Below, piece after piece: positions 1 to 64,000 of a DNA stretch of 64,000 nucleotides. Each line of letters opens with the position of its first letter. Within the stretch, counting starts at the first letter, position 1. The notes under the pieces were generated by a model. The model was not told the origin of the DNA. It made no database searches and saw only the letters and a program-made list of their open reading frames with translations. This DNA is from Takakia lepidozioides. Lineage: Eukaryota > Plantae > Bryophyta. A program made the position numbers and the translations under genes. The stretch is from assembly GCA_030704615.1 (NCBI GenBank), contig CM060734.1, positions 46,500,001 through 46,564,000 of the forward strand, in the 5' to 3' direction.

Positions 1-191
1 CTGCAACCATGCATTGTGCACAGTTTCTGCCAAATTGCAAGATGACATGTCCGCCATTTCCTCAATGGACATGTTCTGCAAAGAGGATAACCACACTTCA
101 GAACAGTGCACAGGAAACAACATAAGAAAGCAATGAGTCAAAAATATGGAAAGCAAATGTATGAATAAAGCATGAAATAGAAGCCTCGTAC

Positions 192-2204
192 CATTGTCAT
201 GGCTGCTCCCCACTGTCTATACCGGAAGTGCCAAAACGCCAGCCAATCTTCCAATGCTCTCATACTCTCAAGTGATGCAGCTCCAGAAGAGAACCACCAG
301 GCACGAATTGTCTGGAACAAAGTGTCCGCCTCCTTCATTGTTCTAGCATCTTTGTACTCTTTGCACAATTTACGGTGCTGAGTCTGCATCTCTGGTTTGA
401 TGTCCGACTTTGTATGTTTTTCCAGAGATTGTGTCCAATGGAATAGACATGTACGCTCTCTTCCTGGCATAGGCACTTTTGGGTCGCCCGATCCGAAGAC
501 AACACGAATAGCATTGAAATTTGCTTGAGCATTATCCGCCATGAAACCTGCGAAATTTGGAGATGGCATCCCATGGCAGCCCATGACACGTATCAGGGAA
601 TTCCACATGAGCTTCTGGGATTCCGTATCCTCGGATTGCATGTCACAAACTGCAATTGTCATAACTCGTTGGTACACTGGATCGTAGACATGACAAGCCA
701 TTGTCGTCCAATCCTTCACTCGTTTCACATGATCAAACATAAGAAAACAGTTCTGCGAGTCCCCAGTCTTCTGCATCCGCTTCACGAGGCTAACCCCACT
801 GCCCTCCCCAACAGTCGACATTTTGAAAAGAAATACTTTGATGGCACCTTGACCTGGGAATACATTGTCCTGGATGTAATCGTACTTGCTCACTCGTTTC
901 AATTCCAAAATATTGTCTATGTAGCCTCTGATCCCAGAGCCCATTCTCAATGCATTGATCTGATGCCGAATGTTAGGTGAACTTAAAGTGGAGAAATGAT
1001 CCATGACCAGGTCCAATGCTGCACCGTCAAGTTTAGTCCCCACAGAATCTCCTTCACTCAAAATATGGCTTTCCAAGAAGGACTTGCTTGCGCCAAGAGC
1101 AATTGCAGATGTTGTTGCGGATGGGTTTCTCCCGAACTCCTGTTTGATCAACCTCGATACTGTCTCAACACTCTCCCTGTAATCCCCCTTCGAGACAGGA
1201 TGGTTATGGAATCCAAAATGCACACAAGCTCTCGTCATTGTATTCAAACGGTGGACAACATAGTACATTCTTGCTCCGCAGAGCGCCAAACAGGATGGCA
1301 CAAGTTTGCAGAATTTGCAGACGAAAGTGTTTGCCAGTGGAGGGGCAGTCCCAGGCTGAAATGGATTTTCCGCCAGACCCTCCCATTCGCTTTGATTATG
1401 AACCCCAGACTGAAGAAAGTGTCTGCAATTCGAATTATCACACCTAAGGTGTCCATTGCAAACTGTCCTCCTGAAAACAAGCTTGTCATCATTCTGAATA
1501 TTGGATGTTTTTGTTCTGCACCACGGGTGCCCGTCGTGTTTCTTGTCCATTCCATGCATCATGATTGTTACATCTCCAACTCGCGGAGGAGGAGGCAGCT
1601 CGAATAGGATATCGCCATCAAAAGTCTCCGGCAAGAACTTCACAGGCACCTGCTTCAAAGATTCCCAATCAATTCCCCGCAACTCACTTTTAAATCCAGC
1701 CATTCCTCCCATCGCCCGCAATTTTGGAATGACACTACAAATCTCTTCTTCATCAGCTTCTCCAATCACAGTAGGAAGGACTGGATTTGGAATTTCACTT
1801 ATGTCATCATCGGAAGAATCCGAAAGCTCAACGATTGGAGTGGAGGACGTCTGTTCTTTTTTCACCACCACCTCCCTCTTGTCTTCAACGACCGAAGCAG
1901 CAGTCCCGGGCGTCACATATGACCCAAGGGACTTTCGCCGAGGCTCTCCAAGTACTCTGTATCGACCAGGACGCACTCTCCACTGGCTGATATGAGCCGT
2001 CTCATCACGGTTTTGGAAAGAATATTTCACCAACTTCCCTTTCAGATCGTAAACCTCTTTCTCCAAAAAGATGGAGCCATTCTGCAGCTGAAAACGGGTA
2101 GCCAAAACATGTTCCAGAACAATTGCAAATCCATTGTCAAGGACTTCCTGGGAGAACGACACTGGTTTGTCGTCTGAGAAGAACTCCGCTTCAGAGGAAG
2201 CCAT
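192..2204 (-). CDS. MULE-family DDE transposase with GCM/WRKY-like Zn DNA-binding domain (first exon; continues past the window start)
   Basis: GCM-like DGHPW..RRTVCNGHLRC..CKFC..C..HFGFHNHP. MULE core FLMFD, FMADNAQANFNAIRVVFG and CLFH (CxxH). Splice donor ATG|GTACG at 191, with a CAG acceptor on the minus strand at 3-1. Confidence 0.8.
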
Positions 2205-3974
2205 CTTCCTTCCTCGAGTATGTTGTGTACCTTGCTATCGCAGATCTAGTGTAAATCGGTTTACTGCTGTCTCCAGAACACAGTTGAAGAATGAGCAGAG
2301 AATATGGCGGAGGAAGCTCAGATAACGACTGTGCATATTATGTTATTCTTTCCAGATTGCAGCCGTCCATTTTAATTACTTTTCTTGTGGGCCCAGTGGT
2401 CAGAGTATCCCTAGGGGCAGTGTCGGCAACTGTTAAACCGTTAATCAGAACCTCATAAATAAACCCAATAACAAAGCCGACTTCCTGGAAGCATGCCACA
2501 GGATCTGAGAATGGGATTGCAGATTAAGTAAATGTATCTATATACTACTACCAATGATCATGCGCACCTGGAAAGTTCCAAATGTGAAACGAATGTGGGG
2601 TTTGGCTAACAAGGATGACCGTGTATGATATTCCAAAATTTGTCATCAAACTCTCGTTCATTTATATTTATTTGTTTAAGACTGCGCATCAATTTCTGGG
2701 ATTCGCTGTTATTTTTAAATATTGAACCCGTTCTAATAAAGAACACGCCGTTTTTTTTGGGCGGCACACGTCAGACATCCATAACTGAATACGAACAGCT
2801 GTACACCAATTGCTGGCATGTGCACTAATAAGGAACGACTATGTGTAACGGTCACGCGGGAGGGAATCCGATGCTTCTAGAGACACGCAAGAACGCAGGC
2901 AATCCCGCAAGAAATCGGGAGTCACTGCGTTTTTCTACTTTTCGCGCTTAGAGGGAGAGTGGTAGTCAAGCTAGAGAGGGTTCCTTCTAGAATACGAAAG
3001 AGCAAAAAGTCTCTTTATTTTACTTCCCTTAGAGAGAGACGCAGAGCAAGAGAGCAAATGACGAGGCGTCGTAACACAGGGCCAAGGCAGCAGGTGAACG
3101 CGGAGACTGATTCACAAGAGCAGACGGAGACTGAGGCAGCGGCTGCGACACAGTCGGCGATAAGAGTGCGCCAGCCTGTGGAGGTAGAGATGATTCGCAG
3201 GGACACTGAAGAAGGTGGAAGCACGCGGAACGCCGAACCTGGAGAAGGTCAAGAAACCCTTGCGCAGACAGAAACTCCAGCAGATGTGAGAGGGAAGAGG
3301 AAAGCTGCTGAAGGGGATCACATTTCAAAACCTAAGAAGGTGCCAGTAAGTTTTATCATATAGTCTGTCTGATTGCCTTTCAAGGAGTCCTTCCTCTTTC
3401 CTTCTTTAGCAGGAATTACTGAATTGCGAGCGTCGTTAACGCCATTCGATTCTCCTCATGAGATTTATGTACCTATGTGTTTGAAGAGAGAGTCTGCACT
3501 TACTATTCTCCCTAAACTACACTGAATGTCGTTGCCGCCAATCAGTTGCACATGTATGTCATTACACAACACCGATCCGGCAGGTCGTTATCTTTTGTGA
3601 TTGTCGTTAACGCCGTTCGCTATCGCTCTCGCTTTTGTTTTGAATACGGCAGTCTCAGCTTTGCATGTGTAGATTGTGCTGAATCCTTTCACACCATTCA
3701 TGGTGAGTTTCCTTGATAGAGAGTGATGGTCGTTACCGCCATTCATTATTTGCAAATCACTCAGTCAGAACTGAATGGCATCGTGCAGAAAACTGTGAGG
3801 TCGAAGCCTACAGGATCAGAGGGGAAAGGATCTGGAGATGGGACGAGTCCGCAAAAAGCTCAGAGAATACAGATGAAGCAGATGAATCCGAAGTGCACTA
3901 CCTTGACAAGGTGAAAGAACTCATGTCATTCCAGAAGGTAAACTCTCAGGAGGTTATAAGGGACATGCTCGTAT

Positions 3975-4416
3975 CTGGAGGGCGTCTGGACATACCTCTG
4001 TGCCGGATGATATCAATGCATGTTGTGCGTCCACCTCTTTCCCATGACATAACAAAATTGGAGAGTGATTTTGTGCATGGATATAGACTTGGTGCACAAG
4101 TTTTTTATGTGTCACTGACGGATATAAATGGGAAAAGCACATTAGTGTCTCCAGAGATCAGTGATAACTGGGATGAGTGCTGGAAAGATGCCAATGAGGA
4201 GTTCGAGCTGGGCCTCATGATGGGAAAGAACACCCAGCAATTCTGCAACCACATGTTCTACGTCTGGGACGGCAACCACCGATTGCTGGCATGGATGGGA
4301 TACATTCAGAAACACCATTCGAAAGACAAAGACAAGCATGTTGATGTGGAGGCAATGGTTTTGGATCCAGGAAACGACATCGCTAGGCTTCTTACAGCTA
4401 TGCACGACGTGAACAA
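3975..4416 (+). other. ParB/Sulfiredoxin-like N-terminal domain
   Basis: LDIPLCRM..VRPP..DITKLESDF..G..VFYV...FYVWDGNHRLLAW. DGNHR at 4268-4282 matches the ParB/Srx DGxHR signature. Confidence 0.7.
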
Positions 4417-5612
4417 GTAAGTCATCCAGGAGATTTCATTCCGTCTGTAGTGTCTTGTTAATCCTCAAAAAACAGTGTTAAGGAATGCAATGTTTCCAAT
4501 GTTTTTGCAGATCGACAGAGAAATCGCATGTGACAACAAGCTTGGTTCACACACTATTCCGAATTCAGAGGATTGGTCTGATGAAGCTGGATGATTTTCG
4601 GACGGTACTACCACCCAATATCAAGAAGTGCGAAACAGGAAGAGCTGCAGGCACTTGGTATTCTTTGACACGAGAGGCGTTTCTGGAGTACATGTATGCG
4701 GTAAGCCCGAGTCTGTAATCTGTTTACTTTTCGAATACATGTTTGTAGTCCCTTCGGAGCTAATCACTACTTGAATGAATGCAGCAAGAACTGGCAGAGG
4801 CAGCTGAGAAGGGAAAATCCGAATATTACCGCACTACACCAGAAGAACTAAGGACATCAAAGGGTGTGGAAGCTGCAATAAAGAAGGAGTTTGAAATGCG
4901 AAGAACCAATTGATGTTAGCCTTCGGAAAGCAGCTTAGAATAGTAGATCCTGGACTTGGTCCTGAGTTCCTTCAGCAGATCAAAACACACTATGACAAGC
5001 ATGTGCATCCGGAGATGCAGCAGGAGAAATTGCACCGGCTGGCCATATCGATGGTCGACCCACAAACAAAAATAAGGTGGCTGGAGATATGGAACTCAGA
5101 TCAAACAGTAAAGGACTTGAATCAGTTCCCAAAGAGCACCATACAGCCTGGCACAAAGGTGGAAGGAATCAGTGATTTGGTGTTTGATAACTGGCTCCAC
5201 AAGGCTACATTTTGGAGTCAGGTGTGTATTCGAACATGATGTTTCTTCTCTTCAAGTATGTGATGTGTATCTTTTTTGCAATTCTGACAAATATACTATT
5301 TGCAGCTCGAAAAGCGCGCCGTCATTGTGCTGGATCAGACTTTGAAGGACCTGAACATTGCGATTGTTTCCCCTCCCCAAATGTCATTGGAGGCATACAT
5401 AAGGAAGTGGAGAAGTCTCACCTGGAGATACTGTTTTTTCCGGGAGTTCTCCAAAGATGGTAACATTTTACGGTCCAACGACTTTGACAGTCAGGTTGGA
5501 GGAGAGTGGGCCATGATGCGAGTTGTGTACAGGTGCAATGTCATACTTGAAACTCTACTATTTTTCTGGGAAAAAATGTGGCTTCATATGGATTGCAATC
5601 TTAGATCCAGAT

Positions 5613-6229
5613 TGAATGTCGTTGACGACATTCACTTCTTTGTCTAAGTCATTCTTAAGCGAGTATATGAATTCACCTGGTTAGGATCTAAGGGTGCAAT
5701 TATATTGTCCCTGATTAGAATGATAATGTCCTTGAATGGCGTTGACGACATTCACATACGGAGTTGTTGAGAGGTCCTCAGAGTTATTTAAATTTTTGTA
5801 ATGTCCATAGAGGTTACAGTGAGGGTTCCTCACTTCATTTTGCTGAATGTCAATGAAGACATTCAGTTGTTCTGCATTGTTTTTGCCTCTTGCGATGAAT
5901 GTGGAGGCTTGATAAGCTCTGTTTTAAGAAATCCAAAGTGAATGTCGTTGACGACTTTCACAGCTGTGTCTGTATTATTCAACAGCGACAAATTCAATTT
6001 ACATGGATTGGGGAGCTAAGTAATTGGTTTCTTTTTTGTATTTTTGTGAATGGCGTTGACGCCATTCACATACAGTGATGTTGTGAGGTCCTCAGTGATA
6101 GGTTCGTTATGAATGTGCATTGAGTTTGCCTTGAGGGTTCCTTACTCAATTTTTTGATTTCCATCCTGTGATTTTGCTTCATTTAAGTAATAATTTGGCT
6201 TCATTAGTGAATGTCGTTGACGACATTCA
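5613..6229. repeat. Intronic array of 22-bp palindromes TGAATGTCGT-TG-ACGACATTCA (six copies here, a seventh at 13284-13305)
   Basis: Copies start at 5613, 5733, 5844, 5939, 6047, 6208 and, after the LTR insertion, 13284. Start-to-start spacing is about 95-160 bp. Confidence 0.9.
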
Positions 6230-6282
6230 CTTCTATGTCTGTGTCATTTCTAAACGATAATTTGCATTCACCTGGATTAGGG

Positions 6283-7005
6283 TGTCGCGGCCCTTTGCCT
6301 TGAGGGCAGGGGGTCGGGACACATGAGGGGCTGCCCCTGTGGTGGGGGCAGCGGCAGCGATAGGTATGGGGGGCTGAAGCACCCTTGAGTGCCCAAGGCA
6401 CTCAAGGAGGCGGAGGCGCTCACTAGGTGGAGCCCCGCACACCGGGTTGCGGTGGAGGTGGCTCCACAAGGGGTGGTGGTAGCTTAGTGGGACTTAGTGG
6501 GGGTGGCATAGGACTCACCATGGGGTGGAGACCTCGAGGTAGGAGTCGTGGGGAGTCTTGGGACTCATCACGGTCCATTGGGCCGCGGTGAGTGGGCCAA
6601 GACTCACCGCGACTCACCACCGGGAGTCGAGGGTTTTCGTGGTGGTTCGCCATAAAATGGCATGGCTGGTTATGAAACCCCCGCGGACAGCTACAGAAGT
6701 ATATATAGGGAGTAGTAACCCCGAGAACGGTGCAAGCCCGTTGGTGACCAAAAACTAGTGAGTAAGCGAGCGAGCCGGAAAGCGACCAAAGAGTGGGGAG
6801 CTGTTCCGGACTGCCATCTACCAAAGGGAATTCTCCTAGTCCCAAATAGGTGGAGGGTTTAGAGGGAAGCGGAAGGGGACCGTTATGTCCCGGTGAGCAG
6901 CCGAAACTCCAAGTTGGCCCGGCGGCCAGGTTGGGAGTCAGGCGCGCGCATCAAAGCGAGTAACTATGACTTGAAGGGGAGTTTACCGAACTGAGGTGTG
7001 CGACA
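6283..7005 (+). repeat. 5' LTR of chromovirus
   Basis: Near-identical to 12525-13247; by eye one substitution and two 1-bp G-run indels. Confidence 0.95.
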
Positions 7006-7007
7006 CT

Positions 7008-7019
7008 TGGTATCAGAGC
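7008..7019 (+). promoter_or_regulatory. Primer binding site complementary to initiator tRNA-Met
   Basis: TGGTATCAGAGC begins 2 nt after the LTR end. Confidence 0.95.
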
Positions 7020-7060
7020 TTAGAGTTCAGTACGCGATCGTCCTTGGGATTGGCCTCATC

Positions 7061-8139
7061 ATGGGGTCGGGCAAGCCGAAGCGAAAGCGGAACGGCCCAA
7101 AAGATGATGATCCCGGTGAGCCCGATGGGGGCGACGTGTCACCGAGGCGGCCGTTTGAGGAAGCGATTAATGTTTCCGAAAACGAGCCGCTCAGGAGCGG
7201 GAGGAATCCGAGGAGTCGGAGCCCGAGGAATCTTTGAGAGCTCCGACAAACCAAGAGATGCCTCCCATGCCGGCAGCCTTTTGGGAAGGGTTGTTGGCGC
7301 AGTTTGGCGGGACGTTGAAAGACGTGTTGAAGGCGGCTAATGCCACTTCCACCAAGGCAAAGTTTAAGGTGAAGCCTAAGGAACCCGGCACCTTCGAGGG
7401 CGTTCGAAACCGGAAGGCACTCAACACCTGGCTCCTGGAGCTAGAGCAGTACTTCCGGGCGGCCAAGTTGAGTGACGAGGATCGGGTGGAAGTGGCTCCC
7501 ACCTATTTGAGGGGCTATGCTCAACAATGGTGGCAGAAACGCCTTCACGACCGAGGCCCAAGCCCGGAAACCTTGAACTGGAGTGAGTTCAAGGAATTGA
7601 TGAAGAGACAATTTGTGCCCCTCAACGCGTCCTGGCTTGCCCGGGACAAGATGAGGAATTTGAAGCAAACAGATGACATTCGGGGGTATGTCCAGGCTTT
7701 CAATGTGCTGTTGCTCGAAGTCGCGGACATGGCAGAACCAGAAATGGTCTTCAACTTTGTGGCGGGACTGGCCCCATGGGCTAGGCGGAAGTTGGAGGAG
7801 AAGCCACCCAAGACTTTGAACGAGGCAATTGAGAGAGCTGAATGTTTCTCGGATGTCCCTAAGGGTGAGAGACAAGGCCGTACGGAGCTGAACCACAAGA
7901 AGACCCGGCGGGAAGGTGACTCCTCCGACCGGAAAAGAAGTGGGATAGGCCACGCGGCGAAAATGGCACGTGGAAATCGAAGGGAGGTCCTTCACACGTC
8001 AAGGCGGCACCCGGTGCTTCGAAAGGAAAAGCGGGTGGAGCGACTTATGGCGGACAGAAGGCGACCTTTGATGGAGTGTGTTTCAATTGCGGGGAGCCCG
8101 GGCACATGGCCAAGAAGTGCACGAAGCCCCGGCAATTGA
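7061..8139 (+). CDS. gag: Gag of chromovirus (apparent frameshifts near 7230 and 7930)
   Basis: Retrotransposon gag motifs [31 protein letters not shown] and [14 protein letters not shown]. The zinc knuckle [14 protein letters not shown] lies in the pol frame. Confidence 0.85.
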
Positions 8140-11100
8140 ACATGACTCGGGCGACCACGGAGCTGTCGGAAGATACCATCAGTCGCTTGGTGGAAGCGGT
8201 GGTCGCCAGGACTTGCAAGGTAGGCAAATTTTCTTGTGAGTTGTATCAGGAAACTGGCGCCTTACGAAAAGGGAGTCAGTTATTGTTCGTGGATGGGATA
8301 ATATCCGGAACTAATGTGTCGTTGTTGGTGGACACAGGAGCGTCGCACTCCTTCATGACGCCGGCGGCGGCGCGAAAGTTGGGACTCCCGACAAGTGACG
8401 TGGGGGCCTCTATTGAGGTGCGCTCTGCCAAAGGAGAACCTCAGTTGGCGACAAGGTTGGCGTTTGATGTTCCTCTTCAACTGGGGAGTTGGGAGGGACG
8501 TGAGAACTTCACTATCTGCGAGATCGATGGAGTGGATCTCATTTTGGGAATGACCTTTTTGAGCAAATCCGGAGCGGTCATAGATGGCCGCAAGAGAGTA
8601 GTCACGCTGCCATGTGGGAATGGTGGCGAGGTTTTACGAGTGTCGGAAACGCCCAAATCCGTGGGAGGGCGAATAAACCTTCTATCAGCAAAGGAGTGGG
8701 CCGTGGAGGAGACACACGAGTCCCAGTTTTTGCTTTACATTAGAGAAGTGAAAGGAGAAGGCGATGGGGAGCCGAGCCCAGATTGGATCAAGGGGATTTT
8801 GGAGAAATACCAGGATGTGATGCCGGAGGATTTACCAAGCGGCTTGCCACCGCGAAGAGGAGTTGACCACAAAATTGAGGTGATACCGGGATCGGAACCG
8901 CCTGCCAAGGCGCCCTACCGGTTGAGCCACAAAGAGTTGGTCGAGCTGAAGACTCAGCTCAAAGATCTAATGTCAAAGGGGTACATCCGGCCGAGTAAGT
9001 CACCTTACGGAGCCCCGGTGCTATTTGCAGACAAGAAGGATGGGACGCTGCGGATGTGTGTCGATTACAGGGCTCTGAATAAGGTGACTATCAAAAACCG
9101 GTACCCTTTGCCAAGGATCGACGACCTCTTCGATCGGTTGGCAGGAGCGAAGTATTTCAGCCGGATCGACTTGCGCTCCGGCTATCACCAAATTCGGGTG
9201 GCGGAAGGAGATGAGGAGAAGACCGCGTGCAGGACAAGGTATGGTTCATATGAGTTCTTGGTGATGCCTTTTGGGCTCACCAATGCACCAGCGACATTTA
9301 GCACGCTGATGAACAGCCTTTTCCAGGAGTGGTTGGATGACTTTGTGATCGTGTACATCGACGACATCTTGGTGTACTCGAAAACAAAGGAGGAGCACCT
9401 GGAGCACCTCAAAAGGGTGTTCCAAAAATTGCGAGAAGGGAAGCTGTATGCCAAAGCTTCAAAGTGCGAATTCGGGGTCACAAAAGTGGAGTTCTTGGGG
9501 CACGTGATTACACAGGATGGGATCAAAATGGATGACAGAAAGGTGAGGGCGATCTTGGACTGGGAGCCTCCGACTTCGGTCCCGGGAGTGCGATCCTTCC
9601 TAGGACTCGCCTCCTATTACCGGAAGTATGTGAGAAATTTCGCCAAGATCGCGGGGCCGCTGTCGGACCTTCTGTGTAAATCCAAAGTCTGGGTATGGAA
9701 CACATTTTGTGGCCAAGCTTTTGCTGAATTGAAGCAGCGGATGACGGAAGCTCCAGTCTTAAAAATCCCGGAGTTCGATCGTCCGTTTGAGATTCATACA
9801 GATGCATCGGACTTCGCAATTGGGGGTGTACTTATGCAAGATGGACGTCCAGTGGCTTACGAAAGTAAGAAACTGAATGAAGTGGAGCGACGGTGGCCGA
9901 CGCACGAAAAAGAGATGAAGGCGGTGGTACATTGCCTTGAACTCTGGCGCCACTATGTTGGTTCCAACCCAGTGAAGGTGTTCACGGACAATGTCACGGT
10001 GAAGTATTTTGCCACGCAGCCCAAGTTGTCCCCAAAACAACTTAGGTGGCAAGATACTTTGGCAGTGTTCGACGTGGATATCCAGTACAAACCGGGACGG
10101 GACAATGTGGTGGCCGATGCTTTAAGTAGAAAGCAGCAGCTCTTGTTGGTGTACAAGGGCGAGACGGCGCTCCAAAGGAAGATCCGGAAGGCTTGCCGGA
10201 AGGATGAGCTGGCAAAGTGCGTGATGCAGAACTTGAGAATGGGGGTTAAATCGCAGTTCCACTTGCAAAACGGACTGCTCCGGTATAAGCAAAAACGTCT
10301 CTATGTGCCAAAGGGAGGGATCAGGGATAGTCTCTTGAGAGAATGCCATGATAGCCCGCTTGCGGGCCACGGTGGAGCCAAGCGCACTGCGGCACTCTTG
10401 AAGAAAGAGTATTTCTGGCCCAAACTGAGGGAGGAGGCAGAGGAGTATGTAAAGACATGCACCACATGCCAACAAAACCGGAGCGAGTATAAAAAGCAAG
10501 CGGGGCTGTTACAACCCTTGCCGATTCCAGAGGGGACTTGGGAAAGCGTCTCGATGGATTTCATGACTGCTATGCCGCTGTCAAAAGGATTCGATGCAAT
10601 CATGGTGGTGGTAGATAGGTTCAGTAAAATGGCCCATTTCATCCCCACCAAGGAGACGGCAACTGCGCAGGAGACAGGGCGACTTTACTTCGCCCACGTC
10701 TTAAAGCATCATGGAGTCCCGAAGGATATTGTCTCGGACCGCGACCCAAAGTTTACGAGTAAATTCTGGAGAGCACTTTGGAAGAAGATGGGGACGAGGC
10801 TGAAGATGAGCACCGCCTTCCGACCTACGACGGACGGCCAAACGGAAAGAGTGAATTCCGTAGTGAAGCAATTCTTGCGGAATTACGTGTCGGCAGACCA
10901 ATCAGACTGGATGGAACACTTAGACGCGGCAGAGTTCTGTTATAATAACACAGAACACTCCGCGACGGGAGTTTCCCCTTTTGTGTTGGTCTATGGAAAA
11001 GCACCTCTGGTGCCGACAAGTTGGGCCGCCCAGGACGTTGAGGAACCGGCAGTAGCGGCGGTACTGGAAGAACGCGAGCGTTTGTTGAAGCTCGCAAAGT

Positions 11101-11621
11101 ACAACATTGCCAAAGCTAGGAAACGGTATGAAAGGCAGGCGAATCGGAAGCGGAGGGAAGTGAAGTTTGAGGCAGGCACAGAGGTCTGGTTGAACATCAA
11201 GAATTTTCGACTACCTCCGGAAATGAGTCCGAAGTTCGTACCTCCGTATGCGGGTCCCTTTCGCATTCGGAGGGTTATGAATGAGGATGTGTATGAATTG
11301 GAGCTGCCAGCAAACAGCAAGGTGCACCCAGTATTCCATGTCTCCCTTTTGAAGCCTTACTTCAAAGATGAAGCACGTCCGAATCGGCAGCAAGTGTTGC
11401 GTCCGCCACCTATGCTGTTGGATCATGAAAATGAACCCGAGTACGAGGTGGAGGCAATACTTAAGTCGAGGAGGTTCAAGAACCGAGAAACGGAGTATCT
11501 CGTCAAATGGAAGGGCTATCATCTTGTGGAGGCATCTTGGGTGCGTGCCTCAGAAATGGGAAACGCATCCGAGGCAGTTGCAGCGTTCGAAGGGCGACCT
11601 CAAAAGCGGAAGAAGCGTTGA
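8076..11621 (+). CDS. pol: Pol polyprotein: zinc knuckle, protease, RT, RNase H, integrase, chromodomain
   Basis: LVDTGAS (protease), YIDDIL (RT), HTDASD (RNase H), [12 protein letters not shown] plus DDE and GPF (integrase), [18 protein letters not shown] (chromodomain). Confidence 0.96.
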
Positions 11622-12524
11622 TGGGGACATCAACCTTGGAGCGTGGGGGAGGAAATGCATGCTTAGCCCGGTTTAGCTAGCTCAGGAATCCGATTGCAAA
11701 AACTTGTATTGTACAAAAATTTGTGATAAAGGAAATGGGTTCCAAATATTGTGCGTCCTATTGTGTTTGGAATGGTGATGCATGGTGTGGTTGGCTGGTG
11801 TGAATGCATGCTAGCTTACAAAAGTGGGAGAGGTAAATTGGGTTAATCGTGTGTTTGCGCAGTGCCGAAATCGGGTGACTCCCATCCAAGGGGCAAGGAA
11901 ACTTGCGCCTTATTTGGGAGTTCAAGTGCTAGTGCGCACCTGGCGCGTGCGCGTACTATAACTGCGCTACCGAGGGGGTTGCCTTGTAGTGCGGGCTAAC
12001 GCGGAAGCTACGTGCTTCCGTTCACGTACTATAATCGTGTAGCCTCGGGACGAAGTCGTAGTGCGGCTTCGGCGTGTTCCCGTACCTCAGGCCAGCATTC
12101 CAAGGCGGACCCAATTGTAGTGATTGGGGCGCACGGTTGGTTCAAGGTTATCTTCCTAGTCAAAGAGGGTTCCAGGTGAACCCTTGCTCAAGGTGATGCC
12201 AAAAGCGGCATCATGAGCGATCGCAAGCAATGTTGTTGCAGTAAGGCGATTCGATCCTCGGGGAGGATCGTTCCTTGGCCTTGAAGTAGGCCAAGAAGAG
12301 TGCACTGGGAGGAGCTGGAGAGGCTCCACCCTTGGCCGGGACTTGGAGGAAGTCGGCCGAACTAGCTAGTGGAGAGTGGAGTCAAGTGTGGGGTTTGGTT
12401 CTTTGCCATGGGACGCCATGGTACGGAAACAAACTCCTTGATGTGGGACGCCACAACTTGGATGTTCGTTTCTACAAAATGGACAAGTCGATGAGGACAT
12501 CGACTCCCTGTTGGTAGGGGTGTG

Positions 12525-13247
12525 TGTCGCGGCCCTTTGCCTTGAGGGCAGGGGGTCGGGACACATGAGGGGCTGCCCCTGTGGTGGGGGCAGCGGCAGC
12601 GATAGGTATGGGGGCTGAAGCACCCTTGAGTGCCCAAGGCACTCAAGGAGGCGGAGGCGCTCACTAGGTGGAGCCCCGCACACCGGGTTGCGGTGGAGGT
12701 GGCTCCACAAGGGGTGGTGGTAGCTTAGTGGGACTTAGTGGGGGTGGCATAGGACTCACCATGGGGTGGAGACCTCGAGGTGGGAGTCGTGGGGAGTCTT
12801 GGGACTCATCACGGTCCATTGGGGCCGCGGTGAGTGGGCCAAGACTCACCGCGACTCACCACCGGGAGTCGAGGGTTTTCGTGGTGGTTCGCCATAAAAT
12901 GGCATGGCTGGTTATGAAACCCCCGCGGACAGCTACAGAAGTATATATAGGGAGTAGTAACCCCGAGAACGGTGCAAGCCCGTTGGTGACCAAAAACTAG
13001 TGAGTAAGCGAGCGAGCCGGAAAGCGACCAAAGAGTGGGGAGCTGTTCCGGACTGCCATCTACCAAAGGGAATTCTCCTAGTCCCAAATAGGTGGAGGGT
13101 TTAGAGGGAAGCGGAAGGGGACCGTTATGTCCCGGTGAGCAGCCGAAACTCCAAGTTGGCCCGGCGGCCAGGTTGGGAGTCAGGCGCGCGCATCAAAGCG
13201 AGTAACTATGACTTGAAGGGGAGTTTACCGAACTGAGGTGTGCGACA
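12525..13247 (+). repeat. 3' LTR of chromovirus
   Basis: Direct repeat of 6283-7005, preceded by G-rich TTGGTAGGGGTGTG (PPT-like). Confidence 0.95.
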
Positions 13248-14197
13248 TAGGGTGTATTTACAGTGTCATTGAATGGAATGTTCTGAATGGCGTTGACGAC
13301 ATTCATATCTGGAGCAGTAGTGTGGTCCTGAAAGGTCCTTGGAGTAGTTCTCACAGCCATTTCAATCTATGTTTTATTCTTTCTCTCTACTTGCATCTTA
13401 CTCACTGAGCGCTTTTGTGGGTTGGGATTTATCTCCACGAAATATGTGCTTATGGAAGGAAATCACCTGAGCGGAATTCCCGACTATCTTGACATGTGGT
13501 CGGACCCTGCAAACGATCCAACCATGTATACTGCAGGGATATTGAAGGACTGGAGTCCTTCTCACTTCAGAGACTGTGGGTGGTACCTTGACTGCCCACC
13601 TGAGCACACGACCTTTCAAGAACAGCATATGAAATACTTGAACAATAACGCTGAGATGCTAGCGCCTTTGACTGACGAAGAGTATCAACGAAACATAGCA
13701 ACATTGGCTGCCAAGGAGCCTGATGCTCAGGGAACGCCGCAGAAGGGAAAGAAGGCGGGCCGCAAACCAAAAGACAAGGCTGTTGATGTCATAGCCATCT
13801 CACCAGCAAAGCCAAAGGACAAAGACAAGTCCAAAGAGAAGGAAAAGGACAAGGGGAAGGAGAATGAAAAGGAGATGGAGAGTGGGCAGGACTTTACTGC
13901 TGGAAGATATACCCGCACTCTTCAGTGCGTGTTCGATGCCAAGCCACACCCTTCCCGTTCTGATTCAGCAGGAGAGATGAAAATTGTTAATGAGGGTTGG
14001 CTTTCGATGATGCAGAGTCGAAAGAGAGGATACACTGGGGTGCGATCCCCTACCTGGGACAATATAATCTCATTCCTCAATCTGGTGAGAATTCCAGTTT
14101 CTTTCCTTTTTCTCTGAAAGTTTCGTTGGCAGTATTTCAGTCTCGTTCTTTGAAAACAATCTTGCCATCGTTCTTATAAAAAACATGTCTGTTGCAG

Positions 14198-15306
14198 GTG
14201 AGCACAGGTCCCACCTTCGTGTGCGGTGTGCAGAAAACTTATGCGGCCGACATTGTCATTCTCGACATCCCGGATGGCCAGGCTGTGCCAGAAGTTCTTC
14301 CAAAGGGCAAGACGTCAGGCTGGAACAAATTCGAGGACAACTACTGGAGTTGGGTGTTCGGGTTCTGTAACAATTTCCTCTCTGATGCAGGGACACTTCT
14401 GCTTTTTCAGTCATGTGACAATGATAGTCGTCAGGCATTGGCATCATACCTCAAGTCTTCAGGGTTTGAAGTTTTGCGCACATGGAATTGTGTGAACAGC
14501 CTATACCTTGTGAAAGGGGGTTTCCCTGGTCAGCTGGTATGCCGTCTCCCTTCTGCTTGTGCTTTGATCATGAGTTTCAATTTTCTCTGCAGCTCCACTC
14601 TAGTAGAATGTTTTATGATCGACACCGATCATCACCGATTCATGATTTTTTTGTGTCAGAGTTCTGAATAGCCGATGTACACACTTCCACTATAGATTGT
14701 GTTTACCACACTAACCTGCTATCTTTGCCAGACGAGGATGTTCGAGGCGATCTGCCTGCGGAGGATTCGCACATCAAAGACACCATCCTCCATCCGCAGC
14801 TTTGAGATTTCTGACCAGGGTTGTTTCGTCAACCCCCCCTATGAGCCCCATGTCGATGACATTTTGTACAACTTCATGCAGTCCAGTCAGACTCTGAAGA
14901 GACCAGATGGCACTCCCTGGAGAGGTGCATAGGAAAAGTCACCAGCATTCATGCAAATACTGCTGGAGTCATGCAGCCACCGCTCTGCACGGGTGGTCGA
15001 TCTTTCTGTGTCCACAGGTTCGTTTTTTCCCTTCCGAATTGGTTTCCTTTCAACAGTTTCATCTGCTTAAATCCCCCCCTCCAAACTGTTCATGTTATCC
15101 TGTCTGGTGCAGGAGCAACTTACCACGCATGCAAGGCAGGCGGAAGAAGCCTTTTTGGCATGGAGGGTGATTCTGACCTCTACAACACCGTGCTCCTCCC
15201 CCTTTTGTCTGGCTCCACTTCAGGCACACAGACTGATCGGATTCAAATTCGAAATGATGACGATCCTGAAGATAAGCAGGTCGACAACGACTTTTCATGT
15301 GAGTAA
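14198..15306 (+). other. Beta-class amino (N6A/N4C) DNA methyltransferase domain
   Basis: Motif IV-like ADIVILDIPDG (DIPD at 14264-14275) and motif VI-like NFLSDAGTLLLF. After splicing 15017/15113 the protein reads EKSPAFMQILLESCSHRSARVVDLSVSTGATYHACKAGGRSLFGMEGDSDLY, matching the motif X-I-II pattern KP..L..LI...S....VLDPF.GSGTT..AA...GR...G.E.D..Y. Confidence 0.7.
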
Positions 15307-15819
15307 GTGCTAAACCCTCTTTGGGAGTCATACTCAATTTCTCGATAACATCAAAGTTACAGTACTAACTTTTTCAGGCTGTCTTTTAGGAAAGGCAGCG
15401 GTGGATCTTTAGGAGATACAGTCATTTCTGGCGAGTCTGTTTTCGACAGCCCCCTTTCAAATTTTCTGCTTCCTGTTTATGCCGAAGCAATGGCACTTCA
15501 CGCAGCCGAGTCCCTATCCCCTGACTTTTTGGTGGCCAGCCGTAGGTGTATCCAGCGTGGATCCGGTGTTCTAAAATACTTAGACTTAGATGCAGAGGAA
15601 GAGGGGATACATTGTACTGACTCTGAGTCAGACTGAACTGTATTCTTTTAATATTCATTTTCATATTATCTGGAAAACGTTGAATCCCTTTCCTCCACCG
15701 TAGTTGTTCCTTTAGAACAAATAATAATCACAGAATCAACTTTCGTTTAAATTGTATGAATCCATCTCACAAACCTCCCTGACTCTTCTCATATCCATCT
15801 ACACTGTATTCATGCGTGC

Positions 15820-16110
15820 TCCATTCATGAAAGCTTCCTTTGTACAACATCCATTGTACATTCATCCTCTGTACTCTTTAATCCACCCCACAAACCTTCC
15901 ACACTCATTTCATATACGTTGTGCATTCGTCAAAAGATTTGGTCATGCATCTTCCTGTCATGAATTTTTGTCATTGCTCAACATCCATTATACATTCATC
16001 CATTATACATTCATCCATTTTACTCTTATCCATCCGTCATTCATCCATCTACATACATTTTTCACACTCATCCATCTGTTTATCATCCAACTGTACATTC
16101 ATCCATCCTT
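15820..16110. repeat. TTCATCC(A)-rich subterminal repeat tract
   Basis: Multiple CATTCATCCAT / TTCATCC copies. Confidence 0.7.
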
Positions 16111-16322
16111 TATTCAATGCCTTTTATTATGTCGTCCAGCTTGTTTCCGCGGTAAAGGGTGCCAATCCGCGGGAATACACTCCACTTCTTTCTGGGCGCG
16201 TGGTGACGCGGCCTTCACGTGTGATGACGTGGACTGAGCCCTGTGACGTGGCATTTGCGCAAGGTGACGTGGCGTGAGCGCAGTTGCGCTCACGTGACCA
16301 GGCTCACGCCGAGGCATCCCTG

Positions 16323-16547
16323 ACCCCTACATAAGCACACTCAGACTCTAAGCATGAAGGAGCTCGGTCACGCAGGCTCAACTCGAGAGAGATGAGCCGC
16401 GCGACTTCCGCTCTCGTGAAGATAAGACGGACCAGGTGTCAAACTAAACTTGACACCTGATTTAACACTTGACCTAAATCCAAGTGTTAAATACAAACAA
16501 CTAGTTTTATTCTAGCTGTTTTCACACTGTGCTTATTTAACTTGACA
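16323..16547 (-). repeat. Truncated 3' LTR of DNMT-gypsy (interrupted by the MULE)
   Basis: Matches 26993-27217 with few mismatches; identity stops abruptly at 16323. Confidence 0.85.
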
Positions 16548-16893
16548 GCTGTCGTGCGCATACATATCGCTACACAACTACATCGTTGTCCAAACCACAC
16601 CACACATATATGCACAATAAAGTAGTCTGCCACAATCGCCCCCCTAGCTGGTGAATAGGTCCCTCTACCGCCAGATAGCTACAAGATGGAATAGCCACAT
16701 CCGTACTAAGTCCTCTATCACTGTCCCTATTGTACTCAAACTCTATAGACCAAGGGGCCGGGTACAAGAGTAGCCCCATCGTTAGTCGCCGTCTTGCAAT
16801 CTGTGAACTTGAGCCAGGATCTTGTGTGTCAAGGTCTCCTAGTAGCTGGGCCTTGCGTTTCTTGTTAGCCTTCCATGGTTGTATCCACTCCCA

Positions 16894-18621
16894 CTATCCA
16901 ATGCAATGTGGACATAACCAATCCCCATCTGGAACCGTCTCAAGAGGTGGAGTCAAGCATCCCATATGCCAACCTCTAGAGCATCGATCGCACACCAGCA
17001 TGGTGGCTGCCCCTTTAGCAGACCCACACAACATGCACCTCAAACCTGCAGATACCACTGCCAGGTTTGGGTCAATCCTGCCATCGACATTCGGAAGGTG
17101 ACATGGCGCACAATTACGCACATGGTCCTTCCAAGTTATGCCATCCCGACCCTCCAAGACCAAGACGCCTGAGGGCAAGACCTCTCGAACCCTCAAAATA
17201 ACACGTCCTGCAGTCACATCCAGGGTCGTAGGAGCAGTCTGCTGCAGATAGACATAGTCACCAGGGTTGAATCTCCAAACCCCAGGACAATAGCCCCCAC
17301 CACGTATGGTAGCATACCTCAACGTATCACGGTGTTGTGCAATGGCAAGGTTCTCGAAAGCCATGGGCATGACTCTCTTGAACAACTCTGCACGCTGCTC
17401 ACATGCACGTGCCCACACTTCCGGATCGTCAAGGTTAAGAACTGTAGCAGCTTCTCTGCGAATGGATGTAGGCAAATCCGGCTCTCGGCCAAAGAGAAGA
17501 AAGTATGGTGAGAAGGAGGCAAGTGATGCTTGCTTGCTGAACCTGTAGCCCATGGCTAACCAGGGTAACTGAAGGTCCCAATCACCTAGGTGTCCCTTCT
17601 GCAAGCCATACTTGCGCAAATCCCTCTTTACTGTCTGAACAACTTTCTCTGCCAAGCCATCGGCCTCAGGATGATCCCGAGAAGTGGTGCGGTGGTCTAT
17701 CAAGGCCTTGTCACACAAAGCCTGAAACTCCCCCAAGAACTCTCTCCCTTGGTCCGTGAGTACCTCAGCTGGAGCACCGAATCGGCTAAGTACACAATCC
17801 AAGAATGCATACGCAGCTCCCTCACTAGCCTTATCAGGCAATGGAACCAATTCAATCCACTTGGAGAAGTGCTCCACCATCACCAACACGTACTTGTTGT
17901 GGCGCATGGTCAGTGGCAACGGCCCTGCGAAGTCAAGACTCCACCTGTAGCCCAATCCCATGATCGGAAGAGGGTGCAATTGTGGAGTAGGGGCGTTGAA
18001 TGAAGCACGCACCCTGTCACACACCATGCACCTAGCTACAAATTGTTGCACCTCTGTGTGCATACCACGCCACCAATACTGCTCCTGCAGTAGACTATGA
18101 GTGCGTCGCACCCCAAAATGCCCCAACTCCTCATGGGCATGCCGCACTAACCGTGCCCGCTGTGTTGGGTGAGGCACAATCCTCACTCGACCATCCTCCC
18201 ACACTCGGAGCAGGTGTGTCCCCTCCCACTTGAACCTCTTGGCTCGTTGTAGGATCCGATCCCTCTCCTTGGCAGTCACAGTGGCTGCCGTGTCTCCAGT
18301 GCGGAGGTAGTCCAACACAACTGAATCCTCATGTATATCTTTGGCGCCACCTTGCTCATTGTTGGCCTCAGGGTCCTCAGACACTTGATCTATAGTCATC
18401 CCTGTTGCAGGTCCAACCTGGCCTTCCGTTGCCAAGACACACAGAAATGCAGATGCATGCCATCCAGGCACCATCTCCTCGTCCGTCTCACCATGCCACC
18501 GAGCTCTAGTGTCATCCTGCTGGCTCGTGCATGGATTGCGACTCAACCCATCTGCATTGCGATTCCGGTCGATGCACCACCTGAAAGTCATACTCTTGAA
18601 GGATGAGTGCCCACCGTGCAA
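16894..18621 (-). CDS. Integrase with C-terminal PHD finger (part of the disrupted pol)
   Basis: HEELGH..CMVC, WSLDFAGP, LTDQGREF, HPEADGLAE. C4HC3 PHD CMLC..LVCDRCSRGWHMGCLTPPL..VPDGDWLCPHC at 16897-17037. Confidence 0.92.
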   Translation of the reverse strand: MHGGHSSFKSMTFRWCIDRNRNADGLSRNPCTSQQDDTRARWHGETDEEMVPGWHASAFLCVLATEGQVGPATGMTIDQVSEDPEANNEQGGAKDIHEDSVVLDYLRTGDTAATVTAKERDRILQRAKRFKWEGTHLLRVWEDGRVRIVPHPTQRARLVRHAHEELGHFGVRRTHSLLQEQYWWRGMHTEVQQFVARCMVCDRVRASFNAPTPQLHPLPIMGLGYRWSLDFAGPLPLTMRHNKYVLVMVEHFSKWIELVPLPDKASEGAAYAFLDCVLSRFGAPAEVLTDQGREFLGEFQALCDKALIDHRTTSRDHPEADGLAEKVVQTVKRDLRKYGLQKGHLGDWDLQLPWLAMGYRFSKQASLASFSPYFLLFGREPDLPTSIRREAATVLNLDDPEVWARACEQRAELFKRVMPMAFENLAIAQHRDTLRYATIRGGGYCPGVWRFNPGDYVYLQQTAPTTLDVTAGRVILRVREVLPSGVLVLEGRDGITWKDHVRNCAPCHLPNVDGRIDPNLAVVSAGLRCMLCGSAKGAATMLVCDRCSRGWHMGCLTPPLETVPDGDWLCPHCIG

Positions 18622-19859
18622 GCTTCCCCGTAAGCTTGTCTGACTCCATCAACCACTTGAGTGGTTGGTGATCCGTGACAAGGGTGAAGAGATTGCCGTA
18701 TAGATAGCACCTGAAGTATGTCACGGCCCACACTGCAGCTAAGCATTCTTCCTCATATGAGCTATACTTAGACTCTGCAGCATTATTCGAGTGGCTAGCA
18801 TAAGCCACTACGAACTCTCTTCCCTCATCATCCACCTGTGTGAGCACCGCTCCAAGCCCCAGCATGCTCCAATCTATATGCAGCTGAAAAGGACGCCCCC
18901 TGATAGGTCGTCTCAAGATGGGCGCCGAGGTCAACCTTGCCTTGAGCTCTTGAAAAGCTTGTTCTTGCTCATCTTCCCACTGCCACTCCTGGTCCACCTT
19001 GGTCAGCTTGGTTAGAGCCTTTGCAATGGCACTAAACCCTTAACAAACCGTCTATAATAGTTTGCTAACCCCATGAAAGCTCGAACTCGGCTCACATCCG
19101 TGGGGCGTGGAACCTGTGCAATGGACTCTACCTTAGTCTGTTGTACCCCCAATCCTCCAGGATATATCATGTGACCCAGATACTCAATCTGGTTGTGGAA
19201 AAACTTGCACTTGCCCGGATGTAACTTCAATCCGTGCATCCTCAAGCGCTCAAATACCCCCTGAAGGTGTCTCTCATGCTCCTCCACCGTAGCACTAAAG
19301 ATGATGATGTCATCTATGTAGCACCGAGCAAACTCCACCCTGCTAGAATCCTGTCCATGACTCTTTGAAACTCAGCGGGAGCGTTTTTAAGCCCAAATGG
19401 TAAGAACCGACACTGGTATAGGCAATCCTTCCCGTGCTCATTGATCCCCCAGAATGCCGTCTTTTGCTTATCCGCCTCCTTGATCGGCAACTAGTGATAT
19501 CCGGATCGTAAATCCAACGTGCTAAAGACCTTGGAATGCCCAATGGCATCAAAGATCTCCTCTGGTGTCGGCATGGCATACCTATCAGACTTGGTCTGAC
19601 GATTTACAGGCCGGTAATCACCGCACATACGTCTCTCCGTCCAATTGCCATAGACATCCTTCTTGGCTGACATCACTGTGGCTGAAGCATACTCTCCACC
19701 AGAGAGCTCCACCAAACCTGCCTCCCAGAGATCTTGAGTCCTCATCTGAATCAAAGACCTCTCCATGTCACTGTATCTATAGGGTCTCCGAAAGATTGGC
19801 GTGTCAGTGGCCAACTCAATACGGATCTCTTGACCCTTCAGTGCTCCCAAGTCCTTCAA
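18512..19859 (-). pseudogene. RT and RNase H of DNMT-gypsy, broken by a stop and frameshifts
   Basis: RMCGDYRPVN, FSTLDLRSGYH*, YIDDIII, FQLHIDWS, TDHQPLKWL. Confidence 0.92.
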
Positions 19860-20194
19860 ACTGAAGGCAAAGCAATTCCTGTAAGCCCTCAGGAACCGCC
19901 GTATACGTCGTCTCTCTCCTCCGGTGACAATGGGTCCAATGTCAGGCTCCCAATTGTCCTCCGTAACTGCAACCTTAAGTCCAGTGGGCTTAGGGTAGAG
20001 GACGCGTCCCGTGGTTGCTATGCTGCAACCTCTTGAGCAGTACTTCCTTCCTGCTCAGTCAATGACAAGGCCTCATCCTGCCCCATCATCTCATCATTGA
20101 GAACCTCCTCATCCCGAGAAGAATCCCCAACCTCATCCATCAGAGTTGCTTTGGCTGCCAACTCCCTCTGAACCTCGAGCACCTCCCACGTGTG

Positions 20195-22984
20195 TCATGG
20201 ATGTCTACACCCCGTGGTCCTCACCGACTCGCCCCCACTCGCTGCCTGTACCGTCTCGGTAGGCAGAGAGACCGTCAAGGGAAGTGCACTCCGCACTCTA
20301 CGTTGCTCAGCCATAGCCAAGCTGATAATCCAGGTCAAGCAATTGAGATCCATTGCTTGCCCCAACACCTGACGACGTGATGCCTCAGAAAGAGAAGGCA
20401 CCGCCGTGGTCCCAGTGGAAAACCCCATAGCCCGCTCTCGCTCGTCGGCATTAGGCTCCACTAACTGCTGCAACTGAGCATCCCACAGGAGGCCAGGTCC
20501 ACCATCCCGAAAAGCATGGGATCCTGGGAAGCTGAGCAGTGTAGGTAATGCTGCTCGTGGTTGACCCACCCTGTTGACCACTACCAAAGGCGAACGGTCA
20601 TCGTGTCTCACGCGTTGAGACTGCCTCCCTGTGTCCAAAATGCCATCCACGGTGAGGTGGGCTGACCGCTGCACCCCATCAAATGCACGCTTGAGCAGTG
20701 CGGCTGGCATCAAGTTAGTCCACCAAAGCCGTGGACGATGAGCCCGTGATCCCACTGCAGCTGCATCCAGCAGCACTGCTGACCCAAGCCACGACCGGAC
20801 TTGATGCACACTGGCCATCACCCTGGCCCGAGAATCACCCATCAGTGGCACATTCTCCAAGATGTATGCTGGAGATACAGCTTGATGAAGCTGCAAGTGG
20901 CGCAAAACCCGCACCATCTCCCAAAACAGACCCGTCCTCGAGTCTCGCAATCCATTGCCATGCCCGGCTGATGAATGCCCTTGGCAGGGCCAACCTGCCA
21001 CTATCAGATGAATGGAGCCAACCTGCTCCAAATCTTGCGCCCCCAACAAGGAAATGTCTGTTGGCAAGGCTTGTTGGTATCCACGAACTGCAGACACAGG
21101 CAACAAGTCAGGGTACTGCTGTACCAACTGAGCCACATGGCGCAGTGAGACGCGTCGTGCAGTCTCATCCCTCTCCACATACAGGTAATGCCTTACCCGC
21201 ACACCTGCCTGTAGCACAGCAGCCAATCCGGTGCTGATCCCGCCAAACAAGTCCAGAAGGCAAATGCCTTTATCCGGATACTGCCACACAATAGGTGTGG
21301 TATCCAATGGTGACAACTGGGGTGGTCCTGGTGCAATACCCGCACTCTCCTCCTCTCCTGACGGTACAAAAGCCTCTACCCAGGCTTGTTGCACCCGTCG
21401 ATCAGCAACCTGCTGCAAATCCTTGCTCGTACCCCACAATGGAGTGTGAGCAACCATGACAGGTAACTCCGCCATACCATGCATGTCATCATGCTCTGCT
21501 GGAGGTGGCACATCCTCTGCATGGGCATTGCCTTCCAGCAACTCTCTAGGCCAACTAACTGCAGCTGTAAAGGCGGCTAGTGTTGGCATCTTGCCCCGCT
21601 GGGCAGCCGCTATTCCCCCAATGAATGTCACAGGGAGCTGTGCACGGCAACCATCGTCTGACTGCCATCCAGGCCTGTAGGATGCTGACTCCTCCCAAAA
21701 GTCCAGGGTGAAGCCCATGGGATATAACACTGCCCCACCAACGAGGACATCGTAAGAGATCGCGTCTGTCACAATGGCCTTGGCTCGCATCACTGAGCCA
21801 TCTCTAGGATGATCCGGCTGCAGTCTAATGGCCAACTGATGCCGTGTCATGCCCCGAGCCTGCTCTGATCCTCCCAGAGATGTCTGTATCTGGAAAGGAC
21901 AAGGCTCCATATCCGCCTCCATGAGGCCCAAACCTGCAATAGCAGCTCTGCCCAACATCAGTGGCTGAGCTCCCGAGTCCAACAAGACCCGCAGTGGCCG
22001 GTACTTCTTGCCTGCCGGTCCACTCAAAGAGAAAATACCATCGTGGTTGTCTAACAAGACAACTCCAGGTATCACCATGGCGCGCTCAAAGGCTGGCCTA
22101 GCTGGCAGCTCCGTCAACCTGGCAGCTACAGCTTGCCATGGCGCAGCCGTGGCAGTCTTGACCCTCAAATCCGATGATCCCTCTGCCACTACACCTTCCA
22201 GTAACTCCGCAGAAGATGAAATGACCTCCCCACTCTCACAGAGTGTTGCTGCTAGTCTGAACACTGCAGCTGGTCTTACCCCCGGCGTCGCAATCATGGT
22301 TGCCGAGAATAGTGGGGCTTGACACACAGAGGTGGCTGCCCCCAACAACACACCGGCTGCACTAGCCTTGGCAGCAGGTGTCAGTGCTGCACGTGTAGCT
22401 CTCCCCAATGGCATAGAAACCTCCGCCTCGGTAACAGTCGGACGAGAACTAGGTGCCATGGATGGCATTGACACTGTCTCCGCCAAGGTGAATGACTGAG
22501 GCAGCCTCGCCTGACGGCTTGCCTCCCCACGTTGTGGATCCAACTCCACTTCTGCACCTCGTGGCTCAGGAACTTGTGCTGCTCCTCGAGTCACGGCTGC
22601 AGCAGACTCCACTTGCTCTAGTGGTAGTGCTGCTCCGCACATGAATCCCATGCCTCCCATATCTCCTCCCTCAGGAGCAGGAGGTGGACCATCCCGCCTG
22701 GGAGCCGGTACCGCCTGAGCTATAGCCATGGCAGCGAGCCTCTGCTCTAGTTGCTGAAGCCGATTGGCCATGCCTTGGTCAACACCCTGACCTCCGCGTC
22801 CTTGGCCATGTGGAGCTTGCCCTTGGCCTGCACCTCGTGCCCGACCACCTCGTCCTCTTTGGGCTGGTCCACCTCGCCCCCGGCCACCATTGTTCCCTTG
22901 GAACTGGCCTGGGCGCAACTCAGGATGCAAGTCATAACACTGGGCATCCCCATGCCCATACTTGCCACAATGCCTACACTGCAA
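20195..22984 (-). CDS. Gag C-terminus, aspartic protease and DNMT3-like C5 DNA methyltransferase (polyprotein segment)
   Basis: Zinc knuckle CRHCGKYGH..C; protease VLLDSGA (about 21970-21988). DNMT motifs: I LDLFGGI, II YVERD, IV AGWPCQG (PCQ at 20981-20989), VI YILENV, VIII AHRPRLWWTN, IX ERERAMGF, X RRQVLGQA. Confidence 0.92.
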   Translation of the reverse strand: MQCRHCGKYGHGDAQCYDLHPELRPGQFQGNNGGRGRGGPAQRGRGGRARGAGQGQAPHGQGRGGQGVDQGMANRLQQLEQRLAAMAIAQAVPAPRRDGPPPAPEGGDMGGMGFMCGAALPLEQVESAAAVTRGAAQVPEPRGAEVELDPQRGEASRQARLPQSFTLAETVSMPSMAPSSRPTVTEAEVSMPLGRATRAALTPAAKASAAGVLLGAATSVCQAPLFSATMIATPGVRPAAVFRLAATLCESGEVISSSAELLEGVVAEGSSDLRVKTATAAPWQAVAARLTELPARPAFERAMVIPGVVLLDNHDGIFSLSGPAGKKYRPLRVLLDSGAQPLMLGRAAIAGLGLMEADMEPCPFQIQTSLGGSEQARGMTRHQLAIRLQPDHPRDGSVMRAKAIVTDAISYDVLVGGAVLYPMGFTLDFWEESASYRPGWQSDDGCRAQLPVTFIGGIAAAQRGKMPTLAAFTAAVSWPRELLEGNAHAEDVPPPAEHDDMHGMAELPVMVAHTPLWGTSKDLQQVADRRVQQAWVEAFVPSGEEESAGIAPGPPQLSPLDTTPIVWQYPDKGICLLDLFGGISTGLAAVLQAGVRVRHYLYVERDETARRVSLRHVAQLVQQYPDLLPVSAVRGYQQALPTDISLLGAQDLEQVGSIHLIVAGWPCQGHSSAGHGNGLRDSRTGLFWEMVRVLRHLQLHQAVSPAYILENVPLMGDSRARVMASVHQVRSWLGSAVLLDAAAVGSRAHRPRLWWTNLMPAALLKRAFDGVQRSAHLTVDGILDTGRQSQRVRHDDRSPLVVVNRVGQPRAALPTLLSFPGSHAFRDGGPGLLWDAQLQQLVEPNADERERAMGFSTGTTAVPSLSEASRRQVLGQAMDLNCLTWIISLAMAEQRRVRSALPLTVSLPTETVQAASGGESVRTTGCRHP

Positions 22985-24219
22985 CTATGCAGGCTGTGCT
23001 TGTGCCGGCCTTTTGCCACTCTCTGGGCAATCTCTCTTGACATGGGGTCCTCCACATGTCCAACATATCACCCCTGGTTGCTGTTGGCCTGCAAAAGATG
23101 CCATGGGCCTCTGCACCTGAGGTCCCCTGTAAGCTCCATGGAACTTGGGCTGGGCAACCTTGCCCCCCTGACCACGCTGTTGGGCAGTCATTTGTGCCTG
23201 TGGGCTGACAGCTGTGCCCCGTGCAGGCATGTCCTTGCCAAATCCAATTGTAACAACTCGCTCCTCCACCATGTTGAGCTCAATCCGCTCAGCCAGCAAA
23301 AACACATCTGCTAATGTGGGTTGGGCTGCTTGTAACAGGTTGCATCTCGCACCCTTCTCTTGAGCTCCTTGTCCAGAATTCCATACCAGAACTGGATTGC
23401 CTGAGCTTCAGTAACCCCTTGGGTCACACTTATCAAGCGCCTCATACGAGTGTACGCCTCTCGCAGGCTCTCACTGGGTTTGCGCTGGAAGTCTTGCAAA
23501 CTTCGCAGCTTCTCTGTCCGTACACCTTGGTAGTTCCTCCGCAACTCCTGGAAGAACTCCACCACCGGGTTGAATCTAGGCACATATGTTGTAGTCGTGG
23601 CAGGAGGAGTAGTAGCACCTTTTGAACTGGTACCACCTGCAGAAGTACCAACACTACTTGCTCCACTACTAGTGCTAGCAGTGGGAGCTATTGGTACTGA
23701 TGCAGCTACTGGTCGCGTCGTGCCTCAAGTAATGGAGACGTAGTCAGGTGACCAATACATCCTCCACTCCTCAATCTCTGCTTCATGTCCTCGCCTGAAC
23801 TCGTGGTAATCGTCCATAGGCGGGCCTTCCAAATGCTGGAACAGTCCCTTCCACGCCATGAATGGGGTGAATAGCTGTGGATTGCGCATCTGCTGCAAAT
23901 CACACCAGCTGTCGAACTCCTGGATAAAGTCATCCAACTCGATTGTGCCCACCGCTCCAGAGTACCTACGAGGCCCCTTGGTAGCTCCATACATCTCCTC
24001 CATGTCGTCCCACAACAATGACGAATGAAAGTGCACACCTGTTGATGAAGCCTCCGAGTCTGTGTCTGACTCTACAGTAATTGAGGGTGGCGGTGAAGGT
24101 GGTCTGAACCGAATATCTCGTCTTGTGAACCCACTCTCACTGTTACTGCCTGTAGCCGTACTCCCCTCAAAACCCTTGGGTAACTCCGTAATGACACTCA
24201 CAATGTGCACCTCCTCCAC
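22985..24219 (-). pseudogene. gag: Gag of DNMT-gypsy (frameshifted)
   Basis: YSG..LDDFIQEFDSW, FQRKPSESLREAYTRM, zinc knuckle CWTCGGPHVKRDC. TAG at 22985-22987 sits where the homolog at 61.3 kb has Gln. Confidence 0.8.
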
Positions 24220-24750
24220 GTGACACTATAAGGCTCTAGTACTAATCTAATAGTGACACGGGTGGGCACCTGTTGCAGTTTAAGGGTCATATCCCAATGG
24301 CTCAGGGCACCTGCACCTGCATCCACAGCAAGAACTCCTATGGTTGGCTGGTCATCAACCCAGCCTCACCATAGAAGAAACACTGGTGGTCTTGCTGGTC
24401 ATTACTCCAGCCTCACCACCGACAACATACTCTAGGATTGACCGGTGATCAAATCCGGCCTAATCCCTATGAAAGCAAGCGCCCACACAAAACCAACATG
24501 GCGCACAGTCAAGCATGCAGGTGTTGGGGGGGATCCAAACACAAGAAATCAAAACATCAACACCCCCACACCAAAATCCAGCTGCAATGCTGATCCTGCA
24601 GAATAGCCCAGCCCAAAACCCCGGACTGACTGGCCTCCACCAAGAGAGGCTTTGGCAACTACAAGTACAAGGTAATGAAAATAGTACAGAGATGGAGGGG
24701 AAGAATAGAAGCCCGACCAAGCAAGATCTAATCCTGATCTATGCTATCAA

Positions 24751-25488
24751 CTACCAGACTTCTCTCAAAGTGCCTCGCTCTGCATGATGGTAAGGTGTAG
24801 GAGGTATATCTATGTCCAGAAACCTACCACTAACCTTGTCCCAAGCTACAGTAGCTCGCTCTAACCAACCCTCCTCCTCTTTCTGCCAAGTAGAGACAAA
24901 GCAATACTCCCCTATCTCCCGCTCACTAAACACTAAAGAAAACAAAGGTAGGGTCTGATAGTCTCTCAACTCAAAAGCTTTGAGACGGTTGCGGGTGTCC
25001 TCATTGCGAATGATTGCATCTCCTTCAAACAGAACAAACTTGTCCTCGGTAATGAACCCCCGCTCGTGGTTGCCTTGTGCAGAGCCTGTCCGGCTGCAAC
25101 GCTGTCTGATTGCACAAACTTGTGTAGCTTCTGCTCCTCTACTCCAGTACACCACGGCCTTGTGGCTGAACACCTTGGTCCCCGGGGCTGTCTTTGGCTG
25201 TGTTCCAAGCCTAACTTTCACCCACTTTGGTATTTCACCTACAGCTGCAGAACTGCTGGCTCCAACAGAGTTCTGACTGTCCAAGGCGATATTGAGGCCC
25301 TCAATGCCAACTACCGCAGTCTGTTGTCTACTGCTAATGCCTAACTCCCAGTATGCAATCAACTCGTCCAACTGTTCTCCACTCAAATCAGTCTGAGTTC
25401 CTTGGGAAACATAAATCTTGTCCCCTTTGGTGCACAGGCTAAGAGAAGAGACCTGCCCTTCAATCACGTCCTCATTTCCCCCAGCCAT
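24751..25488 (-). CDS. Extra sense-strand ORF of unknown function upstream of gag, inside the element
   Basis: Intact 245-aa ATG ORF between the 5' LTR and gag; no recognisable motif. Confidence 0.5.
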   Translation of the reverse strand: MAGGNEDVIEGQVSSLSLCTKGDKIYVSQGTQTDLSGEQLDELIAYWELGISSRQQTAVVGIEGLNIALDSQNSVGASSSAAVGEIPKWVKVRLGTQPKTAPGTKVFSHKAVVYWSRGAEATQVCAIRQRCSRTGSAQGNHERGFITEDKFVLFEGDAIIRNEDTRNRLKAFELRDYQTLPLFSLVFSEREIGEYCFVSTWQKEEEGWLERATVAWDKVSGRFLDIDIPPTPYHHAERGTLREVW

Positions 25489-26992
25489 ACAAGAAGTACA
25501 TCCCCAGATTTATCCCTCATGTAGACCAGAATAGGTTCTAGAAACAGGATTGTGGATCTTTCATGGCACACTCACACTCACAAAATTCCATAGATTTTTA
25601 GCAGAGTCCCAAAAACAAAAACCAGGTCTAGGTAGGTAGATTCCCCCTTTCTGCAGCTATCCCCCCAAAAACTGAGTCAAACAGAGTCCATTTGACAAAG
25701 ATATGACCAATTTGGCTTTAAATCATTTAAATTAGATCAAAAGGGCCCCTTTTTTTTATAAAGGTTTTCAAATTTAAAAATTTAAAGTTACACCCAAAAT
25801 ATCTGGTAACTGGTTCCCGGTTCCCTAAGTTCTATATGGTTTCCTAGGTTCCTTGGCCACGTGTCCTATAATTCCTAGGATTTCAGTTGTGTTTACAAAT
25901 GCACCCCCCACAGCTCTTGGTTACCAGTGACCTGCTCTCCTCCAGTCGAGATCCGTAGCTATGCCGAGCCTTAATCCTTTGCACCAATATTCCCAACAAA
26001 GGCAAGAGCACTTACAATGCAACCCTGGAAAGCACCAGAGCTAACTAGCTTTGATCAAGAACGCTTACAGCCCTTCATGCGTGCTGATTTTTCAAGGTGA
26101 CAACAACAGATCTGCTATCACTGATTGTGTAAGCCTTTACATGGAGTTGGCACAGGCTGCCCTCAAGTTCTGGATTGTAAACATAGACCAAGCAGGTCGT
26201 GTAGTGAGCTGGGCCCCTTCAGCTCATATCCTGCTCATACACCAAGTGTCACCTGGTGAGTCCACAGTCTCCCACTCTCATACTCTCCTGCAACAAACAC
26301 AACTTTGAGGTTCAATCCTCCAAAACCTGAGGATCGCCAGCCTGGGAGGTTGACACTGTCAGGAAGCGCCCTTCCCTTCCAGCAAATGGCCTAAGATCTG
26401 GTGACCTCGTCTATCCTTCCCTGGACTGCTCTTGCTTGGCCTTTCTCACAGCTGCCTGACTTACCTCCGACTACCTTTCCCTGTACGCTGGCAGCGAGTC
26501 TCTACAGGGCACGGTGAATCCAGCAATATGCTTGCAAGCCAGTATGGGGCTACAAGCCAATGGCCCTTCTTGAGCTGCAACACAAATGACCACACAAGTT
26601 GGGCACGACTGACCTACTGGGTGCTCAGCCTGCCCCAGCGCTCAGGCAGCAGAGCTGCCAGGGCCCCCTGCGCGCACCCGCCACCACAAACAGGGATGAC
26701 TACACCCTGATCACCACCAACGTCAATGTGTGAAACAACAAGCGCATACCCATGGCAACAGCAGGGCCAAATGGACTCTGCCCCAAGATATATATTATAA
26801 TAGTGCTAAAACAAACATTGTATCTAGCTTAGCACTAGAAAACTAGATAGCGTCATCTCTCTCGAGTGATAAGAAAGCTAAAAGACACACTGTTCACACA
26901 AGAAACATGAAATCCCTCAACATCACTCTTTAAGATAATAGTCGAGCCAGGGGCACCCCAAGCTATGGGGACTCCACCCCACAACAACCTAT

Positions 26993-27217
26993 ACCCCTAC
27001 ATAAGCACACTCAGACTCTAAGCATGAAGGAGCTCGGTCGTGCAGGCTCAACTCGAGAGAGATGAGCCGCGCGACTGCTGCTCTCGTGAAGATAAGACGG
27101 ACCAGGTGTCAAACTAAACTTGACACCTGATTTAACACTTGACTTAAATCCAAGTGTTAAATACAAACAACTAGTTTTATTCTAGCTGTTTTCACACTGT
27201 GTTTATTTAACTTGACA
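26993..27217 (-). repeat. 5' LTR of DNMT-gypsy (shared part; the full LTR may extend to about 26721)
   Basis: Begins TGTCAAG on the minus strand at 27217. TATA-like tract at about 26790-26800. Candidate end TTGACG followed by TGG at about 26721 (uncertain). Confidence 0.8.
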
Positions 27218-27807
27218 CTACTAACAGACAGTAAATTTGAGTTCAGGTCTATGTGCACAACACTAAGTACAGTTCTTACATCCCCGCATTCCACCTCCAA
27301 AAGCAAGTGCTACCTAGATTGTAGTTGAGGCTGCCCACATTTTAACTTGTCTCTTAGGACCAACTCCTCCATGTCAGAGCCCTCTTACATTTGATTCTGC
27401 ACCCACGTTTCAATCCTGGGGTAGGCCTAAGAAATATCTGGAGCTGCTAACGCTGCGCTTGCCCCAGCTTCCTCCATACTTTCTGGAGCTACATGAGAAT
27501 GTTCTCAAATTCAAGCCTGTCCGGGGAAAAATCTGTCCAGGCTAGTTGTGCTTGATCTAGACAAGACAGCCATAGAAAATTGTTTCACTTCCAGGACGCT
27601 AATGCATACTCATCGCACTAAAGTAGAACTATTTTGTGGAAGTGTGATTCCATACAGCAACGGGAGCCTACAAGATCTTGACATCACATTATACAAATAG
27701 AATCTTTGATTGATTGATTGAAGAAATGCAGCCCCAACTGACACTCTGAATCGAGGACACGACCTTATGTTTGACACCCGGACTTTCTCTCATGCAAATG
27801 GCTTGTT

Positions 27808-30800
27808 TCACCAATAATCCCCACAAGAGCAAACCCCATCTTGGAAGTGGTGAAAGCGGCTGGCATCCCGTAAAACAATTGTTCTCTCAACAATTTTTGA
27901 GATGAACTTGGTGGCTGTGTGGCAGTCACCACACACCCGAAGGTTCTTCATGACACGGAGAAGCGTCCCCGGTGGTGTGCAGATGAGGCCAAAAGCAATG
28001 GCCAGCTTCTCACTGTGGTGGCAAAGAGAAAATTCCTTTTGTTCCTCCTCCAGCTCGTGCAATGCAAACCGCGTGTCAGGGACATACCCAGTTTCCTTCA
28101 TCCACCCAGATAGTCTCTTCAGCTCGCAATGAATTTCCTCAATTTTGGGATGCAACTTGTCTTCTGCAACAAATTTATGCACCTGGTTGTCCACCTCAAT
28201 CCAGCTGTGCCCTGGCTCCTTTTTAACACCTCTGTCCTTCATCATTTTTCTCACCTTCACTGTATCGTCCCACCTTCCAACAGCAGCATAGATGTTGGAT
28301 AGCAGCACATAAGTGGCGGCATGACGTGGATCCCACTTGAGAAAGCATTTTGCAGCACGTTCTGCTATTTCCACATTGCAATGAATTCTGCAAGCACCAA
28401 GCAAGGAACCCCACACCACAGCACCTGGTTTGATTGGCATGTTGTTAACTAAGTCCTCTGCCTCATCCAATTGCCCTGCACGCCCCAGGAGGTCCACCAA
28501 GCAGCCAAAATGCTCCACTGTAGGTGTGAGACCATGATCGCGACTCATGGAATCAAAGTAGTGATGGCCTTCATCCACCAGGCCCACATGGCTACATGCA
28601 GAGAGGACACATAAAAAAGTTATCCCATCTGGTTTCATACCTTCCTGTTGCATTTGATCAAATAGTTCCAACGCCTCCCTCCCACACCCATGCTGAGCAT
28701 ATCCTGCTATCATCACACTCCATGAGACCACATCGCGTTCAGCCATTTTGTCGAACACTTGACAAGCATCCCTCATGCACCCAGATTTGGCATACATGTC
28801 CACAAGGGCAGTCTCCAGCATGACATCTGGAGGATTTCCAGCTTTGATGATGACAGCATGGACCTCTCTGCCCTTTTCTACAGCTGCCAGGCTGGCACAC
28901 GCATTGAGAACGCAAATGTGCGAGACCTTGTTGGGTGTCACCCCCTCCCGTATCATTTGCTCATACATCTCCACAGCCTCTCTGCCACACCCATGCTGTG
29001 AATATCCTGCAATCATTGCACTCCATGAGACCACATCTGGCTTCGACATGTTGAGGAACACTAGATGTGCATCCTTCATGCTCCCACATTTGGCATACAT
29101 GTCAACAAGGGCAGTCTCCACAATGACATCTGGAGTAATTCCAGATTTGATGATGTCAGCATGGACCCCTTTGCCCTTTTCTAGTGCTGCCAGACTAGCA
29201 CAAGCATTGAGAACACAGATGAATGTAACCTTGTCAGGTATCACCTCTTCCCATATCATCTGCTCATACATCTCCAAAGCCTCCATACTACATGCATGCT
29301 GCATGTATCCGGTGATCATGGCATTCCATGAGACCACATCTCGTTTAACCATATTGTCAAACACTTGAAGTGCACTCTTTACACTCCCGCATTTCGCATA
29401 CATAGTAGAAAGGGCAGTCTCCAGAGTAATATCTGGCAGAATTCCAGATTTGATAATCTCGGCATGGACCTCTTTGCCATTTTCCAGGGCTGCCATGCTG
29501 GCACATGCATTCAGAACGCAAATGAATGTGACTTTGTTGGGCATGATTCCTTCCCGAGTCATTTGCTCATACATCTCAAAAGCTTCCTTACCACACCCAT
29601 GCTGAGCATATCCTGTGATCATTGCATTCCATGACACCACATCTCGGTTTGGCATACTGTCGAACACTTGATGCGCATCCTTTATGCTCCTGCACTTGAC
29701 ATACATGTCAATAAGGGTATTCTCCAGAATGATATTTGGCACAATTCCAGCTTTGATGATATCAGCATGGACCGCCTTGCCCTTTTCCAAGCCTGCAAAA
29801 CTTGCACAGGCCCTGAGAACGCAAATGAACGTGGCTTTGCTCGGTGCCACCCCTTCCCCTAGCATTTGTCTGTAGATGTTGAAAGCCTCCCTGCCACAGT
29901 GATTTTGTGCATATCCTGCAATCATTGTGTTCCATGAGACCACATTTCGTTCAGCCATACTGTTAAACACTTCATGCGCACCCTTCGTGTTCCCACATTT
30001 GGCATACATGGCAGCAAGGGCAGTCTCGAGAATTATATCTCGTGCAACTCCTACTCTGATGATGTCAGCATGAACCTCTTTGCCCTTTTCCAGGGCTCCT
30101 AGGCTGGCACATGCTTTCACAACGGAAATGAATGTGATCTTGTTGGGTGTGACACCTTCTCGTACCATTTGCTCATACATCTTAAGGGCCTCCCTACCAC
30201 ATCCATGCTGAGAATATCCTGCGATCATGGCACTCCATGAGACCACATTTCGTCGAGACATCTTGTCAAAAACTTGCTGTGCATCCTTCATGTTCCCACA
30301 TTTGGCATACATGGCAGCAAGAGCAGTCTCCAAAATGGTATCTGATGCAATTCCAGCTTTGATTATGTCAGCATGAATCTCTTTGCCCTTTTCCAGGGCT
30401 CCTATACTGGCACATGCATTGAGAATGCAAATGAAAGTGATCCTTTCGGGTGTCACCCCTTCCTTACTCATTTGCTCATAGAGCTCCAAGGCCTCCCTAC
30501 CAAACCCATGCTTGGCATAACCTCCCACCATTAGATTCCATGTGACCATATCTCGTTCAGACATTTTGTCAAACACCAGCCGTGCATCCACCACACTTCC
30601 ACACTTCGCATACAAGTTGACAACAGTGTTGAGCAGGAAGATGCTTGACTTGAATCCACTTTTAATAATGTGGGTGTGCACCTGCTTTCCCTCAGCCAGG
30701 GCTTTCAGCTTGATGCACTCCTGCAAGAGACAGACATAAGTGTTGGAGTCTGCCGAAGTGCCTCCTTGGTTCAACATCTGGAGTGCCTCCCTCAATTTTG

Positions 30801-30939
30801 CAGTCTTACATAGTGTCCTAACATCCCCACAGGTGTTAGAAGAATTCTTATTGACTCCATCTCTTGGTCCGCTTTCATAAGCAATGGTCACGGTGGAGGT
30901 AACTGATCCAACCAACTGCGCTTGATTCAACCCTGCCAT
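27808..30939 (-). CDS. PLS-class PPR protein with E1/E2/DYW deaminase domain (organellar C-to-U RNA editing factor)
   Basis: About seven P-L-S triplets, PG box [21 protein letters not shown] and C-terminal CSCGDYW. The ATG follows a possible CAG acceptor, so upstream exons may exist. Confidence 0.96.
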
Positions 30940-32566
30940 CCTGCATGACTCACTCGTGGTTAACAGAATATATCTTAAAGCTTCTCCAACTTCAGAGCAA
31001 TAATGACAGCCTCCTTGCTACATTTTTAAAGGGGTTTTTTGGGTGGTGGTTAGCTTTCCACACCACAATATGCAGGTAGATGCTTGCAACAAATATACCC
31101 AACTCAGACAGCAGCTGCAACACCATTATGTGTCCTTTTATGCCCTGACTGCCAACTGTGTTGTACACTGTAACACTTGCAACAAGTTATGACACAAAAT
31201 ATCTGTGTGGCACTCCGCCTTTGTGTAACCTTCGTGCAACCTGCCACATTTGTTTACTGCACTTCCCTGTGAAGGGGGAGGGTCCCATCCTCTCATCGAC
31301 AGGTAAGAACTCTGCTCATTGCGATAAGCATCGGGTGGATTCATCCCCTCATAAAAATTCTCAAGAGAGAAATTGGCAGAATCCCATGCAACTAAAAGAG
31401 AAACATCACAAATTCCTGAGGTCTGCATGGTTGCTGTCATACTGGAAATCCCCTGATGATTCCCCTCCACCAGGGCTTGCAACAGACTTCTGCCTAGCTA
31501 TTTCCAGATTCTCCAATTGGCCATCTACCCACGCAGGCCTCTTGTAGCCATCAATCCCCAGAGCCTCTTTGGTGCTCTTGTGCCTGGAATAGAGTCCCCG
31601 CGGATTGATCTGCACCCAATTCCCTCTACCTCCTTCAGCTATCCCTGCCTCCACAACAAATGAAATAGGGATGTGAAGTAAAGGGAATATAGAAGTAACA
31701 CTGACATTGACACTATTTAGAGGAATATCGTCTATGTCATTGACTTCCACGACCAGACGCGCTGCAAAACAAATCCGATCCCTTTTCTTCACATGGTCCC
31801 CTGCGCTCTCAGCCAGCATATCCCAAATCTCCACACCCAACCTGCCATCCCAACCTGGTCAGGAGAAAGAAACGTAGAAACAACAGAACAGAAGTCCTGG
31901 CCAAAAGCAACTCAAGCTGGACAATGGGTTTTTCACATCAATAGAAGCACGAACAGTTCCTCCCACCTGTATGCAATTATAATCCAAACAGGAGCTGAAA
32001 AGAAGCGCGTCAGATTTCTCGTGCATTTAGGGGATCAACCCGAATTTCCATTCTGCCCATCCCCAATTCACTCTCATAACCACTGCCCCCCGACTAGCTC
32101 GAGACTGTAAGACATAAGCCTCAGTGCAATAGGGTAGGGAAATGCAGAGGCGCATACAGCACACCGTGAAGATTTCAGCCCGGTGCCAGGCTCGCGAGCA
32201 GCATATTCTCGTGGCGGAGGCCACCCCGAGCTGCAAGGATGATGTGCCTGGAAGGGGGCGAAGCAGGGCATGGTGGAGATGGCAGGCGTCTCCAACATGG
32301 GTGCCCTGCTTACTGTATGTGCTGCCATGGAGAAGAAACACAGCCCGGCCGTTGGTGGGCGACTGGGCTTTAGGGCCACAGCGTCAACCACCTTTTCACA
32401 AGCCAACGCGGTCTTACCACAGTGAAGGTTTTCCTACTTACATAAAGTACGTCACCAGGGGCATCCATCCCGGACTGACAGGGTCCTATCCACATCCACA
32501 GCACTCTCCCCCAGCTTTCCTTTTGCTCTGTTGTGAAGGGCTCTTCCTGTGGAGCTTGGGGTCAAA

Positions 32567-34342
32567 ATGGCGATGGCTGCCTCGTTCTCAATGGCCGCCT
32601 TGCAATCGGCGTTGCCATCGGTTGGAGGAGGAAGGAGGTCTGTCAGAGTCTCTGGCATTGCGTCTGCAGGCACCAGCAGCATTGTAGTCAGGCCTCGCTC
32701 TCTGAAGCGACTCACTCTGCAGGCTTTCTCAGGCCTACGCACAGACAACCCACTGCAACTCCAAGCTGGTAAGGACTGATTTTTATGTTTGTGCCGGATG
32801 GGTTTGTTTTACATTCTACCTTTCCTGCGCAGCTATGGATGGGCGTTACTGGCACTGTCTGCTTCATTGTTTGATCCCTAAGACGATTCACCCTTGGGTT
32901 TTCTGAAGAAATTTGAGGTTGTTTTTCTCTCAGTGAAGATTTATTCAAGATTTATCTTTCTTGGTTTGCGAAACAGCACCGTTGGTCATGGTCCAGGAAT
33001 GCAATGTGAGAAACGTTTGCCTGTATATAACCTGTTCTTGGGACATCAAGCATATCTTAGTGGGCACTACTTCTCACACGATTTGGCACTCGTAGTTGAG
33101 GTCAGGTAGAGTAGTGTGTAGTCTTGCATATTGGTTTGTCGTTGGCTGGGAGAGAGGATTGCAGTTCTATTCCCAGGTTGTTGCCTGACCGGGAGAATTG
33201 TAATTTGTGAGGGTTATGACTGCGACATTGGCAATTGTTGTATTTGATAGCAGTATGTTTACTCAGGTGCAATTTTGGTTCGCTTACATCTGATAATCTT
33301 GAGAACTACTAATCTTGGAGGGTATTGAACCGGCATCTGATTGATCATTTATTTTCATCTGCCTGCAACCTCCACCGCAGGTCCTATTGAGAGCAGGATT
33401 CAAAGATTACTCTGAGCCTATCTGTAATGGTATTTTCAAACAATAAACTGAGATTGAGATGTCTCGGAAAGTAATGTGAATGCAGTGAGCAGTTATGTGC
33501 TTTGGTCAGTGCTGTCAGGCAGCACACGCCCTACAACAGTGGCATGCTAAAAAATCCTTGCAATTGCGATGTGGCAAGAGATACAATGAGAGACCCTAAC
33601 TTCCAGGGGCCACATACATTGGCTAGATTGTTGTGTGACTGCTGTAGGTGTATTCCATGACTCTCTCACTTTGTACCAGGTCACCTGTCCAGTGTAGGGT
33701 GGGCGTTGCACATGTCGAGTGATGATGGCAGCTGATGTATGACTGCATACACAAAACAATTTGGAAATCATCAGGGATTGCCATAGCTATCAAACCAAAA
33801 GTTGAAATCTGCAGTTCTCAGGATAACCTATTCTGTTGGATAAGCCATCAGTGTGACCTGGTTATGGTTTTTGTCGAGGAGGATTCAAAAGACACAGATC
33901 GTTAATTTTCTTCGGTGCACGTTGTTGGTTTTCAGAGTCCACTTTTGCCACTCTTAGCTTGGGGGTGGGCAATGGAGCGAAATGGTTTGCGATGAGGCAT
34001 GGACGGAAGGTACCAAAGCTGAACCGTCCACCTGATCAACGGCGTGCTCTTCTTCGCGGTCTAACTACTGAAGTTTTGCGCCATGGAAGAATCAAAACAA
34101 CACAAGCACGCGCTAGGGCAATGCGTAAATATGTAGACCACATGATAACCCTTGCCAAGGGTGGGTCACTTCACCAACGACGCCAGGCATTGGGCTTCCT
34201 GTATGATAAGCAGCTGGTGCACTCTCTGTTTGCTGAGGTCCCAGATAGGTATGGGGAGAGAAATGGTGGTTACACGCGGATTATTCGCACCATGCCTCGA
34301 AGGGGAGACAATGCACCCATGGCTTTCATTGAGCTTGTGTAA
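32567..34342 (+). CDS. RPL17: Plastid 50S ribosomal protein L17 (exons 32567-32768 and 33936-34342)
   Basis: Transit peptide exon and phase-1 GT-AG intron, then [22 protein letters not shown]...GGYTRI...[11 protein letters not shown]. Confidence 0.95.
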
Positions 34343-36316
34343 ATGGTCTTTTGATCCTTGATTATTCTAGGATGAAGCTGACATCTTGTAAAGGAATTGT
34401 CATAGCTTTTGACAGCCAATGATGATGGGATAGTGCTGTTCTTGAGGTGTAGCATGGCAAGTCAACGAGAAATGTCACAGTGGTGTTCTCTTATTAATGC
34501 CGGGAAGGAACGGGAAGCAGGAAATGACACATCATTGGCAGTAAATTTAGTCATATTGCATTGGCACTTCTGTAGATGCTGTAGTTGGGTGGCTGGAAAT
34601 GTTGCCATAGCGCAGGAACTGCACAAGTTCTCTCGCAGTTGTGTTCCCTTTGCAATATGGATCCCATTTGTGGTGCTCCCAGATAAGCGTTATCGAGTGC
34701 AGGTAAGCTGTACTTCTACATAGCTACTGAATTGTAACATAACCCTACACTCCAGAGACAGACTTATGTGTTGATGCAAGCATGACCGCCTGAGGGTCAT
34801 CCTGCGGACAAGGGTCCTCCTGGGCTGGTTGTGGGGTTTTACCTAGCATTGCCCTAAGCTAGTTCATCTGAACAAGAGGAACAAGCTGGATTGCAGTATA
34901 TTGATGCTAGAAGTCAATGAAGTCTAAGATGCAAGGGGTGTTGCTTGTAGCTTATTTTTGCCACTCTTGATTTCTAACTGAGTGCAAAGTTGGCCTTCAT
35001 AGTTTTGTAGTGACCTCCTCTATATTAGGACAACTTAAGACTTCAGAGTCCTCCATGCCCTGGGCCAATTTGGAGCAGTATGGCCCACTCGATTTTTAGT
35101 AGGGTGGCAATCTCTGGAGGTAAATATTGCCCTTCAATGTGCCAATGTGGTGAGGGACCACTACACTTGGTGCTGCCCCCCCTTTTACTGTCAGAATTCT
35201 CTCCTTGATCACTGCATTCCCAATGTGATCACATTGCCTCACAATTGAATCCGCCTGTAGTAAAAGGTTACTGTGAATTGCAGGTCACAAGACATGCTCA
35301 TCCACCACATCTGGACCTATAACTTCTTCAATGTCAACACAAAAACTAATTCATTTCAACATGCTCTTATCATTGTCTGTGGCAACAACCTCTTATGAGA
35401 CACTTTTTTCAGAGGCTTTCTCATCAATCTTGTATCATGAAGTGATTCTTCTCTTAATAGTAGTATGCATCCCCAACCCTGTCTAGTACCAACTTGGCCT
35501 TCACTTCTGGTACCTGTAGTCCCTTGATAGGTCATCATCTCTTGACAATCTAGGACAATGGCACCACCTTCACCACCCATTCAGAATGTATGATAGAATC
35601 AAGGATCTGGTCTGCAAAAGCGAGCTCAAAAGTTCAAAGCAAGAGACACATGGCATTGTGTTATTAGACCCCCAGAAAGTGATTTGTGAAGCAGGGGAAT
35701 CACCAGAGTGCCCAGCAGGGATTCTTTATATGAGTGGGATTATGGGCTTTCAAAGTAAGAGTTTATGATGGATGTCATGGGTTTGGAGATGAGGAGATTG
35801 TATCTGTGGATGGAGCTGTGCAGCAAGGCAAGGCTGTGGATGCTTGATTACTATGCTATTTACTGGATATTTAAACCAGACTTTATCCTTATCTCTATGA
35901 ACTGGAACTGCGGTCGTTGGCGTTGCTTCTGGAAAACTCCCACTGTTGCACAACTGCTAAGCTCTGAGCTGCCCATTGGAAGTCTGCCATACCCGAGACT
36001 GTAGGTGGATTGTGAGAGGGGAAGAAGTTTGAAAAGATGCGGAGGCGTTGTTGATTGTATGTTCAGCGCACAGGGATATGAGAGCTGGGGGGGAGCTGAA
36101 GGAGAGAAAAAGAGAAAAATTCTATAACGTCCACGGGAGAGAGTGAGAGAGAGAGAGGGGTAGGGAGCCTGAGAGTGCGAAGAGACTGTTGTGCAGGCCG
36201 GTGAGGCCCCCACCATTGAGTTCCAGAGAGAGGCGTCGGGTCTTTGAGTGAGAGGGACTGCTGGGACGGCCTGCAAGGCTACCCATTTCGTTGCGAGAAG
36301 AGTTTCTAGGATAGAA

Positions 36317-38429
36317 ATGCCGACTTGTACCATGTGCGTGTCCCTTGCCCCTCTTCCAAACTCTTTGGTCCTAGCCCCGGCCTCCCCGATTCGTCAAGCT
36401 TGTTCAACTACCTCTCCTCCCTTCCGTTCTCATGTCTCCACTCTTTGTTATTTGCACAGCACGAGGGAGACCCCCCTCGCAGGCATGACTAGACAGTCTA
36501 CTATTCTCTATTCCTCTGTGAATTTTTCAAAGCTTGCAAGCCCATGCTACGGGAGTGCACCATTGAGGATTCAAGCAACCGCGTCTCCTGTCGTCCAGCC
36601 GGCCAATGCTCCTGGAGCTGGGAAAGAGACGAGAGATGACCGGGTGCAGCAAATTCACACAGTTGAAGAATTTGATAATGCCTTGAAAGTAGCCAGTAGG
36701 AAGCTGGTTGTGGTGGAGTTTGCAGCTAGCCACAGCGTCAACAGCCGGAATATCTACCCAGCTATGGTCGATCTTAGTCGCACCTGCCAAGACGTGGTTT
36801 TCCTTCTTGTTCTTGGAGACGAATCTGAGGGCACAAAGGATCTCTGTGTTCGGGCTGGAATTGAGAAGGTGAGGCCTGTCTCTCATTTGACCCAATGTCT
36901 AGCTACGTCTTGGTTCGAAATGGGATGTTGCTGGAAGGCCCATGTCAGTGAGGAGGAGTTTGTCACGCAAAGAAAGGATTTCGTATACCTCAACCGATCT
37001 GATGGCATATCTCAAAGCATTACACTCATGACCGCGTGGTTGCCAGTTCTCTTTGAGATGAGATAAAACTATCACAGACTCAATTGACCTAACATACCAT
37101 CTAGAAGAAATGAAGAACTTTTGTGCTTATCAGTCAGCTCATGCTATGGTGTTTTTTTTTGGAAGACTTCAGATTCTCCATGTACCTCTTTTACATGGGT
37201 CTTCTTAGAGGTTGAAAACACAAACCTGGACACAAAGAAATCTTTTCCATTGATCTCTTTTACCCCTCCCGAAACTCTATTCCTTTGGGTCTCCTGGTAG
37301 TAACCGCAGATCCAATAAACTGTGCGGATGAAGCAGAAACGGGGGTGTTTTCTTTTTGGGTTGGGGTGGGGAGCAGAGCATTACCTCGGAGTGCTAGGTG
37401 GTGAAGAGATGAGGGAAAGGGAACCTTTGTTTTATGGGCACACGGTAGCTTTTACGGAAGCCATAGTCCTTCATACGAGGACACTGCTAGATGTTGGCCT
37501 TTTGCCTGCTGTTCTCAGAGGAAGTCTCATTGGATAGGCCCAAAAATATTGCAACTGGAGAGGCCAAACTACCATCTAACAGAACTAGATCAGCTCTTAC
37601 CTATCAGGAAATACCGGTGCTTCTAGTGGCAGCTCCTCACACTTTGCCCCAATGCAGGTTCCACATTTCATCTTTTACAGGAATGCAGAGATAGTGCATG
37701 AGGAGGAGGGCATTGACGCCGAGCAGCTTACTGGGGATGTTTTGTATTATGGTGACAATGATGCTCCAATCCATCAGCTGCACAGCAAGGCTGATATTGA
37801 AACACTGCTGCAGCAGCACGCTTCGGACCATAAGCTGGTAGTGCTGGATGTGGGCCTCAAGAGTTGTGGCCCATGTGTGAAGGTCAGTGCGTTCGCCATA
37901 TCTGGAAATCGACTCATCTGTTTCTGATTCAATGTCTCTTAGGCAGATTGAGTCGCAGCTACCTTCTTAACTTCCCCCTCATGTTTGCAGTTGAATTGTG
38001 GTTGTGTCAAAGGGTCTCCAGAACTTTCTCATAGTATGCAGGCCACTTCATTGTAAACTCCTACAATAAGAACTTGAACATTGACGTCATATGGGAGGGT
38101 TAACTGCCAATGCTTTGCAAAGTGCTGGTATGGAGATGTTTATCATCATTTAGTCTAAAGTTTTCTACATCGGTGTTGATATGGTAATGAAGGTGTACCC
38201 AACATTTGTGAAGCTCTCGAAAAGGATGGCTGAAACAGCCGTGTTTGCACGAATTCATGGTGATGAGAATGAGGACTGCACTGAGTTCTTGAGGTCCATG
38301 AATGTAGTGGAAGTTCCCACTTTTCTATTCATTCGGGATGGCAAGATGTGTGGGCGCTATGTTGGTTCGGGGAAAGGGGAACTTATTGGCGAGATTCTGA
38401 GGCATCAAGGGGTAAGAGTCACATATTAA
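36317..38429 (+). CDS. CDSP32: Plastid double-thioredoxin protein CDSP32 (exons 36317-36868, 37658-37882, 38193-38429)
   Basis: Transit peptide; first Trx domain lacks CxxC; second domain [17 protein letters not shown]; C-terminus [21 protein letters not shown]. Confidence 0.93.
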
Positions 38430-39459
38430 TCCCTATGTGTAAAAGGATGCTCAGCCTCTCTGCATGAGGCGTTTCCTTTGTGAAATTCTTCACCCTTTTA
38501 TTAAAGCTATTGAGTTGCTTACAGTAGGGGAAAGTAGCTGTCCATCTTAAGGTGGTGATGGGTGTACAATGCGGAGGACATTCTTATCAAGCTTTGGGTG
38601 ACTTCGTCTTTCGCTCGTGACCTACATCTCACATTTCATGGGGCTGAATTATTGTTTGGATACTGCAGTTAATGAGTGTAGTTTACCATTTCGTGTCCAA
38701 AGTGGAGAGGTAGAATGTTTGTTTGCCTTTGAATGGAAATGTGCATGTGCTGTTCTGCAAACTGTGGCTTGCATATTGGAATGACATCAGAAAGAGAACT
38801 GAGCTGGCTGATGTTCGGTCCTCCCTCTCTGCTTATGACCTAAATAGTGAGGGAACTATTGGAGCTCCTGTTAAACTGGAAATGAGTGGGGCTGTTCTCC
38901 AAAGGATACACTGTTACCTCCTAAACAGAGAGGACATTTTTACTCTTCTTGAAAGCTCCCATGGATCTGTTGATTCCATGCACCTCAGCATTAGATCCAG
39001 TGCCCTTTTCTTTCAATGCTCCTTTAGGCAGCGAAAAAATGAACTAGGAACCTGCTAGAGACTGGCCTCTCACGACAGCTGGGAGGAACAACCAGTAATC
39101 AACCATGGGTTGCGAACCACTGGTGGTTCCAAAGGACGGATAAGCTACCATGGGCTTTTACAGTATCCAGGCTTCCAGCTACCAACTAAGAAGGTAGGCT
39201 TCAGAAGTCTGTCTAGCACGGTGATGCTAGAAACAAGGTCAGCAAGCTCCTGCAATTCTATTGTCCACTTCTCGGAGTGCACTTCTGTGTGGGCCAATTA
39301 AATACACTCAGCCTCTTTAATCAATTTTAACAAGGATGAGGTTATCTATCTTTCTACTTACTTCAAGTCTTTCTCTCCCATCTTTGTCTCTTATGTCATG
39401 GTTTTAATCATGATTATCTGGACTTACCTATTTCTAGTCAACTAGTACATTTTAGATAT

Positions 39460-39760
39460 TTATATTTATATTTTGTGTGTTGGGACTTCATTGGGTCTCA
39501 CATGTCAAGTGAGGTGTCAAGCCTCACTTGGATAGGTTTTCCCCTTGTGAGGATGGAGGAGGCTCATCATCTTCTTGTAGTTGAGCCTCCATGAGCCTCT
39601 CCCACCTCCATAGCTCTAGGTATTGAGAGGGAGTGTGGTGAGGGCCTTGTAGGGTGGATTTCTTTAGCAAAGGTGCCCTTGGCTTGACTTAGTTTATGTG
39701 ATTGAGTGGATTCATGAGTGGAGTGTTTCCATTGTGTGTTCATTTCCATTATCATTGTGG
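39460..39760. repeat. Dispersed repeat with CAAGTGAGG..CCTCACTTG hairpin, homologous to 58680-58960
   Basis: Colinear similarity, e.g. CAAAGGTG.C.TTGGCTTGACTTA and GAGCCTCC..GCCTCTC, plus the shared hairpin. Confidence 0.75.
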
Positions 39761-40559
39761 TATAGCTTTCTAGGATTGTGTGCTTAGATTGTGTGGTGGA
39801 CAACGATGTATGTTGTGGCACGATGCTTAGGTGCACGTGTCTCTCTCTCTCTCTCTCTCTCTCTCAACCTGCCTCCAGTTCTCTAAAAGTTTTCCAGTGT
39901 GACAACAATCAATCCAAGCAATTCGTTGGGAGGCCAATGATTAATGGAACCAATCAGGCCAGGATTGGATATAAGAGGAAAAACTGCCTATGGCTGAAAT
40001 GGTGATTCAGAGATTGGCCCTGACATAATAGTAGGCCAAACTGGAGGGATAACTAGAGCAGCTCAAGAACAACTCAAGAAATGGATGAGTATATCCAGAG
40101 TGTGTGGAATAAGGTTAACCAAGACCGCTATTTGCATAAACGGAAGGAAGAGTTCCTTTCCCATCAGCCATCTCTACTGTATATTGGTATTGCTCCTTGG
40201 GCAGATGCAGCTTTTTAACCATACTAGAACTAATCATATTGTGTGTTGAACCAATGTCAAACAACATAACTTTCTCTATGCATTGTCTTCTTCACAAAGC
40301 ATGGCCTACACATGCCAGGAACAACTTGAGGACTTACCTCAAAGGACTCAAAGGACTGACTTTCTGATAGCTGCCTTTACAGCCATAGGGATTCTTTCCT
40401 CTTATATCCAATTCTGGCCTGGTTGGTTCCATCAGTCATCAATTGGCCTCCCAAAGAATCGCTTGGACTGACTGTCGCCACTCTCATTCGATACTGGAGG
40501 ACTTTGACGATTAACCCTTCGCCCATCCTCGTACATAATTAGAGCTAACCCTGCAAGGT

Positions 40560-40969
40560 CTCACTTCTAGCTTTCTGTACATTAGGTCTGATATCATCTC
40601 TCAAGCCTTGGTAATCTGGAATGCATCGGTAACATCTCGAGGCAATTTCAAGGTATGCTCTCGATATTTATAGGCATAAACTTGAACAAGTGCTTAGTAC
40701 CCAGTCTTGTTCAGACCTTCGTCATCTGGTGGTACAAAGTTAGACTCAAATGTAACACGAAAATCAGCCCAAGTGACAACAAGTTTGGCATCAGCCTCCA
40801 ACTTCCTCCACCATCGATGTGCCCCATCAAATAGATAGACTATGGCTTGAATCTTGGCTTCATCACACTCAATTCCACAAAAGTGGAAGTATTGCTCAAA
40901 TTTAGGAGCCAGTGCTTTTCCGGCCTGCCTCTGCGCCGGTATACTTGAAAGTGGACTGTAATCCTTCAC
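40560..40969 (-). pseudogene. Degenerate retrotransposon gag fragment
   Basis: FEQYF..EAKIQ..DGAHRWW..TWADFRVTFESNFVP resembles a retrotransposon gag. Confidence 0.6.
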
Positions 40970-42265
40970 GGCACTCCGATGGGCAACCTGTCCTGCATCG
41001 CCAGTCTGTCTTTCCAGCCCTAATTGATCCGTTCCAGTGTCGTGCTAACCCACTGACATAATCTTTGGTGGATGTTTTTGTTGATCACCTCGTATAATAA
41101 GATCCTCCTTCGAAAGTTGGTGTCAGTTTATCAAGTTCCAAGAGATACAACTTAACCTTCCTTCCCTCCTTCCTTCCTAATAGGGTGCATAATAAATTCC
41201 TTTCTAAGGAGGAGACCAAGCAGTCCCCAGTCAACGTCTGTAATTAACAGATCCACCTCCCAGTTTAGACAGTTCTCTGACTTTCAATGGAATGGTCATG
41301 AAAATGTTGTAACGTTGTAACCCTGCAAAGCTTTTATTTACAAATTGACATGAGGTAACTGTACAAAGTATGGAAAGTTCCCATAGCAAGGGAAGAGTTA
41401 ACATAAAGAAATAAAAAAGAAAGCATATCAAGCTAATCAAAGGTCATGAAAGGTCATCTTATCTCTCCTTGGACATTCCCTAGTTATAAAGCCACATACA
41501 TGTGAGGCTCGTTTCCTCTCTGTCAATTCATGTATGCAGTCATAATGACTAAAGTCGACAGGATGTACTTGATCAGCTCTCTGATTGACCACGTGACGTA
41601 GCTGCTCTCCAGATGGGACGGACGGATTTTTGGCGTGTGAACCTGCCGCCCTGGAGCTTCAGTCTAGATGTAATCCAAAGAGATCTCTTGAACGACTGCT
41701 AGGACAAATGTTATAAATTCTCTTTTCGAGCTTGGAGCCATGCTGGCAGGTAAGCTTCACAAGATACAGCACTATGATGCTCACAACGACAAGATTGGAG
41801 TTCTGCCTCTCACATCTCTCTGTGAACACATTAAACCCTGGAACAACTCATGAGTAACTGCATTCTGAGACTAGCAATAACGGTGAAATCTGACTAGACA
41901 AATGTTCAAATTGAACAAAGTTCTGTCTTTTTATTAGGGTTCGCTAGCTCCACATAGGTAAAGCCCCCAGAATGGGGCTGCTGGCGTCTCATCACTGACA
42001 TGGCTACAGACCTGATCCCCAAAGCATGGGGCCCACTACCTACGAATTATCTGTTGGTGAGACAAACAACTGCAGGCGTCCAAGTGACCCTTGCCTCAGC
42101 TATACAGCTATTCGACTGGAGGAACGACTATCTGTAAAAGATGAAAACCTGTACAGCTTTATCTGTAAAGGGACTTATCTGACAATTTCTATACTGTGTG
42201 CTATTCACGATACTGTACTGACTCTGAAACATGTCGTTGCTCTCACCATCTTCTCAGTGACAGTC

Positions 42266-44062
42266 TTAGGATGTATAGCCTAGCTTCTGCAAGGACAAGC
42301 GAGGTCTAGCCTCCAGAACAAGAGGGTTTGCTTTGGGGGAAGTGATTCCCCAGCTTTCCATCATGTCAACGTCCTTCAAATCTTGTCCTGTGGGTGACCC
42401 TGGAAAATTCCAGTCGAAAGCTTGCACAATTGTGGCGAGCAAGTACTGCACCGCCGAAAATCCCATGTTTCCTCCCGCACATCCCCGTCTGCCAGAGCCG
42501 AATGGAAGATAATGGAACTCTGTTCCGAATGGGTTGATATCTGCTTTGAGGAAGCGGTCTGGGTCGAAGGTCAGGGGATTCTCCCAGTAAGCGGGGTCAT
42601 GGCTAATCGCCCATACGTTAACCAGAACCAAGGTCTTTGCTGGTACATAGTATCCCGCTATTTTAGTGGAGGACGCAGTGAGACGAGAGCCTAGGATGGT
42701 GGCTGGGGGATGGAGGCGTAATATTTCCTTGCATACAGCTTGAAGGTATGGCAGAGCAGCAATATCTGCCTCCTCCACCCGACGGTCTGTTCCAACAACA
42801 GTATCGATCTCATCTTGAAGCCTTCGTAATATGTGTGGATGCCGAACAAGTTCCCCAAGGGCCCATTCCGCAGTAGCTGCCGAGGTGTCAGCCCCTGCAC
42901 CCATCATATTCTGCAAGAATCGCACAGATTTGGACAGAATTGATCACTGAAACTACATCACGATAAAGAATTGGAGAACCTTGAATGTTCAAAGTAAACG
43001 TTACGATCTCATCAAATATTAAGAGCATCCCATGTAACAGGCAGAGGCATGCACAGGTATCAACACTTCCTTATGCACACACTGAACAAGATTGCGCAAG
43101 TCCGATGGTTTGAAGGGATGTTCGCATACCATCAAGATGCCCATTATTGCCTTGTCGGGAAGGTCTTTCGTCTCTATCATGGAGAAAAGCACATCAAGGA
43201 TGTCTTGTGTACCTCCATTGGAACCTTGCGCTGCCCGATTTTGTCTATGCTCTTCGAATATGAGATTAAAAATCCTTTCAATCACAACTCTGATTTGTTG
43301 CATCTCTTTTTCCATCCCTTGGAGATCAAGCCATCTCAACGCGGGGATGAGGTCCCCAATGTTGAGCTTTCCAATCAGCACTGGAATATCGACAACCGCG
43401 AGGTGAATGAATTTCTCGTATAATTGTCTGGACTCCTCATCAGACCCCTTGAAGCGTGCACCCATGAGCATCCGAACCATGACGTGGCTTGTTGCGCCAG
43501 ACATGATGGGTCTAACTTTGACAGTTTCTCCCTTCTGCACAACGTCATGTATGGCGAATATCATGCTCTCCATCTCTTCTCTTCGGATGCTTGCAAACGT
43601 TCTCAGCCGAGATACCGAGAGCAGCTCGGTCGTGCAAATCTTCCGAAGAAACTTGGATTGCTCCCCAGACGAAAAGATGATGTCGTTGTAGTCAAAGCTA
43701 ATGTATTTACCAGCAATGAAATGAGGACGTTCTGAGTTCAACTCGGCATCATGAACCTTCAGTACCTCTCTGGCCATCTCTGCATTGGAGATAATCACGT
43801 GACGTCTGTAGCCAAGGGTGATATACATGATGGGCCCGTATATCTTGGCAAGGCTCTCATAAGTCCGGTGAGGTATAGACCCCATGAGAAACATGGAGCC
43901 GACAATTGGCCATTCAAAGGGCCCTGGAGGCAGCTTACGGGCTCTCTTCTGTAGGTGGGCTAAGAGAAGAACCACGACCGAACCTGCTAAAAGAAGCACT
44001 AGAATATTTGCAGGGCTAGCGAGAAGAGCCCCCCTCCAACTTCCTTCAAGCAAAGCAGACAT
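42266..44062 (-). CDS. Cytochrome P450, A-type/CYP71 clan (exons 44062-43130 and 42910-42266)
   Basis: TM anchor plus LPPGP, AGADTS, KEILRLHPP, FDPDRF and heme motif PFGSGRRGCAG. Single phase-0 intron just before the I-helix motif. Confidence 0.95.
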
Positions 44063-44257
44063 CTTTGCTACTCCTGCAGACTCCTCAACTTATACTGCAG
44101 TGGTATGTCGGATGTCTCTCTTACACCTCCACTCTGCTCTTCCACTCTGCACCTTTGTCCCTCACTCTCAAGCTACCTCAATCTCCCTCTGCACCTTTGT
44201 ACCAACTCAAACTCAAATCGCTCCCTCCTCTCTAATTTCTTCTCAACAACATGAGAC

Positions 44258-44402
44258 CTCCCTCCCTCCCTCTCTCTCCCTCCCTCCTCTCTGTCTCTCT
44301 CCCTCCCTCCCTCCCTCCCTCTCTCTCTCTCTCCCTCCCTCCCTCCCTCCCTCTCTCTCTCTCGCTCTCTCTCTCGCTCTCTCTCTCTCGCTCTCTCTCT
44401 CT
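44258..44402. repeat. CT/CCCT microsatellite upstream of the P450
   Basis: Direct sequence. Confidence 0.95.
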
Positions 44403-46187
44403 ATGGCCCATCAGGCCAGGCTTTATGCAATGATTGCTCAAGAACCTTCGGTCCCGCGTCATGCATGGTCATGAGGTGGCCCCACCCCCATGCACACCTA
44501 TTTTAATATTTCTATTAAAATTCTTGGTAATTTTCCCCTATCTTTTCTCTCTAAATATAAATTGTTTTTCATTTTTTGGGCAATGTTTACTGGACTTTGT
44601 CTTTTGTACTTGAGCAGGTAGCCCAGTGGTTGGGTGTTTGTGCCTTGCCTGTGCATAACCTGGGTGATCCTGGGTTCAATCCTTCAACATGTGCCTTCAG
44701 ACCGTCCATTGGCCCTCGATGGCCTGTGTGTTGAGCAGTAGGCTCTGTAAATTCACTGGACGTTAAAGAATCTTTATCTTTATCTTCTAGGGCAATGTGA
44801 GAATGTGAAAGCTCCCCAACTTGGGTCCCCTTCTTGTGGACTACTTACTTCTCAAAACGGAGGTCCATGGGCCTCCACATATTGGTACAAGATTTAGCTT
44901 TATACCGTGACAACGTTTTCAGCATGTCTACCAAAATATCTTACCCTCGCAAAAGGAAGGTGTAGCAGAATCTAGTTTTGATTTTTTTTTTTCCAAATAT
45001 ATGTTTTAAAATTTCTTATCTTGTCTTAGAGGATTACGAGAAAAAGGAGGGAAAAGAAGCAAGTAATCACCTTCCATTTATAGGCATAGAGGACTAGACG
45101 ACGAGATATAATACCAAACCGGACAAGGTGGCAGGATTTGAACCCCAGTCACTTGGGTGGCACACTGCGCCAATTGGTGGAAAAACATAGGATGGGAGTT
45201 GAATGTGCACTGCGAGCCTTTGGAGCGAGCCCAAGAGGATCAAATCCCCACCGCTGTCCCCTCCAGCATCACCCAGGTGATTCTGGGTTCAAATCCTGTT
45301 ACTATGCCACGCAATTGTATAATCTTCTCCCCCTTCCCTGGGACGCCTCGAGGCGAAAAGAGGTTTTGTTCTTACCGCTCACTTACTTACCGGCCACTGA
45401 TTTACGAGACCCGGTCGCCCCTGAAAATGAATTTGTCGCTTGCGAGTAATAAGACGACAAGGGTGATGACTAGAACCTCAGGGTATGTGTTGGACATAAG
45501 TGCACTACAGTACGCCCAAGTAAAATGCGTCAACGTATTGTACACGGTGGGCCGTATGTCAGACCTAAAGCATGCCCATCATGTCAAAGTCAAGGGAGAA
45601 AATCTGGTCAACTATCCTTACACCGTGTCAACACTCTTATTGGTCCAAAACCCTTTATTGGTGTGTGTTATGTTGAGACATGCCAATCAGGAAGGTTTCT
45701 TTTTCTTTTTCTTTTTCTGTCCTTAAATTTTTCAATTTAAATGATAACTGCTCTGAGGGAGGCTCGAGCGAGTATATTAAAGAGGAAAAAAATAAACCTC
45801 TCATGACATGCCATGGAGGCTGAGAAAGGGGACACCGCCCCCTAGAAGTATTGACATGCTAGAAATGAACAATTATTATTATTATTATTATTTTTGCAAC
45901 TTGTGTATAGTAAAATAACAAAAGATCTAGTACAAACTATTTTGAACACTCACCACACCACAAATCTTGCCACATTGGAAAGAGCCCTTCGTGGTTTACA
46001 GCTTGTTTGAAAGGAAAAGGGAAAGAGAAAAAAAAGAAAAAAAGAAAAAACGAATGGAGCCCTAAAGTGACTTGAAGTTTATGCAATATCCCTACTCTTT
46101 CCATCCACATCCCAATCAATTGCTTACTAATGTACACCACTCACTCTACCTTCATAGCCACTTTTGTTGCACAACATTGGTATAAAC

Positions 46188-47057
46188 CAGTGTTGTGCGG
46201 GTTCTGCCTTTTAAGGAACCCGCTGGGTCCAGGTGCGGGTTGTTTTTCGGAGCCAAGCCCGGGTCTGGATCCGGGTTTTTGAAATTTGGAAAATCCGGGT
46301 CCGGGTTTGTCAACACGAACTCGGGTTAGGGTCCGGGTAGTTGTTGGGAAATATTAGCGGGTTCACGGGTTCGGATCCAGGTCCTAATTTATTGATTAAA
46401 TAAATTAGAAAAATTAAGATTAATTAGGGATAAATTTATTTTTGGCTGGAAAAAAAATTAAATCCTAATAATGAATTTTATTTTAAGAGACATTCCTTCA
46501 AAATATACCATGAATATGAATATGTATACCATGAATAAGAATTAAATTAAGTTTGAGTTTCATTTTCTATTTTTCAATATCAATTCTTTAAACATGTTAA
46601 GAATAGTAATATGCCTGAAGGGTAGATCACTATAGCATGGATGTGTGGGATCTGGCCTAATAATAATATATGACGTCTCCTTTGGGAGGTGTAAATTATG
46701 GTCCCGGAGGGCACAACTTTGTGACACCACTCCGGGGTTTGAACCCACAACCGCTTTTGAGGTGGTATGTGGGCATTATCACCGGGCTACAACGTGGTGG
46801 GGCTGGCTGCTGCGGCCTATTGCTGCTCGTCCCGTCCACACATATGACAAAACCTACCAAATCTAAGGTGGACCCCCCTATGCCCCATCTAAATTTAAGA
46901 CCCCAGCAGGCGGGTCCGGGTCCGGTTCTGGGTTCATAATGAATCCGGGTTAGGGTCCGGGTTTTTTGTGATAGCACGGGTCCGGGAGCGGGTCCAGGTA
47001 ACCCGGATCCTAACCCGCCGGGTACCCGCCTTCAAGACTCGGACCCGCACAACACTG
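46188..47057. mobile_element. Non-autonomous hAT-type element (MITE)
   Basis: TIR CAGTGTTGTGCGGGT / ACCCGCACAACACTG; near-identical 8-bp flanks GTATAAAC / GTATAACT; CCGGGT subterminal repeats at both ends. Confidence 0.85.
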
Positions 47058-47242
47058 GTATAACTATAAACTAAGTATGAGCAACTTGCACCATAAAATG
47101 TCATGAATTATTGGAGCGACAGCTCACAAATCAGGCCCCTTGATAGAGAGAGGAGAAAATAACCTCTTAGTAACCTCGCCTTAAGGTTTTCTGATGCAAC
47201 ACTGCGCAGGGAAGGGGGAGAAGAGCGTACTACACCCATCAA

Positions 47243-47305
47243 GTAGCAGGATTTGACCCCAGGGTCATCCAGAAGGCACTCATTGTACTTTACCAACTGA
47301 GCTAC
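47243..47305 (-). mobile_element. tRNA-derived SINE-like head
   Basis: Minus strand GTAGCTCAGTTGG (box A)...GGGGTCAAATCC (box B); no clean cloverleaf. Similar heads at about 44618-44682 (+), 45128-45180 (-) and 53716-53780 (+). Confidence 0.55.
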
Positions 47306-49589
47306 TGACTGTTGGTCATGGATGGCATTATATGTGACATACTTGAACCCTTTCACAATATTTACAAACCAAGTCTATAAATAAAACAAGATGCATATAT
47401 GTAGCCTTGGTTCAAAGTATCACATTCATCCATCCTCACACTTTAGTTCTCAATAATAATAATTACAATGTTCCCTTCTCCAACCCATGCTTTAAGGTGA
47501 CTCCAACCCCTGTGAAAAAATTTCTTTGGTATGTTTGTGGGCATCTGATTTATTATGAGCTGAACAAGTAGTGATTTTTCTGCCCAGAAGGGGAGCTTTA
47601 GTGAAATTCTGCTTACAATGGCTTGTGGATTAAAACCTGGTCCCTTAGTGTGGGCCTTTACTTACCAAAAACTAGGCACCTCACGGGTCCATTCAGAACG
47701 GACCTTGCCGGGCACACACTCTACTATGTAAAAGTCCCAAGGCAAGCCATCCCACTTTGTGTTGGTTGCGAAACAACAAGATGGGTGTCATGGCAAACAC
47801 GTGCATTTTAACACTTTATAAATTGGTCACACTTTTCGACGGGGCTTTATGCGAACCATTGGAGGGCACTCCACAAAGAGAAGACCTACACCACACAGTT
47901 CCGTCCACGAAATTGGCCAATGCTCTTGTATGACCTGGACCATTGGATGTTGGCAGATTAGCTTGTGGAGGGCTTGATTATTGCTCAATTTTCATGACTT
48001 GGCTATTTTCCCGGTGTTGACATGTCTTAGTCTTGCATAAGACAATGACGTTGGGTAATGGCCATTTGTTGTCGAAACATAATCCATGTATGCTAAAAAC
48101 ACGAGTCCTTAGCGGGTAGGTGGAACGGGTCATGATCGATCAAGTCATGAGCATCACTACTTGAGATTCAGGAAGGAATTGTCCTATGAGCGGATGATGT
48201 ATGAATTCATTATCAAGAGGACAACGTCTATCATACCAAAATCTAGAAGCTTCCATAATTTCAAACCTCTCCCTTATGTTTTGCCAAAGCAAGAGAGCAT
48301 CGCCCTCCAAGGCTTGTTGTTTCTTGGTGATGGTTCACAGGGTTATCTCAGTGTGCTCAAGCATTACGGCAGCTTCAGGCTTGAAAGGGATTTAATTTTT
48401 TTTTCCCTTCAACAATATAGCTCTCAAGGGCTTCCTTCCCTTCTCAAGAAAAAAAAAAACTGTATTAAATATGCAAAACCTAAAAAATTAAAAAGATTAC
48501 ATATATCGTATAATGTGTGTAACTAACTCATACAAACTAATGTGCTGGTCTATTATCATAGCCGGAAGACACTTTGACATAGGATGGGAGTTGAATGCAC
48601 GAGGCGCGAGCCCATTGTTATGGTCGCCTGGGCTCGCCGGAGCTGTAGTCATATATTAATTTTGAGTGGTGGCAAGTAGTTAATTTTGAGTGGTTGGGTG
48701 CATTGATTGATGTGTTGGGGTGCAGGGTTCAAACATAGCAAAGATCAATTGGTATATTCAATGATTTGAAGCTGCTAATATGAATTTTTTGTATCTCCAA
48801 AAAAAGTGTAAGTCCTTCAAACGCATATCTGCTCCACTGTTCCCAACCTTCGCTTCTATGTTCCCACACATATACTACTCCTCTATTTCGCTCCCACGTT
48901 ACTTGATGTTTCCAGTCCCTTGTGTTACTGCTCCACCGCTCCCCTGTTATTAATCGCACTCCCCTATTACTGCTCCCCTCGCTCCCTTGTGTTATTGTTC
49001 GTCTCTTACTAGTTACTACTCCCCGAGAAAGGGGGGAGGAGGGATTGGAAACCCTAGGCGGGGGAGCGGGACAGGGGAGCGACGCAACGGAAGCAACGGA
49101 GCAAAGGGGAGGGGACCATGGGACCAAGGAGCCCGTGAAGCACGAGCGAAGTGCCCGTGAAGCACGAGGGAAGTACGGGACAGGACAGGACAGGGATTCG
49201 CCCAGGAGGCCAGTCTGCCTAGCTCAAGTGATCGTACAGGGTAAGGCTTGCACGTGCGCATTCAACTCCCATCCTGAGTCCCGTACAAACGTACAAACCA
49301 TCATAGGCCGCGCTTGAATACCGGGGTATATCCCAAATTGTTGGTACTTAAGTAGATTAAAACTGGAGACTGGTTACTGATTGATGGAACATGGAAGTTG
49401 CCGGTTATGATTGTCCTAAAAGATAACCTTAAACTACCTCAGAAATATGCCAAAAGGACAGTACCCAACACGGGGAAGAGGCCTCTGTCCCTTTTCTCTT
49501 TAAAAAAAACAACAAAAAGAAAAAGCAGAGGCTCTTATTTACGCTAGCTTCGGCTGGCTGCCATATATATATATATATGTGGCATCGTG

Positions 49590-49959
49590 TGTAGGATAGG
49601 TAACCATTACATAGCAATGTCAATACTAAATTACTCGTTTGGAAAATATTTTGGTTAATTATTTTCACGAGTATAGGATAGGTAACTAGCATGTAACAAC
49701 CTCAATTTTGTCCAGTAATTACCGGTTACAAATCATGGTGGTGAACTATGTCAACATAACAACATTATATTGCAACCTCAATTTTGTCCAGTAATTACGT
49801 AATTACCTTCTATAAGTTGTGGTGCTGAATTATGTTTGGGTGTAGGATATGATCAGTAACCACATTATATACAAACCTCAAAATTTGTCCAGTAATTTCC
49901 GGTTGGAGATCTTGGTGGTAAATTATGTCATCGTGTCTAGGATAGGTAACCAGGTTATA
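49590..49959. repeat. Tandem repeat of about 85-95 bp (GATAGGTAAC...CAACCTCAATTTTGTCCAGTAATT)
   Basis: Several degenerate units; the last unit resumes at 50817 after an insertion. Confidence 0.75.
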
Positions 49960-50816
49960 TACCGTAGGTTCATAGCAGATTAGGCACAAATTAAATTAAA
50001 AAAAAGGCGCCTAAGCAAATCTGTGATTTTTCAAGATTTATGCCTAAAAGGTTGGAAAAATAATATGAAAGTGCCTAATTCAGTAAAATTGTCTAAAACA
50101 ATACTACTCTATATAATTTATATTGAAAATAAAAAACAAATGCCTCCATAAATGTTCAAAAAATATAGGCCAACTCCCTAGGTCCAAGGACCTTCCAATG
50201 ATAAGTACTAAGTACACAATCAAGCATTACATAAGAGGATTTCCAAGTTAGCAGGATAAGTATTAAGGTACACAATTATTACTCTAGATTAAGGTGTGGG
50301 TTGTCACCGCCTTTTGTAGTTGAATTTCTCTCTCTCTCTCTCAAATGTCACTACTTAATTCCATCTCTTAGGCCAACCACTTGTCTGGGGGTCGTTCCAA
50401 CAACAAAGCAAAAAATTGTAGCACAATTTGAGCCCATTACCTTGTGATCTCCTGGTGAGTGTGTTTGGGCCATGATTTAGCCTGCGGCCTAAAAGTTGAG
50501 CCTGACCTAAGCTTGGCCCAGGCTGGGTTCCTCCATTGTTAGCCATCTCCACATTTGGGCCGGCATCGCGCAGTGGGCTCTGGGACGCCATCTCCATTAG
50601 AAAAGATTTTTTTTTAGGGTTTGTCTTGGGGAAGAAGAGAGAGGGTACGTGAGGATGGAAGGAGAAGTTCCAAATGATAAAAGGTGCCTAACACCAAATA
50701 TTATGGATGAAAAGTGTCTAATTTACATAAATCCTTTTTTTAAATGCCTAAAAAGAATATTCCAAGTTAAATAATTATTTGGCACTGGGGTTCTAATCTG
50801 CTATGAACCTACAGTG
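49960..50816. mobile_element. Non-autonomous TIR element, probably CACTA/CACTG type
   Basis: Inverted GTAGGTTCATAGCAGATTAG / CTAATCTGCTATGAACCTAC; the right end reads CACTG on the minus strand; it splits a tandem-repeat unit. Confidence 0.75.
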
Positions 50817-52879
50817 GCAACCTCAATTTCGTTCAGTAATTGCCGGCAAAAAGCAACAAATTTCTCCCAGTTTATGAGCTAAAAGCTTCCATAACTACTT
50901 TGATGGTAGCTCCATATCCACTCCATGTCTTTTGCTGTACTCTTCACCATTATCATGACGGTTGTTTCAATTGGAGAACACTAGGAGCATTATCTCCTAT
51001 CAATAAAATGCGACAATAATATCCAAAGTAAGTTCAAGGCCCAAAATACTAAGGCAAAAACCAAACTCATCCTGTTTTTCACCTTTTTTTTTCTTTTTTT
51101 TTCCCACCTCCTATTTAGAGGCTAGCCAGAATCTTACTTTAATTTTGGGGAATTGTATTTTCTTTCTCTTTGGATTTATTTGGAGTTTTTTCTTTCCTTA
51201 AACATTAGCCAGTCTTTCAGCCAACCAATTACAAGAATCTGTGTATAAGGCAAACCAAAATATCGACAAAATCTGCTACCTGCACAGCCAGAGTGCTTTG
51301 TGGGTCCGTGCGACCTTAGGGCCCCCCAAAAGAATTTGTAGTACTTTCGAACCCATAAGAGACAAATCCCCTAACGTAGGGTCGCACACAGATCTCAAAA
51401 GTTTCTTTTCTCTTAAGATTTTTAGTAAAAGGTGGTCCCTTAAATTCAGATGCAGACGAAGCCGGGATATACGGTTGGTTGAAAAAAAAATTAGAAAACC
51501 AATTTGAAATGGAAAACAATAGGAATAATGTAAGAACTTAATATGCACGCATGCAATTTGACACCTGATTGAGATGGAATGGGCTCCAGGCCTGTCAAAT
51601 CCTCTCCACCCTATCTTCAATATATTAAATACTTTTGAATGGAAGAGGCCGGCAAGCAGTGGCTAGTGCTCCGTGGGGTGCACCCCCTGGGTCTATGTAA
51701 CCCTGGTAATGTCACGTATAACTCCTCCTAGTACATTTTATACTTAGCCAAATTTGAATTTGGACTTAGTCAAATTTCGAGACCAAGTGTGAGTTCCACA
51801 AAGTGGAGTTGTGCTCCCTTCCATGTAACCTGTTGCAACCCCAGCAAAGTTAAACCCCCTACCATATAACCCAGTGTCACCCCACCTGGAGGTACACCCC
51901 CCTTCAGTTCCAGAGAGGGGGTGGGGAAGATTTGACATGTCAGTAAACAGATGTACTAGATTGAACATGTTGCTGCCTTGGGGCTGGGGCTCAGCCGCTG
52001 TACAAGATAATGCCAGGAGTTGGAGACTTCCAAAAGACCCCGCGAGGCGGTGGTGAGGCCTTCCAAGAAGACCCTAAGACACGCCCCCACGTGTCCTACC
52101 CTACCCCACCCTTTGACACATTTCCACTAATTCTAACCCTACAAAACCTCTAATCCTAACCCACCATTGGCTGCCCCAATGGTGGGCCTATTTTTAACCT
52201 TCTATAAATAAAACAATCATCCCCCCCTCTTTCACTAGCCCCCAGTTCGTTAGTTGTGCTAGTTAGTTAGTCGCCGATTTTCTTTGATTGAAACTTGGGT
52301 TTACATGTTAGACCCTATTACGAGGGTTATTGTGGTTTCTATTAATTAATAGATCTATAGTTCTTGTTTTCTTTTCTTTTGGGGCCCTCCATCTCCAGAG
52401 CCCCCTAGCTAGTAATAAACTACTAATTTAGTAAATAATTACTTACTTAAGTAGGAAGAGCCCCGCTCTCATATATATACCTATGAGGGCGGTGGAACCC
52501 TTCTAGAAGGGTGGGACACGTGACAGACCCTAAAGGGCCCCTCCCACCACTTGACACTTGTCCCCAATTTAATAGGTATCACCATCCCCTATTTAATAGC
52601 TATCAGCTTCCTGCCGTCTTTTTTAGCACCCTTCATTTCGTTAATTAATACAAGTGGTCTTATTACATTGCTCCCCCTCTTTTAACTCCTGGACCACACT
52701 AATTCCTGGACCACTCTAGAATTAACCGGGCCCGAATGAAACTGCTTTGCATATTGGCTGAGAAAGGGGGTTTATTTTCGTCCTCAAGGTCCAATAGCTG
52801 GGGCTTGGAAACCAATTTTTTTTTTTTAAAACTTGAAATGAATGGATATACCTATCATATAATAGAATATTAGGGTAGC

Positions 52880-53350
52880 ATGTGTCGTTGGCCCAAGTGT
52901 CCAGGGTCATTTAATTAGTATAAGTGCAATCCCCGATGTATCCAAATGCGTCTCCTATGTCAATGCCCAAATGCGACCTGATCTGGGTAGCTTGTGCCGT
53001 TGGCCCAAGTGTCAAGTGTCATCTAAGCCCAAGTGTAAGATCTTCTATGTATCCCAATGCGTCTCCTATGTCGAGGCCCAAGTGCGACCTAGTGTAGCAT
53101 ATGGCCCAAGTGTCCAATGTCATCTAAGCCCAAGTGTAAGATCTTCTATGTTGAGGCCCAAGTGCGACTTCTAGTGTAGCCTATGTCGTCGGCCCATGTG
53201 TGACGAATTCAAATCTAAGACCAAGTGCAATTTCCTATGTATCCAAGTGCGTCTCCTATGTCAAGGCCCATCTAAGCCCATGAAGTGCAATCTTCTATTC
53301 ATGTATCCAAGTGCATCTCCCATGTACACAGGCCCAAGTGTCCAAGTACA
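52880..53350. repeat. GCCCAAGTG-based minisatellite
   Basis: Many GCCCAAGTG(T/C) and CTATGT units. Confidence 0.85.
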
Positions 53351-54308
53351 ATCCCATATCTATTTTTATTTTATTTTTCAGAGAGCCTACAACCAGATTT
53401 GAACCGGAGACCTTTCCCAAGATCTCCCGTCGAGGCTCCAACCATTGTCCAGGAATGCCCACTTTGCTATTTTTGCTATTTTTTGCGAATTTACAGCGAC
53501 CAAAAGCACTTGGAATTCCACATCTCCCACACCGCAAGTCCAAAAATCGTGAGACCAAGCCCGTGCGCCCCTCCTCGTCAAGGGCTTTCCAATGGTACCA
53601 AGCACCAACGCAAGCACCAACGCTGGGGCCTTGCGGTTCGGGACATCTCAACGTGACAAAACAAAACAAAACAAAACAAACGTCTCGCTTCATGTGTTGA
53701 TGCACATCAACTCTGGTAGTTCAGCTGGTAAGTGCACAGTGTGTCGCCTTGGTGGTTCGGGGTTCAAAACCCGCTGCCCTGCCTGGTGTGTGGATTGTTC
53801 GTGACCGGTTGGTTTGGTGGTGACGTTTCCACCTGTGTGCCTAATGGCTTATCTGAAAAGGGGTTAAATTTTTCCCCTCCTCCAGGGCCTGAATTGTGAG
53901 CAGTCGCTGGTTTCCTTTTCAAAAAACAAGAGAAAAAAAAAGAAAAAAAATTGGAATAAATAAACCAAAAACAAACAAACAAACAAATTGTCACTGAATG
54001 GGCCCCCCAATGTCTCCAAGAATGGTTAGGTACTAGTCCCTTTCTTTTCGTGTAGCCTTGTCGCTTGCTCATGTTGGTTGTTTTATTTAGTTTTGACTAT
54101 TTGTAGGCAATATTGCAAATTGTACAATATTTTGACCTAATAGACGGCCCCACAACTAGTCCGACTATTCAACAACATAATTGCTTTTTATTTAGTCCAT
54201 CATGCTCATGTAAGCAACACAAAAGGGAAACACAACTTATTTTCACACAACTGAAAAGTTGGATATATACAAACGTCATTAACAGCAGGCTCTATTTTTA
54301 GATTGATT

Positions 54309-55021
54309 GGGTCTTTAATGCGCTGGTGGCCCCACTAGTAGTGGGCCGCGCCATCAGGTGCAAGCGCGGTAGGCGGCAGGTCCAATTGTAGGGTCCATTT
54401 GCGGGTCCGGGCTGTGTAGGGTCCACTCGCGGGTCCGGCGGGTCCAACCAGCCCACTCGGCGGGTCCAATTGTAGGGTCCATTCGCGGGTTCGGGCTGTG
54501 TAGGGTCCACTCACGTGTTCCGGGTCCATTTCGAATAGGGGCCCCCCACCACCCGGCGGATCCAACCAGTCCACGGTCCAATTTGAGGGTCTGGGCTGTG
54601 TAGGGGTCCACTCACGGGCTCCGCGACCACCCGGCGGGTCTAATTGTAGGGTCCAACCACGCCACACAACTGAGTCGAGGCTAACTCCATGTTGTTATCT
54701 AGGATAAGGGATAAAAAAATTGATAGTGTAAAAGTAAGTAGTGGGTGGTGAGGTGGTTGGGCTCATTGAATGACATCAATGAGATTGTGGGTTCAACTCT
54801 GTTTGGTGTTGCATTTGTGTTAATTATGGTATATTTTATGGACGATTTTTTCCCAAAAACAATTCCAAGGCCCCGTGTGAAGCAAGCTGAGCTGTCACAG
54901 TGGACCCACCTTCGTAGTGGACCCGGGCTAGTCAGGGCCCATGGACCGGGATGCGACAGGGCCACCCCAAACCACCCAACAGCGGCCTGTATTAGCCGGG
55001 GCCCACCAGCCTTAAAGACCC
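54309..55021. mobile_element. MITE-like element with internal GGGTCCA tandem repeats
   Basis: Imperfect TIR GGGTCTTTAA..GCTGGTGG.CCC / GGGCCCACCAGC..TTAAAGACCC. Confidence 0.65.
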
Positions 55022-55439
55022 AATTAATTTTAATGAGTTGTTTAACAACATCAATTTTTATTTTATTTTTATTTTAAACCAATGGCATAGCCTGTTAGTT
55101 TATAATTAAACCTCAATGATAGAAACATCCATGGGATAAAGGACGAGCCCAGACCAAATCTAGAGAGACCACTTTGGTAGTGTGAACCTAGGTATTACCC
55201 AAAACTTGACAAGCCTTAAAGGCCTAGGTAGGGCCCTATGGTCGACCATTGTTGACCAATGAGCATACCGTGAGATGGTGCAAAAGATGCAAATGATGCG
55301 AAATGATGCAAGTGATGTGAAAACGTGGCCACTCAATGCATGCAAAATGAAAGAACCTCCTACCGTAACTTCTAGCCTACCCCTAGCCTGTAGAGGTGCT
55401 CCCAAAGGCAAGCTGTCAGATACAGAACGAATGCACTAT

Positions 55440-57060
55440 CGATCCCCGAACTTGAGCTTTCGCGATCGCCTCCCTTGAAGATGCTTCCAATTGATATCGC
55501 CATCGACATCGGGGGAGTCAGGGAAGCAGCGCGCTCCTACCTCCCCAGCTATGGGGGATTGAGCTTCAGGTGCAGCTGAATGGCGAAGGGCTAAAGCAGA
55601 TGATGTATTGCTTGGCCCATGTGTTCTTGAAGGTGTCGTGGAGCCCAAATTGAGCTTCCGAATGCTTGCGGACGTCTGTAGACAGTTTGATCCGCGCCTT
55701 CATTGCTTCAGTTTGAGTGTCAAAGAAAACTTTTGCAAGTAGCATAGATATCGTGCAAGATGACATGTTAAAAGTCCAATCACACCTAGTAGTCCATATG
55801 TGCCAAAGACCAGCTGCTCGAATTGTTTCTGACACCGGGCATGAAGAAACAAGCTGCTTGGATGCAGAGTCGTAATTGAGGAGCAAGGGCGCAGCGGGTG
55901 TCAGGGGGGTTGGCTATCAGGTTTGAAGCACCAGGTTGAGCAGCGGCCAAACTTTGGCTGGGATTTTGCAATGCAGCAGGCAATGCTCCAACGATTCGAC
56001 CACCCCTATCGTGCAGCATCTGCAGATTAGAGCTTCTGAGAACTGGAGCCATCGCCCTACTTTAAGGACTCTATTCGCGACCTGCCAGAGGAAGGCGCTT
56101 ATTTGTGAGTTCATGGTTTTCACTGTGGAAGACCATTCACAGATCCTTAGTGGAGTGAAGTACTCTCTTCCTCTGACCGAGATTAGGTGGTTCCGGGCCG
56201 AACGTAAAGTTTGTGTTTGGGGGCAGAAATCCATGGCATGACCTGTGATTTTGCCAAGGTCACTCTCAGTGATGTATAGAACTTGTTGGGGTGTGGCTGT
56301 GCAGGTGACCCAGGTATCTAGTAGCGGTGGGAGAGGGCCAGCCTGAAGGGTGGAGATCCACGGAAGAGGAATGGATTGCAAGACTTCAAATGGAGTAACA
56401 TACGTTGCCTCTTGTGATTCCCACCATTTGGTTGATTTGCGACTGGTCTCTAAAGGCAGCGCCTGACCAGATGTGGCCAATTTGCGACAAACTGAGGCCA
56501 TCCCACCTTGGCCATTTGCACTGGCAAAAGCACGGTCATCGTGGGTGAGGACATTGGAGTTTAAAATAGGTGTTGACGGATTGTTTTCTTATTATACGTG
56601 CCTAGTTATGATTTCACTAGGTAAGACCTAAGTCTTCCCCACGCATTCCAGATAGATTTCCATAGAGGAGATCCTTGTTGCTTGTGCTTGAAACCATTAA
56701 AAACCCAACGGGTAGAGGCCAGCCATTGAGCATTTTTCAGTGGGGAGCTTAGAATAATGTGCCTTTGGACTAGGGGTCCCCACCATGAGTTATTCGGGCC
56801 AAGTAGTCTGATACCATTTTCCCAGCAAGACATCAATCTGGTTGTAAGGGTGAAGGATTCCTAGGCCTCCCTGCTTTTTGGGTTTACAAATTTGAGCCCA
56901 GAAGATCATGGCTGGCCTAACACACTGAGATATGGAGCTTGCCCCCCAAACAAAGTTACGAATGATTTTTTTGATCTCTTGCATGTAGGATTGGCTTGGA
57001 CTCCAAAGAGAAGCAAAATACCAAATGCTAGCTTCATCACTGGAATGGTTGGAGATGAAA
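55440..57060 (-). mobile_element. Degenerate 5'-truncated L1-type LINE (RT C-terminal region and zf-RVT)
   Basis: IWYFASLW..IIRNFVWG..WAQICKPKKQGGLGI, GSPLWKSI, FLWQV..CRCC..ESLEHCLLHC. Confidence 0.8.
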
Positions 57061-57099
57061 TGCATGGAGAATGTTTGCATTGTTTTTTTACACTGTCTC

Positions 57100-57235
57100 C
57101 ATAGCAGACCAACGATTGTTGAAGCTATTAATTGCGTAATAATTGATGAGGCTGCACAACAAGTAGAAGCAGAGACTGCTATTATCATCCAGATGAAGGA
57201 ACTGAAGCAGATCATTCTTGTTGGAGATCACTCGG
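57100..57235 (+). pseudogene. Fragment of a UPF1/senataxin-like SF1 helicase
   Basis: VIIDEAAQQVEAET..KQIILVGDH (Walker B and motif III). Confidence 0.7.
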
Positions 57236-57286
57236 TGTATAAAGCTTCGGCCTTATTTCAAAATCAAACTTCAAATCAACAAATCA

Positions 57287-57366
57287 TCAATACAATACAA
57301 TTGCAATACAGTCATATCATCAATACAATTCAATACAATGCAATATAATACAATACAATACAATAC
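57287..57366. repeat. (CAATA)n microsatellite
   Basis: Direct sequence. Confidence 0.85.
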
Positions 57367-58119
57367 GTTGACATCTAGATACATCAGATAACCTCTAGAG
57401 AACCTCGGATTAGATGCATACTAAACTTCTTGGGTGGCATCCTCGATTCCTTGACGAATTCGAAAGGTTTTGTCACATAACGACGCAATTGCAATCGGTG
57501 CAATACTCTTTGTCACAGAAAAATGCGCGCACATGCTCAGATAAGATGGTAGAGAGAAGCACAACATCGGATGATTTCGCTTTGTATATTGGATGGGATC
57601 CCATCTTATTTACATAACATAGAGTCTTGGTGTCAATTTGCATCACTTGCTCCGGTTGCACGTCCTTTGTGGGAGTTGTTGGACATAATCACCTAAGTCG
57701 TAGCAGACATCCACTGTCAGGAGACAACGTTGACATCTACATACATCTGATAACTTCTAGAGAACCTCGGATTAGGTGCATACTAAACTTCTTTGGTGAC
57801 ATCCTTGATTCCTTGACGAATTCGAAAGGTGGACAATCTCATAAAAAAATCCAAGAGCTTAAGAAAACAACTCATAATTTAAAGGAGGAGATAGATAGAC
57901 AATTGGTTTCTCCCTGCCAATACTCTTCGTCACAAAAAACCTCGCGCACACGCTCAGGTAGGATGGTAGAGATAAGCACAACATCAGATAATTTCGCTTT
58001 GTATAAAGTTTTGGCCTTATTTCAAGATCGTGGTTATTGGTCAAGGTGCCACATATTGGCAAGACTCCGTGTGGGGCAAGGGAGATACACGACCTACCAT
58101 AAGTCAACTCAATTAGGAG

Positions 58120-58620
58120 CTTGAGAGCATACTCCAACTTCAGTATACAAGGTACCAGCCTCTTATCTTCAAGGGAAGGTGGTTCCAACCATATGTTACG
58201 GGGCCCTCCGCATCACTAGTGGAAGACGAGTGTGGTTTCTTGCGCGTCAATGCAGATAGGCTCACAAAGTGCTCATCGTCCCTCTGATGAGCCTTTGCAT
58301 GGCTTTCACATATGGAGCAAGTTTTCTTATCTGAAGACAAAACAAGAGGTGAAAATTGGAAGGTGGTTGTGCATGCTAAGCTAAGATGAAGACGTATCTC
58401 TCATGGTCGGGGATCTATATGGGACGAGGCAAATGCGGAGGAGGAAGAGACTGGTCATGATGATGCTGATGTTGGCCAAGGTTGGATAGAGGGGGTACAA
58501 GAGGATGATGACGCCCCGGAGAATGCAGCCCGGACCCTATACGATGAGGCTCCACCAGATGCGGATGTTGGAGAAGAAGATGAAGACATGGTCATTGAAA
58601 ACGAGGTGGAAGATGATGTC
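58120..58620 (+). pseudogene. CACTA transposase C-terminal (DUF4216-like) remnant followed by an acidic tail
   Basis: LIFKGRW..DECGFLRVN..DEP(fs)..EQVFLSED..WKVVVHAKLR, then D/E-rich codons. Confidence 0.55.
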
Positions 58621-59759
58621 ATGGTTTTGTTTGTGATTAGTTAGAAATAATTATTCTTAGCTAATTAGGACATTATACATTTATATTTGTATTTTGTTGG
58701 CATTGGAACTTCATTTAGTTCCATGTGCCAAGTGAGGTGACGAACCTCACTTGGGACGTGGAAAGATTACCTTCCACGTGAGACGTAGGCAGGCTCGTCT
58801 TCTTCTAGTCGAGCCTCCCGAGGCCTCTCTCGCCGCCATAGTTCTAGTATTTGAGATGAAAAGTGGGTGAGGTCTGTATGATGGAGTCTTTTAACAAAGG
58901 TGTCATTGGCTTGACTTATATGATGTAATAGAGTGGGTTCACCTATTTTCACCATTTTCGTATCACTAGAAGAAGACCTGCTTACATCGATGAGTGCAAG
59001 GTATTAGCATAGTTAGCATTTGTGTGGAGGAGAGCTTGATAGATAGCTCTTAAGTTACAAGGTGTTGTAGGGTTTACAAAAGAAAAGCCTTGTGGTATTT
59101 ATGTACAAGAGGAGGTCTTCAAGGAGCCCCATTGAAAAGTTTGAGAGTTAGTGAAGAAGCTCTCGTTCTGCAATTGTTGCAGGGTTTGAGGAGTTCAAGA
59201 AGAGCTCGGGTGTTAAGGAAGTAAGCGGTGCATGTGTGAAGCATGGTTTCAGCTAGTGGGAGTCTTCAACTTCAAGCTTAGGACAGCTATGAGTGGAGCT
59301 AGACATCTGATTTCTCTTTGGGGCAAGAATAGTGTATTTGTAGAGCATGCTTTGAGTTGGGGTTTCAATCCCAAGCTTGGGAAGAGCATGTTTATGGAAG
59401 TGGCAAGTGCAGGGCTGAATTAGGAGCTCTAAGAGGTGCACTATGGCCATGGAAGGAAGCACTAAAAGTGCATGGCTAGAAAAGGGTATGCCGTAGAAAG
59501 CTCAATAGCTTGTTCTATGCTTGTTTCAATAAGTTCCATAGAGAAAGAAAGCTTGTTGTGTGGCAAATAACTTGCTCAGGGAGTTAGAGGCACTCTTGGT
59601 GGTCTATTGATGCTCAAGAAACCAAGAACAACACCTTTGGTTGTTCCATAGAAGCCATAGCTTGTTGCAACGATCGCAGAGGCAAAGCGGCGCAAACCCT
59701 AGCTTGGGAACGCTTGGGAACGCTTGGGAACATTGCCCCAGGGTTGGGAGCACCACCAT

Positions 59760-60470
59760 TGACCCATCGGATGAACTATTGAGCCAGTGGATGAAAATCG
59801 GCGCTCCTCGATGAGAATCGGTCGCGGTGAATGAAATCTGCACCAGTGGATGAAACCTTGGTATCAGATGAAATATCGTGCTATCAGATGAAAAATCACG
59901 GCGGCGGATGAAACTGCGCCAGCAGATGAAATCGTGCCAGCGGATGAACTATCGAGACGGATGAAATATCGGACCTGTTGATGAGAAATCGTGGTTTTGG
60001 ATGAAATTCAGTCAATGATGGATGAAAAATCGACTGACTGTAGATATTTTTGGAGCCTTTTGGGGGCTTGTTTGAGGACTATTTGGGGTCTATTGAAGCC
60101 AATATATTGCAGGCTTGTGGAGCCTGCTTGAGGGCTGGTTGAAGGACAATTGGAGGTCATTAGAGGCCCATATTGGGCAGACTTATGAAGCTTTTTAAGA
60201 GCTCTTTGGGGGACTGTTGGAGGTCCTTGGAGGCCAATACTTGGCAGATTTGAGGAGCTTCTTAAGGGCTGTTGGAGGACTGTTGGAGGTCATTGGAGGC
60301 CAATACTTGGCAGATTTGTGGAACTTCTTAAGGGTTGTTTGGAGGACTATTGGAGGTCCTTAGAGGCCATATTGGGCAGGCTTGTGGAGCCATTGTGAGG
60401 GCTGGTTGGAGACCTTGGAGGCCACTAATTGGCGGGCGCCTAAGGCCTTTTGGTGGACTGTTTAGAGTCC
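59760..60470. repeat. GGATGAA tandem tract (59760-60030) followed by ~60-bp TTGGAGG tandem repeats
   Basis: Direct sequence. Confidence 0.8.
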
Positions 60471-60833
60471 AAGTTTGCGAACAAAATCTTGAACCTCGGT
60501 GGGTCTATATGAGGGGCTGATTGAGGGCAAATTTCAGAAGTTCATGGCAATAATTTGAGGGCTCTTGGGAGTTATTTGAGAGGTTCTTTAAGGATAGTCT
60601 TGTTTATTGCTCAAGCAAGAGTGAGTGTGAAGATAGGGGGAGTAATGGAATGAGCGCATTCTGAAAAATGGGACCTACTGTCACCTCCCACGCCATATCT
60701 GCCCGCAGGAGTTCAACCACGGAAATGAACCTTACTAAGTGGCAGTTACCTACTACATGTAGGCAGTGTGCAAATTTGGGAAGAATTGTCCGTTCCGTTC
60801 AGGAGATAATAATAATTTATCAGGGGGTTATTT

Positions 60834-61346
60834 TCAACTCCAAGGAAGTCGAGTGACAGCAACTGCAGAGTCCACATGCAATGGTCCTGCAAGTGCGGCT
60901 CCACACATGAAGCCCATACCAATCTGGTCTTCCCTAGGCATCGGAGGTTGTGCACGTGGGGTTTGAACCTTAGGCCTTGGAGCTGGCGCCACATTAGTAG
61001 TGGCCATGGCAGCAAGACGTTGCTTTAGCTGGGCAAGCCTATCCACCATGCCTTGGTCATGACCTTGACCTTGACCCTCTGCTCCTTGGTTTTGGTTACG
61101 ACCTCCACCACGATCTCTGCCTCCTCTACCTCTCTGGACTACATTGCCTCGTTCTCGGCCACCATTGTTCCCTTGGAACTGGCCTGGCCATAGCTCAGGA
61201 TGCAAGTCATAACAATGGGCCTTTTTATGCCCATCCTTACCACAATGCCCACACTGTAGTTGTGTAGGTTGTGCCTGTGTCGGACCTTTGCCTCTCTCCG
61301 GGCAATCTCTCTTAACATGGGGTCCTCCACAATCCCAACATGTCAC
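60834..61346 (-). pseudogene. gag: Gag zinc-knuckle fragment of a second DNMT-gypsy family member
   Basis: CWDCGGPHVKRDCPE..QCGHCGKDGH..CYDLHPEL.PGQFQGNNGGR..MGFMCGAA aligns with the protein encoded at 22600-23070. Confidence 0.9.
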
Positions 61347-62879
61347 ACCCGACTATTATTGGCATGAGAATGAAGGAAGTAACCTCTGCAATTGAGATCA
61401 TCTCTGTCCTTCCCTGGGCTTCGCCTGAGCCTCCTTGTTGCCTTGAGCACGTTGGGGTAGTGGTTGTTGTTGGCTACAGCAGCAACGGCCGGTTTGGTAC
61501 ATGCCCTTTCACCTCAAATCAGCTGTTGAATAAACACACATGAGCAAGGATACAAATGGATAAAAAATGGTTTGCCATAACTATGCAGATGTTGCAGGAT
61601 GAGATGAGGATGAGATATGGTCAGAATCCCTGCCAACAAGGAGCGTAGTTGTCAGGTTAGCTTAACCAGGTTGAATTACATAAACGATGCTCTAATGCCC
61701 TATTGGATGCCCCTGTCACCATGGCTGGCACCAAGAAAAGAAATAAGTTTGGGATTACTGTGCACACAGCTTGAAGGAAAATGCCCAGAGACAAATTGCC
61801 TAAAGTTTCAGACGAAGTGTGTTGAGGAATGGCCCGTGTAGGCATATTCTAAAGAAGGAACGGCCCCAAGCTTTCCAACTAAATCGCTTCAGGTCGAAAC
61901 AAACAAGGACACGAGGTCACAAGGCCGGCATTTAGTCACAGAGACATTAATGTACTCCCGTTTCAAGTCCACCCAATGTCAATAGGCTTCCTAGAGGACA
62001 GTAGTATAGAGAACAGTAAAGTTAATGTGGATGGTAGCCAATGGGGAAACTCTGAAGAGGAGAGTAAAGCAACAAACAAAACATGATATGAAATGAAACG
62101 GTCCTTCAAAATCATTGTAAAGAGCTCAAAAGCTTATGAGACCAAAGGAAACCCACAAGCAAGAAGAGACAAAACCACAGCCATAAACAACCCATAAGCA
62201 ACTACTGTCTTGCATCCAAACACACATGCATGAGCAGCCCAAAGGTAACCCTCCTGGACATAAGCTCCCAAGCATTTCTCATGGCACAAAATGGAAAAAG
62301 GTATAGAAGACTTTTATAACAGATTTGGGTTCCAAGGAATAGACAGTAGAATCTCCCTTGTATCATGAGGTATAGAGGGCAAGAAAGTGGTGCTTCATAC
62401 TGCTAGTGAAGAACTGCTGGGACCAAAAGGAAAAACAAATAAGAAGACGCAAATCCAGAGGCATGAGCAGCCCCAAAATATCGGGGAATGACGGGATTCC
62501 CCAAGGGTCCACTCCAAATGCACATAAGCTGCCAAGCATTTTTGATGAGACCAAAGTGTACAAAAAATGAAAATAGGAGCCAAACCACATGCATGAGCAC
62601 ACCAAAAGCAACTACTGCAAAGGCGACGGCCAAAGGATCAAAGCTCCCAAGCATACAAGCATTGCTGGACTTTAAAATAGAATACGTCATTAACAAATTG
62701 GGTTCCAAGTAGTAGACAGATCAATGTCCCGTGCAACTGGTGAAGTCCTTTCATTCCCCCCCACTCATGTGCACCCATTTGAAAACAGAGGGGAGCACAT
62801 TGCAAAAGCCCATTGCTTGCCATTGCAACTTCTTTACTTGGAAGATGTGACCCTTATCCCAACCGTGCTCGGGGCATTC

Positions 62880-63800
62880 TCATATCAAGCACATGAACCC
62901 TGCCAAAAACCTAAAAAAATCAAAAAGCAAATGCCCACTTACCTCTCGTGGAAGAGGAGCTGGCCGTTTGGGTGCCCTCTGAGCATGCGTTGCATTGGGA
63001 GGCTTGGTCAGTCCACATGCACCACTGATGTAGTTCTCCAAATCTGATACCTTGTCCACATCATCTCCATCCTCGTCCTCCTCTAGCTCCTCGTCCATTT
63101 CCTCCTCCGAATCGCCGTCATCATCTATTTTGTAATCCTCATCGAGCTCCTGATCACGCTCGTCGAGTTCCTCTGCCTCAGAGCCCACCAACTGGGGAGT
63201 CTCGGGCTCTTCCTCCGCCATCGAAGGTAATGCTAGTTCTTTCAAGCGCCCGCTTCGTCGAGGAGGCCCGTTCCACACAACTTTGGAGCTCCTAGTCGGC
63301 CGTTGTACACTCCTGGCTATGCTGCGCACACATTTCCAAAACCCTGTGAGAATCTTGCCCTAAACAAAAGGCGATCGTGAAAGTGCCATCACCATCAAAC
63401 CTATGGGGGGGAAAAGCAGTAGGCTAATGTGGTGGGAAATTCCTACTCGCTACCTGTGTAGCATGCATACTAAGGACAAGGGTGATCTGCTCACCTGCGC
63501 GCAACGCTCCCAATGTTCAGCTGAGACAACGTCTCCTTGTTGGCTGCTATGCGCCTCTCTCGCTCTTCCTCGTAGGCAGTGCGTGGAGGGGTGTCGGGTG
63601 TAGAGGCCTTGGGTGCAGAGGGCTTGGGTGCGGGTGTGCGGGACGCCAGTGCAGTCGGGTAGGGTCTTCTTGCGGAGGTGGTGGGGGTGCGGGCACTATG
63701 CGCTTGGGGGGTCCTGCTGTTGCGTCGTGCCATGGCGGGTTCCTCCTCGTCACTCAAATTGCAGTAATCGACCTCAAACAAGACTACCATGATCTACTGA
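62880..63800 (-). other. Probable transposon accessory-gene exons (acidic and Pro-rich)
   Basis: AYEEERERRIAANKETLSQL, RRSGRL and a D/E tract; such motifs occur in CACTA accessory ORFs but are not diagnostic. Confidence 0.35.
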
Positions 63801-64000
63801 TCAAACAATAGAAGGAGCGCATGTCGGAAACAGAGGGGAGGTGGACCCGCCATACGAATACTCCAACGCCTGCAAGCCAGACGTAGGTTCCCCACATCCG
63901 AGCACTCGCTGACTTCCCACTTCAAAAACTACTCAAACCCAGAAGCGTTTCGTCATAAATGAGAGAGGTCGGAACTAGAAACACCCGGCGCCGCAGTATG

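Follow-up and report, generated by a model that had tools for sequence, protein, structure and literature searches.

A bryophyte Ty3/gypsy family of the KnitGypsy-Dnmt3 lineage encodes a DNMT3-type methyltransferase at the end of its Gag-protease ORF, ahead of a probably leaky stop codon

The window, a stretch of 64,000 nucleotides from Takakia lepidozioides (contig CM060734.1), holds a decayed, non-functional member of a high-copy Ty3/gypsy family that encodes a C5 cytosine methyltransferase (DNMT). In this family, which is of the KnitGypsy-Dnmt3 lineage, the DNMT ends the Gag-protease ORF before a stop codon that is likely leaky, and we somewhat favor a reading in which the enzyme is packaged at the Gag level and methylates CG sites of the element's own cDNA before integration. 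Three observations go beyond an earlier sequence-only reading of this DNA: the DNMT ends ORF1 at a stop in readthrough context, the primer site can base-pair with the 5' end of the element itself, and a split LTR coexists with 4-bp target duplications. Since 2018 it has been an open question why a transposon would retain an enzyme that normally silences it, and the difficulty of working with the known hosts is part of the reason. Marchantia polymorpha, a genetic model, accounts for 18 of 61 protein matches, which brings the question within reach of genetics.

Results

Anatomy of the window copy

The domains follow the order protease (PR), reverse transcriptase (RT), RNase H (RH) and integrase (INT) with a D-D-E core, as in Ty3/gypsy LTR retrotransposons, and the element as a whole almost certainly reads Gag-PR-DNMT, then a stop, then RT-RH-INT-PHD (Table 1). 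Four premature stops and five frameshifts interrupt the window copy, all of them outside the DNMT. A stop-free stretch of 929 codons on the minus strand (20195-22984) contains the zinc knuckle, the LLDSGA protease motif and the DNMT. The DNMT had been described as in frame with gag and protease; this holds for the zinc knuckle and protease and fails for the Gag capsid, a restriction that arises because the window copy is dead. Nor does the copy encode one open gag-PR-DNMT-RT polyprotein: two stops and a frameshift sever the capsid, and additional stops and frameshifts block the way to RT, RNase H and integrase. Such a single frame also fails at the family level, where a stop separates DNMT from RT.

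Table 1. Features of the element in the window, in the direction of its transcription
Feature	Position	Strand	Remarks
5' terminal repeat A1, 351 bp	26867..27217	-	TGTCA start, CA end
Predicted transcript 5' end and self-primer	27052..27065	-	positions 153-166 of A
Primer-binding position	26853..26866	-	directly after A1; complementary to element's own 5' end
252-codon open frame in 5' leader	24751..25509	-	may not be a gene
Gag capsid region	23317..24003	-	stop at 23727, frameshift near 23320
Zinc knuckle, Gag C-terminus	22937..22978	-	just after premature stop at 22987
Aspartic protease	21500..22102	-	LLDSGA at 21985-21968
DNMT3-type C5 cytosine methyltransferase domain	20294..21292	-	uninterrupted; catalytic PC and ENV intact; from Pfam, PDB, motifs and fold search
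DNMT motif LDLFGGI	21256-21236	-	
DNMT motif YVERD	21181-21167	-	
DNMT motif PCQ	20989-20981	-	
DNMT motif ENV	20857-20849	-	
DNMT motif AHRPRLWWTN	20743-20714	-	
DNMT motif ERERAMGF	20443-20420	-	
DNMT motif RRQVLGQA	20377-20354	-	
Conserved end of ORF1, TAG CAA CCA	20012..20020	-	fits type I readthrough consensus UAG-CAR-YYA
Reverse transcriptase	19036..19994	-	RVT_1 E 3.9e-14; YIDD at 19320; stop at 19493; frameshifts near 19993, 19337, 19036
RNase H	18564..19036	-	RT_RNaseH E 2.7e-36; frameshift near 18564 after it
Integrase	17490..18168	-	HHCC zinc finger, D-D-E core, GPY/F-like motif; Integrase_H2C2 4.6e-17, rve 4.7e-14
PHD finger, integrase C-terminus	16903..17037	-	Pfam PHD 2.7e-10
Polypurine tract core (G6)	16639..16644	-	same place and context in relatives
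Repeat B1	16550..16636	-	alignable to relatives' B repeat
Palindromic B-A junction GACA-GC-TGTCA	16543..16553	-	element end and start joined by two bases
Repeat A2	16323..16547	-	truncated after 225 bp; rest of A2 and B2 outside the window

Some of these assignments rest on relatives. The Gag capsid matched Retrotrans_gag at E 2.6e-4, below the Pfam cut-off, and Marchantia Mp4g09160 at 63%. The window copy's protease had no Pfam or PDB match of its own and was called from its D-S-G motif together with alignment over the same stretch to relatives carrying PF13650/PF13975. The open frame in the 5' leader had no match in Pfam or among the fetched loci and proteins, and no usable Atlas match. The solved domains nearest to the PHD finger are those of CHD4, KDM5A/B, PHF12, ATXR5, PHF21A and BAZ2; by analogy with the reader specificity of these, the element's finger is presumably an H3-tail reader.

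The methyltransferase domain is DNMT3-like

All seven motifs quoted in the sequence-only reading were found in the order given, in one frame on the minus strand; motifs I-X are unpermuted and the catalytic PC and ENV are kept, as judged by C5-MTase profile match and motif check. The domain matches Pfam DNA_methylase (PF00145) at E 1.1e-11, with 45.2 bits against a cut-off of 22. The proposed resemblance to DNMT3-type enzymes was borne out: DNMT3A is the best PDB match and the closest solved structures are DNMT3A/B, with profile E-values of 1.6e-27 for DNMT3A, 2e-25 for DNMT3B, 8e-15 for DRM, 9e-11 for DNMT2 and 1e-8 for M.HhaI. A fold search with the predicted structure (pLDDT 92.9) likewise returned DNMT3A as a full-length match (E 2.7e-20, TM 0.71). 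By similarity, rather than by a tree with host DNMT3, the domain thus appears nearer to DNMT3 than to DRM, DNMT1/CMT, DNMT2 or bacterial enzymes.

A conserved stop codon separates DNMT from RT

The DNMT had been taken to be part of Pol; it instead closes the Gag-protease ORF and precedes a conserved stop. Because ORF1 (Gag-protease-DNMT) ends before this stop in readthrough context, the DNMT is predicted to be made at the Gag level and not at the Pol level. The TAG and the six bases that follow had no variant listed in any of four read runs; in the same runs, other copies differ from the window copy at its nearby premature stop and frameshift. Among 46 metagenome loci with DNMT followed by RT, 36 show TAG or TAA plus CAR at 41 or 48 codons upstream of RT and in its frame, while eight have no stop at that place and two have one in another context. 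The sequence matches the type I readthrough signal of tobamoviruses, UAG-CAR-YYA (PMC3542737), and differs in its placement, lying here between the Gag-PR-DNMT ORF and RT as a candidate readthrough site.

Readthrough of this stop into RT-RH-INT-PHD is the probable outcome. Alternatively, the stop might be the true end of ORF1, with RT-RH-INT made by splicing, from a separate transcript or by separate initiation, in which case the DNMT would still be a Gag-level product. Consistent with this, 31 of the 36 stop-bearing loci (the Sphagnum type) depart from the strict consensus by a single base, reading CAA CCC or CAA CCT, and predicted splicing connects DNMT to RT in several gene models of Marchantia and Sphagnum. 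Yet ORF2 is in frame with ORF1 across the single stop in four loci (L003, L021, L023, L035), one of which (L021) is a frame of 2417 codons broken only there, and three differing 3' contexts (CAA CCA, CAA TCA and CAG TTA) all fit CAR-YYA despite near-saturated synonymous divergence between those lineages; we therefore regard the true-end explanation as unlikely. A -1 frameshift between ORF1 and RT, hinted at by the window copy alone, was rejected, as the two share a frame in other copies and in relatives. With the DNMT ahead of a stop of the readthrough type, the particle is predicted to hold much enzyme relative to cDNA, a ratio that can be measured directly.

Self-priming and split repeats

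In the window, the primer site and the putative self-primer are perfectly complementary over 14 nt, a match reached in 0 of 2000 shuffles and forming a helix in the folded RNA (z -5.08). Complementarity between the primer site and the element's own 5' end was found in three unrelated sequences (14, 16 and 15 nt, each 0 of 2000 shuffles). The match was weak or absent in four of seven A repeats (two 9-nt matches, two deletions), and a search of L051 did not find it. Taken together, priming of reverse transcription by the RNA's own 5' end, as in Tf1, is likely.

The A1 repeat shares 225 bp with 16323-16547 at 97% identity; its 3' limit was set from contig joints in same-species reads and from alignment with the A ends of relatives. 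The layout A-internal-B-A-B is complete in L034 and L048 and partial in the window, where B2 and a target duplication were sought and not found, the 3' end of the copy being missing. Relatives were organized as A-internal-B-A-B or A-internal-B and lack the two ordinary terminal LTRs of Ty3/gypsy elements, of which they are a structural variant. The palindromic B-A junction is conserved in L014, L034, L035 and L051, with variants in L016, L021, L048 and L063. TG...CA ends and 4-bp target duplications occur in L034, L048, L018 and L028 (L027 has 4 bp with one mismatch), and in L034 and L048 the duplications flank the split repeats.

Split LTRs accompanied by integrase-type duplications point to an unusual integration intermediate. 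An LTR split around a palindrome, yet bounded by 4-bp duplications, suggests that integrase opens an end-joined cDNA, and foamy virus integrase is reported to cleave palindromes at LTR junctions (PMC1180852). Counting against such an intermediate, none of 11 distinct 5' ends had the form A-B-A-internal-B, which a 2-LTR circle should yield if either of its junctions can be cut. We give the end-joined intermediate an even chance.

Family, relatives and selection

The family is highly repeated in reads of the same species; in run X1, 98,341 contigs were placed on the element, with depth not to be read as copy number, and the DNMT bins are as deep as the RT/INT bins. DNMT precedes RT in 46 of 77 metagenome loci, proteins from Marchantia, Calypogeia, Sphagnum and Klebsormidium share the domain order, and in a second organism a single 5009-nt contig spans INT to DNMT. 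In a second architecture the DNMT lies directly before integrase (8 of the 77 loci, and Scenedesmus P0092).

The main groups of the RT tree reappear in the DNMT tree (Mantel rho 0.49, 1 of 2000 permutations). Both trees came from quick IQ-TREE searches with SH-aLRT support only, and the single RT outgroup sat on a long branch; the DNMT tree omitted L076 and three of 12 viral rows that were short or ill-defined. All 39 element DNMTs group separately from nine viral or prokaryotic enzymes, the sole outgroups, with weak deep nodes. Viral contigs had given 17 weak matches to ordinary methyltransferases (23-46% over short stretches) and served as outgroups only. For the DNMT, dN/dS was 0.08-0.19 in six between-lineage pairs, with two more pairs saturated, and 0.41-0.69 in three pairs of closely related decayed copies. 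These ratios indicate that the DNMT is under purifying selection between lineages.

Capture of a host DNMT3 fragment on a single occasion, or an assembly chimera, might be suspected from the degenerate state of the window copy, but the shared order across loci and proteins, the 5009-nt contig and the purifying selection refute it, leaving a negligible probability. The DNMT is accordingly a stable, selected feature of the family, and none of the three outcomes that the sequence-only reading named as refuting was observed: it recurs in other copies, its dN/dS is well away from 1, and it matches a C5-MTase profile.

Discussion

Comparison with known elements

The suggested link to the charophyte elements described by de Mendoza 2018 is upheld: the window element belongs with KnitGypsy-Dnmt3 of Klebsormidium nitens. 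It shares with KnitGypsy-Dnmt3 (PMC5890265) a DNMT3-type domain in a Ty3/gypsy polyprotein, a DIRS-like repeat layout (Fig. 4c legend) and a DNMT under purifying selection, for which Ka/Ks below 0.2 served as the mark. In both, DNMT3 lies between protease and RT (P0105 versus the window), and KFL_009030040, with the order PR-DNMT-RT-RH-INT, is 45% identical to the window over the DNMT. The host here, however, is a land plant, and the DNMT, located in the Pol ORF in KnitGypsy-Dnmt3 (PMC5890265), is parted from RT by an in-frame stop in the window family, whereas the Klebsormidium-clade proteins P0053, P0122 and P0125 continue from DNMT into RT without one. Because of this conserved stop, we consider the window family a variant of KnitGypsy-Dnmt3 and not a plain member. 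Self-priming, 4-bp duplications, the junction palindrome and the PHD finger are features of the window family that the accessible text of PMC5890265 does not describe for KnitGypsy-Dnmt3.

The design was thus first reported in an alga, and its relatives here are in liverworts and peat mosses. According to an opinion paper, land plants such as tracheophytes lack transposons that encode methylases (PMC6338049); bryophytes at least do carry them. The anticipated extension to land plants therefore stands, but it is not special to the Takakia genome, because unrecognized members are present in Marchantia, Calypogeia and Sphagnum annotations. Host genes place the genome only coarsely: CDSP32 lies outside the moss and the angiosperm groups in a set of 36 rows that names no liverwort, hornwort, lycophyte or fern, and for the P450 the nearest named relatives, among 10 of 150 matches looked up, are mosses (47% and 43%), followed by Selaginella and Riccia.

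Other retroelements share single features. SymbioDIRS-Dnmt3, SymbioLINE-Dnmt and EpiLTRs also encode a C5 methyltransferase (PMC5890265, in part; bioRxiv 10.64898/2026.05.21.726589), but belong to tyrosine recombinase or LINE classes, or have a DNMT of a clade near DNMT4 plus a chromodomain. Tf1/Sushi and plant Tcn1 have a primer site complementary to their own 5' end, and Tj1 also needs a stop at the Gag end; as far as the available parts of PMC6317226 and PMC4600332 go, Tf1/Sushi and Tcn1 have ordinary LTRs, mostly a chromodomain and no described DNMT, while in the window family the stop follows protease and DNMT and the integrase ends in a PHD finger. The A-internal-B-A-B layout is also that of split-direct-repeat DIRS elements of the PAT/Ngaro type (PMC5890265), but in the window family the integrase is of the D-D-E type and no tyrosine recombinase was detected, and the element has TG...CA ends with target duplications of 4 bp. 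Troyka was rejected as a match, having CG...CG ends and a 3-bp duplication and being confined to animals (PMC12440569), versus TG...CA and 4 bp here. NCGN, the target preference of Phygy, occurred in none of five target duplications seen; Phygy and Selgy (REXdb) were compared by description only.

Possible role of the methyltransferase

In the cycle that we propose, a single RNA would start inside repeat A. Most ribosomes would halt after the DNMT and a minority would read through UAG-CAR-YYA into RT-RH-INT-PHD, after which the protease would free the DNMT inside the particle. Priming by the RNA 5' end, as in Tf1, would yield cDNA with two full B-A LTRs; its ends would be joined, and integrase would open the internal B-A palindrome to give A-internal-B-A-B and a 4-bp duplication. 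The PHD finger may direct insertion to chromatin with unmethylated H3K4. A new copy would arrive already CG-methylated and so resemble host DNA.

Whether this predicted methylation of its own cDNA is the function under selection we judge evenly balanced. SymbioDIRS-Dnmt3 domains perform de novo CG methylation in yeast, while the isolated K. nitens domain was inactive there, a result that its authors call inconclusive (both from the available part of PMC5890265). The CG observed/expected ratio was 0.50 in the element, 0.89 in a neighboring DNMT-less chromovirus and 0.33 in a host gene, which does not single out self-methylation, nor do the CHG ratios, and 17 near-fixed transitions (two CG, six CHG, nine CHH) show no CG excess.

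An active DNMT could instead have host chromatin as its selected target, riding with the integration complex or acting in trans to methylate the insertion site or other copies, and so damping family activity or remodeling the landing site. This option was raised by de Mendoza 2018 (PMC5890265, in part), and the second architecture, with DNMT directly before integrase, agrees with it. A DNMT combined with a PHD finger that presumably reads the H3 tail would also mimic the reader-plus-writer layout of host DNMT3. In the window family, however, the stop separates the DNMT, which lies with Gag, from integrase and PHD finger, so a role in the particle fits better, and a host-chromatin target seems improbable. 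Less probable still is a non-catalytic role for the DNMT, as a particle component that binds nucleic acid or has a structural task, or an action on RNA. Structural proteins are typically expressed at the Gag level and the K. nitens result in yeast would agree, but all 30 of 30 aligned DNMT domains, with identities as low as 32%, have the catalytic Cys and the motif VI Glu, the SAM-binding motif is conserved, and the match to the DNMT3A fold is full-length. We thus retain methylation of the element's own cDNA as the preferred reading.

More tentatively, an unrecognized green-lineage Ty3/gypsy clade from chlorophytes to bryophytes may combine Gag-level loading of the particle with DNMT3 through readthrough, self-priming, and integration by integrase cutting of the internal palindrome of an end-joined, pre-methylated cDNA instead of from linear cDNA ends. 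If true, it would be a natural retroelement with a circle-type junction as its normal integration precursor. For annotation, element copies probably inflate DNMT counts in bryophyte genomes, and LTR finders that expect two ordinary LTRs would miss these copies.

An intact DNMT3-class domain in a decayed element

All of the C5 cytosine methyltransferase motifs quoted in the sequence-only reading were found, in the right order, on the minus strand from 21256 to 20354. They lie in a 929-codon stop-free stretch that also encloses a zinc knuckle and a D-S-G protease motif. The domain matches the Pfam DNA_methylase profile (45.2 bits versus a cut-off of 22), and RT, RNase H, integrase and a PHD finger were located downstream with Pfam. 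Its proposed DNMT3 type is borne out by profile ranking and by modelled fold: among the 57 matches returned by a profile built from 30 family DNMT domains, DNMT3A (1.6e-27) was followed by DNMT3B, with DRM (8e-15), DNMT2 (9e-11) and M.HhaI (1e-8) lower and no DNMT1 or CMT, and an AlphaFold model (pLDDT 92.9) matched DNMT3A at TM 0.71. The catalytic Cys, described as intact, is indeed kept, and it and the motif VI Glu are invariant in 30/30 aligned rows. The window copy of the element is dead, with premature stops and frameshifts at the tabulated sites, none inside the DNMT.

Features of the window (minus-strand element, host genes and neighbouring sequences)
Feature	Position	Strand	Remark
Premature stops	23727, 22987, 20197, 19493	-	element
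Frameshifts	near 23320, 19993, 19337, 19036, 18564	-	element
252-codon open frame	24751-25509	-	in long leader
High-copy repeat	15500-16322		TGACGTGG and CATCCAT units
Long PPR-DYW protein gene	27808-31017	-	host gene
CDSP32 thioredoxin gene	36317-38426	+	host gene, three exons
Cytochrome P450 gene	42266-44089	-	host gene, two exons
Chromovirus-like Ty3/gypsy	6282-13121	+	apparently intact; near-identical 598-bp LTRs; 1233-codon pol frame; no DNMT
Gag zinc-knuckle fragment	60837-61481	-	from a related subfamily, its DNA 73% identical to 22696-23074; carries no DNMT within the window
698-codon frame	138-2234	+	zinc-binding-like stretch; DNA-transposon protein by appearance (impression)

The DNMT is a family-wide feature

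From one same-species run, 98,341 contigs align to a 12.5-kb element stretch. Summed depth, which is not a copy number, reaches 0.68-1.26 million over the element coding region, with DNMT similar to RT and integrase, as compared with ~2,400 for a portion of the leader and with 63 for a flanking contig. One 5009-nt contig of a second organism covers the integrase-to-DNMT span. DNMT precedes RT in 46 of 77 related metagenome loci and lies between RNase H and integrase in 8, these loci being partly re-assemblies of single sites (38 distinct junctions in 46 rows at 97%, window included). Main groups are identical in the RT-RNase H and DNMT trees (Mantel rho 0.49, 20 rows): the window with locus L003, Marchantia and Sphagnum-type loci; loci L021 and L035; a Klebsormidium group; and a group with DNMT between RNase H and integrase. 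DNMT dN/dS was 0.08-0.19 in six between-lineage pairs, two further pairs being saturated; the L021-L023 pair gave 0.147 at dS 0.25, the remaining between-lineage pairs being near saturation, and three pairs of close, decayed copies gave 0.41-0.69. Read depth, relatives with the same order, tree agreement and dN/dS rule out a one-off capture; the DNMT is a feature of the whole family, not an accident.

The suggested extension of range to land plants also stands. Of 61 protein-search matches, 21 carry land-plant labels (18 Marchantia, 1 Calypogeia, 2 Sphagnum), with identity up to 74%. KFL_009030040 of Klebsormidium nitens and a pol from Scenedesmus came in addition from a profile search, which named no vascular plant among the best 120 of 298 matches. 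One family DNMT (P0109), labelled as a bacterial metagenome bin (Candidatus Obscuribacterales), is most likely plant DNA inside that bin.

A second architecture, RT-RH-DNMT-INT-PHD (loci L051, L054, L058, L060, L061, L072-L074; proteins P0044, P0046, P0092), forms a separate group in both trees with one Scenedesmus protein within it; the DNMT has therefore shifted place within the polyprotein and extends to chlorophytes. At one common place in L009, L010 and L016, RT is broken by an insertion of ~0.9 kb; part of this insertion is present again elsewhere on the L016 contig.

In the available portions of the original description, KnitGypsy-Dnmt3 of K. nitens has its DNMT in Pol, whereas the window family has it in the Gag ORF; a figure legend there gives DIRS-like repeats, and no mention of 'Marchantia' or 'PHD' was found in the accessible text and supplement (PMC5890265). 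Later papers, as far as their accessible parts go, name 'streptophytes' as the range, citing de Mendoza 2018 (PMC12344493; bioRxiv 10.64898/2026.05.21.726589), and their supplementary trees may hold bryophyte sequences. One paper states, in the part available, that land plants such as tracheophytes lack methylase-encoding elements (PMC6338049). Within the open-access literature searched, we found no description of these elements in land plants, nor of their post-DNMT stop, priming or duplications.

A stop codon separates DNMT from RT

The sequence-only reading had placed the DNMT between protease and RT in one polyprotein. The order is correct; the single polyprotein is not, as an in-frame stop follows the DNMT and leaves it in the Gag ORF. 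In the window this is TAG at 20020, then CAA CCA, with a variant listed at 0/9 of these bases in 4/4 runs; in the same runs other copies are unlike the window copy at a nearby premature stop and frameshift. TAG or TAA followed by CAR, in the RT frame and 41 or 48 codons upstream of RT, occurs in 36 of 46 related loci; two have another stop context and eight no stop at that place. L021 is one 2417-codon frame interrupted solely by this stop. Among 112 proteins with a DNMT match to the domain end, 73 end there, 22 continue into RT and 17 have DNMT before integrase, classes that include fragments and spliced gene models.

The contexts CAA CCA, CAA TCA and CAG TTA each match the type I readthrough consensus UAG-CAR-YYA, as given in the accessible part of PMC3542737; Sphagnum-type loci (n=31) are off it at the last base. 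Since Klebsormidium-group proteins read directly from DNMT into RT, the stop looks derived. DNMT would thus be produced along with every Gag, and RT and integrase by readthrough only.

Permuted termini and probable self-priming

Loci L034 and L048 read A-internal-B-A-B, A being 339 bp and B 114 bp long, and have TG...CA ends and 4-bp target duplications. An A-internal-B order, again flanked by 4-bp duplications, is found in L018, L028 and L027 (the last having a single mismatch), and the 3' end of L016 and L063 reads B-A-B. Coming after a G-run polypurine tract, B is linked to A by the palindrome GACA-GC-TGTC; B + A thus constitutes an ordinary LTR, of which the integrated form is a permutation. 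The window preserves the palindrome, as do L014, L034, L035 and distant L051, and four further loci carry variants of it; the survey took in 27 loci with PHD, many being without it or ending too early. The window retains the 5' A, polypurine tract, B, the B-A junction and 225 bp of the second A, which the tabulated high-copy repeat adjoins and truncates; the repeat edge at 16322 joins other element positions in reads, like an inserting element. A then B in other copies is seen at contig joints in same-species reads.

The simplest route would be that cDNA ends are joined and integrase opens the internal B|A junction, with two central bases lost; in foamy virus, an LTR-junction palindrome is described as cut by integrase (PMC1180852, accessible part). 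A symmetric circle is counted against by the missing mirror form, A-B-A-internal-B (0/11 distinct 5' ends). The A-internal-B form may derive from a 1-LTR circle or later B-B recombination.

No tRNA-type TGG start lies directly 3' of A. Complementarity between the bases there and a segment within A extends over 14 nt for the window element, 16 nt for L034/L032 (one site) and 15 nt for L021, whose site follows the 3' A in an apparently collapsed assembly; for each of these three unrelated sequences, 0/2000 shuffles did as well. In the two relatives the segment lies ~25-30 nt after a TATA-like motif. In folded RNA the helix forms (z -5.08 and -2.72). The match is limited to 9 nt in two loci, two others carry deletions at that place, and none was obtained in L051; the neighbouring chromovirus-like element yielded no perfect match. 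This complementarity is the signature of Tf1-type self-priming, as that mechanism is described in the available parts of PMC4600332 and PMC6317226.

Possible function of the DNMT

The preferred reading, at roughly even odds, is that the DNMT methylates the element's own cDNA within the particle; it is suggested by the Gag-side position of the DNMT, the invariant catalytic residues and the CG activity demonstrated for other retroelement DNMT3s. The K. nitens domain showed no activity in yeast, a result regarded by its authors as inconclusive (PMC5890265, accessible part). CpG observed/expected is 0.50 for the element, 0.89 for the neighbouring chromovirus without DNMT and 0.33 for a host gene, and 17 near-fixed transitions lack a CG excess; base composition does not settle cDNA methylation either way. 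The element's PHD finger most resembles those of CHD4, KDM5A/B, PHF12, ATXR5, PHF21A, BAZ2 and UHRF1, readers of unmethylated H3 tails.

Neighbouring sequences

The 252-codon leader frame had no match among Pfam, related loci or proteins tested. The host genes on either side of the element indicate a seed-free land plant, probably a bryophyte. CDSP32 grouped with neither the sampled mosses nor the sampled angiosperms. The nearest named relatives of the P450 are from mosses, the closest being a moss pimaradiene oxidase (47%).
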